From assembly GCA_043228905.1 (NCBI GenBank), contig JBHGNT010000014.1, positions 16,926,001 to 16,990,000 on the forward strand: a DNA stretch of 64,000 bases. The letters are read 5' to 3'. Every line of letters starts with the position of its first letter. Positions within the stretch are counted from its first letter, which is position 1. Positions 1 to 64,000 of this stretch are shown in pieces. The translations under genes and the position numbers were made by a program. The notes beneath the pieces are model-generated. The model searched no databases and was not told the DNA's origin. It saw only the letters and a list, made by a program, of their open reading frames with translations. The stretch comes from Azolla caroliniana (taxonomy: Eukaryota > Plantae > Polypodiophyta).

Positions 1-663
1 CTTAAGTATTACATGTGGTGCATGCTAACCATGTCACTCATTTTAGCACTCATGGATGAGAATTTACATGTAAAAGTACAATGATAGAAATATAATTTTA
101 ACTAAATACCATGGCTTAATGGTAAGCCATTTGACTCCTAACTTGGAGGTGCAAGGTTCGAATCCATACTTGCCCTCCTTGTATATGTATATATTTTTAT
201 ATATTTATTTTATCTAGTCGCCGGTTCGCCGGATACCGTCGCCGGATGCCGACGCCGACGCCGGATCACCGGCTCCATCTCCGGTCCGGTTTTGGTTGGC
301 CAAAACCCTTTTCGAGTAGCTAGCCACCTCCACTCTTAGTTCAAGTTACCTTTAACTCTCTATGCTCCACACATAGACACAAAGATAATATCTTTTGCTC
401 CACCTTATATATGATGAGAGCCGTATTTGTCGTGCCTATGTGGGATATCTCACAATTTTCTCTTTTCTTTTCACAAACTTTATACCCTCATATCTTGACA
501 TTTAGTTGTACGTTTCTCGTGTAATAAAGTGCATTCGAAACCTCCATCATTTTGTACTTAGATATTAAAAATGTTATCTTCACAATTATTTTATTACGTG
601 ATTCATACTCGATTTTGTACGTTTTATGGGATTTTCACACTATTGCCGAAAATCTTCACGACA
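1..663 (-). mobile_element. LTR-like unit A1 (cut by window edge), Ty3/gypsy-related
   Basis: Near-identical to 932-1593. Ends in ...CTTCACGACA, i.e. TGTCGTGAAG on the minus strand, the same 5' terminus as the LTRs at 3566(-) and 4268(+). Confidence 0.65.
105..176 (+). promoter_or_regulatory. tRNA-derived Pol III A/B-box cassette inside LTR A1 (not a functional tRNA)
   Basis: A box TGGCTTAATGG 112-122 and B box GGTTCGAATCC 155-165 at tRNA-like spacing. D-arm-like stem TGGCTT/AAGCCA; acceptor and anticodon stems do not pair. T5 run at 194-198. Confidence 0.6.
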
Positions 664-1593
664 GCATAAGCTTTAGCGAGAAAGTACTTAAGATAGATTG
701 GGAAAGAGAGAAGTTGAGATCACACAATTGAGAGAGATTGATTGAAGTTTTAACTTTAGATTTAAGAAACAAGTTACACGATCAATTTGATAACGAATTT
801 CTTCCTCTTAATTTTCATACAAAAAAACCGTGTTTTTTCTCCTCCCCCTTCCCTCTTTTATAGATGCTCTCATGCATATGATGCATGTGAGGGTACAAGA
901 CATGCATAAATTACATGTTTGCCATTTGGCGCTTATGTATTACATGTGGTGCATGATAACCATGTCACTCATTTTAGCTCTCATGTATGAGAATTTACAT
1001 GTAAAAGTACAATGATAGAAATATAATTTTAACTAAATAGCATGGCTTAATGGTAAGCCAATTGACTCCTAACTTGGATGTGCAAGGTTCGAATCCTTAC
1101 TTGCCCTTCTTGTATATGTAAATATGTATATATATTTATATATTTATTTATCAAGTCGTCGGACGCCGGTTCGCCGGATGCCGTCAATTACCGTTGCCGT
1201 CGCCGGATTGGCGCCGGATCACCAGCTCCATCGCCGGTCCGATTTTGGTTGGCCAAAACCCTTTACGAGTAGCTAGCCCACCTCCACTCTTAGTTCAAGT
1301 TACCTTTAACTCTCTATGCTCCACCTTATATATGATGAGAGCTGTATTTGTCGTGCCTATGTGGGATATCTCACAATTTTCTCTTTTCCTTTTACAAACT
1401 TTATACCCTCATATCTTGACATTTAGTTGTACGTTTCTCGTGTAATAAAGTGCATTCGAAACCTCCATCATTTTGTACTTAGATATCAAATCTATTTAAA
1501 ATGTTATCTTCACAATTATTGTACTACGTGATTCATACTCGATTTCGTACGTTTTATGGGATTTTCACACTATTGCCGAAAATCTTCACGACA
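664..1593 (-). mobile_element. LTR-like unit A2, inserted into the RT region of element B
   Basis: 5' end TGTCGTGAAG at 1593 on minus; TATA-like CTATAAAAGAGGG near 851-863 on minus. It interrupts the RT ORF of element B at ...SSVT. Confidence 0.65.
1036..1107 (+). promoter_or_regulatory. tRNA-derived Pol III A/B-box cassette inside LTR A2
   Basis: A box TGGCTTAATGG 1043-1053, B box GGTTCGAATCC 1086-1096; T-arm AAGG-TTCGAAT-CCTT. Confidence 0.6.
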
Positions 1594-2653
1594 CCGTGAC
1601 CGAGCTATAGTCGTTCTTCATCGCAGAGATGGCTTCTACCTTAGCCGGAGACGGTTTCCGGCCGTACGGCCTGCATAGGTGTCCGACGACCATGATCTCT
1701 AATTGCCCGAAGGCCGACTTTCCCCCGGAGAAGGTGAGCCTCGCACTCTCCAACCTCTGCAGCACCTTCTCGCAGTCATCGATGTGCGCCGGCACGAATT
1801 TCCGGCATCCGTCCGGTCCGATCATCTCGTCCCTTTCCTCCACCGCGCATCCCTTGATCGGGACATCGTCCAAAAACGGCATGGTGATGTCCGGGATACA
1901 ATCCCTCAGCACTTTGTTCATTGTGTTCACCATGTGAGCCACCGAGTTCGTCCCTCCTTGCGGCAGGGTACACATTTGTACTAGGCCGAGAGGAGTTCGC
2001 ATTGTCGTGATGTCCCTGCTCTCTACGGCAAGCTGGAACTGATCGTACCCCGAGTAGAGATCACCGACAGAGTAAATCGACCTTCCGACGAAGGCCTCCG
2101 CGAACTCGTCTATTGTCGGTCCGATTCCTGCGTTTCGAATGGTCACCTTGTTGACCGGTTGCAGGTCTTGAATAAAGCGCAGCGTGCCGTCCTTCTTCGG
2201 CACGGTAAACCACCGATTCGAGTATGGGGCACTCGACGGTTCGAGGATTCCCATCTCGACCTTTTGCTTTAACAACTCCATCAGCTTCGGGATGTGAGCT
2301 CTAGGTACTGGAATCGGTTTGAGACTCCACGGCACATGCGGTACCGTGAATATCACCATCGGTTCCACGACTGTCGGGTCTACGCACCCGATCTCCTCCG
2401 GTGACAATGCAAAAGCCTTCCCGTGCCTTCCGAGCATTCCCCGAAAACGGTCCTCTTCCGCCAGCAGTAGGAAGCCGCCCCCACCGATTTTGAGCTCGCA
2501 CAGCGTTATGTCGGTGAACGTGTGTCCTATGTGGGCCGGATTTCGTAAACTCGGGTCCGACGCAACCCCCTTTATTCGCAACTCGCTGCCCTCCGACAAG
2601 GGAGCCGCGATTGGCCTCACCTTCCGGTCCACAGTCATGTACCTCGTGTCCAC
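1594..2653 (-). pseudogene. Ty3/gypsy reverse transcriptase (truncated pol fragment)
   Basis: Motifs ILEPSSAPYSNRWFTVPKKDGTLRFIQDLQPVN, DLYSGYDQ, LPQGGTNS, PFLDD; cut off by the insertion at 1593. Confidence 0.9.
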
Positions 2654-2847
2654 CCGGGCCGTCCGATCCGACTCGAGCCCTCTACTGAAGTCCGCGATGA
2701 CTTCAACCGGCCGATCGTACCGACAACCGCCTCGATAGCCCTATCAAGGGCGTCGGTGCCTTCGCGCGCACTCACTATAAGGTCTACAGCCGAAGCCACG
2801 GCTTCTGCAAGGTCCGACCCCCTCATCTTCTACTCCTCTGCCGCCTG

Positions 2848-2865
2848 TTCACGTCGGGTTCACCA
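2848..2865 (-). other. Primer-binding site complementary to tRNA-Trp 3' end
   Basis: Minus strand TGGTGAACCCGACGTGAA, 4 nt after the LTR end. Matches the plant tRNA-Trp(CCA) 3' end ...TTCACGTCGGGTTCACCA (recalled sequence). Confidence 0.85.
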
Positions 2866-2869
2866 AATA

Positions 2870-3566
2870 TGTCACATTGTTACGCGCGTGCGCGGAGAAC
2901 AAGGCGGGACCACTAGGGTCTTGGACCGAGGAATAGGTGAGGAAGAAAAAGAGAGAGAGAGAGAGAGAGAGAGACGCTCACTCACGTATAGACAAAGAAG
3001 CGCACGGGGACGCGTCACAACAACACAGGAGACGCGAGTTGAGAACACTAGAGTGTGTATCTAAATATAGGCATGTATTTGTATGTATGCAGACGAATCG
3101 AACGGTTACAGCCGACCAGGTCGGCGAGGTGGATGCCGACGCCTGATCACCCATGCACATAGGAGAGCAAGATGGAGATTCTGCCGAAAGCACACGGGCG
3201 TTCCACGGAGCAGAATCAGCCTCCTGAGAGCCTGCGCAAAAGAAAGCTATGGAGAACGACAGAGAAGAAGAGCTCGGTCCCAGTCTGACAGCACTTCGTT
3301 CCCTCTAGCGCGCGATCCCCTTCTCTCCCCCGTCTCCCTCTCTTTTATAGCTCAAGGAGGGAGGCCGTTTCACCCGTTTACATCACATTAACTCTCTATC
3401 CTTTCGGACAGAGATACTCCTCGATTTACCTTATAGAATATTGCTACCTAGGATTTAACCTTTGTGCCTACCTATCTACTATACGACAAGGGACGTGCCC
3501 ACGTGTAAGGGCCGGTTCACACACACTATACACTGTTTGCGCCTGGGGACGGTTTTCTTCACGACA
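2870..3566 (-). repeat. 5' LTR of element B (~697 bp)
   Basis: TG...CA termini, TATA-like CTATAAAAGAG near 3340-3350 on minus. U5 motif GGTCCAAGACCCTAGTGGTCCCGCC resembles that of LTR C. Confidence 0.8.
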
Positions 3567-5032
3567 GCGGGGCCACGGCCCAATCATAAAAGCCATTGTA
3601 CGTGCATGCGAAGGATGAGTCGACGACTAGCCGAGGTTGCTCCCTTACGCGCTATGGGTGGACAGGACTACCCACAGTTCAGTGACAAGGTACATGTCGG
3701 CGGAACTAATGTTTGGACAGAAACCCATCATGCCAGTAGAGCGGACGATCACATCGTGGACGGCGATCGATTGGGCCAACGAAATGAGCCGAGAAGAATT
3801 GCTTGCGGCCCGAATCCGGCAACTCGAGTGAAGGCCAGAAGACGTGGAGTGGGCCACGGCAAGGGTGAAAGAAGCGAGAATCCGGAGCAAGGCCTAGTTC
3901 GATCGGACACACTAGCTCCGGCCAAGGAAGATCGAGGAAGGCGATTGGGTGTTAGTCTACGACAGTAGCCTCGACAACCAACATAGGTCTACGCGTAAGT
4001 TCGCAAAGCGATGGTTCGGGCCATACGTGGTAATTAGCATCAACGATAACGCGATGTATAATCTCGCGGAGCTCGACGGGACCCGAATGATGACTCCAGT
4101 GTCCGGGAAGCGGATAAAGGCCTTCTAAAGACGGAGTGAGGCAGAACCGGACCAAGAGGCAAAAGGACCAGTTCAGAAGGGAAGGACGAGTAGCAGATGG
4201 CCCAGAATCCCTCACTAAAAACGTTGCCCGGCACATAACAGAGTATGTGCAGTTTAGTGGGGGTGGATGTCGTGAAAATTCCGGGCCATTGGTAGAAACA
4301 ATGTGAAACGTGTGGGAGCACTGGTGTGCACGAGTGCACACCCCTAGTGAATTAGATAGTGTAAGTACTAGGCATAGGAAAAAGGGGGTGTACTAGGTAG
4401 TTAAAGCATTAATAGGGATTCAGACATCGCGTAAGTAGGGAGAGTTATGAGGAGAGCGAATCAGGGGGGAGAATTTAGGAAGTTAAAGTGACAAGGCCAT
4501 GAATGCTTTGTAAAGGTCGCTCCTTGTGCTATAAAAGGGGCGACCCTCGACTGTTTTTGGGGATGTCATTTTTTTTCGAGAGAGGAGAAAGGAAACAGAG
4601 ACTAAAGAAGACGAGGAGTCCTACGACGTGACACCGGAAGGCGCTTCCCCTGCTCGCATCAGACGCCTGAGTGCTCCCTACCAGGGGATCGACCTTCTGT
4701 GTGCCCACTCATCTCCGTGTCTGACTACTCTAGAGCCTACGCTCGAACACCGGCACTGATCCGGTTGTAATCACCCACAGCGCCACGCGCATATATTGAT
4801 TAATAGAAGCTTATCCACTTACCGCTAGTTATTCTTAGCATATCTGTCTGCGCCTGTGTCTACGCACGTTCCTCTTACACTATCTCTCTCGTTTCACTAA
4901 TCTTTTCTGTTTAAACCACAGTCTCAAGGCCCACGTAAACCACAGACTCTTCCTCCTCATTTCTTGGTTCCTTGGTTCAAGACCCCCGTGGTCCTGCCCA
5001 ACTTCTACGCATCCGCGAGGATTTCCTCGACA
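3567..5032 (+). mobile_element. Ty3/gypsy element C: 3' end (integrase C-terminus, PPT, 3' LTR)
   Basis: From 3567 reads RGHGPIIKA...LLPYALWVDRTTHSSVT...ELMFGQKP...GDWVLVYD...KFAKRWFGPYVV with several stops. PPT AGTGGGGGTGGA 4256-4267; LTR 4268-5032 (TGTCGTGAAA...CCTCGACA). Confidence 0.85.
4268..5032 (+). repeat. 3' LTR of element C (~765 bp)
   Basis: Follows the PPT directly; TG...CA ends; TATAAAA near 4530. Confidence 0.8.
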
Positions 5033-5458
5033 ACGCTAGAGAGTTACACACCACCACTATGTAACATAATTAATGTGTCATAGGAGTTACATTCTATGAC
5101 ACATAGTTAATGAGTCTTGTAACATAACTCATGTGCCATTGGAGTTACACTATATGACACAGAGTCAGTGAGATTCCCCACTCCTCAAGATTCTAGAAAG
5201 TGAATGAGTGTTTTAGTGAGAGGGTGATCTTATATAAAGCACACTCCTCTTGCTTTATAGTAGTCAGTTAATCTCCCATGTAATGCTTTTATTCTTGTGT
5301 GGTTGCTATTCTCTACTCCTTGTCAATATACATCCTGAGCATTCTATTTTCTTGTCTATCTTGTGGGTCTCCTCTCTCCTCTTTCACGCACACATAACAC
5401 ACATCTCTAATATATTCCGCTACATAGAATCATACTCAATTCTGTACAATAACTAACA
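5033..5458 (+). mobile_element. Probable 3' part of an older LTR that hosts element C
   Basis: Two ~58-bp self-complementary tandem repeats (5060-5175), TATATAAA at ~5231, pyrimidine-rich R/U5-like tract, ends ...AACTAACA. The matching 5' part is not in the window. Confidence 0.4.
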
Positions 5459-8244
5459 ATAGTGATAAATAAATTAGGGTAGCTAGGGATCGTTGTAGGT
5501 GGTTTGGTTTTATGCTTACAACAAAGGATCAAAGTTATCATCTATTGTATAAAGTTAATTGAAGGCATTTTGGTAGTAGAGTTTATTGGAAATTTATTTG
5601 GATTAGAGGACTAAAATTGATGGTGCTTGCTTCCTTTTAATTGTTGGGAAAAACTTAATATTGTGGTCTGAAGTCCACCATTCCTTTATTGCATTATCCA
5701 CTTCATTAGCACAAAATAACAAAGATAAAAAGATATTAGAATACTAACTATTGATGTCAAATGAACTTCATTTAGCCTTGTGTTATCTACTATCAACATC
5801 CATATTCTACTTTATTGGTTTGAAGGTATTGGTAAATGTGGTAAATTTGTGGTTAACACAATTACATTTGTGTGCATGCACTTGTATCAAGATGTACATG
5901 GAGAGTAAACTCTAAACAAACAAACAAAACTCGTGATTAAGTGAAAAAAGTAATGTAAAGGTAAAAAACGTACCGAAATCAATGTTACCAAACTCTATAA
6001 AGGTCAAAGATAATATTGATGGGTGTGTTAGAACATAATCTAAAATTCTAACATAAAATCAGACATTGTAGGTACTAGGTACTAATTATACCATTGGAAT
6101 GTCATTTTCGCCTAAAGAAAATGTTTATATAATTTATCATCATGCTCAAATGTGATTGTTTGTTTGGATTTTCATCTATGTTGATGTTTGTACATATTCA
6201 AACCACAAGATATATTCATGAATGGAAAAGGGTGCTCTAGACTAGGAATAACTAACACAATGTACCCAATGTTGCTCCATGCAAGCAAACCGTTTCATGG
6301 TTTTTCCATGGAAGTGGTTCCAAGTGCTTTCATATGCCTAAAAGACACAAAATCAAGCATACCAAGTTGATGGAACACATATATACACAAGTAAAACGAC
6401 TAGTTTAACTACCATAATATCATTTTTTTCTGGGAAGTAGAACTATGAAGGCCAAGAATATCCATGACAAGGATAAGTCTACAAATTGGCTATTGGGATC
6501 AAATAGGACGTCCACATTCAGGATCGCCAAATATTGCTAGGTATTTTGATGTTAGTTGTTAAGATAATGAAGCTACAAATCTAACACTAATAAGAACATG
6601 AAGGGAACATCACTGACATATGCATTCTTTCTATCAAGTTGGCGTTGTGCTTACAATAGGAACGAAGTTCTTTTTGTAGGACATATTTACTATCAATGAA
6701 AGGAATGAGTTTAACTTCGTTAGAGGACTCCAAAAAATCGATACATGAATAGGAGTATCGCTCCATATGAAATCTTACATTTTTATGCATATAAAAGTCA
6801 ATGAGTTCATGACTCATAGTATGAAGGACGATTGTAGTTTGATGTTTGTAACCAGTGTAAACAATTTATGATGTAATAAAGAAAAGATGTAAATTGTCAT
6901 TATAACTTGTTTATGTAAATTTAGTCTTATCATAGTGAACTTTATAAACCTAAATGGTAATCAATGCCTGGTGGAGGATTTAGTAAATAAATAAGTTTCA
7001 ATGTAATAGGAAGTCATAATTTAGAAATGAAACTTGTTGAATTAAGTTGTTGCTTTCTCTCATTGCTTGAATTTTGCAAGTGTTTAATAATCTCTCCATG
7101 ATTCAAAAACAAACAAGTTTTATATGTGAAATTGTCAACAAGCAATATAATTAAGTTGTTCATACATTATAAGAAAAAGGACGTTCAACTAGTCAAGTGA
7201 CCGACTCTCTGATAGTTGGAAAACTCTACTACTACTTTTCCAATTGACATGTTCAAACATAATTAATAGCTGAATAATCAATTGATTGGTAGAGAGATTT
7301 AGTTTCTCAACCAGAAACCCATGTTGAATTGATTGAAAAGGCTTGGGGTTTCAAGTGACCATTGGTCACAAGTTTAATTACTATATCAAGAAATAGATGG
7401 TTCTAACCACACGATGGGTGTAAAGAGTGAGTGAGTTAGATGTTGTTCATTACTTGGTAGATCTCTGCTACTTACAACAAATCTTAGATTTTCACATTGT
7501 AAGGGTTGCTTCAGGCTTCTTGACAAAAAATTTCTTTTAAAACATGGTATACTTGTCCAATGCCACCACACAAATCAACATTACCCTCATCCAAGACCAA
7601 TAAACTAACAAAAAGTGGCTTTAGTTGTGTCATGTTGTGATTGGATGAACAAATAACTGAATGCAAGTACAATCGAACGTGATTACTTGAATTGCGTGGC
7701 GTGTAAGTATTTATTTCTATCAGTCAACAAACTTTGTGACAATGTTTTACATGCGATAATAAGAAGTTATAAGATACACCAAAATTTTACATGTGTTTTA
7801 GTGGAAAATTGAAATGGTATATATCTATATACACACATTTGTAAACAAACCGCCAACTTAAGAGTCCAATCGGTTACCTTGACCACATATACACTTGTTG
7901 TTTTGAGAACTTAACTCCTCATATGGCATGTTGCTTTATCGACACACGCAATTCGCGAAGGAATCATCGTCATGTAAACACATTACTGTACAACTAAAAT
8001 GCTTTACTATTTATTCGAGAGATTCGATGGTACATCGAAATCGTGACCAAAAAAAATTTATGCGCATAAAAAGTCACGAAACGTTTTAACGATTTGGAGG
8101 TTTGATGGACGATGCTTTGTTGTTGTGAACTACCATAGTCACAATGCAAGACGGGTGGTTAATCCCCACCTAGGGGCGCGTGAAAAGCCGTTTGGAACAG
8201 GAATGGACAGGTCACATGAATTGGGTTGTGCTTCATCCGGTGGT

Positions 8245-8403
8245 ATACGGGTTTCGTCGTGGGCAGGTCTCTACAGTTGGTCCATCGGGTTGCATGTAAA
8301 GGGGCAAGGGAATGGATAAGTTGCATGACCAGTGCGTGCTTCATACGGGTTCCGTCCTATGCAAGCCTTTGCAGTTGTCCATCGGGGTTGCATGTAATGG
8401 GCA
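8245..8403. repeat. Two ~60-bp imperfect direct repeats upstream of the VAP gene
   Basis: ATACGGGTT...CAGTTG(G)TCCATCGGG(G)TTGCATGTAA.GGGCA at 8245 and 8343. Confidence 0.55.
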
Positions 8404-9065
8404 CGATTTCGGACAGCGGGCGCCAGTAAGACAAAACAAAACAACAGGACAAAAAGGGAACACGTAGACAGACAATCAGGAAGGAGATGATGATGAGGAT
8501 ATTATATGGACATATGTACATAACTTCTCCCATAATGTGCTCATGGGATCATGGATGGACACACAAATGGAATGGGGTGGGGCCCGGCCTGAAAATGTAT
8601 GTAGGATTTGTCCGCCCAAGTGTGAAACCGGCAGAGCCCCCCCCCCCCCCCCCCTCTCTCTCTCTGTGTAGTTTGACTCTCTTCCTGTCTCTGTCTCGCT
8701 CTGTTTCTCATTAGACGAGTCAATTCTGGAGCTTTTATGTCTTGTGGGCGATTGATTATTCTCCGTCCTCTCTAGTTTGCTCTGCCTTTCCATCCGCTCT
8801 GCAGACTGCACCCCCCCCCAAGTCTTCGGCATTGAAAGATCTCTCCTACCTTGCCTTTTCCCCCGCCCACAACTGTTAGATACAGCAGATCTCTGATCTT
8901 AACACCAGAGAAGAAGAAGGAAGGAAGAAGGAAGGAAGAAGAAGAAGAAGAAGAAACAAAACACAAGAGGAAGCAAGACCGCACAAGGAACAACCTCATC
9001 ATCAACAACAACAATAGTAAAGAAGAAAAACAAAGAAGATAGAAGAGAACGTACATTTTTTTTGT

Positions 9066-12000
9066 ATGGAAAGATCGTCTGCCCATGAAGTTCATGGATT
9101 TCTCCAGCAACAACAAGTTCATGAACATGAACATGACCATGATCACGCCGGAAGGAATACACCTCTCCAGCCATTGTCATCGAAGAGGCTCCCATCCATG
9201 GCAGCAATTGTGAAAGCCTTGTTGTCCAGCCGACGCCGATTGCGCCTCACCCCCGATAACAAACTTTACTTCCTATGTAAACCTTCCACATTTGCCTTCT
9301 CCATTTCATATTTTTATATGTGTTTTGCATGTCTGTTAATCCTGTATAAGTCATCATAATTTATCTTTTTCATTTTGTTTTTATTTTTCTTATTTTGATT
9401 CATTCCTTTTCTTTCTATGCAAGTCACCACCCAACCTTTCCTCCCAAATCCTATTTTTCTTTTTTTGTTCATTTTATTTTTCAAATTTCTTCACTTCATT
9501 TCAAAATTGTCGAACATGACAGCCTTCATATTCTTTTAACTATTTCATTATTTTAGCAACTCATTGTTTCATTAATCCCCCATTTTGTTATTTTATCTTT
9601 TTTCCATTATGTTTCATTGGGTCAACGTGATAGCAAATGTGAAGACTTGCTACTTTACTGGTCACAGCACAATGCAGTACATACACTTCTGTCTGTATTT
9701 CATGGTCATGTAGGAGGTTTGCAAGATATGTGAGGTTTGAAATATGTGAAATGTACTTCCTCTGCAATTCATGTTGCAGTATATCTGTGTGTGTATTATG
9801 TATATTGTCACTAAATTGCCTGGTGTGTAATAGGGTAGTCCTGGAAGGTTTCCTAATAGGTTGAGAGAGAGAGAGAGAGAGAGAGAGTGTGTGTGTGGTG
9901 TATGAGTGCATGTAAGGAGGGTATGACAGTGTGAGGGAGAAACAAAAAAATAAGGCATGGTTTCACTGATCTTCTACAGAAGTATTAGGGCTGTCTTGGG
10001 CTGTCCTTGCTAGCCGAGCTGAAAGAGGTGGCTTGGACAATAGGGCAGAGGAAGAGATGGATATGGCTGTTGGTTCAGCTGTCATGCATTGGAAAAATGC
10101 TTTGCACTCAACATTGTAGATGGGAGTGTATCCACCAACAGCTCCTCCAATGGACAAGCCACTAGATATTTAAGTAAAGCCTTAGCATGTCTCGGATTAG
10201 GAGGCTCCCTTGGGTACTAGAACTAGAGTAAATATCTTGGAACTTAGCCTTAAGAATAAACTTCCATGTAGTTTCAGAAAGATTCAAACTCATATCCTGA
10301 TGCTCTTTGGTCCAAGACAACTGTTTCCTTGTGAAGCCCAATTGAGCTTGGTGTGTGCTGGTGGATTACTTTAGGAGATCAAAGAGTGTATTATAGTTCT
10401 TATTGAAGAGAATAGAAAGACAAGAAGTATATTGATATCTGGCCTAGGAGACCGAATGAGAGATTACATCTTAAAGTGTTGCCTTGTCTTTGAGAACAAC
10501 AAACCAAAATAAATATAACTAAATTTGTGGAACTGCCTAAGGTATCAAAGAAGTGTTAGCTAAGCACTTAACATTTTGAACTTCTGCATTTGAAAGATCT
10601 CAAACATGGGTTGATCCAAGATCGAGAGGTCTTTGAAACGAAGAAGCATGATGCCACATAATAATGGCCATTTATCTATCAATGGCTAGGGTGATGAGTT
10701 CATGATCCAGATGGATGGGGCCATCACGCATGATAATTTTCTATTGCCCAATCTATTGTGACCCATTTTGAGTGTTGTGGTTTAAACCCTTACTTGTGTA
10801 GCCCTTGATTGCCTGGTAACGTGAGGAATGAGGGAGGTAAAGAAAGTTTAAATGGCTCTTTCTTGATGAGCTGTTGTTGGTGTATTGTGGACCATGAACA
10901 AATTCTCTCTTTGTCTCTCGCATTCTAGCAAGAACAGTCCCAAGCACCATTGATCTTCATATTCCATTACCTTGTATGGTGGGCCAAAAACTGGTTTGAG
11001 GAGGCAACAGTATCTCCATTTTATTTGATAAAAAACAGTACAATGGAAAACGTAGTACTCATCCAATTCCATCCCCTGGATATCACAATTGGTAGATGTA
11101 TTTTTCCATAGATTTTGTGTGTATATCTGCCTATCTCAATCTGTAACTGATGTTAAGAGGCCGTGAACTCCTATCACTCTCAAAGCGCACGAGATATATG
11201 TATTTCCATATAAGAATGCCTAATCATAAATCCATCTTGTAATGCATGTAAAAAGAGGGCTTCCTTGCGGTTGTCCTTCTGACCAAGAGACATTGTGTGG
11301 CTGGTCTATGTCATTTCATTATCCAATTTAAGGATATTGGTTTAGATCACTGTATTTTGTTACATTTTGGTTATGTTCAGGTGTGGACAATACAAATTGT
11401 AGTTGAACGGGGGTAGAACATTTATATTTGTGCTATGTGAATGGAACCATTATTGCATTTCAGCATACTGACAATGGTTATCTTCATGTTCAGCCATCTG
11501 TTTTGACAACACTTTTTCTTTGGGTACTCTCAAACTTGTTGGATACTTGTCACTACCACTCTTTTGAGTCGTTTCCATCTCAAAATATTGAAATATTATA
11601 TTGTCCATTATCGGGGTTTGTCCTACCTCCTCCTGGATTATATCATGGGGCACCGATGCTTTACTTCTTATCATGTGAGCAATCATCAAGACTAAAGGTC
11701 TCTCCAAATCTATCCAGATACAAGAAAGTTGATATGAAGAAGTTCTAGAAGGGAAAGGACCACCCTCATCATCAACAACATTGATCTCACATATTTAATG
11801 GAAACGAAAAAAAGAGAAACCAGAACAAAATGAGTTAAAAAAGGTTCACAAGCTGCTGGGGCATGCAAAGTGTTAACCCACTGAGTGTGCACTTACTCAA
11901 TGGTCAAGTGGTGTTCCTGGAAGATTCCCTGTAGGTTAAGGGTGGTCTCTACTTTGGGGGGTCAACTGCCAATCAATGAATATTCCCCCACTCACTGAGA

Positions 12001-14398
12001 GGATGCTAGGCAAATCTAAAGGAGTATTATAAGGCCCATGGTGATTAATAAATGCCTAAGCCTTATTGGTCAGGGGCTAGTTTGGAGCATTAACAAGCTA
12101 AAAGCTGAATTGAAAACTAAACGTGTTTCCTATTTCACTGTTTGGAGCTTCCATGGTTGGGTTGAGTGGATGGGCAAAAAACATTCCTAATATTGTCCCT
12201 AATATTGTCAGCCATGGTTCTGTCCTTGTTTAAGAGTTCTTGAAAACTAGCAAGTCCTTTTAGTAATGCTTGAAAATCATACCAGATGACGTCCTATGTG
12301 AGGCATTCCAAAGTGTCTTGTTCTTCTGTTTCTGGTACGTTAGGCAACATAGGTCACATATTCTATTTTTCAGCTCAATGTGCTAGTATGAGGGAGAGAG
12401 GTTTGTATTTGCACCATGACAGTGAGCTTGCTATACACTCTGGCTGCTGATCTAACATAGGTATTGATTAGACACTGCCACTGATTGCTAGATTGTTCTT
12501 GTTAGTTTTGGTGGCACCTAAAAATTGTTGTATATACATACATATCATTTTTCATGATGGTACACGAGGAATGCAAAACTTGGAACATAGAAGCATCTGT
12601 AAAATTGGTCACGATTTGACCTGCAAGGTGAATGTTGCATGTGCGAAACTGAATTACATATCTTCTTGGACAATGTTGCTTGTATCATTTTCATGCAGTT
12701 TGTTATGTGAATTTCTAGGAATACACTGGTGCATATTCTTGGAGAATGTTGCATATGTCATTTTAATGCGGTCTATGCTGTAAAGGTGTAGGAATACATG
12801 ATTTGTATGGAGAATATTCTTAATTACATCTTTCTCATGTGGTCTATGATATAAATGTTTTACAAGTCTTCATCCAATATTTATCTTATTAGAGAATATT
12901 GCAGATTTATGGTCTATATATGATGAAAATGTGCTAAATAAAATAAAATATGTAATGCAATTGTGTGGTGTCTATCTAGATGAACCTGGGAAGCAAGTTT
13001 CAAGTGCTATCAGGATCAAGAATACAAGTGGGTCTCCAGTGGCTTTTAAGGTATTTTAACGAAATTGCGATAAATACAACATTCTTCTTGTATAGTACAT
13101 GGCTAATATTCTTGTATTCACACCACTTTGATAGTTTCAAACAAACTCCCCAAAGAGCTGCTTCATGCGTCCTCCTAATGCCATCCTTGCACCTAATGAG
13201 GCAATAGTTGCTACTGGTAATTTTACATGCTTTTATTATCTTTGATATAAGCATTTCATACCTTGCTGTTAGAGGAGCTTCGCTAAGGTTTGTGATTACT
13301 TTCCAGTGGTGAAGTTTATTGAGATGCCTGAACATGACCAAGAAAAGAAAACCAAGGAGAAGTTCAAAATTGTGAGTCTAAAAGTCAAGGCAGGAGTAGA
13401 GTTCACTCCAGAGCTGGTAAGATGAGAATTTTTATTGGCAAATTTGAAATCGACAATAATGATTAGTAATGGCCTGATGTTTACTTTTTATATGCTTTTA
13501 ATTTATGTCAGTTTGATGAGCAAAAGGAGTTTGTTGCTGTCGAACGAGTATTAAAGGTGGAGTTTTTGGATCCACATGGCCAATCATCTGTAAGGCTTCA
13601 TTAATTTTGATGCATTTCTTCTTTTTGTTGAATTTAATGTTTTAATGAATTAATTTCCTACAATCACGGTAATAAGTTATTAGTTATTTTTGTTTAGCTG
13701 TAGTTTTATTGAGCATTTAGATAGTTCACTCATTGATGTAATCTCTTATTTGGTCTTATAGGCCATTTTGGCCTCTTAAAAGACGTTAATATTTCTTTCT
13801 TTCTTTCTTTCTTTCATTGTTCTTATGGATGAGACAAAACACGCCTCTCAGTTCTAATCACTTGTTGGGAATCATAGACCATTTTGATCCTTTCAGATAG
13901 ATTCATACATCTTTCTTTTTTATCATAGTGGGTTATCTTAGCAGTAAGCTATTATTAGGTTATCAATATTTCGCTTTGTTAGACCATATATTGCTTCACC
14001 TAAACTAAATGCTACATTGATGTATTCGTCTCTCACTGACTTGCTATGCTGTTTCTTTATGAAGGAGATCGATAAATTGAAGAAACGTTTGGCAGAGGCT
14101 GAAGCAGCCCAGGAAGCTAGTAAAAAAACTGAAGAGAAGGCTCAAAAAGCTATTGTTCCTGGTGATGCTCTCCATGAATGGGTAAGGCTTTGATTTAAAG
14201 CAATGACAATATAGACATTAAAATGTGTGGGGTGTGGGGTGTGTGTGTGTGTAACATCCCTAGCTTTCTACCAGAACACTGGAGTTTTTCCTATTTCCAT
14301 ACTGTGTATAGGTGCATTATCTAACAGAAACATTTATTTTTTTACAGCAAGAGCAGCAAAAAGAGAAGAACATACAAGGTGATGGTGTAGACTCATAA
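9066..14398 (+). CDS. VAP27: VAMP-associated MSP-domain protein, VAP4/VAP27 clade without TM anchor, 239 aa, 7 exons
   Basis: GT-AG exons 9066-9276, 12980-13050, 13135-13216, 13307-13416, 13512-13589, 14065-14181, 14348-14398 (720 nt, phases consistent). Protein has RRRLRLTPDNKLYFLYEPGKQVSSAIRIKNTS.SPVAFKFQTNSPKSCFMRPP...KFKIVSLK...FDEQKE...KLKKRLAEAEAA...EW, resembling Arabidopsis VAP4-1/4-2. Confidence 0.92.
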
Positions 14399-15929
14399 AT
14401 GGAAAATTGTTTTTCCTTGTAGTCTTGATGATTTTTTTTCCCAACAGTCTCAAGGTCTGAGATATATATATATAAATGTTGTTTGTGTCAAGAGTTCATT
14501 AAAGATCACATGTGCTTGGTTGCTTGTTGTATAAAAGGAACTTTCGATATGAGATGACAAGCAGAAAAAGCTACAGATATTGTTACTGTCAATACTGCTT
14601 TTTGCTCATACAAGTATTGGAGAATTTGATCAATCAATCAATAGATAATATCCATGTATTTTACTCGTATCTTTACATCGCATGAGGTACGTTCAATGTA
14701 GTTCCGGTTCATTAACCATCTCAACACTTTATTTTTGTTGCTAATTAAATAAGAAAAAAGGCTCAAAGATTGTTTTTCACCATGTGTTTAAAAATTTGGT
14801 GACATTTCATTTCGAGATATAAATTTGCAGTCCATTCTTTGGTCACAATGTACCATAAGTGAGATCTTTCAAACAATATTTATGACTACTATATGTAACC
14901 CTAAACCTTTAAAAGGGAACGGCATTGCATAGCAATAGTTGTGAAAGACAGACAATATGTGCTCCAAACTGAAGTTGTAACAGATACAATCTAAAGGAAA
15001 AGCATACCGTCATGAATGAAAGACATTTTTTACTACAAGGTAACAACCAATAAATATTTTGTAGAGATATGAAGTAGCACAAGAAATTAACCAGAAAAAG
15101 TAATTTGGATGAAATGTCTACTTTCCTTCTTGATTCACTCCAAGATCAAAAAATTTAACTCCAGTAACAACTCAGCAGACCAAAGGTTTTTCTTTTGTTG
15201 CTAATATGGGTGAGTTGTACACAACGTTGATATATCTCTTTCTTTACATGATATATGATTGTTGAATTTGTCTTCTAGAGATGTTACTATATCTTTTTCT
15301 TTATGCAATAAGCAATTGTAGAGATGCTTTGTCTCATTACTATATCTTTGTCAACTAGAGATATTACTATATCTCTGTCTTTGTTGAGTCTCATTGGTCA
15401 CAAGTGTCTTTTAGAGATGCTTTGCCAAGTCTCATAGGCCATTAGGTGTTTTCAAGATATATCTTTATTTTGTTACAACAATTGTGATCTTTATTAGCTC
15501 TCCTAGGCCATAATGGTCTTTTACAGATGTCAATATATCTTTCTTTCAATCTTTTTTATTGATTCAATGGAGTTGCGGTCACAATAAGTACAATTGGTGC
15601 CCCTATTTACAATAACAATATGCATTTAGGTTTTGCAATCCAGCAATACCTTGCTTCATGGGTATTGCAAGACACCCAATATGCAAAACACCATTTCCAT
15701 CTAATAATACACTGTAGCCTTGTCAAGTCATTCTCCCTTGGTTCTTGCAAAATGCAAATATTTTGGCATTCCACTTTGGCCAATATAGTCTTCTCTTTTA
15801 ACATTTTAATCCAATCTGGCATAAATATCCCCTATCTTTGGGAATATCTCCTTTTTGTCCTCACTTCTTGCAAAAATGCATGCTCTCAAGCATCCCACAA
15901 TGGATGAATTCATCATACTCCTAATATAA

Positions 15930-16055
15930 GATACATTTATAACTCGAAAGCTTTTTCCACATCTTTTTGCATGCCGTCAGTACCATAAATATCAGTCACA
16001 ACAATGTAAGCTTTAGCACATGTAAGCTTTAACTTCAGTCCAATATTCCATTTCT
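15930..16055 (-). pseudogene. Degenerate duplicate of the PPR E-domain end
   Basis: 15930-16025 parallels 16090-16183 and reads TCAKAYIVVTDIYGTDGMQKDVEKAFEL* versus TCAEAYVVMADIYATAGMKEDAEKLL in the gene. Confidence 0.7.
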
Positions 16056-16086
16056 GATTGAATCAAGCAATGCATTTATCTCGTTA

Positions 16087-19000
16087 TCAGATGCATTCAT
16101 AATTCAAAAGCTTTTCCGCATCTTCTTTCATGCCAGCAGTAGCATAAATGTCAGCCATAACTACATAAGCTTCAGCACATGTATTATCTAATCTCAAAAT
16201 CTCATCAAAAGCCAACCTCCCAAGCTTCAGATTCCCCCATTTCCTGCAAGCACCCAACATTCCAAGCCAGATGGTAGGATGATCAAACGAAGGCATTTCC
16301 TTGATCAACGACATTGCTTTCTGAAAGCGCCCTTCATAACCAAAAAGCACCACCATACAAGCATGATGCTCTAACTTTGGAATAATGCCATTCTCTTTAC
16401 TCATATTACAGAAAAGGATCCAAGCCTCGTTAACGAGACCCGAGTGACTACAGGCACTCAATATACTCAGGAATGTGACCTCATCGGGATAGAGACCTTC
16501 AATTTGCATTTCTTCCAGACATTTCAATGCTTCCTGACCTTGACCTTGATCTGAATACCCTGAAATAAGTGCATTCCATGAAACTACATCTCGGACATGA
16601 AACTCTTCAAGCAATTGCTGTGCTTTTGTTATCACTCCACATTTGGCGTACATATCAACTAGAGCATTTCCAAGCACAATGTCAGCTAGGAGACCCCTAT
16701 TCCTTATCTCATCATGAACTAGTTTTCCTTTTTCTATGGCTCCTATGTTACCACATGCCTTCAAGATGCATACGTAGGTAACAACATCAGGGCAAAGGCT
16801 CTCACTGCACATTTGCTCGAAACAATTCAATGCTTCATACAATTGCCCTTGTTTGGTATATTCTGTAACCAATGCATTCCAAGGAACTGCATCTTGAATA
16901 GGTAACTCTCCAAGCATCTGTTGTGCTTTGCCAAGTACGCCACATTTAGCATACATGTCTACCAAAGCATTGCCAAGCACATCAGCGGTCCCAATTAACC
17001 CCCTATCCACCATTTCTTCATGAATTTGTTTGCCCTTGTCTATAGCTCTTGCACTGCCACAAACCTTTAACATGCAAATGAAGGTCACTACATCAGGAGA
17101 CAAACCATCGCTTTGCAACTCTTCATAACAGTCGAACACTTTTTTACATTGCCCCTGTTGAGCATATGCTGCAATTAATGCATTCCAAGAGACTATATCA
17201 CGAACAAGAAGCTCTTTAAGCACTTCTCTCGCTTTTGAAAGCATTCCACACATGGCATACATATTCACTAGTGCAGTGCCGAGAACAATATCTTGCTCTA
17301 GTAAACCTCTACTTACTATCTTTGTATGAATTTGTTTGCCCTTGTCTATATTTCCAGTGCTGCCACAAGCCTCCAACATGTGAACAAACGTAACCATATC
17401 TGGAGAAAGACCCTCACTTTCCATCTGTTCAAATAAGTTAAGTGCTTCAACACCTTGCCCATTTTGGGCATATGCTGCAATTACAATAGACCAAGAAACT
17501 GTGTCTCGATCTGGGAGCTCTTCAAGAACTGCTTTTGCTTTTGTAAGCATGCTGCATTTCACATACATATCCACCAAAGCATTGCCGAGTGCAATATCTT
17601 TCTCCAGAAGATCCCTATTGTTTTTAATCTCTTCATGGATTAGTTTGCCTTTGGCTATAGCTCTTGTACTACCACAGACCTTCAACATACAAATGAAGGT
17701 TACTATATCAGGATATAGTCCCTCATTTTGCATCTGATCATATAAATCCAGTGCATCATAAGATTGTCCTTGTTGACTGAACCCAGAAATCAGTGTATTA
17801 AAAGAAACAACATCTCGAAAAGGAAGCGCTTCAAACACCTTTAGTGCTTTTGATGGCATACCACATTTGACATACATGTCCATTACAGCATTTCCAAGCA
17901 CAACATCCTTCTCCAAGAAGCCCTTATTTATGATCTCATCATGAATTTGTTTGCCTTTGTCTATAGCTGCTATGCTACCACATGCTTTCAAAATGCAGAT
18001 GAAGGAAACCTCATCTGGAGAGATGCCCTCACTCTGCATATGTTCAAAACAGCTTAATGCTTGATGATCTTGGCTGTGTTGTGTATATGCCACAATCAAT
18101 GCATTCCATGACACAACATCTCGAATAGGGAGTTCCTGAAGCACATTCTCTGCTTCTGTAAGCACACCACATTTGGCATACATATCCACCAAGGCATTGC
18201 CAAGAACAATATCCTTCTTTAGCAAGCCACTCCTCGTGATCCTTTCATGAATTTGTTTGCCCATTTCCATAGTTCTTGTATTACCACATACTTTCAACAT
18301 GCAAATGAATGTGACAGAACTAGGAGAGATGCCCTCAGTTTGCATCATGTCAAAACATTTTAATGCTTCATGGCATCGATCTTGTTGGGTGTACCCTGAA
18401 ATTAATGCATTCCAAGAGACTACATCTCGATTAGGAAGCTGTTCAAGAACTTCGTGTGCTTTTCTAAGTGTCCCACATTTTACATACATATCCAATAATG
18501 CCGTACCAAGAACTACATTCTTCTCCAAGAGGCCCTTCCTCACAATTTCCTCATGAATATGTTGCCCTTTCTCTATAGCTCCTCTGCTCCCACAAGCCTT
18601 CAAGATATGCATGAAGATGGCTTCATTTGGAGATAGACCTTCACACTGCATACGTTCGAAACAGCCAAGTGCTGCATGACCTTGTTCCTGTTGGGCATAT
18701 CCTGCAATGACTGCAGACCATGACGCTACATCTTGAACACATAGCTCCTCAAGAATCTCTTGAGCTTTTGCAAGCATACCACATTTAGCGTACATGTCCA
18801 CCAAAGACGTTCCAATCACAATATCTTTCTCTATGAACCTCCTACTTACAATCTCCTTGTGAATTCTTTTGCCCTCATCTATCGCTCCTATGCTGCCACA
18901 AGCCTTTAAGATGCAAATGAGGGTTATGGAGTCAGGAGATAAACCCTCACTTTTCATTTGCTCAAAACAAGCCAATGTTTCATGGCATTGCCCTTGTTGC

Positions 19001-20115
19001 GCATACCCTGCAATAAGTGCATTCCACGAGACTATATCTCGGACAGGGAGCTCTTTGAGAACTTTCTGTGCATCAATAAGTGCTCCACATTTAGCATACA
19101 TATCTACTAAGGCATTGCCAAGCATGATATTATCTGTCTCTAGCAATCCCCTTCTAACAATCTCCGCATGCATTTGTCTTCCTTTTTCGATAGATCTCAT
19201 GGTCTTCAAGATGCAAATGAAGGTGATGGCATCGGGAGAAAGCCCCTCATTTTGCATCCTTTCAAAACAATCCAATGCTTTGTGCCCTTGAATATCTTGA
19301 CCATACCCTCCAATGACTGAATTCCATGAGGCTACATCACGAAGAGGAAGCTCTTCAAGCACTTCATTCGCTTCACTGAATGCCCCACATTTTACATACA
19401 TATCCACCAAAGCATTACCAAGCACAACATCTTTCTTCAACAAGCTCCTATTCATTATCTTTCCATGAAGTTGTTTGCCCTTGTCTATGGCTCCTAATCT
19501 TCCACAAGCCTTCAAGATGCAAGTGAGAGTTACTTCATCAGGAAAGAGTCCTTCACTTTGCATTTGTTCATAACAACTCACTGCATCGTGAGCTTGGCCA
19601 TGGTGCGCATATCCTCCTATCAATGCGTTCCAACAAAAAACATTCTGAAAACAAGATTCTTCTAACACATCATGTGCTTTTGCAAGCATGCCACATTTGG
19701 CATACATGTTAATTAGCGCACAAACAAGATGAGGGATCTTCTCAAGTAAACCCTTTTTGAGAACATAAGAATGTAATCTAATGCCTTTGTCGATATCCCT
19801 CTTCTTAGAACAAGACTTAAGTGACTCCACAAAATCATAACGGAAACACTTTTCATCATCATTATCCTGCTCCGCACGCTTTCGTTGCAGCTTTTTGTTT
19901 AGAATTTTATTTAATTCTCCATGCATTGATAGAAGAGATGGGTTTCTCCTTAGTTCTTCATAAACCCAACAAGGAATGTACAGTCCATCAATCCACAAAA
20001 ACCCAGAAGTGTGCTTATTCCTAAAGTCTGATCGTGTAGAGTTAATCTGTATTGCCAAAGTACATACATCCACATCTCTATGGAGAGATGTACCAAAATA
20101 TGGTAACTCCGGCAC
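16087..20115 (-). CDS. PLS-class pentatricopeptide repeat protein, E subclass (no DYW); putative organellar RNA-editing specificity factor
   Basis: 1342-codon ORF with 11 xALVDMYxKCG S-type motifs in L-S-P triplets (~35 motifs), then L2/S2, E1 (IWLGMLGACRKWGNLKLG) and E2 (AYVVMADIYA). The ORF call starts at GTG; first in-frame ATG is at 19926, so the start is uncertain. Confidence 0.93.
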   Translation of the reverse strand: MPELPYFGTSLHRDVDVCTLAIQINSTRSDFRNKHTSGFLWIDGLYIPCWVYEELRRNPSLLSMHGELNKILNKKLQRKRAEQDNDDEKCFRYDFVESLKSCSKKRDIDKGIRLHSYVLKKGLLEKIPHLVCALINMYAKCGMLAKAHDVLEESCFQNVFCWNALIGGYAHHGQAHDAVSCYEQMQSEGLFPDEVTLTCILKACGRLGAIDKGKQLHGKIMNRSLLKKDVVLGNALVDMYVKCGAFSEANEVLEELPLRDVASWNSVIGGYGQDIQGHKALDCFERMQNEGLSPDAITFICILKTMRSIEKGRQMHAEIVRRGLLETDNIMLGNALVDMYAKCGALIDAQKVLKELPVRDIVSWNALIAGYAQQGQCHETLACFEQMKSEGLSPDSITLICILKACGSIGAIDEGKRIHKEIVSRRFIEKDIVIGTSLVDMYAKCGMLAKAQEILEELCVQDVASWSAVIAGYAQQEQGHAALGCFERMQCEGLSPNEAIFMHILKACGSRGAIEKGQHIHEEIVRKGLLEKNVVLGTALLDMYVKCGTLRKAHEVLEQLPNRDVVSWNALISGYTQQDRCHEALKCFDMMQTEGISPSSVTFICMLKVCGNTRTMEMGKQIHERITRSGLLKKDIVLGNALVDMYAKCGVLTEAENVLQELPIRDVVSWNALIVAYTQHSQDHQALSCFEHMQSEGISPDEVSFICILKACGSIAAIDKGKQIHDEIINKGFLEKDVVLGNAVMDMYVKCGMPSKALKVFEALPFRDVVSFNTLISGFSQQGQSYDALDLYDQMQNEGLYPDIVTFICMLKVCGSTRAIAKGKLIHEEIKNNRDLLEKDIALGNALVDMYVKCSMLTKAKAVLEELPDRDTVSWSIVIAAYAQNGQGVEALNLFEQMESEGLSPDMVTFVHMLEACGSTGNIDKGKQIHTKIVSRGLLEQDIVLGTALVNMYAMCGMLSKAREVLKELLVRDIVSWNALIAAYAQQGQCKKVFDCYEELQSDGLSPDVVTFICMLKVCGSARAIDKGKQIHEEMVDRGLIGTADVLGNALVDMYAKCGVLGKAQQMLGELPIQDAVPWNALVTEYTKQGQLYEALNCFEQMCSESLCPDVVTYVCILKACGNIGAIEKGKLVHDEIRNRGLLADIVLGNALVDMYAKCGVITKAQQLLEEFHVRDVVSWNALISGYSDQGQGQEALKCLEEMQIEGLYPDEVTFLSILSACSHSGLVNEAWILFCNMSKENGIIPKLEHHACMVVLFGYEGRFQKAMSLIKEMPSFDHPTIWLGMLGACRKWGNLKLGRLAFDEILRLDNTCAEAYVVMADIYATAGMKEDAEKLLNYECI

Positions 20116-20495
20116 TCGCTTTGGGGGATCACAGAGGAGAATTCGGGAAGATTTGTATCATTTTCTTGAATGCCCACCATGGCATGTCAGGAGTCGATCT
20201 TTTTTGAAGCACGGAGAGAGATTGTGTGGAATACAAGGTACCTCTTTGCTACTAAAAGAGATCGACTGTGTTCAGGTTCCCAAATTATGCAAATGGGGAG
20301 CTTCGAAGCAAGTCATTTGTTCATACATCAACAAAAAAACGAAAGGAAAATAATAATAATAATCCATAACCAAATGCCTTGCAGAGGGAGGCACCACTAA
20401 ATGTAGTTGGAAGAAGAAGCAGAAGGAAGAAGAAAGGTTTGATACGAAATTACAGTAAGCCCCAATTGATATATTAATATTGTGTGTGATACAAC

Positions 20496-20936
20496 TAACA
20501 ATAGGCAACAGTTCGGTTCGGTTCGGCTCGAGTGGGTCAAAACCGAACCGTTTAAATGTTTAGAAACCTGAACTGAACCTAATCGAACCACGAAACCGTT
20601 AAGCCGAACCATTAAAAAAATTCAAACTGTTAAACCAGTAAAACCCCGGTTTCGTGGTTCGGTTTCAATTTTCAACTTAGGTCAAATTTTAAAATTTTAA
20701 AATATTTCATTATTTAAATTTTCAAAATTTTAAAGATTTTCATAAAATGTGAGAATAAGGCATGACAATGAAAAGATTGTTTAAAAACATTTTTTTTTAA
20801 TTTAAAAGTAAAAAACCATTTAAACCGCGGTTTCTAACTGTTGAAACCGAACCGTTAAAAAACATTGAACCGTTAAAACCGTTAAGCTGCAATTTTGCCG
20901 TTTGGTTCGGTTCAAACCGACCATTGCCGATTGTTA
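20496..20936. mobile_element. Non-autonomous hAT-type DNA transposon (MITE), 441 bp
   Basis: 8-bp TSD GATACAAC at 20488-20495 and 20937-20944; imperfect TIRs TAACAATAGGCAA / TTGCCGATTGTTA; many subterminal AACCG/CGGTT repeats. Confidence 0.88.
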
Positions 20937-23840
20937 GATACAACATGGTTTGCCCCATTATTAGAGTTCAAATTGGATCTAACCTTTACATAAGGGGGGA
21001 GATATATATGTAGATAGATAGATACTAGAATTGGATTCAAGCTTTTTGAGAGTATTAAATACATCAAATTCAACTTGATACTATTCGAAAAGAGTTGAGA
21101 TGATCAATCGAACATGAACACGAACTCATGAACACATTTTGCATGCAAATGGAAATATGCCATGCAATCATTTTTTATTTGTTAGTTCATATTGTGCTCG
21201 TGTTACTTCTACGAGAATCATCCATGTTGAGATGTTGGGCTCTACAAAAGATGGTGAAGTCGTGAATAATATGGGAAATAGTGTGAAAGTGTGTCCGTTC
21301 ATGCGGATACCATCCATGTATTGTTCACTCTATTGCTCCTTAATTCATTCTTTGCTATTCACATATAGATTTTGAGGGCATTAAAGTTGAACATGCGTTC
21401 ATAATCTCTTGTTACTTTTACAATGTTAGTTTTACTAATTGCATGTATGGCTTCAAAATATTCTACATTGCTAATCATTTTATTCTTGAGAAACGAATTT
21501 ACTTTTATAACCAAAATTATACCTCGTTAAATTAATCATGGCATGTGCTTCATAGCCCATGAGTCATTAATGGTAGTTCTTAACTTGGTCAAAATGTAAG
21601 GATGTACAAATATGATAGTGTTCACTACTGGCATTGAACACTTCCCCTTGTACCCTTGCTTATATGGCTACCTTCTCCACTTGGGTACTATTAAGGCGAA
21701 TTCATAAAGACCATGATAAACAACACATAATGGGAAACTAACATACATAGTATGAAAGTCGATGAGCTTGTTCATGATAGGCATGATTTGTAAGGGTTGT
21801 GATGAACAAATTTGCATAAAGTAGAACGACCATACATACATATGATGAAGAGTTTGGCCAATTGGTTGAATGCTAGACATAATTGAGTGAGGTCATACAC
21901 AACTTTCTCCTATTCCATGTTTCGCATTCTATGGCTCAATTGTTCTGCACTCGAAACACTCAATCTTTTAAATAGGCAAATGACAGTAGTAGTATTTGAA
22001 TATTTTGATTTGAATGTCTCCATCAAATTTTGCACAATATATTTCTTAGATCCATGACATTTTTGTTGCACTATTAATAATACTCATCTCCCATATCAAG
22101 AACAGGAGAAATATCATCTGTTAAGACGAAACAAATGAACAAAATTGGTCATTACGAGGAAGTTTTGAAGGAACCCACAACAGATGAATCAACCACAAGT
22201 CACAAACATTAACGCTTACTTGACAAAATGATCATATAACGAGTGGTTATTTCCAAGCTGCCATAGGAAAGCCAACTGAAAGTCAACAAAAGTAACAATC
22301 GTTCAATGTTATTCACCATTTGATCCATCTTTTAGTGAATGGATTACGATAAGCACGAGATATCTGAATTCTACTTGACGCTCTCATTTTCCGTTACATG
22401 GTGTATCATTTTGGATATCTGCTATTTTGGGAATGCCATTACAATGAGCATGATATATATTCATAATCTACTTGATGCGCTCATTTTTAGTGCTCTGTAT
22501 CATTTTGGATATCTTCTCCTTCAGAATAGAAAGGGTATAAAAGCAACACATAGAGACAATATCCATACCTCCTATATAAACTCCTATGCAAATTCAGATC
22601 ACTGGGGAATTCAGGATTGAGCCAGAGTTTTTTTTTTCAGTTCTATCCTTACTGAACTGGTATTCATCCAAATTCAATCATTTCTCATGAAATCTCACAC
22701 TCAGACTCTTCATGGATGAATTATAAATAAATAATACCCAGGTTGCAAATCACTCAACCTACTAGAGGTAGAGCAAGCCCTTCATGTAAACTTACTGCAT
22801 TTAAAGGCTCCCAATGTAAAAACAAAACCGATCCCCATATTCTAACAACCTTTGCATTAAACAATTCATAACAATGTTCTAAAGCAAGTCCCCAACTCCC
22901 TGACAAGAGTCATCCCAACCAAAACTTTTTCCAAACAAACTTTGGCCTCCCATCACGATATCCGGTCAGTTAGAAGTCCCATTATGTTAATTCCCCCATA
23001 AACTCTGTTTTTGCTTCACTGAATATCAAGAGTAACATATTTTCCATCATATAACACCTTCAGTAGACATAGATTCAAGCTTCTTTGCAAGTGATTTAAG
23101 AATTGCCCACCAAACTAGAAGGCTTTCAAGTAGGACCTTTTCACTGTCTAATTTCCACAACTAAAAATCCCTTTTCAAGCTTTCTCAGATTGAGATCAGC
23201 AAATTTCATGAAACAGAAAGGGTCAAAATGAAGACCTCCAACAATTCAGAAGCTACAAATTACTCTCAAATTGCTACTGAAACCCTTGCAAATCAGTATT
23301 GCAAATATCTATATCACCTACACTGATCATAAAACAGTTCTCCAATGAGGAGATAATTTCCCAAAGTGATTCAACCAAATGAAAATCGTAAACTGGTCCT
23401 TCTAACAGTTCGAAGACAAGTTTACCCTCAAATTTACTATGTAATACCCATTTCCCAATCTTCGTCACAATCGACTGGTTAGAATCACTCTTTGATGGAA
23501 AATTTCATTCCATTGTAACATGACAAAGGAAAAGGTTTAAAAGTAGGTCTTTAAACAATTGCAGAACTAAATCACCCTCCAATCTGGTAACTAAAATACC
23601 AATTTCCAAGAGTTGTGGCCATTAGCAAAATCAACTTCAAACATGAAGATTCGTTGGCAGACAAAAAATCGATTCAATTTGAAACTAGAACTTCTATCCT
23701 TGAAGAATATTTGAATTTACATAATAAAAACAAGAGAAGGGGGGAATCAAGCAAATTTTAGAGCCAATCTCCCCCCCTTTTTTTTCTTACCTCCCAACTT
23801 TGTTTCCAGCAGATAACATCATGAATTATTTTATCCAAAT

Positions 23841-24956
23841 TTAGTAGCTAAGGCTATCTACTCCCAATCCATAAAGAACTCCCGCATATTGTTCCGTGGA
23901 GCCATTGCAATAACTCTCTTTGATTTCCCGAAAAACACACGAAGTGAGGAGGCTATCAGACCCTGCTTGATGAGATTCACCGAGCCGATCCACCCCCAGA
24001 CTAATAGCGAGGTTTGTAAGGCTTCCATGGAGAGCGTGAAACTTCATCATATACTTGATATCATAAAGTATAGGAAAGAATACCCTCACAACATTCATGA
24101 AATCAGACTCAAGCTCCGGAAGCTTCTTGCTTGTCAAGACTCGCAAAAGGTACCCAATATCGTAAGCACAATGGAATGTGATCCAATGGACTTCGGGGTT
24201 GAGAACAACACCAGAGGACATGAAAACCTCACCAAATCGCGCAAAACTTATACCATATCTCTTGAATTTGTCAAAATCAATCCCAGCGCGACGGAGGAGA
24301 TCGATCGACTCATGAGCACATACATCCTCAATTGGGCTGAACTCGCAAAAGTTGAATTGCCATATACAATACATCTTCTTCTTCTTCTTCTTCTTAGCCA
24401 CATTTTTATGTCTGGTTTCACAATCGATCGCTAAACCTGCACTGTCTTCTTCAATTAAATCGTTGGTCCCCGAACACAATTCCAATCCCGATTTTCCTCC
24501 TTGCCCATCCAAGATTTGTCTGCTTTCACACTCGGTTGGTGAAGACGAACCGAAACCAGCAGTGTTGTCTTGTCCATTTACACAATTGGGAGGCGAAACT
24601 GAACCTGACTTGTTCTCTTGACTAGATTCCTGTTTAGGCGGCGAAAGCAAACCAGTGTCCAACTCTTCTTCTGATTCCCATTCACACTTAGGAAGTGAAC
24701 CAAACTCATCCGAGAACGTGATACCGAGTTGTATGAGCTTCAGCGTGTTCACGTTGGCCTTCAAGGAGAGGTAGTTATATGATGGATCACCTCTGGAAAC
24801 GGAGACAGGTTTCAAGACAGTCCCAGGGAATTCAGTGTCCATGGCAACATATGGGTAGTCATCTACAATGCCTTGGATGACAGATATCTCTTTGTCCAAG
24901 TTGTCGGCCCAAACCTCACGGATCCATAGATCGTCTTTGTCGGGAGTCACCGCCAT
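23841..24956 (-). CDS. CAF1: CCR4-associated factor 1 (CAF1/POP2) DEDD deadenylase, 371 aa, single-exon ORF
   Basis: IREVWADNL, YPYVAMDTEFPG, LKLIQLGITF, WQFNF, SGVVLN..VHWITFH..YD.GYL, YDIKY, HQAGSDSLLT, GVLYGLG; acidic catalytic motifs present. Confidence 0.95.
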   Translation of the reverse strand: MAVTPDKDDLWIREVWADNLDKEISVIQGIVDDYPYVAMDTEFPGTVLKPVSVSRGDPSYNYLSLKANVNTLKLIQLGITFSDEFGSLPKCEWESEEELDTGLLSPPKQESSQENKSGSVSPPNCVNGQDNTAGFGSSSPTECESRQILDGQGGKSGLELCSGTNDLIEEDSAGLAIDCETRHKNVAKKKKKKKMYCIWQFNFCEFSPIEDVCAHESIDLLRRAGIDFDKFKRYGISFARFGEVFMSSGVVLNPEVHWITFHCAYDIGYLLRVLTSKKLPELESDFMNVVRVFFPILYDIKYMMKFHALHGSLTNLAISLGVDRLGESHQAGSDSLLTSCVFREIKESYCNGSTEQYAGVLYGLGVDSLSY

Positions 24957-25619
24957 TATTCCAGTATATCTTATGTTTCTGCTTTGCTTTCTGATCCTCT
25001 ATCAGAAGAAGTTTTTTAGAAGTGATCTTTTCCTTCTTTCCTTTCCTCTTAAGAAGAACCCAATTTCCTTCCCCTTTCCTGAAATAACCTGCTTTTCTTT
25101 TATATGTGGCTTCCCTTCTTTTTACTCTGCTTTCCCTTCCAAAATCTATGAGAAGGAGAAGCTACTGTCGTTTTTTCTTCCTCACTCCCCCCTGTGAAAA
25201 GCAAGAGAGCAAAAGATTTGCTTTCTCTTGAAATAGAACCAAATTTTGCGTTTCGTCCTCCGAGAAAGAAAATCGATTCCCTGTCGCTCTCTTCACCAAA
25301 AAGAGTGAGCTCTCTCTCTCTCTGTCTGACTATGAGCTTCCTCTGAGAGAGAGAGACAGACAGAGAAGTTAGGGTTTGGTGGATCACAACCGGCAACGAG
25401 TAAGGAAGGGGGGGCCGAAATCGCACAGATCTGCAGAAGCTTTCCTTCCTAGAGCATGTATGTGATAGAAACAGGGGAAACAGATATTTTCGTTCTTATT
25501 TCTGCTTTTGTTTTTATTTTTATTTCTGTCTTTGCTTATTTATTTATTTATTTATCTATCTATCTACATAGTTTTTTTTTATCTACATAGTTATTTTGTT
25601 TTCTTTTTTAATTACTTTA

Positions 25620-25750
25620 TTTTTTGTTTTTTTTTAATTACTTTATTTTTTATTTTTTTATTTTTTTATTTTTTATTTTTTATTTTTTATTTTTTTATTT
25701 TTTATTTTTTATTTTTTATTTTTTATTTTTTTATTTTTTATTTTTTTATC
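25620..25750. repeat. Low-complexity (T6-8A)n tract upstream of CAF1
   Basis: Direct reading of repeated TTTTTTA units. Confidence 0.85.
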
Positions 25751-25992
25751 CTTCTCTGAGAGCTCATTGACAAGAAGAAACTCTTGGAAAAGAATCCAGT
25801 GCTAGAATTTCGAATTCCGTTGGTAAAATTCAGAAGGATCATGCAAGAAGGCAATATCATCTTTTTGGCCATAATCTATAAATCCAGCAATAGCACACAG
25901 TCTCGGCCCTCTCCTCAAAACTTAAGGCCAAATCCACAAATGTCTCTCTGGATGCTCGAAGAGTTTTCATCCTCTGGACACAGGTCTCACAC

Positions 25993-25995
<3 letters not shown>

Positions 25996-26038
<43 letters not shown>
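25996..26038. repeat. (TG)n microsatellite
   Basis: About 21 TG units. Confidence 0.95.
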
Positions 26039-26039
<1 letters not shown>

Positions 26040-26115
26040 TAGACACTTGAAGAGTTTCAATACGATCCTCTAGATCTGAGGCCTCACGCCCGTTGCCTGG
26101 ACACCATAATGCCTA

Positions 26116-26463
26116 ACACCCATGGGGAAAAACGAACTTCGAAATGTCATCGACATCTGCTGGAACATGAACAATCCAAGTACCGTGTACGCGACCGCTT
26201 GCTGCTCTTTGCCTCTCATGAACTTGTTTGAGACGGAACTTGCTTCTTCAATCATCCTCCTCTTTGTTCTCCCAATCGCCCATCACCCTGAAAACACACA
26301 TGGGGAAAGAAAGACGAACTTCGAATGTCTTCGACATTTGCAACGTGAATGCCCTAGGTACCGTGTACGCAACCAATTGATGCTCGGCCTCTCGTGAAGT
26401 TGTTCGAGACGGAACATGCTTCTTCAATCATATCCTCCTCTTCGTTCTCCCAATCGCCCATCT
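26116..26463. repeat. Tandem duplication of a ~170-bp unit
   Basis: 26116-26284 and 26294-26463 share CATGGGGAAA...GAACTTCGAA...GTACCGTGTACGC...GAGACGGAAC...TTCTCCCAATCGCCCATC. Confidence 0.8.
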
Positions 26464-26479
26464 CAGGTTGACAAGACAA

Positions 26480-28570
26480 TGAGTATACATTGTATGGAAG
26501 CAATGGTGCATATCACAACCAAATGAATGGGGATAGAGTATGCCATTTATGGACGGATCTATGAAATTTACACACTCGGCAAAGAAGATGGTTTCGTAGT
26601 TTCATGTAACCTACGTAATGCATATTGTGCGTGAAATGTGAGCCTATAGATTTGTCCTAAATCGTGATACATTGGCATTGTAAAGAAGCCTTTGAAGTGT
26701 CCATCATTCAAACCATTTCTATTTTGCGTTCATCTAGAACTCAATCTTTTGTTGTGTGTATGTCGACAACAAGTTCCAACATATGGCGAATGAAAATTTT
26801 CATGATTTTATAAGTTGTGGTGTCATCCTCGCCTACCAAGACGACATGCTCATGAGTCATACACACATGACCGTGGCAAGTGCACCTATAGGTACTACAA
26901 TGGACAAGCAATATAGTTTGCAATTACAAATTAAGACGTGTTAACTGTGGGAGTATGCAACTCGCATTTTTAGGGTTCATCATTTTGGTTGTCATACAAG
27001 AAGATATTGCAATGATCACAACAATCACCAATTTTCTGATTCCAATGTTATCAAAGATCCGCTAGAGTTTCATAGGAATGGTAAACTTCTCCCTACAATT
27101 CATTCCTAAACACAATGCAATCGCACACGCCCTTCATCAAGTACTCAAAAAAGGAAATGATATGGACAAAATAGTGCAATTAGAGCTTCACAAAACTCAA
27201 AACACTTAATTCAAAACACAAACAGACTAGCTCAACATGATTACTATAATCATTTAAGTTACAAACAATTGCTTCAAATCACAATTAAGATACACCACTC
27301 GTGCTACAACCAATTTGCCTTTGTCAACGGGTCGCTTACAAAAGAGTTGAAGAAATTACTCCAATATGGAAAAAGAGTTGCTAGCTATTGTCTAGGCTTT
27401 CAAAAGCTCCACTCCTACTTACCTTCATGGCACGTCAATTCAAGCAAAATGAATCATCGACCGCTTGTTTAATTCATCTACAAGTGACAACCTCTCGGGC
27501 ATTTACTCTGTTAGACACTAGCTCTACAAGAGTTCGTGTTCACACTAGCGTATAGGAAAGGGTGTTGATGAATTGTCCTAACTCCTATATAGAGCACTGA
27601 GTAGTACCTTTTATTCCCTTACCAAATGACCTCCCTATCAATATCAACAAAATGGTCGCACTTCAGCAATAAGACCTAGAATTAGCCACGATCTTCTAAA
27701 TGTAAGAAATCCTAGGTTGCATCCTTTTAACAGCAATTCATACTCATTAATGAAATGGTACACTACATCATTGGACGCTCGCCACATGTTTACATCCCAT
27801 CAACCCTCTATCAATACTAGATGCTAATTTATCACAATAATCCCTATAAAAGATCCACAACCACTTTCAATAGCTCAAGGTGTATTAGTCAATACTATAA
27901 TCCCTACAAACATGTGGTATTCACCAAAGCATTTAAAACCTTGGTCACAACATCATCTCCCATCTATTCGAACTAATAAAATGGAACCTCATTAGCCCCT
28001 TTCCAAAATCATGTTACAATAGATATATTTTAGTCATCACCTAATACTTCATTAGTGCATTAGTTGCTATCTCCAACACATCCTTCTCTACAAAGACTTC
28101 TGTTTTGTTTCATCAAGTTGTTTTCAACCATAACTATTCCGTCAAGATCTTGTCGAATGATGAAACACAATTTGAAAGCAAAGTCATTCAACTATTGACA
28201 CGTCATTTAGGCGTGCAACAAGTGTCCGCGCCTCCTTATCAACCCCAAAGCAACAATCTTACCAAGACATCAAAACAATTAAACAATTTATTACCATCAA
28301 ATCAAGGATCAAACTATCCCTGATGTGGTGCATGCCTATAACACTACATTGCAAACTTCTACCAAGACAAGCCCTTGTCGGGCACTATATGAGCACAACC
28401 CTCAAGTTATCCCAAAGATGACAACAACCTCTATGGATCCCAAAAGACAAGATGCCACTATTTAGTGACTACATCTCAAGCAAACACTTGCCCCTCAATT
28501 GATTCGATACCCAATCTAACCTCGCATCCACCCAACAATGGAAAAAATTGATTCATAACCTTGGGCACTA
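26480..28570 (+). mobile_element. Highly degenerate Ty3/gypsy pol relic (RT, RNase H, integrase)
   Basis: Fragments in gypsy order: FQHMAN..ILAYQDDML (YxDD), SFIGMVNF..FIP, EKELLAIV, HRPLV, LALQEF..L.YRKG, ILSNDETQFES...SAPPYQPQSN. Boundaries approximate. Confidence 0.7.
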
Positions 28571-30665
28571 GGATGTTGTCATGCAAGTTGCGGTTGTTGG
28601 GTTGAATCACCATGATTTTATTCGATGGGAGATTATAGAAATCAATGAGATGGTTCGGAGAGAGAGCTTGGGATTATTCAAAAATAGTTGTCAATTTACA
28701 CCACTTAAAAGTTAACACTTTAATCATCTCGAGAATGTAAAATGACTTAAGTTACAACCCTCCTATACACATGAATTGATAAATGTTTGAGGGGCAAAAG
28801 CTTTTGTGATAGGTTATTCCCCTTCCTCTATGTTTTTCTCAAACTTCTTAATTGCATTATCTTCAATAGTTCTTTCTTTTTTCGCTCTTATTCTCTCTTA
28901 TCACTTTCTTTTTCTTATTCTTCTCTATTATACTTCTTATTCTTCGTCTTTACTGAATAATCGTGCTCCTTGATGTTATTACTTGGTTCTTTACTATCAC
29001 TCCTTTATTGAATGATTATTTTCTTCCTTGATCCCTCTTTCTATTGCTCTCCAAGTGGTTTCTATAGGATACTCACCATCTTTATTAAGGTGGTTGGGAT
29101 GTTTCTAGGCTTCTATAAATGTTTATAGAACATTATTTTTAAAATTATAAAAATATATGTTCAATTTTAGATCAATCATCCCCTAAAATTACACATATGA
29201 CCTGAAATATAGGGCCTATATTCCTTGTGTTATACCAATCCTTTCTTGAAATTACAAATCTGGCCCAAATATTCGAGAGGTCACAACTCAATCTTTAAAC
29301 AGCTTATTCATATGGTGTTTGCTCTAATGAGCCATTTACTTTGTGAACTTTGAGCTTCATGACAACATAGACTATACATGCAACTTGATGATGCAACTCT
29401 ATTTCCCAATCCGCAGGAAGAGCGTTAGTGAATCATTTATGGGCAGATGGTTGTACGGATTGCACGATGTCATCCCCTGAGTAAGAACACTTACCAACTT
29501 TCCCTCTTATCCAACAACTCCATCCCATTCACACATGTCATTCAGATGAAGACTTAGAACGTGACATCCAACATAGACCACACCCAACCCTAAGGGTAAA
29601 TTAAAAAATGTTGAAACCCTTACCCCTTAGCCAATGGACAATGATTTTGCCATGGCCACATCCCTCGCCTCTTAGCCACCACAAAGTTGGGGCAAACTCA
29701 AAAACATCCCAACTCTTGCACCCACCTCCTCCTCCGCACTCCACCATCTCCAAACATTTCTATGAAATCCTAATAGCAACTTCACCCGCCTCATCTTCCT
29801 TTACACTTCCGCCAACTCCATATATTTCTATTAAATTAACATGAATTGTTGTACTTAAACATTTCAATAATTCCTCTAATGTATCCATAAAAGACATCCA
29901 TACACTCATCAATTTCTATTAAATCGTAATTGTGCATTAATTCTTGTAATTTATTTACATTCTTTCTTGTCTCTCAACATTCTCGAAGCAAATAAGAAAA
30001 ATCTCGAATGTTAAATTATGTAAAAAAATCTCATGTTGGCAAAGGGTTCATTCGATTATTTACTTTCTATAGGGAAAGAACGGCCTCCCAAACAATCTTT
30101 ATTCCTAATGCGGTTCAAGCATATAGTGGAGAAAGTGGAACACAAGCTTGCCACCATAACTTCTGACTCTAGCATAAACAGATCCATCATATAACAATTT
30201 TTTTCTCCATTCGCATTGCAATGCTACATGGTTCTACCAATATAATGGGACAATATGAGCATTCTTGCACAAAGAAGTGGTTCTCAAATTGAACATCACC
30301 AATAATAACTCCAACCTTAGTGCATGCACTTGAAGGTTCCCAAATTCAATGGTAGCTAACTCCAACCATGGTTAATCATTTCAATTGGCCAAGCACCTTT
30401 CTCATATATTGTAGACATAATGATATTTTTGAAACCTTGATCAATTAAGGCAATGCATGGTTTTAATAATCATCTTATTTTAATTGGAACTTCGATAGTA
30501 TTTTGTGGCCTTCGCTTTTATTAACACCTAATGTACTATCAATGTTCTTTGTAGTTACATTACATATATTAACTTTATAACATGCCTATTGGGTTTACAT
30601 GCATTTCTAGTTTTGACTTGAAGTTTTATTTTTATAGTGTTTATTGTATCCTCATAAAAGTCTCT

Positions 30666-33600
30666 ACAAGGAAGGGAACGCAAACAATGGGAGAAGCTAT
30701 GTGTCCACCTTAACCTGCGAGACATCTGGCATTCTGCCAACTTCCAACGAAAAAGGGACTCTCTCCTATTCTCCCGATCAGACGAGCGGAATAGTGGACC
30801 CACCCTTTCTCGCATTGACTGCATTTATGTGGGGGAGGCTTTAGAAGCGAAGGGAGGGTGGTGTCACATAACTCCAAGCACGACTTTCTTTTACCATTAC
30901 CCGGTAGCTGGTCATTTTCAATTGCACCGAAAATGGGGCCCATTCCAAACTCGCATCCCACACACTATTTACACACTTATAGACGTGAAGGACCAACTAT
31001 CCAACCAATGGTCATTACCCGTCAATGGCTCATCAGCATCGGACAAACTTTTAGCTAATTAACAAGAGCCTCTACTCTCCTACATGAGATTGTCAAGACC
31101 AGACACAAGGATGCTCAGGAGAAGCGACAGAGGACAAAACGGGGACTAATAGCCTTACAACGCCTCCAACAGAGATACCCATCCTGTAGTTGGATCGCAG
31201 GACAAGTCGCCACGGCCAAACAGGAACTTAGCATGGCAGAAAAGGCAATATATGACATGGAGTTTCATGGCAGCATGGCGCGATGGATTCGAGTAGGGGA
31301 CAAAACCACAAAGGAATTCTTCCGCTCCAAAGGCCCGAGGCACGCAAGAACTGTGATGCGCAACCTCAACCGGGAGGATGGAACAACCACTGAGGATGGC
31401 GACGAAATGAGGAATATTGCCACAAGGTATTATAGCCGCCTACTTACCGAAGACATGATAGCTACAGAGGAAGACATAAGCGATGATATTATCCTCCAAA
31501 GCATACCCGGGAAAGTCACACCGGAAATGAATACCTGGCTTGTGCGTCCTCTATCAATCATTGAGATATAGGAGGCCCTCACTGATTTAGATGCTGAGAG
31601 TTGCCCCGGAATTGACGGTCTCACCCCGCACTTTTTCACATGCCTCTGGGGCACTATTAAAGAAGACCTCCTCCAGGCATATGAGGAGATCATCACCTCT
31701 GGAAGCATGCCGGAGGAATTTGGACAGGGGATGATACATCTCATTCCTAAAAGTGGTGGGAATGCCAACGACATTCACAAGTGGCAGCCCATTACTCTTC
31801 TCAATACTATCTATAAGTTGCTCGCAAAAATCGTGGCACGCCGTTTAACTCCACTTCTTCCTCAACTCATTCATCCGTCACAGACAAGTTTCGTTAGAAA
31901 TCGGAGCATCCTAGACAACCTCTTCTCATTTTGGGAAGCAGTAGCCCTTGCCAAGCAGACCAACAAGAAGGTAGCGGTGGTGCTACTAGATTTTGAGAAA
32001 GCCTATGATAGGGTATGTTGGAACTTTCTAGAAAGTGTGATGAGGAAACTCGGCTTTCAAGAGGCATGGATCAAAGGCATTGCAGGATTTTATAGGAATG
32101 GCAGCAGTTGTGTTTCGCTGGCAGGTGAAAGGGGCCCCTTTTTCCGAATATCCCGCTCTGTACGGCAGGGATGTCCACTAGCTCCATCCTTATTTCTATT
32201 ATACGCCGAAGCACTCTCTTGCTTTCTCAACTCGCGGCATCTCAACCTACATGGTCTTCCCATACCTCATTCTTACCAAAGCATCCTGGATATAGAATTT
32301 GCAGATGACACAGCAGTCTACCTGCAAGGGGACCTGGAAAACCTCCAAAAGCTAGAAAGTGGGCTAGTTTTATTTTGCAAGCGATCCAACGCCATGATCA
32401 ATTGGCACAAATCCTGTGCAATATGGCTTTCTCAGGAAACACATCCGGCGTGGCACCCTCACCCCGCTTTCAAATGGATCAATCAAGGAGCGAGCACCAA
32501 ATATTTGGGCTTCCAAATTGGCTTCAACATACCGCCGGAGACTATGATTGCACCCGTTATCCTCTCCATTCGACAAAAGTTGATACATTAGAGCTCTAAA
32601 AAATTGTCGCTAGCAGGTCGCATCATAGTGGCAAATAAGGTACTCCTCGCAACAGCATGGTACAGTCTATCATGTTGGACAATGTCCAAGGACAGTATAC
32701 ATCAGATTCAACGACTGGTCCGCAACTACATTTGGTCTGGTAAGGAAGACCATGTAGCTCGCGCCAAGGTTGCGTGGCCTATACTCACAACGCCTAAGTT
32801 GAGGGGGGGATTGGGTCTTATTGATCCCCTTTCACAATCGAAAGCCTTACTTGCCAAATTTGTGGTGCGAGGACTCCAACCAGGAAATGATTATTGGAAA
32901 ATGCTACTGAGATTACGTTTCGCTTACTTTAAGCCACGAAAAGGGGTCGATTGGGCCCCCCAAACGGGATGGATTCTAAACATGGATCTCAAACCTAGTT
33001 TCTCCCGCCATTTGGAGGACAGATTCAGTGCATCCATGTGGAAGGCATGGTGTGACATTCGTCGGGGGCTCCAGTGTGATCAACCGAGATCCGAACCTGC
33101 CTGGCTCAGTCAACGTATTCTATGGAACCCATGTCTCAAGGATGAATCTAATCAACTACTGGGATCACGTAAGGGGTTGTCATGGGGATACATTGCAGAA
33201 GGTCCAGGCAAAAGTATTGAATGTTGGCGACGGTTTATGTCAATGCCACTACAAGATCAAGCGAACATACTCCATGGAATCAGGGGCGGATGGACTATGA
33301 GATCGGAAATCATTAACGCGTTACTGATTAGGGACTCTGCTATTCAAAGGACGACAATGGAGAAATGGATAGGCCACGAGGAGGAGGGCTCTCTGATCCC
33401 AAGAGGTAGGGGATCACCAAACACGCTCGAAGGCCATGAAGTGAGAGACACTGCGACACCCACACAGAATAACGCCATTTGAGTACTCGCGTACACTGGT
33501 CATAAATGGATTGTAGATCCTGATTCGATTAAAGTACAACCCGATTGGCATATATGTACTCATGAAAACACATGGCTGCGTAAGGTCAGTTGGGACCCTT

Positions 33601-34510
33601 TGCAATGGACATGGCGTGATCCCTACGCGGGGCAAGGAAGTAAACCCATCCCTTTCTTCCAATTCACAACTAGATTGGGTCGCCACATTCTAGCTGCTCA
33701 AGCCGCCCGAGAACCGGCTACTGCGAAGGTCTGGCACACATTTCAAGTTCCCTCCGCAATAATCACCAAGTTTTGGCAGAAAATCTGGAAGCAACAACAC
33801 GCGAGGCGAATTACCACTTTCCAATGGTTGTTAATACATAAGGCCCTACCGGTGGGAGCATGGCAACGTGGGAACCTTAACTCTCCGAATTGTGTAGAGT
33901 GCCCACATGCAGTAGAATCCATACGACACGCTCTGTGGGACTGCCCAACGTCCCATAGAATATGGCGGGGGGTTGGCCGCTTGTTGCAATTATGCCAGGT
34001 GCAAGGTTCAATCGAGTGGGGAAATATATGTTGGCTATCATGGCAGGCTGCAATTGGCCGATACGAGCATCAGGAGGAGGGGATGACTTTGGTGATAAAA
34101 GCACAAGAGGTTCTTTTCTCCTCCAGCGACAATGTCCACTATTTTCCTCTTAATGACAAATCTCAAGAGGTGTTGGAATTGGTCAGCCCAATAACCCTTT
34201 GGATTCTATGGAAACAACGATGTAGGCGAGTCTTCTCCAACCAAACCACCCATCCAACAAGGTTACTGCAAGAGATATGGAGTGAAATTGTAGCCACTCT
34301 GAAAAGCCAATATGATGGCCTTAAAGGTGGCTCCGAGGGAGTTGAAAGACAACGTATAGCCTTCATCCAACAATGGTCGTCCTCTCCCTTTCTTGAGTCA
34401 GTGGGCTTCCACATTAGATGGAACTATCACGTCCCTTTAGGAATTTGTACATAATCGCCTCATTTGTAAAATTTTATAACTAATGGAAGGAGTTTTTTTT
34501 TTGGAAAAAA
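30666..34510 (+). mobile_element. 5'-truncated L1-clade LINE (ORF2 with stops and frameshifts)
   Basis: TSD AAAAGTCTCT at 30656-30665 and 34511-34520, with an A tail. Endonuclease end SRIDCIYV..HYPV; RT LLDFEKAYDRV, SVRQGCPLAPSLF, FADDT, KYLG; C-terminal CxxC..ES..H....C zinc knuckle. Confidence 0.93.
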
Positions 34511-35882
34511 AAAAGTCTCTTTTGGTTATTCCTAACACTTGTTTTAAAGGAATACTTTACAATTGAAAATTATTTCCTCTATGACTTAATATCAACAAAA
34601 TTCTCCATGTCATGGAGCTATGTATAGGTAGGGGATCTTACCCTTTGTTTTCTCTTCATTATTTGCTTTTTTTCTCCCATTACTATGAGTGTCGTATATT
34701 TTTTTAAGGGTCCTCATCAATATCAATACTTCTTCGTTTCTCCTCTAGAGTTGTTTCATGATTTTGAATTAAAGCTTAGTTAGATAAGGAATCAAATGGA
34801 TTGTTCCAACATGTTCATTTCATATAGCATCTTATGAATTTACTAAATTGTATTTTCCCAACTTTTTTCTACAAAATGAATAAGTTTAAAACCAAAATCC
34901 AAGCTTTATTCATGCGTTCACGCCCTAGTTCTAGTCACAACTAACTAGAATCCATGGTGTGAATGGTATATAACAAACACTTTCATTGTTTCTATTTCAT
35001 CTTTAGTTTCCTCCAACCCATCTTTACCAAATTTCAATGGTAACGACATTCTAGATTCATTGGAATGAATTATACCCTCTTTCACATGTACAACATTCTT
35101 ATTTAAAGATTCTTTAGATTACTACATTCATGGGATTGGTGCTTTGTACTATAGCACCAAATACATCTTTTTATGTAGTTTCCCTGAGGTGCAACTTTAG
35201 TTTCTCCTAATTTTGCACACTTTATGTTTAGGTCATGCATTTCTTTTACTAGGTCCTCAAGCAGTAAGTTTTGCTTGAGGTGTGTTGGATACTCTTAGAT
35301 TCCTTCAACCAACATCTGATTAGAAATCTCAATCCCCACTTTCCCTTTTTTTGCATCCTTCTGCTAATGTTTCTACAAACATTCATGACAATTTTTCGAT
35401 CTATCATCAAGCATTGTCAATATCCAAATATTCTAGAAGAAGGTTCAAGTCATTCCAATCCAAACCCTTTGCAAATTGCATAAACATATCTACCTTCTTT
35501 GATTATAGCGAACATTGATACTGTGTAAACTATGAAAATTGAAATTCTAGTTCATGTAAAATCTCCTTTTATTAATTCTCAATTGATCGTGAAGGGCATA
35601 TTCTCTAAGCATTGGTTCCTTAAAAGCATCCTATAACCCCCCAAAAATTTAAAAAAGTAATTTTGAATTTCAATTACTTTATCATTTACCTTGCTTGTCA
35701 TTATTCTACAAAGCATCCAAACATTCATAAAACTCCAATCCCTTGTCAATGCATTTCATTTTGAATGTTTTTAAAAACCGTGAGGCATTCATGGCACTTG
35801 TCATCAAACCACCCATATTTGTAAGTAGAAACTTGTCGTCCCTATATAAAGACAATTCAATACAATTTGCTATATTTTGTTA

Positions 35883-37667
35883 GGGAAAAGTACCAGGATA
35901 CCCCTGGAAGTTTGTCTATTTACCAGAATACCCCTGAAAGTTCTAAATTTACCAAACTACCCCTATATCCAAAAAAATACATTCTATAAAGTAAATATAC
36001 ACTCAAATGTACAAGCCATATTTACCAAACTACCCTTAAACCTAGACTTTTTTACCATAGGGCTAGTTTGGTAAATTTGGCTCATAAATCATATCCCCCT
36101 CAAACCCTCCACATCCCCATCATATCCCCCTCGAACCATATCCATCGTCCTCATCATCATCTTCACCATACTCATCTTCCTCTTCGACATCTGCCTCATC
36201 ACCACCACCACCACCATCATCATTAGGAATTTCCTCCCCCAATTTACCATCTCTTCACACGACAGCAGCTCTCTGCTAACCTAGACATCTCCATCGACCT
36301 TTTCGAAGCTTCGTATCCATGGCGGTGCAGGATATTATTGCATCGGAGAAGAAGAAAATTGTGGTAAGGATAGCCAAAAAACATCGTGGCCACCACATCG
36401 TCTTTCTGAGGGAAGCTTTAACCCTAGCTCTAATTCCTTTGATCATCACCACGAGCACGAAGATACGGCCATCAAATGGGGTATCCCTTAGACCCTACGC
36501 ATCAGAACCATCATGCCGCAGTAAAGGGGAAGCAACATGGTGATCTATCCAAAGTATCGACTTTGGATTACCTTTCTGATTCGGACCTGTCTTCCACTCG
36601 GATAAACTCTATCGGTGGGGTGGATCCTGATTTTACTCGGATTAAGGCTTCGACCAATGATCAAATCAAGTTAATGTGTAGCTTCGGTGGAAAGATCATG
36701 TCTCGGCCAATGGATGGGAAGCTCCCATATGTAGGAGGAGATACTCACATTTTGAATGTCATTAGCAAAGCCTCCTATTCTTCTCATCATGATCCACAAT
36801 TCTATATGGCTGCAGAATCTCCCAAAAATACTCTAGGAAACAAAAATAGCTTGTAAATAGAAATTTGTAGTCATGGACCAAAAATAATTTAATCCAAGGG
36901 ATAAGATTTAAGATTTTTTTTCCCAAAAATGTTCCATGTACTCCCTTCGGATCATGAAAATAAAAACTTCTGGTTGTAATTTGTGTATCTGTAGACCAAA
37001 CTTGATATATTCACCCAGGATCTATGGGAGAAAGGAACTAGGTTTTCAAGGGATTATGGGTGTATTCACCCAAAATGTTCAAACTTCATAATATTCCCCT
37101 GTGATTGCTCAAAAAAGGAACCAGAATTTGATAGAAGTTGCAAAAAAGGATGCAATGTGTTTGCAACCTTAAGGCAAATTTGTTGCGAACAACTCACAGT
37201 AAATATGTAACATAAAGTTTGAGACTGAGAAAGAAGGAAACAAACAGAAGGAAAGACAAACTTTGTGTAAGAAAACAAATTTTGTGATTTCACATAATGT
37301 TAACTCTCAGGATAAAGGGTTCAGAATTAAGATTTTTGAAGGTTTGAATAATCTATTTGAATTGCGTTGCACAGATTTTGCTGTAAAATTGCATTATTCA
37401 TCTGAATCTGTGGGAAAATAGCAATTAGGATTTGGTTTCTACTGTAAGCAATTACATATAAATGTTTCACACACCCCATCTGGATATATAGAGAGAAATG
37501 CCAATTTTGCATTGCAATTTTGCATTGCTCTTGCATAAGGTGATTTCAAATGGTTAGATGAGTACTTAGATTCTTATGTTGATCTAGCTATACATAGCTT
37601 CTCACCACAGACAATTGGTTATGAACCTCGCCTGAGAAGATCTAAAAATGACTACATATAAACACAA

Positions 37668-37720
<53 letters not shown>

Positions 37721-37958
37721 TGACCTTATGAAGACGATTGATGATGAACAAGAAAGGAGAGAAAACTACCCAAATAATCACTAAGTAAAGAATTTTCTGT
37801 TTGAAGGGTAGTTTGGTAAATATGGCTTGTACATTTGAGTGTATATTTACTTTATAGAGTGTATTTTTTTAGACATAGGGGTAGTTTGGTAAATTTAGAA
37901 CTTTCAGGGGCATTCTGGTAAATAGACAAACTTCCAGGGGTATCCTGGTATTTTTCCC
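35883..37958. mobile_element. Non-autonomous Mutator-like element (Pack-MULE), 2076 bp
   Basis: ~160-bp TIRs (35883-36041 / 37799-37958) starting GGGAAAA; 9-bp TSD ATTTTGTTA at 35874-35882 and 37959-37967. No transposase seen; carries host-gene-like sequence. Confidence 0.92.
36476..36856 (+). pseudogene. Captured fragment of a plant PB1 (octicosapeptide/Phox/Bem1p) domain gene
   Basis: [30 protein letters not shown] at ~36665-36755 matches the plant PB1 start KxxCSxGGxIxPRPxDxxLxYVGGxTRI; the rest of the domain is missing. Confidence 0.85.
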
Positions 37959-38439
37959 ATTTTGTTATTGCATCATTGTTTGACATAGGTGAGCCATCAT
38001 TTGATACTTGACCTTTGTTCTACCATTATTGTTTAAGCCATGTTCACGTTTTTCAGGTTAGGTTCACTAGTACGTCGAGTAGTGTTATGTGCTTGAGATG
38101 GGAAGAGGCATGGTGCCCCATTTCACATGAGGTGTACTAGATAATACATGAGTGAGAGAAAAGACAAAAGAGAAAGATGGAAAGCTTGAAAGATAGACCA
38201 AAACTTGATATAAATGAAAACATATAATGTATTTTACTCTAAGATTCCATCTATTATTACAATGACCATAAAGGTCAATTTATACTCTTCAACTAATCCT
38301 CTCAAGTTGTCCAAACTTGCTTCAAAATGATTATCAATATATAGTAGATCCTTAACCAAGAGCGAGAAGGCGTATATCAAGTAATCACTTACTTTGGACA
38401 ATTGGATTGAACCCAACCTCATCAATGGAGCCTTGTCAT

Positions 38440-38910
38440 AGGGATCCACCATTAAACTTGTTGTTCCTCACCAACCAGGATACAAACAATCACGGAGATA
38501 TACCATTGAACTCATTGTCCCCAACCAACCAAAATGCAATCATGCTTAGTATATGTCCCAAGTAGATATGATATATCTAACCATGTCACAACTACTAAGG
38601 CAACAATTGCAAATTGTCATCCATAATGCGCATGGACCCCTGTAATGAGGATTTACCATTGAACTCGTTGTCCTTCACCAACCACAATACAACCATGGTT
38701 GGCATATGTCCCAAGGAGATATCAAACCATGCCATGACTACTAAGGCAACAATAGCAAATTGTCATCCACACAGACCCCTATCATGGGGATCTACCATTG
38801 AACTTGTTGTCCCTCATCAACCAGAATACAATTATGGTTGGCATCTGTCCCAAGGAAATATCTAACCATGCCACAAGTACTAAGGTGACAATCGCAGATT
38901 GTTATTCCTT
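38440..38910. repeat. Tandem ~140-150-bp repeat, 3 copies plus a partial copy
   Basis: Recurring ACCATTGAACT..TTGTCC...CAACC...TGTCCCAAG...AACCATG...ACTAAGG..ACAAT.GCA.ATTGT. Confidence 0.75.
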
Positions 38911-39085
38911 ATGCGAAGTGGGTCCCTATTGAGATTTTCTTCCTTTTTCTGTCTGCTTATGGCGTTCCTAACAAAGGTCGGTATCCCATGAGTGTACCAA
39001 GAGAAAGTCATTTGACAAGCTAGCTAGCTAGATACTGTGACAATCAACGCATGCATCGACAATGTGGCCTTTTGAGAAAGCATGA

Positions 39086-39194
39086 GGGGTAGATTGGGAA
39101 TTTTGTGTGAATTGGAGGGTATTTGGGGAATTATGTAAATATGAGGGGCATTTCGGCAATTATGTAAATACGAGGGGCATCTCGGTAATTAGCC
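39086..39194. mobile_element. Solitary Mutator-TIR-like repeat block next to the putative PPR transcription start
   Basis: ~28-bp repeats GGGGCAT.TCGG.AATTATGTAAATA.GA, similar in style to the GGGTAGTTTGGTAAAT subrepeats in the Pack-MULE TIRs; no partner TIR found. Confidence 0.4.
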
Positions 39195-40838
39195 TTTTCT
39201 CCTTCCCCTGCGTCTTCTTTCTTCTTCTTCTTCTTCTTCTTCTTCTTCTGAGAGAAGCTCAATCCTTCCGCTGTTGAAGGTAAGTGGACACAGAGGACTG
39301 CAACAGATCGGTTTCTCTTCCTTTCTCACCAGGAGGGGGGAAACTCGAGAATGAAAGGTGAGAAGAACTCACTAAATCTCCTTCTGTTTCCGTTCTGTCC
39401 TGTCTACTTCTTTTATTTTTTGTCGTTATCTTCTGTCTTTATCATGTTCACCGGAAGAACTGAATAGTTGAGATGAAAACGAATGCCTCATTCTTGGAGC
39501 ATGGCGATTTTTTAGGATTTTAGGTCTTTGGTTTTAGGGATAGGATCGTTAAGGTTCAAATTTAGTAATTTAAGGTGTCAGAGCCTTTAGATTGTTTACA
39601 ATTTTCAAGTTTTAGGTTTTAAGTTTGTAATCTCCACGTGATGAAGAGCTTTTGGACCTTCAAGTTCAACTACAAGATATTGTGAAGAATTTGCACTGTC
39701 AATGTTATTAGAAGGCAAGATTACATCAGTTACAAGAAGGATTTATAGATAATTAGTTACAAGCTCATATGCTTTTTCAAGGATTAAGACCATCATATGC
39801 CCGTTCAAATATGGTGCAAATTAAAACAGGATATGAGATTTTTGTGGACCCAATCTAGGTTATTGAGGTATGTACCTCTCATTTTAAGGATTTGATTAGG
39901 CCGCAATTGATTATAAATGAGGATGTGTTGAAAGCAAGTCAAGAGTTTTATAATGTAGTTGGGTGTATATTGTGAATACAGATATTTGTCAAAAGTTAGA
40001 GAATATACCATAGGAGAAACTACTAAAATTTCTTATATCTAACAGAAATTCAAAAAATATGGTTGCTTAATTTTTAAATTCCTGATGATGCTTGTTCAAA
40101 TTGAGCCTCCTAATCACATAAAAACTAAGATTAAGCACATAGCTAAGAAAAATCATAAGCAACGCAGATCACATGATATATTTAGAGTATGTGCTTAATC
40201 AAGGGTACAGCCACAGTTACTGATAGTATATATCAGTGCAATTAAACTAAATATCATAATTATGGATCGTGCATATTAACATAATCAACTGAAGCAGCTA
40301 CTTAGACAAATTAACCTTCTAACTAGAGCTTAAAGTAGCAAATCGAACTTCAAATTCTGTCAATTAGGAAATCCCACTTTGTAATCAGGAGCATAAGTAA
40401 TAAGTTAAACTTCTGAGCTGCCTAATTAAGGCATGTTCACTTTAGAATTAAAGAGAAATTAGTCATTATGTCTTGCCGTCAGTTGAACTTGTTTCGTAAT
40501 TATTGTAAATTAATCTTCGCATGGCATCACATATTCTTGTTAAGGTATATTAGGTGTTCATTCTTAATTTTTCATGTGGCGAGCATTTTAACTTTGAGCC
40601 AGCAAATGTAGACAATTTCAAAAAGAAGGAAACTTTCTTTTTGAATTTGCTGTACAGATAAAGCATATACTGTATATATCCATGTGTACATACTCTATCT
40701 CTTTTCCCCTGCATGAAAATTTCGGGATTCAAACAAACTTATTATAGAGTAGATGAAAAAACGGGTTAAAAAGAGAGGTTGATTTAGTTCGTCCTGATGC
40801 GGCTTAATTCAAAATCTTAATGCAGATTTAGGTAAAAA

Positions 40839-43800
40839 ATGATCATTCTGCGGATTAGATCAGATGTTAGATCTCGACTGCTCCCATTTCACAAGAAACA
40901 AGCCCTATTTTTATCACATCACATATATGTCCAAGAAGAATCTTTGGCAATGGTTTGTAATGGAAAAGAAAAAAAAGAAAAAGCAAGAAATTCAGATGAA
41001 GTTACTTTTGAGAATGTGTTTTCCTCAAATAACATCATCATGATGTTTTCCCGGGATTCAATGTACCGACTCTTAAGGCAATGCATTGAAGAGAAAAAAG
41101 GCCTTATTTGGTCAAGAAGGATACATTGCCTTATTGTAATCAACGGACTTGAATGGATTGGTGTGCTCACAGATCATCTCATTAGAGCTTATGCTTGTTG
41201 TGGGTGTTTATCATCATCAAACCAGGTATTCTCCAAGCTTTCCGTAGCTAATATTTATACATGGAATGCAATCATATCTGTACATGTGAACTTTAGTGAA
41301 TATGACAGGGCTTTTGATTTGTATAGTATAATGCCCAAGAATGGTAGCACTAGACCGGACAAAATTACATTTTTATGCATGTTGCAAGCTTGTTCTAGTG
41401 TGAAAAACATTGGAATGGGTCGGATTCTACATGAAGAAATTGTATGTATTGGGCTCGATTCAGTCCTTGATATTTCTAGCTCTCTTGTTCATATGTATAC
41501 ACAATGTGGGTCTGTACTAGAAGGGTATAAGGTTTTTAATGGAATTAGGAATCCAGATGTTGTATCGTGGGGAGCAATTATATCTGGTTATGCTCAATTT
41601 GGTTGCAATGCAGCTGTCTTTGAACTATTCGAGAAGTTGCAAGGAGAGTCAATTCAACCAGATAGAGGCATATATATGTGCTTTATAAAATGTTGTGCAG
41701 AAATAGGTGATATTGAATGGGGTCGGAAGATACATGGACAAGTGAGAGAAAGTGTATTTAGCTCAGATATTATTCTCGCTAGTGCTATCATCGATATGTA
41801 CTCAACCTGTGGAAGCTTGACAGAAGCTTATGATATGTTTGGACATATATCTAACCGTGATGTTGTAACTTGGGGTGCTATGATGTCAGCATATATCCGC
41901 CATGGTCTATTTCTTTCTGCTCTTAGACTATATGAAGACATGGAACATGATTGTGTGGAGCCAGACCACATTATCTTTTCATTTATCATAAAATCATGCA
42001 TGAAAGTTGGCAATTTATTGCTTGGAAGATGGATTCATGCTGATGTCATTCGTCGTAACCTCGATTCGTACATGATACTTAACAATTCTTTAATTGATCT
42101 ATACATGAAATTTGGTAGCTTGGAGGAGGCAAACAATATGTTTGAGAAGTCATCAAAACACGAAGTAGCAACATGGGATATCATGATTGGAGGTTATCTT
42201 GATAATAGTCTTGCTGATATTGCACTTGCCAAATTTTATGAAATGAAAGGTATAGGAGTAGTCCCAAATGAAGTTACTTATCTTTGCATGCTGAAAGTTT
42301 GTTCTAGGCTCTTACAGTTGAAGGAGGCAAGGCTGATTCATGATGAAATCATAAGAAGTAAATTAGAATCAGACATAGCCATTGGGAATGCCATGGTTGA
42401 TATGTATGCTAAGTGTCAATCTTTAGAAGAAGCAGAGAAAATTTTCAATAGTTTGCAAAATAAAGATGTCGTTAGCTGGGGTGCTTTGATTGGAGGATTT
42501 GCTCAGAGTGGAGATTCTATAAAAGCTCTTGATTTGTTGCAAAAAATGAAGCAAGAGGGTACTGTAGCAGCAGATGAAATTGCATATCTTAGTGGAATGA
42601 AAGCAATTGGAAGCATTAGAGCATGCAAGGCAGGCCGTGTACTTCACGATCAAATTATTCGGTGTGGATTCGAATCACATTCTTCTATAGGAAACTCACT
42701 TGTTGACATGTATGCAAAATGTGGAAGCTTAGAGGAAGCACATAGAGAATTCAACTCAATACATAAGAAAGATGCTATTACATGGGGTACAATGATTGGA
42801 GGATATGCCCTAAATAGCCATGGAGATGAAGCATTCTTATTATTTGAACAAATGCAACGAGGAGGTATTTGCCCAGATCAAGCAACATTTGTGGGTGTCC
42901 TAAAAGCATGTGGTCGCTCAGGAGCATTAGAAGGAGGCCAATATGTACATGGTTTGATCCTTCAAAGCAGATTCGCTGAGGATAAGGTGATTGGCAATGC
43001 CCTTATTGATATGTATGTAAAATGTGGTGACTTGTGGAGAGCACATCGAGTTTTTGACACATTGCCAATTCGAGACATTGTATCCTGGAGCTCGATGATT
43101 GGTGGATATGCTAGGCATGGATTTAGTTATGATGCTCTGGATCTCTATGAACAAATGCATCAAGAGGGTTTAGAGCCCTCTAGAGTGTCTTATTTGTGCA
43201 CTTTGCAAGCATGTGCAAGTATCGGAGCAGTTGAATATGGTCGCCTTGTCCATAACCATATTAGAATATCTGGACTCGAATTTGATATGGCTCTTGGAAA
43301 CACTCTTATGGACCTGTATGTACGATATGGAGAAGTAGAGCGAGCGTTAGAAGTTTTCGAAGAGCTTCCATCACGAAATTTGGTATCGTGGAATGTGATA
43401 ATGGATGGATACGCTTCTCATGGAAATTATTCGCAAGTCATCCGATGCTTTCACACCATGGTACAAGAAGGTTTGACGCCAGATCATATAGTGTTTACTA
43501 CTATACTTGAAGCTTGCAATAATGCGATTTTGCTGCAAGAGGCATTTCTATGCTTCAACTCCATGAATGAAGAACATTGTATCTCCCCAAATATTAATCA
43601 TTATAACTATTTGAGCAATATCCTTGTACATGGGGGCATGCTTCGAGAAGCGTTTGAGTTAACACACACAATGCCTTGGACACCAGATTGCATTATGTGG
43701 ATAACTTTGCTTAAGAAATGCACAACATATGGAAGTGAAGAATCTGGATGTCGATATTTTGATCGAGTTCAAGAAATTAGTGGACAAGTTGATGCTTCCA

Positions 43801-44270
43801 AGTGGTTGTCAGAGAACTCCGTTGATGATTCTTTATTCATAAAAACTTGTGGCATCTCTGAGCTTAGAGGTTCAAGGCCTACAAACATAACCCATATGGA
43901 AGTGATTGAATTGGATTGCGATGATTCCATCTCAAGAAATCACATCCTAGATCTCAAAGAAAATGAACCTAAAACAGAAAGCATGTCTCATTTATCTAAT
44001 GGTATTTTATTGACTTATGTGGAGAAGAAGGAAATTATTCATGGCAATGTATATCCCAGAAATCTTAAGATCCCATGTAATGTTCCATCATATTCTGTTA
44101 GCAAAATGGTTACAAGATTTTCATCTAGATTTCAAAATAAAAGCATCATAGAAAGTTTTGTTGGGTTCTTTTCTAAATTCCATGTTCTCTCTATAAGAAT
44201 GTCATTAACAAATTTATCCATCCACAAAATACAATGGAGTTTATTGGTTATCAAATTGATTGACATTTAG
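40839..44270 (+). CDS. PLS-class pentatricopeptide repeat protein, 1143 aa, E1-like motif then non-PPR tail (no DYW)
   Basis: 8 S-type motifs (e.g. NSLVDMYAKCGSLEEA) in PLS triplets, P2-L2-S2, E1-like DCIMWITLLKKC. Likely 5'-UTR intron from AG|GTAAGT at 39280 to TGCAG at 40825, after a CT-rich leader. Confidence 0.92.
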   Translation: MIILRIRSDVRSRLLPFHKKQALFLSHHIYVQEESLAMVCNGKEKKEKARNSDEVTFENVFSSNNIIMMFSRDSMYRLLRQCIEEKKGLIWSRRIHCLIVINGLEWIGVLTDHLIRAYACCGCLSSSNQVFSKLSVANIYTWNAIISVHVNFSEYDRAFDLYSIMPKNGSTRPDKITFLCMLQACSSVKNIGMGRILHEEIVCIGLDSVLDISSSLVHMYTQCGSVLEGYKVFNGIRNPDVVSWGAIISGYAQFGCNAAVFELFEKLQGESIQPDRGIYMCFIKCCAEIGDIEWGRKIHGQVRESVFSSDIILASAIIDMYSTCGSLTEAYDMFGHISNRDVVTWGAMMSAYIRHGLFLSALRLYEDMEHDCVEPDHIIFSFIIKSCMKVGNLLLGRWIHADVIRRNLDSYMILNNSLIDLYMKFGSLEEANNMFEKSSKHEVATWDIMIGGYLDNSLADIALAKFYEMKGIGVVPNEVTYLCMLKVCSRLLQLKEARLIHDEIIRSKLESDIAIGNAMVDMYAKCQSLEEAEKIFNSLQNKDVVSWGALIGGFAQSGDSIKALDLLQKMKQEGTVAADEIAYLSGMKAIGSIRACKAGRVLHDQIIRCGFESHSSIGNSLVDMYAKCGSLEEAHREFNSIHKKDAITWGTMIGGYALNSHGDEAFLLFEQMQRGGICPDQATFVGVLKACGRSGALEGGQYVHGLILQSRFAEDKVIGNALIDMYVKCGDLWRAHRVFDTLPIRDIVSWSSMIGGYARHGFSYDALDLYEQMHQEGLEPSRVSYLCTLQACASIGAVEYGRLVHNHIRISGLEFDMALGNTLMDLYVRYGEVERALEVFEELPSRNLVSWNVIMDGYASHGNYSQVIRCFHTMVQEGLTPDHIVFTTILEACNNAILLQEAFLCFNSMNEEHCISPNINHYNYLSNILVHGGMLREAFELTHTMPWTPDCIMWITLLKKCTTYGSEESGCRYFDRVQEISGQVDASKWLSENSVDDSLFIKTCGISELRGSRPTNITHMEVIELDCDDSISRNHILDLKENEPKTESMSHLSNGILLTYVEKKEIIHGNVYPRNLKIPCNVPSYSVSKMVTRFSSRFQNKSIIESFVGFFSKFHVLSIRMSLTNLSIHKIQWSLLVIKLIDI

Positions 44271-47200
44271 CCACAAACTTGAAGTAAGAGTCATTGGGTC
44301 TTCGAATAGTTAGTTTCCTCGAAATTTTGAGCATGAATTCAGCTCAAAAAACATATATATGGAATTTAAGATAAACCTAGACAATAGTTGTATGATGTGG
44401 TGACATAGATAACATACAACATATCCAGTAATGAGGAACCTTGTTTTTCTAAGATGGATAGAGGGTATACTCCATGGGAATTTGAATCCTCACCACCTCT
44501 CAACTAAGCGAAAGTACAAGCAATAGATCTAGAGCCATCCTTGATTGTTCACAAATAAAAAGTCCAAGGATTGACAAGGTGGATTAGGGCAAATATAAGA
44601 AAACCTAGGAGTTCACCGTTTCTCCCTTATAGAATGTTTGTCTTGTTAGAATTTGAAATATTGATTAGCATAGTTGATGAGCAATTCTTCCACAATAAGT
44701 AGCTTACGCTAGTTAAATTACCAATGGCATGTTCTATGCAACAATTTACAATCTATGTCTATGTTGAATTTTTATCTTGTGACTGGCTCACTACTTAGTT
44801 CATTAACGTCACCATGAAAACCACATAGTTTTTCACCTTATAGTTTTGCACACATTAAGAGCATCAAGAAACTATACATTTCCCGGTCTCTCTCAACACC
44901 ACAAACTGGCATGGTTTGTGTGCGAAATCATAATAAGAAGATTGAGTTTATTTTCAAAAGGTTTAGAAGCCAAAAGAGCAAGGAGTTTGAAGACCTAAAA
45001 ATACCAAATTTATCAATTGTACCTATATTCAGTTTTATCAAATGTATATGCAATCATTGTAGTATAATCATAAGCATTCCCAATTGTATGGCCCAAATTC
45101 AATCTTCACCGACAACACTCTATGATTATAAAACTCTTCTAAATCAACAAAGAAGTATATTGAAGTTTCTGTATGCACGCAACACAACATGATATGTGGT
45201 TGGTTTAGTATCATTTTAGATTTTGTTAGATTTTTGAATTCAACTCACCTTCTATTTTATGTCATTTCCTTCATATCGTTATCTAGATTCTATACAATCA
45301 TTTTGGTATACACAAGAAATGAGACAATAGAAGTCAAAGTCTAAACATAAATTGTCATTATACTTGATACATGGGGCAAGTTACTCTTCTCATCATATAT
45401 ATTTGGTTTTTGTTGCTCTTAACACGTAACTTTCGTTCAGTCTCATAGGTCATTTGGCTTCTTAAAAAAAGGTTACTATATCGTTCCTTCTTTTGTTCTA
45501 CCCGGAGCTTTGAACTTCTCTCAATTTCAACAAGCCAATCATATGTAAAACAAAAGGTCAGTCTAGCTCCTTAGCTTGAATAATTTCATGAATAAAATAA
45601 AGTGTGTCTTAGTGTGAAAGCAACACCACCTAGTAAAATATCTACCTTCCATTCCCAAAATAACTAGATGCCTAAATTTGTCTTTTTCATTGTTCGATCA
45701 TATTTCTGTGAGCACAAAGATGCCAAATGATTTTTTCATTGTAATATGTTGACTCTTGAATACCGCTCATAACAAATACAAGGTGAATGATTTGTACAGC
45801 TGGTGGTTTACAATAATTAGTATGGCGGTTGTGGCGGTTGTAAGAAATTGAAATAAATGATGCTTTATAATGAAATAGCAAAGTGGGTTTCAAGACATGA
45901 GAGAAAGAGAAGATTAGATAGATAGAATGGGGACCTTTAGTACAACATTCAAAGACACCATTTATATAAACTAGGCTACATTAGGTGTTAGTACTTAGCC
46001 TCGATGATTACAAGTCAATATTTAATGCCTTGCCTTGATTGTAAAGGAAATATTTATTAGATGCCTTCCAAGTGTGATACATTTAGCAAAGATATTTGGA
46101 GAACATATTCTATGATTAGGGGGTGTGTGGGTGTGTGATTGAGGATCCCAAGCTCTAAAGTTTGTTGTAAGTTAGTCCTCATGTTGTTTTCTTTCATAAT
46201 GTAAGGTATTATTTTGCAAAGAGAGTGATAGAGAGAACACAAATATATATTTGAAACATTATATAGATATCCAACTGAGTTTTATATCAATATAGCATGT
46301 CTGTTGGGAATTTCTTTTGGCGAGTTCCGCAATTCATAACCCGAGGTTCTTTTTTCTTAATTCACGTATGGGTCAATGATGTCATAGAAAGGGGAAAAAT
46401 ATGTTTTTAAAAGCTTGTCTTCATGGAAAAAGTTCACCAACTTGAATTAAGAAGCTTGCCCACCGCTTGCTAAACAGTTGAACATATTCATGTTCTCTAC
46501 TTCGATGCGATGCATAAGAGAAAATGTGTAGCAAGATTTCATTTCTACCATTAATTAAACTAGGTGGTCCATCTTAGAAAGTAATGTCGAGAATATCTAA
46601 GAAAACTATATATATTAAGGTGGGACATTTTATTGCAACATGATCGAGCTACAGTATATAAATATCCATGCTCGATTAGATTTTTGTGGACATTATTTGA
46701 TGCTTAAAAAAGTATACAACAAGAAATCGAGGGAATGTCGTTCTTATAATATAAAGAGAACAAATATTGCTTAAAAGGGAGAGAAAGAAGAAATCCATTT
46801 TGAAATCATTATGACATGCATATCCAAAGGAAATTGTAATTTGTTATTTTCCGAACACAAGAATGACATGCATTGTTCAACTCTTTTAGACCCCAAGGTC
46901 ATCTATAATAATTGGCTTCAGGCCCACAACATTCGGATCACAAAAACATGCAAGAGAGATGGTGGCGATCTTGATGATTGAAGACCAAACATACTTCGTT
47001 TTTCCTAGAAACATGGTTTGGACTAACTTACAAGTACATAATTGGAATAAGTTTGAAAGAAAAGGTTGTAATCCAAAGGAACGTACATAAAATTTAAAGT
47101 GATAGAATGTTAAAACTCAATCAACAAATGTCTTCGTTGATGAGCATCGATTTCAGGAATGTTTTTACTCGTAATGTTTCGATGGTAGAAACTATAGCAC

Positions 47201-47599
47201 AAATTGGCCCCTCTCTACTATACAAGCATTGATCTGATAGGCGTCTCTCCATATCTCCTCTTGACAATACATGGTTTTATACTTCTCTTGTTAGTGAATC
47301 GATGGGTTTAAACTCAATGGGATTTGGTTGGATAAAAAGTTTTTAGTTTTGCCTTCCATTTTCACTAATTTCTCTTGTGTTATTAGCATTCTCTTTTAAG
47401 AAGACAATGATACTACTTCAACACTTGTAAAGTCATATATGACAATCGTATAGTTTTAAACGTTTGGGCCATAGGAAAGTGAACTTGTCAAGCCATTGTC
47501 CTAGATGGAAACTATTTACACTCATGATATCTTGAACTGGACACATGAAGTTTTCAATGTTGAATTGCATCATCAAACTCGTTTGCTTGAAATTTGAAT

Positions 47600-49000
47600 C
47601 AATATTCTATAATAAGAAAACAATATTTCTTTGTTTTTGACCTTGCATACACAATTTGATGTTATTTACATGACATGCACAAAAGGGCAAGCTCTAACAT
47701 TTTGTGGAAAACACTTGTTGGTATTTTAGTTGATGATTACTTAGCTCCCAAGGTTTGGAATGACCATAGTAGAATCTAATCTACTATAAGTGACTTTTGT
47801 ATAGGATTGAAGCTATCATACGACATTGTCGTAGTGTCAATGAGCAAAATACCCATGACAAGTTCTTATTGAGCATCCTCTCTATCAAACATTTGATATA
47901 TGCAAGCTCTATGACCTTTTATCCATTATTTTGAGCATATGTATTCATAGCCAGACATTTTTTATCGTTCTAAACATTTACCACTTACTCATTCTATATG
48001 TCTACTCTCTTTGAAGTCGATCTTGCATGTGAACTTCTAAAATTTAAAGTATTTAAACGGAAAAATGGAAACTTTGAAGCATTGTTTGTGATGCTTTGAA
48101 CACAACGCATAGCTACCATGAACCAAAAAACCCAAAATCTTTCAAATGAACATGAAGCTTTTCATTGTTTTGAATCAAAGGCCAATAGCGTATGAGTACA
48201 TCCAAAGATCATGAGCTACCTAAAAATGTTAAGGCACTTCATATTACATGAAGGGCATACATGTGATATCACTAGTCACATGAATGAGAAATGTCCTTAC
48301 AAATTCGCTTGATGACGTCTTTCTATTTGAATATCATGTAAAAAATTACTCTTTTGAACTGGATTATTGTCTACATTCCTTCACATTTTTTCAGAAGTAG
48401 CCATCAATCCAAGAAGGTTGAGAAATGTTAGCATGCTATTGTTGCAAGTTTTTAAACCAATATTGGTAAAAATCGTGAAGGTATTAGTTCATAATAATCG
48501 AGATAGGTGTGTTCTCGATTTGTGTAGATGGTCTCTCAAACACATGCTTTGCAAGTTGATTGTTGATATAGTCTTCCTTGATTTTTGTGTTGTAGATTTG
48601 AAAGTGTTAATATATGCCAAGCTACAATGTGAAACCATTGCATTTATGCATCGTCTAAGAGACTTTAGACATCGCCCCAAATGATGGATTTGTGAGGGTT
48701 TTTAAATCACATTTTAACATGTGGATGTGATGCTTGATTTCTTGAAGTATTGCCCAATGGGTTGATGTTGAATTTACTTTAAAGGTCTTCATAAATTTAG
48801 GATGATGCTTTTATATGTGGATTGTTGTTTTGCTACTAAGGCTGCCAATGACTTTATAACATCAACAAATGGTACATCTTTTCTCCATAAAAACATATCG
48901 CATTGTCTTTTAACCGACATTTAAAAGGCAAAGGCAATGCTAGTCAGCATGGGGTGAGCCTTCTTCTATACACCAATAATCAAATCTCAATTCCTTCAAT
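47600..49000 (-). mobile_element. Possible very old MULE/SWIM transposase relic
   Basis: Scattered minus-strand fragments resembling DDA..WH, W...R...TNNA, RVD and CK.HQI; no intact ORF or termini. Confidence 0.3.
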
Positions 49001-50750
49001 ATCAATGGTTTGTAATCAAACTATATTTCTCCGAATCGTCAAAACCAATGTCAGATCTTAGCATGATTGATTTTGCGTACCTCTCTCTAACAATTTACGC
49101 TATATATAGTAAATAACAAAGTAAAAACATAATGTTGTAGCATAAACGGAGGCTAGGATCGGGCAAGACACTGAAATGACCTTTTTCTCGATGCATAAAG
49201 AAAGCCTATTAATCTACAATGTCATCGATATTTTGGATCTCTTATGTAAGTTACATGGAAAATCTAGCTTGGACAAAGGCAAATATTATGTGGTGACTAT
49301 CTTTCCATACCATCTCGTTAGCTCATAAAAGTATACTTCAATTATGGTTTCATCAAGACTTTTGATATTATGGATTAGACAAATCAGAACTGTGTATTTC
49401 ACATTTGACAGTGACATGAATTGAGCTAGAGGGGATGAGGCGCGAGGAACATGACTTGTGGTGGTGGCCTTGACATTCAATAGAATAGAACACGAGTCAC
49501 ACTATCCAGACCATGAGTTGGAGATAGATAAATAAAAAGGGACGAAATCTTGTTGGTATGCATGCACGGAATCCCGACTTAAATCGTAGTAGACGTTTTG
49601 CAGTTAAGTTATTGCAGTTGTCCGACTAGTTTATGCTTGGAGAGGTTGTGTGAAATCCATAGGTTGGGATGTGTGGGGCGAGGTAACTTCTTGTGTAGTA
49701 GCAATACGAAGATACGGTTGGATGAAAGAAGGCATCACATCCCGTCCCGTCCTGTCCCGTCTCATCCCATCCCATACTATGCAGGTCGGTTCCACATTAT
49801 GAGAAAGCAATATTGGCCTGATCTAAGCGTTGTGAGAGCCTCTTTTTGTGTTGCTTGCGAATCATCGGTCTTGTAGAAGAAGTTGTCACCATAAGTTTTG
49901 GTTGGCTATGGTGGGAGAAGTTGCTATAGGGTGGATGAATGAATGAATGTATGTATTGGGGGGACATGTGAACGAGGGCCTATGCTTAGTTATCTCTCTC
50001 ATGTCTTCTTATTTTCGGTTTTTACATCTCTCATGTGACTAGGGAGTATCACTCTACATGCAAGTGTCCAACTTATGCCCAGATAAGGGCAAAATACCAA
50101 GGCTTACTAGGGCCCTCTCCTACCCTCTCTAGAGTCCAAACTATAAATATAACCCAAATATAAAGAAACTAGGTAGATTTATCTTAAAGCTAAAACAACA
50201 TAGGGAGAATAAGTTACAAAATGTTAACCAGAACCTTTCTAAGATTCACCAACATGTAACCAATGAAAATTTTTTAGGAATAGAAGGGAGACGGTGAATG
50301 TGGACACACTCGTACTGAATGCCCTCGGATGTCGGGCCTCAAAGTAACACGTGGTGTAGAAACAATTAAGAAAAATAGGGAACATGAGTTACACCGCCTA
50401 GAAGCTATGGTCGAGATACCTTTTACATTGGGACTACCACGGGCCACACCCACATCGAAAACCCTTTGACCCTTTGCTCCTTTTCGAGAGACTTGGATGG
50501 AAATGAAAGTAGGCCATAACACAAAGCCATTTCCTTTATAAAGTATGTTTACGGTTACAAACATAACATAACATAACGTATTTTGTACAATACTAGAACT
50601 TTTTTTATCTAAGTTTTATTTTATTTTTAATTTCAATCACCCCCTATTTTGTTGTAAAATTGGGTCTTAGAAGACGTTAATATATCGCTCTTTCTTTCCC
50701 TCTCGCTCTCTCTCTCTCTCGGCTTCTAATTTTTGTTCATATGTTGCTCG

Positions 50751-51105
50751 TGTGAACGGCCGCTTATCCTTATTTATCTCTCTCTCTTGTCCTCTTATTT
50801 CCTGCATGTGAACGGGGGCTTATCCTTATTTATCTCTCTCTTGTTCTCTTATTTTCTGCATGTGAACGGGCGCTTATCCTTATTTATCTCTCTCTTGTCC
50901 GCTTATTTCCTGCATGTGAACGGGGGCCTATCCTTATTTATCTCTCTCTTGTTCTCTTATTTTCTGGGGGCTTATCCTTATTCTCTTATTTTCTGTATGT
51001 GAACGGGGCCTTATCCTTATTTATCTCTCTCTTGTTCTCTTATTTTCTGCATGTGAACGGGGCCTTATCCTTATTTATCTCTCTCTTATTCTCTTATTTT
51101 CTGTA
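50751..51105. repeat. 54-bp minisatellite, 6 copies plus a partial copy
   Basis: Unit TGTGAACGGGG(G/C)CTTATCCTTATTTATCTCTCTCTTGTTCTCTTATTTTCTGCA; a diverged single copy lies at ~49966-50020. Confidence 0.92.
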
Positions 51106-51845
51106 TTTGGTATTTATTTTTTCTCCCTCCATTTGTTTTGGGACGCGTTCCCCCCTCAACCATCTCTCTCTTGCTTTTCGAAGCGTCCACCAATTTCCTC
51201 TCTCTAGATTCAGCTTTTTATAAAATATAATTGAATTCTGTTTAGGCCTTGGTCTCCGGTTAATGCTCGCCACTGAATTTTCTTTATTCTCGGCTTTTAT
51301 TTATTTATTATATTCGTGCGCTAATAAAAATAAAAATACTTATTATCTTTTTTCTCAAGAAACGCTTTTTGTTTTTTGTTTTGTTTTTCTTCTGGTTAGC
51401 CGAATAATCTTCTTTTTATTTTTTCTTTATTTCTTTTAAAATGGTTTTTTCTTCGTTTCTTGGCAAAAATAAAAAATATGGCGGAAATGAAGATAAGGAT
51501 TGAAAAATAAAGACAAAAATAACGATGAAAACAAAAAACAACAACAAAAAAATAAAAATAAAGATGAAAATAAACATAAAATAAAAATAAAGATGAAAAT
51601 ATAAAAAGAATATAAAAAAAAAGATGAAAAAAAATAAAAAAAACATGAAAAAAAAGATATAAATACATATAATTATAACTATACTGTATGTATAAATATA
51701 AATATAAGCAAGAAAATTGGAAAAAATTGAAAAATAAAAACGAGGATATTTATTTATTTAAAAAAAATTGAAAAATAAAAATGAAAATGGAGATATTTAT
51801 TTATTTTGCCTCCTTTTCTCCATCTTCTTCTGCCCTTCCCCCGCG

Positions 51846-51879
51846 TCTCAGAGATCCGCCATAGCCACCAAAACTCGAG

Positions 51880-51934
<55 letters not shown>

Positions 51935-52220
51935 GACGTCCGCCATAGTCTCTCTCTCTGTCTCTCTCATACAGAGGTACGCCATAGCCAGCAGAGCTCC
52001 AGCCTTTTCTTGCTTCCTTCTCGCTCTCTGACGGATCCGCCATAGCCAGTACAGCTCGAGCTTGCCTCTTCCTTCTCCTTCCGCTCCCCCCCCCCCCCCC
52101 CTCTCAGAGGTCCTCCATAGCCACCAAAGCTGGAGGAGCTTTTTATACCTCCCTGTCTCTGTCTCTGTCTCTGTCTCTGTCTCTGTCTGTCTGTCTCTCT
52201 CTCAGAGACCCGCCACAGAT
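51846..52220 (+). repeat. Six CAGAG.TCCGCCATAGCC-like repeats separated by CT-rich microsatellites (putative 5' UTR)
   Basis: Copies at ~51846, 51930, 51969, 52027, 52102 and 52200. Confidence 0.7.
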
Positions 52221-52455
52221 TGTCTTGCCTGTTTCTCTAGTCCTCTGTGCGTGCCATGTTTAAATCCTTTCGGACATATTTCCCTCTCTTTTCCTCGCTC
52301 CACTCCTCCTCGTCTTCTTCTTCTTCTTCACTATCGATCTCTGTCTGATACATTCTCTAACAGATCGCTGAATGGACCTTCCTTCTAGTGCCTTTTCTTC
52401 CTTATATGCACCTCTCCATATCTGATCCTTATTAGGCTTCCTCTCCTTCATCGCC

Positions 52456-55400
52456 ATGTTCGACCTCAACGAAGTACCTTCCGCAGAGCCACGCCAGGTT
52501 CTGCTCTACCAGGTCGACCACGCAAATGACCCTAAATTAGATACGGCTTCTGTTTCGGTTTCGGTTTCGGTTTCACCTGCAGTTTCTCCACGACACCAGC
52601 AGAGGAGAACTCTGACACACGATCATCACCGACGTGTAGAACATGGCGACGAAGACATGGCGAATTCAAGCTCCGATCATATCCGTGATGATCGTAACTC
52701 TTATAATAAGTCTCTACAGTCCGTTCGTTGTAATTCTCATGTCGATGTTGATGATGATGACCAGGAAACGGCCATGAATCTGCTTAATCCACAGAAACGT
52801 ACTACTCCAAATCTCACGAATTCTGAAGCAGTTTCTTCCTCTTCCCGTTCAGAAAATGTCCAGATCGTGGAGAATGAGAATCGACCCTCTGCAACTTCAT
52901 ATACTGATGGGCGTACTGATGTTGATTATCAGGAAACGGCCTCCGGTTTATTGAAAAATCCCCTGAAACGCTCTGCAAGTCTCCAGATTTCCGATTCCGT
53001 TTCCTCTTCTCCTCCCCCAGATCGAAATCGCGTGAATATACTTACTAATCTCCGCTCCAAGTCTCTTCAAGATCGTTATAACGAAGAGGAAGATCACGAA
53101 ACGGCTATGGATCTGTTTAATCCACCGAAACGTGCGTCGGTTGTCAAGGCTAATGCCCGTTCAGGAGATGTTTCTGAACCCGTATCTGATTTCCTCGAGG
53201 AAACAGTTAAAAAGGATGGATCTCTATATACTGATCGTGAATCCAAGCCTCTGAGAAAATGTTCTACTGGAGAACAAGAAACGGTTTCTACAGATCTAGA
53301 TCTTCTTCTTCTTTTACCTCCTCACAGGCGTTCTTCAAGTCTCAAGTACCATAATCAAGCCGACCATGCAAATGAATCTACTGTTTCTGATCCAGACAAG
53401 AATATGGCGAAGATGAACGATGACCAAATTCCTGCAAATTTGTACTCTGATCTTCGCCCCAAGTCAACGCAAGCTCTCTATAATGAACAAGAAAGTGCCT
53501 TGGATCTTCTTCTTGCTGATCAGAAACGTTCTCCTTCCAATCTCAACACACAGGTCGAACATTCTGAACCTACCGTTTCTTCTTGCCTTTCTCCTTCCCT
53601 TCCTATTGAAACAGTGAGAAAAGATGGACCCCTTCCTTTTATTTCATCCTCTGAACGACACTCTAAGCCTATGCAAGTTCAACCTAATGATCAAGATACA
53701 CGATTGGAACTTCTTATGCTTGATCAGAAACGTTCTTCTCCAAGCCAAATGTCATCACACTCTGATCTTCAGCACAAGTCTCAGCAAGCTCATCGTCATG
53801 ATCATGATCAAGGAACGGCTATGGAGCTTGTTATAAGTGATCGTCCACCACCCAAACGCACATTTTCGTTCCCTTTAACCTTAGACCAAACTGATCGTTC
53901 CTTATCGAAATTGCAGAAGAAGAAGAGTGAATCTAATTTGCATGATCCCAGACATTCCTTTGTCGAAAGAACACGATATAATGCAGATCCACTTGGAATT
54001 TGCACTAAGCAATATAGTAGCAATAGTGCATTTGAAGGATCCAGCCACGGCACAGATATACTTGGAAACAAGCCTCGAATATCGTATAATTTTATTGGAG
54101 ATCATCATGCAACCACATCACAGATGAAAAGCGATGATTTGATTGATGAATCTGCCATTATCGATGAGGATCGAAGTAATGATAAGAGTTTTGCATTTGA
54201 TAAGATAACAAGTATAGAACTTGGATCGATGTTCAAAAAAGATGTTTCTTCGTTTGGGTTGTCTCTAGGTAGTGGTCAGAACGGATCATCTCTATCGCAA
54301 TGTCCTAATGACAATCTGAAGGTCAATCAAAGCTCAAAAGACATAGATATGTTTGATCTTGCTCTAGGGAGGAGTAGAAGAACTAATTCAAAGAAAGGCG
54401 CAGACCTAATCTCTCCTTTCTGGTGTGGAAAGTTAAATACACCAGGTGTGAATACTATTCAGATACCAATTGATGCTTTCTGTCCAGGGATGCTCTTGAG
54501 ACCTGATTCCAAGTTGAAGAAGCTTCCAACATCTTTGAACACGCAGAAATTCGTGAAGTTGGACGAGTATGTGGAGATAAAAGAGAAAAAGGAAAAACTC
54601 TGAAATACTCCTGAACTTCGCTTTATTACTCGAAATGCCCTTGAGTTTCGTCCTTTCTTCTAAATAGACAAAAAACTGCACGTAATTACTCAAATATCAC
54701 ATATAAATCAGAATAAATGGGGATGCATTGACCATATAACTGCTCTTTGCTTATATGAATTGATCAAGGGCATTTGGGAAAATATAGAAAGTCGGGGGTA
54801 TTTTGGGAAATAAAGAGCAATCCAGGAGCATTACAGAGTTTTTCCCTAATAAAATTCACATGAATCCTCGTTTGCGCCTGTCTGATAAAGTGCGTGAATT
54901 TTACCTGTTTTTCTTACCTATCTTTGCATCTTGCAGATTACAAAGTAATGTTATGGTCAATGGAATTGCTGAACCTCTCATACAATTCAAGACATCATCG
55001 GATGCCTCCAATGAAGAGATAAATTGTTTTAATGCAATGGTACAGAGAATATTGCCCTTTTTGCTCTTACTTACTGCAGATTATGTCTGTATTGAAGATA
55101 TCAAAACATTTAATCTAAGGATATGTAGAAAATGCCGTTTTTGCTCATGCTTATTGCAAACTGCCTCTATTGAAGACATCAAATGGTTTAACTCAATGGT
55201 ACATAGAAAATGCCGTTTTTTATTACAGAAATTCTGTGCAACACTTCTAGTTTGTGATTGCATGTCATGCTAAGTTGATTTAGGACATGGCATGGGTGGA
55301 AAATTGTGATGAGCTAGAGTGTAGTACACAGAATGTATGTAGTGGGAATGGTGATCTTTATGATGAAAGGAAAACCGCAATCTGTCCTCTGATGGTTGAT

Positions 55401-58400
55401 TTTGGTTAGTTGAAAAACAAACTGAGGAGACACATGGCTATTGTGTTATGATGTCACTTTGTCCCTGATGAAGTGGAAAATTCTGATGAGGTGGAGCCTC
55501 ATACACATTATGTGTGCAGTGGGAACAGCGCTTGTTATGATCAAAGATGTTCTACAATCTTTCCTCTAGATAGGTTGATTTTTGGCCAGTTTGGAAAACA
55601 AATTCATCAGTTGGATGATAATGATTTACGGTATTGCTTTGTCCCTTCGGGTGGAAAACTCTGATGAGCTGGAGTTTAGTACATGTTATGTATGCAGTGG
55701 GAATGGTACTCTTCATGATCAAAGAGTTACCACAAATCTTTCGCCCATATAGGTTAATTTCAAGAAATAAAAAAAAATCAAGGGTATTTTGGAGGTTTTC
55801 TTTCTGTGACAGTAGTTAAGAATCATCTACAGCACGGTGAACAAACTCTGACTCGTTGATGATGGTGTTTATAGAAAGGGATCTTTGAAACTTTTCATGA
55901 AGACTCTATGTACTTGAAATAACTGCAAAGACAACTATATTTGCAGCAAATTGGCTGGTCTGTATCCATTCATGAATTTATCACGTTTTTATAGTAGCTG
56001 TTAATATTCATTGAGAATCATTAAACTGCAAATTATACAAAGCACTGACTAGATGATACCAATGGATACGGAGGTAAATTGGAAAGTTTCTTTGAATATT
56101 TTATGTTCTTGAGCAAATGCAAAGATAGGAATTACTGATATAATTTGGTTGGGGTTCTGCCAATATACTTACAGGTTTCAAGCAGAAAAGTATGGTGTTC
56201 TTATTTGCAAGAGATAATTTGGGTTTTGGTTTATTTTTCTTGCAGATTGAAGGAAGATTGAATCAGAATAAATCTTCTTCCATACCAGCTTTAGACTATG
56301 GTTCTCGGACCCTTTTTGCAGCTTTGATTTCATGGCGTGATGATCCCAGCCACAACTTGGATGCAAAATTATATCTTATTTCCGCCGAGTGTCTTCAAAT
56401 AATGCTGAAAAACTATCGATCAGATATGTTGCGCAGTATTGTGGAGGAATTGGATGTTCTTGATACTGAATCCCTTTACGGAATCTTCTGTTGTAGCTCT
56501 AGCAACACTAAAATCAATAATAAATTTGATACTTCCCGAACATTTGATCAGAATGCCGGAGCAAATATAAGTATATCTACGAATGGGAAATCTGAGACAA
56601 GTCTTAGCCATAAATGTGAGAAAGGAAAAGGTATATCAACACATAGGACAAGCCCATCTCGCAATACAAATCATTCAAGCCGTGTAGATTCTTTAACCAA
56701 AAGCACATCAATGGGACCTCATCGTGCTTCTAGTAGAGAGGCAAACCATAGGAATACAAACTTTGACGATGGAGACAGAGGGTCAAGAAAACGATATCAA
56801 AAGCAATTATCCTCTATCGATATGGTTCATGAAGGAGGTGGCAAGTACCATCATTCCAGATATGATAATGGAACCAGTAATTCATATGAGGAGGATGTTA
56901 ATTATCACTCTAAACACAGAGATAGATGTTACTGGAATGGAAGACGTTCTGAACGCCATGAATGGCGAAGTGGTGATAGACTAAAGGATACAACGAGGAC
57001 AGGCAAAGAAGACAAATACTTAAGTAAGACTAGAGTTAAAGAGCATCATAGGCATTCACTTCCTGAAGGGGAGAGAGGACAAAAGCCAAAAGCAAATGAA
57101 GGTGATCGGAATCAAGAGAAAGGATGGCAAAAGGAGAAGGAAAGACATTTCAAAGATACTCTTTCCGAAGAGATGAAGACTATCTCAGACAGAAATTTGG
57201 TTAGCTCCAGGAGCAATTCATCTTTTTTTCAGAGGACTAGTCCTGACGGGGAATCTGGAAAATCAAACAAAAAGAGGGATAGAGAAGATGAGAAGGAGAA
57301 GGTTGTTCATATGAAACGCTTTCGGGAATCGGAATCTGAACAGGTTAAGACTAGAGAGAATGGTCCTCAGTTAAATGTTGAGGAAATGAATGTAGGTCGA
57401 CCATCAAAAAGGGAGTCTGAACTGTTTGGGAAAATGGTTACCACTGATGTGAGCATGATTCCCCATTGTTTACATGAGGTCAACCCTCTGTCAAACGATT
57501 TAAGATCTGGTGATATGTTGAAATCGAAAGATACGGAATATCATGGCATAGAGATTGTTAAGCCTTCACTGGATGATATTCTTTTGCAGGAAAAAGGTGA
57601 CACAAATAATCAAGCTTCCTTATATTGTGAAACTGATAGAGTTGATTGCTGCATAACTGAAGTAGACTTGAACTTTAATGTGGAGAAGATACCAGAAGAG
57701 AGAAATGAGATGGTGGAAGATACAGTTCCATCTAAATGGGGTGAAATTTTACATGAATCATCATTTGTTAAAGTCGAAGAAGAATTTCTCGTAGATGTAT
57801 TTGACAAAGAAACCCGAACTTGGCTTATATCAAAGCAGAATGCTCTTTATCTTCAGGAAGAATATGGTTGGTGAAATGAATCATTCTATTGTATTTAATT
57901 CTGTTTCATTAGTTTTAAAGGGTTATAAGTATTTGGATTTTTGTTTCGAGCATTGTTTCGTATTTGGTTGCGTTTTATAGGTGTAGATACGGTTATTAAT
58001 CCGGAGTTGTCGAACTCAAACTCTGGATCAAAAACAGATTCCCAGAACAGTTAGGTCTTCCATTGTATACAATCTCATTTTTACTTCTTGCATTTAAATT
58101 TTTACTCAAAAGTTTTTTGTTTACAGATTCTCTACAAGTGAGGATTTCTATGGAAACTGCAGAATCTTGTGATATATCAGAAGCTAAGTGGTTTGTTGAA
58201 CAAGCTGCATGCATGATCAAATCTATCTCAACAAGGGGAGTATTTATTAAATGTCTTTGGTATGAAGGCCCAGTTCAAATACATTCTGGGGATGGAGCAC
58301 CTTCTGTTCCTTCAATTGTAAAGAAGATAAAAGGAGATGATGGGAAAAATCTAGAGAAGATTCAAGATGTGACTGGTGTAATGATTGGAGTTGTATTAAG

Positions 58401-60603
58401 GAAGAATAGTATCTCTACTTCATCTGAGGTAGAACCTATGTCTTCTCAACCTCGTTTCATAGGCTTACGTCTCAAATGTGTGAGAAGAAAGGGGTTAGTG
58501 GAAGCATCGAAGGAAGTTGAAGCCCTTTTAGAAAGTGTTGCTGATCATTTCTCCAAAGAACTTGCAACTTATATTTCAACCCACATTGCTGATTTGCAAG
58601 AATCAGGTCTCCATCATGGTGAATCATTGTCAAATCATGATCCTTTTTCAACCCATGCTATATTAAACACAAAAGAACTCCCAAATTCACCATTAAAATC
58701 TGGTGAACAAATTGTTCAGGAATCTTCGGATTCTCCCAAATTAGATGGATTGACACTTGTTGGATTACATGAAGGTGATGTGGACAAAACAATCCAAGTC
58801 TTCAAGGAAGAATCCAATGGAAATTTTCCTATAGAGACAAAGGAGAGAGCTTCTAAGCAATTATGTGTGATAAATGTACCAGAACATATTACCCCAATCA
58901 AAATTCAAAATATATTTGAATCTGTCTTGCAAGAGAAGCTCAAAGCTACTGCTGATTTTGACAAGACACTTGAGATTGTTGCCAATGTAAGATACATACC
59001 CGACAAATTTTGTGCCTATGTTGATTTTGCAAATGATGAACTCCTTGATGCATCAATGAAGCTTTATGCTGAAGATAAGAATGTATTTCATGGTTTACGT
59101 GTTGAGGTAGACCAGCAGAGTTTCTTTTCCAGAGATGGAGTTAGGGATAGATCAAACAACAGTGTAGAGTATTCCCGAGAACCTTTGTTGTCAAGGAGTA
59201 AATCTGATAATTATGGGAGGAAGCAGGATTTAGATGATGATAGTGATTCCGATTATTTTCATAATTTATGGTATGGTGACAACTTAGCCTCCAAGACTGA
59301 TCATTTTCTTGATAAGCCAAGGCCACTTTTCTTGAGTGAGTTGATGAGGAATGCCTCAGCACAAACCATTAAGCAACTTTTCGAGGATATTATTACAACT
59401 TATATAGGACCGTCTCTGGTGAGTTCAAGTGGAAAGCAATTAGTTTTGGATGTAAGATATGTTCCATCAAGAGGATGTGCATTCGTGGATTTAGCCACAC
59501 CTGAATTAGTGGAATTTATGCTCGATTTACACTCTCGAAGACCAGAAGTCTTCTTAAACATGAAGATGGAACTTGGTAGGAGACCAGTTCCTTATTCAGT
59601 TGAGGATGAGGCAGATCGGAGGTTAATTATGCGAAATCAAGATGCAAATCATGGCAAATCTCAATATGGTTCCCAACCATATGTATATCGACTTACTTCT
59701 GCCACGGGGTCTCGAAAGAACATAGAGAAGAGACCTAGTGGGAGTTACAATGATTACCTAGAGGATTCTGATAATGCTGATGATTTCTTGAGACAAGGCG
59801 TTCGAGTGAAAAAGCTAAGATCAGATCCGGAGAAAACTATATACGCTGATCGGCTTCCAGAGAGTGCCACTGAAGGCAAAATCAAGAAAATCTTTGAACG
59901 TGTTCTTGTACACAATATGAGCCGAGAAGAATTGGGTGTTTTTGGTGATGAATTGATCACTGAAGTGAGGCATGTTCCCTCAAAGTATTGTGCTTTTGTT
60001 GTGTTTGCCACCGAAGAACTAACGAGAATGGTTCTTCATCTTTATAATCAAGATGAAGATGCATTTGAGAGCATGCGACTTAAACCACATTTCCATTCTC
60101 GGTTGGAGGATTTATATAAAGAAGATCTACAAGATGTGGACGAGATTGTTCATCATCCATCCTCCTCCCTCAAGGAGAGGATGTCGACAAGCATCGATGT
60201 TGATGATTTTTCTTCAAGACCTCGACAAAGCGATCTCTATGATTCTCGAAGTAATACTAATAGTAATAGCCGATCAGCTGTTCATCGTGCTATTACAGCC
60301 TCAGCATTCAAGGAAGTAGATCGGAGGAGGTCAGTATATGTTGATAGGATACCCGAGGACTTATCTGAATATACAATGACTGTAATGTTTGAGAAGGCAT
60401 TCCGACATAGAAAACATGCTCATGATGGTCACATGGTATCACAAGTTGCTTATTTTAGAGACAAATTTGATTCCACCAAGCTTTGTGCTTTTGTGGAGGT
60501 AAAGACTGAAGATGGGACACAAGACCTCGTGGACTTTTATAATGCAAATCCCGATGCATTTGATGGGGTGCGTGTGAGACCTGGTTTCAAGTATAACACT
60601 TGA
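52456..60603 (+). CDS. Large putative RNA-binding protein (~2126 aa): EAR-like repeat region, SPOC-like domain, charged disordered region, 2 KH, 4 RRM
   Basis: GT-AG exons 52456-54566, 54937-55039, 56246-57866, 57981-58049, 58127-60603 (6381 nt, intron phases 2,0,1,1 consistent) join the 715-, 560- and 846-aa ORFs. RRM RNP1-like motifs KFCAYVDF, RGCAFVDL, KYCAFVVF, KLCAFVEV; KH-like KIKGDDGKNLEKIQDVTGVMI. Confidence 0.82.
55003..55228 (+). repeat. Three ~80-bp copies of the exon 2/intron 2 boundary
   Basis: A(A/T)TGAAGA.AT.AA....TTTAA...A.GG...A.AGAA.AT..GCC.TTTTT repeated three times; the third copy keeps ATG|GTAC. Confidence 0.75.
55294..55760. repeat. Three ~178-bp intronic tandem repeats
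   Basis: GTGGAAAA.T.TGATGAG.T.GAG...TACA....ATGT.TG.AGTGGGAA...ATGAT.AAAG at ~55294, 55472 and 55649. Confidence 0.75.
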
Positions 60604-60619
60604 AACCAGGTCTCTATCT

Positions 60620-60800
60620 CTCCTTTATAATCTTGAGATTCTTGAAAATATGGAGATTCTCCTTATATGCTTAAGATTCTCCAACTGTGGACATTCTTCT
60701 TTTATATGCTTGAGATTCTTGAAATGTCAACGTTCTCCTTCTATATGCTTCAGATTCTCGAAATCTCTTATCTATGGTTGAGATCCTTAAAAATGTGGAG
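60620..60800. repeat. Short ~38-bp degenerate tandem repeats in the 3' UTR
   Basis: TTCTCCTT.TATATGCTT.AGATTCT repeated 4-5 times. Confidence 0.65.
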
Positions 60801-62699
60801 ATACCGACAATTATGCTTGCTGTTCATGGAATGTGGAGTTTCTTCACATGTTTGAGATTTCATGAAAGTGGAGTCTTTGCTACCCATGCGCAATTCCTGA
60901 AACATGAAGGTTCTTGTATTCTTGCGATCGCAAAAAATGGAGAATCAAGTGCAAGACTTTTCTATATTCTTGAGAAATTTAAAATGGAGAAGATTAGTCA
61001 ACCAAGAGAAGATTCTGACACGAGAAGATTCCTCTATCAAATGCAAAGTTTCTCATAATGGAAAGAAGGGAGGGGAGGAGAGAGAGAGAGATTCCATACA
61101 TATAAATATCTGCTTGCCAAAAATCAGTATCTTAAAAGTTTTCATCTTTGTCGTATTAGCTATGAAGAGCTGCATCCCAAAGGCAATATAATGCCTAAAG
61201 CTCTGTTGTCTATTACTCCTTAAAGTGTACAAAAGTCTTACTCAAGTTCTGTTATGTATAGAGAATATTTCTTTTTTATGTGAGCACAGATTGTAAATCA
61301 AAGTATAAATGCATCATCACTCAAGGCAATGTATAAGATCTTCATCCGAAATATCATGAGGCAATGCATAAGAGCATCATCATAAATATGAGAATGCAAT
61401 GTATTGGAATTATCAGAAATATCGTAAGGCTACATACAGAAACTGTTACAAATATCATGAAAAGTTGCTGTGAAGCTCTATGTACAAGAAGCTGCTATGT
61501 ATGTTATTCTGCTGAACATTTGTGTGATTGGTAAAGAACATGGGACAATGTTCCCATTACTCGAAGAAATGTCATTGGTGTACTTGAGCAGTACGAGGAA
61601 CCACCAGTAGTAGACTATATCGGATGTGAAGTGAAAACTTGGAGCGCTTGGATCGAGTCGGTTCAAATAAGAGTCAAGATTGTTGGAGTAGAGAAACCTT
61701 GGGAACCAAGAAGTTCGGAGCAATGGAACTTCCATATGTGAAAATTGTGATAGAAACAACTACAAAAAACACATCATGTCTCTTTGGTTGATCTTGCATC
61801 ATCTTCCCACATCAAGGCAACATGTCTAAGTATGCTCAAGGATAATGTTATGAGGCAAGCTAGAAAATGAGGTTGAATTTAACCCCGTAGAGGCAAAATG
61901 AATATGAGGATATAAATAGTTTCTCTCACATTGGATAATGGAAGAACATGGCTCCGTCCCATTGGTAGTAACCTGGCTCACTCACTATAAGGGACTGTTT
62001 TTACATAGGAGGATGGGTTCATCATTATGTCCATTTGACCATTTTAAGTCGTAGTTTTGGAGAAATAATACATTTGAAGGGGACAATATATTTGTCCATG
62101 TACTTAATTAAAATATGCATAGGTAGGATACGTGGAACAAAGGACAATGATTGTAGAATGCATGGACATGTTTTATGTGTGGAGCAAACTCCCATGAATA
62201 AGACTAATCACATAGATGGATCACTCAAAAGTTGTATTCAATTATGTCAACATTATGCTCAAACGATAATAGTAGACTCAATGCAATCTTCCTACAATTA
62301 TATGTTACAAATAAATAGGTGGTTGGAAATTTTGATTTGTCACTTACAACCAAATATTGACATTGAATGCGAAGGCTTGTCAAGTGCAGCTCATTATGTG
62401 GATTTATTAATATGTTGCGTTTCGAATTGTAAAGGTTAGTTCATGCATGAAGGTTCAACGCCTATGTGTTGGAAAAATCAAGGATTTACATAATAGTTTC
62501 CCTCGTTTGATGAGATTGTAGCTAGCTATTTTAGTTATACCGTTGTTGTAGTGTGAATCAGACACTATGTGAAACATACCAAAGCCTTGGTGGTTCCCAC
62601 CCGATTCACACAACGATTCGGAGCCGAAAGGCATGACACCGGTGAGAACCATATAAAGAGACAAATTTGTAAATAGAAGAAAATATTGTTACATGCATA

Positions 62700-62766
62700 G
62701 GGCAGGATTCAAACCCTGTACCTCCATGTTAACGATTTTTAAGCCTTACCATTATACTAGCGTATT
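62700..62766 (-). promoter_or_regulatory. tRNA-derived Pol III A/B-box cassette inside LTR D (antisense to the LTR)
   Basis: Minus strand A box TAGTATAATGG (62759-62749) and B box GGTTTGAATCC (62715-62705), 44 nt start to start; T-arm-like CAGG...CCTG; TTTT ~20 nt downstream. Confidence 0.55.
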
Positions 62767-63254
62767 ATGAATTTTAAAGTTATACTAAACTTTATCCCAT
62801 GTAAATATTCTAGACATGCATGGTACAAAAAGTTATTCATGCATAGACACTCGAGTTAAAAAGAAAAGATGAGATAGAAAGCTAATCATGCACATGCAAT
62901 GTGCATGAAAACTAAAGATAGGAAAAGCATGATGCTTGCATGTGATAAACTTAGACTCTTCCAACACTATATAAGGAAGAGAGAAAGATGTATAGAGGTT
63001 GTTGATTATTTTATAAGGGTTGATTAATATAATATAATCGTGAATCCACGAGTTTGCTAACTAATTTTCTCTCTTAATTTGAGTACTCACTAATACACTA
63101 TACTCGTGGGATTCACGAGTTTTTCATATCTTTCTTTCTTACAATATATTTCATATTCTTAATTGCCTTAGAATTTTCTTTCCTCCTAGTCCAAAACCCC
63201 AACGATTCCCACCTGACTCACACAACGATCTGGAGCCGTAAGGCACGACACAAG

Positions 63255-63272
63255 TGGTGAACCCGACGTGAA
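63255..63272 (+). other. Primer-binding site for tRNA-Trp
   Basis: TGGTGAACCCGACGTGAA, identical to the PBS of element B. Confidence 0.88.
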
Positions 63273-63288
63273 CACGGGTGGCAAGGAG

Positions 63289-64000
63289 ATGGAAAATCAA
63301 CCGGAGGCTAACAACATGATGATGATGTTCGAGCGGATTCTTCAAGAACAACGTGCGATGTTAGAGATAGCGGCAGCAGTAGAGCGGCTTGTGCAACGGA
63401 TCGGGCAATTCAACGGGAAGGACGTATCGTGCTATCTTCGGGACTACAAGGCGGAAATGATACGATGCGGGATTTTGGAAGGACTGCAAGTGACATCCTT
63501 CAACCGGGTTGCTACCGATGGGCTTCAAGCAAGTATCCACGTGCTACGACAACAAAATCCGAAGTGGGAAGCATTTGAAGAGGCGTTAAAGACCACGTTC
63601 GCTATCAAGGACTCCTCCAAGGCAACACGGAGAGGATTCAAGGATTGGGTAGAAACATCGGACAAGGGGATGAAGGTCCTTGATGTGTTTTCGGCATTCG
63701 AAAGTCGGTTCGGGAGGTTGTCTGCGAGAGATCAAGCTATCCTCGCACCGGACAAAGTTATCATGTTCTTACGAGCCGTAGATGTCCGGGACCGGAAGGA
63801 TCTTGGAGTGCTTCTAGAGGACACGACTACCGAGAGTGGCCTCACTGAAACATGGGAAAGCGTGTGGGATATCGTCACGCGATACACAAAGAGGGGGCAA
63901 TGGCTTGCCAACGAAGAAAAGAGGGTTTCAGAACCGATTCCGAAACCGAGATCCGGATCGAAAGACCATCAACCGCGGGCTCGAGAAGCTACGACTAAGA
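63289..64000 (+). CDS. Retrotransposon gag, N-terminal part (open to the window end)
   Basis: MENQPEANNMMMMFERILQEQ...IGQFNGKDVSCYLRDYKAEMIRCG...WEAFEEALK...FSAFESRFGRL; no stop seen before 64000; directly follows the PBS. Confidence 0.85.
   Translation, partial: MENQPEANNMMMMFERILQEQRAMLEIAAAVERLVQRIGQFNGKDVSCYLRDYKAEMIRCGILEGLQVTSFNRVATDGLQASIHVLRQQNPKWEAFEEALKTTFAIKDSSKATRRGFKDWVETSDKGMKVLDVFSAFESRFGRLSARDQAILAPDKVIMFLRAVDVRDRKDLGVLLEDTTTESGLTETWESVWDIVTRYTKRGQWLANEEKRVSEPIPKPRSGSKDHQPRAREATTK

What the first reader, a model, noticed from the sequence alone, without database searches (positions are those of the whole stretch)
105..1107. LTRs carrying an antisense tRNA-derived Pol III cassette (family A)
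Seen: both A copies have perfect A (TGGCTTAATGG) and B (GGTTCGAATCC) boxes at tRNA spacing. D- and T-arm stems are kept, acceptor and anticodon stems are lost, and there is a CTCCTAA (Arg-CCT-like) loop. The cassette lies in U3, upstream of the TATA, pointing against LTR transcription; copy 1 has a T5 terminator ~30 nt later (~90-nt RNA). Known precedent: Cassandra TRIM LTRs carry 5S-derived Pol III promoters, and TFIIIC-bound B boxes can act as chromatin barriers. Inference: a tRNA-type equivalent giving an antisense small RNA or protection from silencing.
Basis: partly seen in the sequence, partly recalled or inferred. Interest (0 to 1): 0.7.

Follow-up and report, generated by a model that had tools for sequence, protein, structure and literature searches.

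The report
Backward tRNA promoter inside retrotransposon LTRs
A family of plant jumping genes carries, inside its end repeats, a worn piece of a tRNA gene that keeps both tRNA-promoter boxes and points away from the element's own promoter, where it likely works as a protein docking site that would help shield that promoter from silencing; the tRNA pieces I found described in such repeats belong to tiny gene-less elements, and the plant example faces forwards.

Summary
Observation mostly confirmed. Both copies are LTRs of a gag-coding, Phygy-like Gypsy family (tRNA-Trp-type PBS, 4-bp NCGN target). A1 is nested in A2's U5; they are not one element's two ends. The A/B-box cassette lies antisense in U3, 179 nt from the TATA box. 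It is family-wide, not a lone SINE insertion. New here: a second LTR family in the window (D, 62.6-63.25 kb; Gag only 35% identical) has a cassette in the same place and orientation, 67-73% identical from A box to B box with near-random flanks. Two other LTR families (B, C) lack it. Not upheld: the Arg-CCT loop (CTT or GTT in relatives), a kept T stem, and a fixed ~90-nt RNA (a close terminator in 3 of 7 copies that could be read that far). Within family A, extra box conservation is inconclusive. No RNA or occupancy data. Best reading (0.4): a captured type-2 Pol III promoter kept as a TFIIIC site or barrier beside the Pol II promoter. Closest known: Helenus, which is non-autonomous and sense in its plant example. 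The scan found Helenus-type cassettes before in other genomes; none of the notes shown describes this antisense form.

The parts
1..663 (-). LTR A1 (family A), U3 part; runs off the left edge of the window; inserted in the U5 of A2
   Evidence: 86% identical to A2 over 695 columns with gaps, 25 substitutions in 628 paired columns; starts with TG at 663; L003 shows the ~78 nt of U5 that A2 lacks here
664..1593 (-). LTR A2 (family A), U3-R-U5 with the end of U5 cut off by A1; inserted in the RT gene of element C
   Evidence: RT runs on across 1594 in other copies; abuts an NCGN 4-mer at 1594-1597
112..165 (+). tRNA-derived cassette in A1: A box 112-122, B box 155-165, antisense to the LTR
   Evidence: 59% mean identity to 38 phage tRNA cores versus 45% to shuffles
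1043..1096 (+). tRNA-derived cassette in A2: A box 1043-1053, B box 1086-1096
145..178 (+). predicted 10-bp non-tRNA hairpin holding the B box in its 13-nt loop (1076-1109 in A2, where it is weakened)
   Evidence: 93% of cells paired in 9 sequences; z -3.7 for A1, -1.0 for A2
194..198 (+). T5 run, possible Pol III terminator of A1 only
856..862 (-). TATA box of LTR A2 (Pol II direction towards lower coordinates)
   Evidence: sequence; same context in LTR C and in L001-L006
864..1042 (-). CATG-rich conserved block between cassette and TATA (likely Pol II enhancer/core promoter)
   Evidence: segment 851-990 differs from A2 at only 5-12 of 122-140 positions in 5 metagenome copies; function inferred
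1113..1245 (.). AT-rich run then CG-dense variable-length tract on the far side of the cassette
1586..2740 (-). RT frame of element C, interrupted by A2 at 1593/1594
   Evidence: PF00078; named relatives from Riccia, Adiantum, Calypogeia
2870..3566 (-). LTR C, followed by a PBS at 2865; no A/B cassette (internal control)
4268..5032 (+). LTR B, preceded by a PPT nearly identical to that of family A; no A/B cassette (internal control)
62643..63250 (+). LTR D (5' part missing or interrupted), TATA at 62968-62974
62705..62759 (-). related cassette in LTR D, antisense in U3, 207 nt from the TATA; A box 62749-62759, B box 62705-62715 with C-to-T at the CpG
63255..63272 (+). primer-binding site of element D (same first 17 nt as in C, L002, L003)
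   Evidence: tRNA-Trp identity recalled, in line with the Phygy table
63289..64000 (+). gag of element D, open to the window edge
   Evidence: 35% identity over 201 aa to family-A Gag from L003

Best explanation
The LTRs of two distantly related Phygy-like Gypsy families carry a tRNA-derived A-box/B-box cassette antisense in U3, about 180-210 nt upstream of the TATA box; it was likely captured once and is likely kept as a type-2 Pol III promoter element that would bind TFIIIC back-to-back with the element's Pol II promoter. Shown: position, orientation, tRNA likeness, family-wide presence, and retention in families whose Gag proteins are 35% identical. Inferred: TFIIIC/TFIIIB occupancy would keep a nucleosome-poor patch and act as a barrier between the CG-dense distal U3 tract (and flanking DNA) and the CATG-rich enhancer/TATA block, and could stop read-in transcription at the 5' LTR. 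Any antisense RNA (80-320 nt depending on where the first T run falls) would be a by-product. Selection would act only on the active master copies; old copies lose the B-box CpG.
For: A versus D: identity 35-38 of 54 from A box to B box, but 3-6 of 13 and 4-6 of 14 in the flanks. Cassette local score 43 versus 14.2 +/- 2.7, reached by 0 of 500 shuffles, while R/U5 is at chance (338 of 500). All A-box differences between A and D fall in degenerate positions of the box pattern used. Spacing 32-33 nt in 9 of 9 copies (the 6 metagenome copies were selected by a pattern that bounds it). In contigs of three runs the only listed A-box variant is A>G at the R position, and no B-box variant is listed (40 of 42 rows shown). 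The anticodon, acceptor stem and terminator drift while the boxes stay, the pattern of a promoter rather than an RNA product. The majority allele at 1030 is C (78-93% of depth), which puts a CAA at -6 to -4 from the would-be tRNA start; PMC3082873 (passages) places a plant CAA motif at -7 to -3. Extra-transcriptional effects of Pol III complexes on neighbouring Pol II transcription are reported in yeast (PMC4228148, abstract).
Against: No occupancy, chromatin or stranded RNA data. Within family A the cassette is no more conserved than the adjacent TATA-CATG block. The variable-site test is p = 0.23 for one run, 0.019 for three runs pooled, and 0.17 if the two hidden rows fall in the boxes. The B-box CpG has decayed in D, L003 and L005, at least as often as other CpGs (2 of 7 versus 21 of 140), so it does not protect itself in old copies. 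LTRs B and C lack the cassette although B shares family A's PPT, so it is dispensable in this lineage. A and D could be independent captures: 23 of 654 different-isotype and 8 of 49 same-isotype phage tRNA pairs reach the A1-D identity. No TATA motif lies at -34 to -29 (sequence), and D lacks the CAA. A TFIIIC roadblock in the 3' LTR could harm full-length transcription (inference).
Confidence: 0.4

Rival explanations
1. The cassette is a Pol III gene whose product matters: a short two-hairpin antisense RNA (about 80-95 nt) that pairs with U3 in the element's own RNA or acts in trans, much as foamy viruses make Pol III RNAs from U3.
For: A non-tRNA 10-bp hairpin around the B box is 93% paired, with 2 pairs changed on both sides; 7 of 500 shuffles reach it. 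Fold z-scores are -3.7, -3.0 and -3.7 for A1, L001 and L002. A T run follows the hairpin closely in A1, L003 and D, and 3 contigs of run X19 show a longer T run there. The spacer is also conserved between A and D (67% versus at most 56-61% to phage tRNA spacers), more than a bare promoter needs. Precedent: PMC7693620 (passages).
Against: No close terminator in A2, L001, L002 or L005. Both double changes come from the single sequence D, whose 3' side aligns just as well with a 5-nt gap. Fold z is only -1.0 for A2 and -0.7 for D, and the hairpin forms about as well on the opposite strand. The stems are short for Dicer-like processing (own knowledge).
Confidence: 0.22
2. The cassette is a relic of an old tRNA or SINE-head insertion that rides along inside a conserved promoter block, or has been re-used as part of the Pol II enhancer, with no Pol III role.
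For: Within family A it is embedded in, and no more conserved than, the TATA-CATG block. It is absent from LTRs B and C. The B-box CpG decays. Kojima notes that 'not a few LTRs' in Repbase hold tRNA-like pieces (PMC10886601).
Against: A-D similarity stops at the two box edges, while the CATG block itself is only weakly alignable between A and D (5 of 500 shuffles). With Gag at 35% identity, unconstrained non-coding DNA should be saturated (inference). A-box changes stay within the box pattern.
Confidence: 0.28
3. The antisense tRNA copy works in the element's RNA as a second, 3' primer-binding site that lets the primer tRNA bridge the two ends, as in Ty3 and Drosophila Gypsy.
For: The orientation is exactly what such a site needs. 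Ty3 has PBS segments in U3 that pair with the T and D arms (PMC5371799, passages); Drosophila Gypsy has a 3' PBS (PMC1635307, two sections).
Against: The primer's 3' end can be read from the PBS. The cassette matches it at only 4-7 of 15 positions (59-73) and 1-2 of 5 inferred T-stem positions. B and C lack the cassette, and C has the same PBS. The primer's D arm could not be tested.
Confidence: 0.1

Closest known systems
Helenus / TRIMp3 (Kojima 2024, PMC10886601; main text parts 1-4 of 6 read, supplement searched for the Selaginella entry)
   Same: tRNA-derived sequence inside the LTR; A and B boxes conserved; tRNA fold and anticodon not functional; proposed origin by SINE insertion into an LTR; one land-plant example.
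   Different: Helenus elements are 311-1263-bp non-coding TRIMs. The tRNA part is sense in the Selaginella consensus and is proposed to transcribe the element. Here the LTRs are about 1.0-1.2 kb, belong to gag-coding elements, keep a TATA box, and the cassette is antisense, so it cannot make the replication RNA.
Cassandra TRIM (as described in PMC10886601)
   Same: Small-RNA-gene-derived Pol III promoter in a plant LTR.
   Different: 5S-derived (type 1), non-autonomous, and transcribes the element from LTR to LTR.
Phygy clade of non-chromovirus Ty3/gypsy (Neumann et al. 2019, PMC6317226; passages and supplementary table read)
   Same: 4-bp NCGN target and tRNA-Trp-type PBS; RT relatives in seedless plants.
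   Different: No tRNA-like LTR segment was mentioned in the passages found ('tRNA-like' 0 hits). Phylogenetic placement against REXdb was not done.
Foamy virus U3 Pol III miRNA cassette (PMC7693620; abstract and passages)
   Same: A Pol III transcription unit in U3 of an autonomous LTR retroelement.
   Different: It makes dumbbell pri-miRNAs aimed at host genes. The passages read did not describe it as tRNA-derived; that it is sense to the LTR is recalled.
tDNA/ETC TFIIIC sites with extra-transcriptional effects in yeast (PMC4228148, abstract; heterochromatin-barrier role recalled)
   Same: A/B or B boxes next to Pol II promoters that block read-through and shape local chromatin: the 'works like' model.
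   Different: Host loci, shown by experiment; not carried by a retrotransposon; not shown in plants by anything I read.
Ty3 bipartite PBS and Drosophila Gypsy 3' PBS (PMC5371799 passages; PMC1635307 abstract and two sections)
   Same: tRNA-complementary sequence near the 3' end of the element RNA.
   Different: Short matches to the primer tRNA itself; here a 54-nt generic A/B-box unit whose 3' half does not match the primer.

Membership tests
Helenus (TRIMp3) | tRNA-derived sequence with conserved A and B boxes inside the LTR | tested here: met
Helenus (TRIMp3) | Short non-coding TRIM (screen limited to <1000 bp; families 311-1263 bp) | tested here: not met
   LTR alone is 1150-1190 bp in L003 and L001; PBS is followed by a gag frame of at least 500 codons in L003 and by gag in D
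Helenus (TRIMp3) | Promoter oriented to transcribe the element (sense) | tested here: not met
   antisense in A and D; sense in Helenus-1_SMo; the paper's text has no explicit statement on orientation
Phygy-like Ty3/gypsy | 4-bp TSD with NCGN preference | tested here: met
   4 of 5 window LTR junctions (A1 is the exception) and 3 of 3 metagenome junctions read NCGN; L001 is a solo LTR with a 4-bp TSD differing at one base; reference
Phygy-like Ty3/gypsy | PBS complementary to tRNA-Trp | tested here: inconclusive
   The same 17-nt PBS follows the LTR in C, D, L002 and L003; its assignment to tRNA-Trp is recalled, as no plant tRNA set was available
Phygy-like Ty3/gypsy | RT/RH/INT phylogeny within the Phygy clade; no chromodomain or aRH | not testable with these tools
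   No REXdb set; no complete element of family A held; named RT relatives are from liverworts and a fern
tRNA gene | Cloverleaf with acceptor stem | tested here: not met
   acceptor 3% paired; ARAGORN 0 genes
Free tRNA-derived SINE insertion | Present in only some LTR copies, own TSD and tail, more abundant than its flanks | tested here: not met
   Summed contig depth over the cassette lies within the range of flanking LTR bins in 3 of 3 DNA runs (X1: 263-358k versus 96-627k outside the low-complexity tract); only single low-depth contigs skip parts of it. An ancient SINE origin is not excluded.
Active type-2 Pol III promoter | TFIIIC/Pol III occupancy and a transcript | not testable with these tools
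   only contigs were available; no stranded reads
3' primer-binding site (Ty3/Gypsy type) | Complementarity to the primer tRNA | tested here: inconclusive
   not met for the T arm and acceptor side; D arm not testable

The most novel reading that the evidence does not exclude
A sub-lineage of autonomous Phygy-like Gypsy retrotransposons of seedless plants has domesticated a tRNA promoter as a built-in, back-to-back Pol III module in U3 that insulates its Pol II promoter from silencing or makes a self-regulating antisense RNA: a host-factor-based anti-silencing device encoded purely in cis.
Probability: 0.4. Interest if true: 0.75.

Novelty: new variant of a known kind. Interest (0 to 1): 0.52.

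Why it matters
How plant LTR retrotransposons keep their promoters active inside methylated repeat DNA is an open question. A tRNA-type promoter kept back-to-back with the LTR promoter would be a cis-encoded answer that borrows host TFIIIC. The same lineage offers sister families with the cassette (A, D) and without it (B, C), so the idea can be tested directly by comparing them and by mutating one box. It also contradicts an expectation in the Helenus paper that Pol III modules belong to the non-autonomous partners only, and it flags a source of false tRNA/SINE calls in these genomes.

Tried and rejected
No whole genome is held, so no genome-wide LTR survey was possible. ARAGORN and Rfam gave no tRNA call; the top weak Rfam hit (E 0.91) is below threshold and was not used. 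Expression: no RNA holder listed. X18 and X20 are only guessed RNA and gave 2 and 1 contigs, so they say nothing on strand or expression. Viral contigs gave nothing for gag D, RT or two cassette patterns. PBS-pattern scans meant to fetch a eukaryotic tRNA-Trp or more LTRs returned 6 viral and 120 prokaryotic stretches; none had a Gag/RT match or a relevant tRNA, so they are chance matches. One search used a structure string two columns out of register and was replaced. Phage BLAST hits are individually insignificant (E 0.6-8): tRNA genes lay under 16 of 25 records for A1, 17 of the 25 listed (of 162) for L002 and 0 of 6 for D; they were used only as leads for the tRNA control set (38 of 40 tRNAs kept, 2 lacked the T-loop motif). 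CpG protection of the B box was tested and not seen. Rejected readings: a two-LTR element A1+A2; a tandem satellite; a TRIM; Arg-CCT parentage; a fixed 90-nt RNA. A recalled report of a tRNA-like stretch in HIV-1 U3-R could not be retrieved and is not used as evidence. In the variable-site counts I dropped position 1079 (private to A2) and 957 (seen only in X20).

Full report
Setting. The window is land-plant DNA: it holds long PPR genes, a CAF1 gene and retroelement RTs. The named relatives of the RT beside the finding come from Riccia, Adiantum and Calypogeia, so the host is probably a seedless plant; I did not identify it. No whole genome is held. Extra copies came from public contigs and one metagenome scan.

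The observation. Both copies have the boxes as described, 32 nt apart on the + strand. A perfect A+B pair at 25-50 nt spacing occurs twice in 64 kb and in 0 of 60 Markov-resampled windows. The 54-nt core is as similar to 38 annotated phage tRNA cores (mean 59-61% for family A, 55% for D) as tRNAs of different isotype are to each other (59%), and well above shuffles (44-45%). It is therefore tRNA-derived. It is not a tRNA gene: ARAGORN finds nothing, and across 9 copies the acceptor stem is 3% paired, the D stem 81%, the anticodon stem 53% and the T stem 58%. The loop triplet is CCT in A1/A2, CTT in 6 of 6 metagenome copies and GTT in family D; run X19 has the C>T change that gives CTT in 70% of depth. 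The parent isotype cannot be named.

What the repeats are. A2 (664-1593) and A1 (1-663, open at the edge) are LTRs on the - strand. The six metagenome loci are 74-89% identical relatives. L001 is a 1190-bp solo LTR with a 4-bp target duplication. L003 has a polypurine tract before the LTR and a PBS plus a gag frame after it. This fixes the orientation independently of the TATA box and shows that family A belongs to a gag-coding element. A2 is inserted in the RT of another element (C): in other copies the RT runs on across 1594. A1 is inserted about 78 nt from the end of A2's U5. Four of 5 window junctions and 3 of 3 metagenome junctions read NCGN. A 4-bp NCGN target and a tRNA-Trp PBS are the listed features of Phygy (PMC6317226, supplementary table). 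That the PBS here is for tRNA-Trp is my recall.

Family-wide, not a stray SINE. 4255, 4495 and 2765 contigs of three DNA runs lay on 664-1680. Summed depth over the cassette bins (263-358 thousand in X1) lies within the range of other LTR bins (96-627 thousand, leaving out the low-complexity tract where laying fails); the tool warns that this is no copy number. Only single low-depth contigs skip parts of the cassette, and one of them carries a variant A box in the replaced stretch.

A second family. BLAST of the window against itself led to 62705-62759. There a 5' LTR (D), followed by the same PBS and an open gag, has a cassette on the opposite strand, 207 nt upstream of its TATA box versus 161-179 nt in family A. 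Gag of A (from L003) and of D are 35% identical over 201 residues. Between A and D the cassette scores 43 against 14.2 +/- 2.7 (0 of 500 shuffles). The TATA-to-A-box stretch is weakly similar (5 of 500), the immediate flanks are near chance (38 and 39 of 500) and R/U5 is at chance (338 of 500). Identity is 35-38 of 54 from A box to B box, 3-6 of 13 before and 4-6 of 14 after. All A-box differences fall in degenerate positions. Caveat: tRNAs resemble each other. A-D identity (67-73%) exceeds D's best match among 38 tRNAs (65%), and the spacers are 67% alike against at most 56-61%; but 23 of 654 different-isotype and 8 of 49 same-isotype pairs reach the A1-D value. One capture is favoured, not proven. 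LTRs B and C have no cassette although B's PPT is nearly identical to A's.

Within-family conservation is inconclusive. In one search (2% threshold, 40 of 42 rows shown) the only A-box variant is A>G at the R position and no variant is listed at 1080-1105; by the tool's tallies the two hidden rows are one G>T and one C>T. Variable sites: 1 of 22 box positions versus 17 of 133 others in X1 (p = 0.23), 1 of 22 versus 34 of 133 over three runs (p = 0.019), and p = 0.17 if both hidden rows lie in the boxes. Against the metagenome copies the cassette is no more conserved than the TATA-CATG block, though more than distal U3 in the most diverged copy (72 differences in 330 for L002). Those copies were selected by a pattern containing the B box and part of the A box, so they are no independent test of it. 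The B-box CpG has decayed in D, L003 and L005.

RNA product. A T run of 4 or more within 30 nt of the B box is present in A1, L003 and D. It is absent in A2, L001, L002 and L005, and L004 and L006 end before any such run; predicted lengths range from 79 to 322 nt. A non-tRNA 10-bp hairpin with the B box in its loop is 93% paired with two double changes, both from D. It folds with z of -3.0 to -3.7 in A1, L001 and L002, but -1.0 in A2 and -0.7 in D, and about as well on the opposite strand. This keeps the small-RNA reading alive without supporting a fixed 90-nt product.

Mechanism. I commit to a DNA-level role (0.4): TFIIIC, perhaps with TFIIIB, bound back-to-back with the Pol II promoter and between it and a CG-dense tract, acting as a barrier or open-chromatin patch. 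This step is inferred from anatomy and from yeast work (PMC4228148, abstract only; the barrier role is recalled). A CAA at -6 to -4 in the majority allele fits the plant tRNA upstream motif (PMC3082873, passages), but the TATA expected at -34 to -29 is missing and D has no CAA. The rivals are a relic or re-used enhancer (0.28), a functional antisense RNA (0.22) and a 3' primer-binding site (0.10). The last has good precedent (PMC5371799 passages; PMC1635307 abstract and two sections), but the cassette matches the primer end read from the PBS at only 4-7 of 15 positions.

Comparison and novelty. tRNA-derived LTR promoters are known as Helenus (PMC10886601; parts 1-4 of 6 read; supplement searched). 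That screen kept only TRIMs under 1000 bp, says that 'not a few LTRs' hold tRNA-like pieces, and expects autonomous partners to lack the Pol III module. The present case fails membership on size, coding capacity and orientation, and works differently. Pol III units in U3 are known from foamy viruses (PMC7693620, passages). My searches (mostly listings and abstract starts) turned up no description of an antisense tRNA-derived cassette in autonomous plant LTRs; the library lacks most subscription papers, Repbase was not available, and the two largest supplements of PMC6317226 could not be read. Earlier notes of this scan show Helenus-type elements in other genomes and a different tRNA-derived feature (at the PPT) in this genome; none of those shown (8 of 45, 8 of 55, 8 of 17) describes this cassette, and the sequence look-ups found nothing. 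Verdict: a real, family-wide feature, a new variant of a known kind, function untested; interest 0.52.

Noticed in passing
window 62579-62642: A 66-nt stretch 77% like the 3' end of LTR D ends in CA and abuts an NCGN 4-mer just outside D's cassette: a related element inserted into D's CG tract, or a tandem LTR junction. The CG-dense U3 tract may act as a landing pad for the lineage's own insertions.
   Followed up: partly
window 1-5032: Four nested Phygy-like pieces (A1 in A2, A2 in the RT of C, C beside B); C's internal part has lost gag between PBS and RT.
   Followed up: partly
L003 1579-2728: One LTR with a PPT on one side and PBS + gag on the other: tandem elements sharing an LTR, or a collapsed assembly.
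   Followed up: partly
window 1243-1262 and 289-308: A conserved short inverted repeat containing a T4 run in distal U3; it is the first T4 downstream of the cassette in A2 and could be the fallback Pol III stop.
   Followed up: no
window 35883-36078 and 37763-37958: 196-nt inverted repeats, 88% complementary, 1684 nt apart: probably a MULE-like or MITE-like DNA transposon.
   Followed up: no
window 34722-35192 (-): Weak Gag-like match (25% identity, E 2e-5) to family-A Gag; no cassette nearby.
   Followed up: no
window 16087-20157 (-) and 40836-44270 (+): Two long PPR frames, the first with a regular 306-nt period and an E motif.
   Followed up: no
window 31059-34454 (+): LINE-like RT with zf-RVT split over in-frame stops.
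   Followed up: no
window 20488-20937 and L001 1-170, 1830-2000: The same GGTTC/AACC-rich repeat with inverted ends (MITE-like) occurs in the window and around the solo LTR in L001.
   Followed up: no
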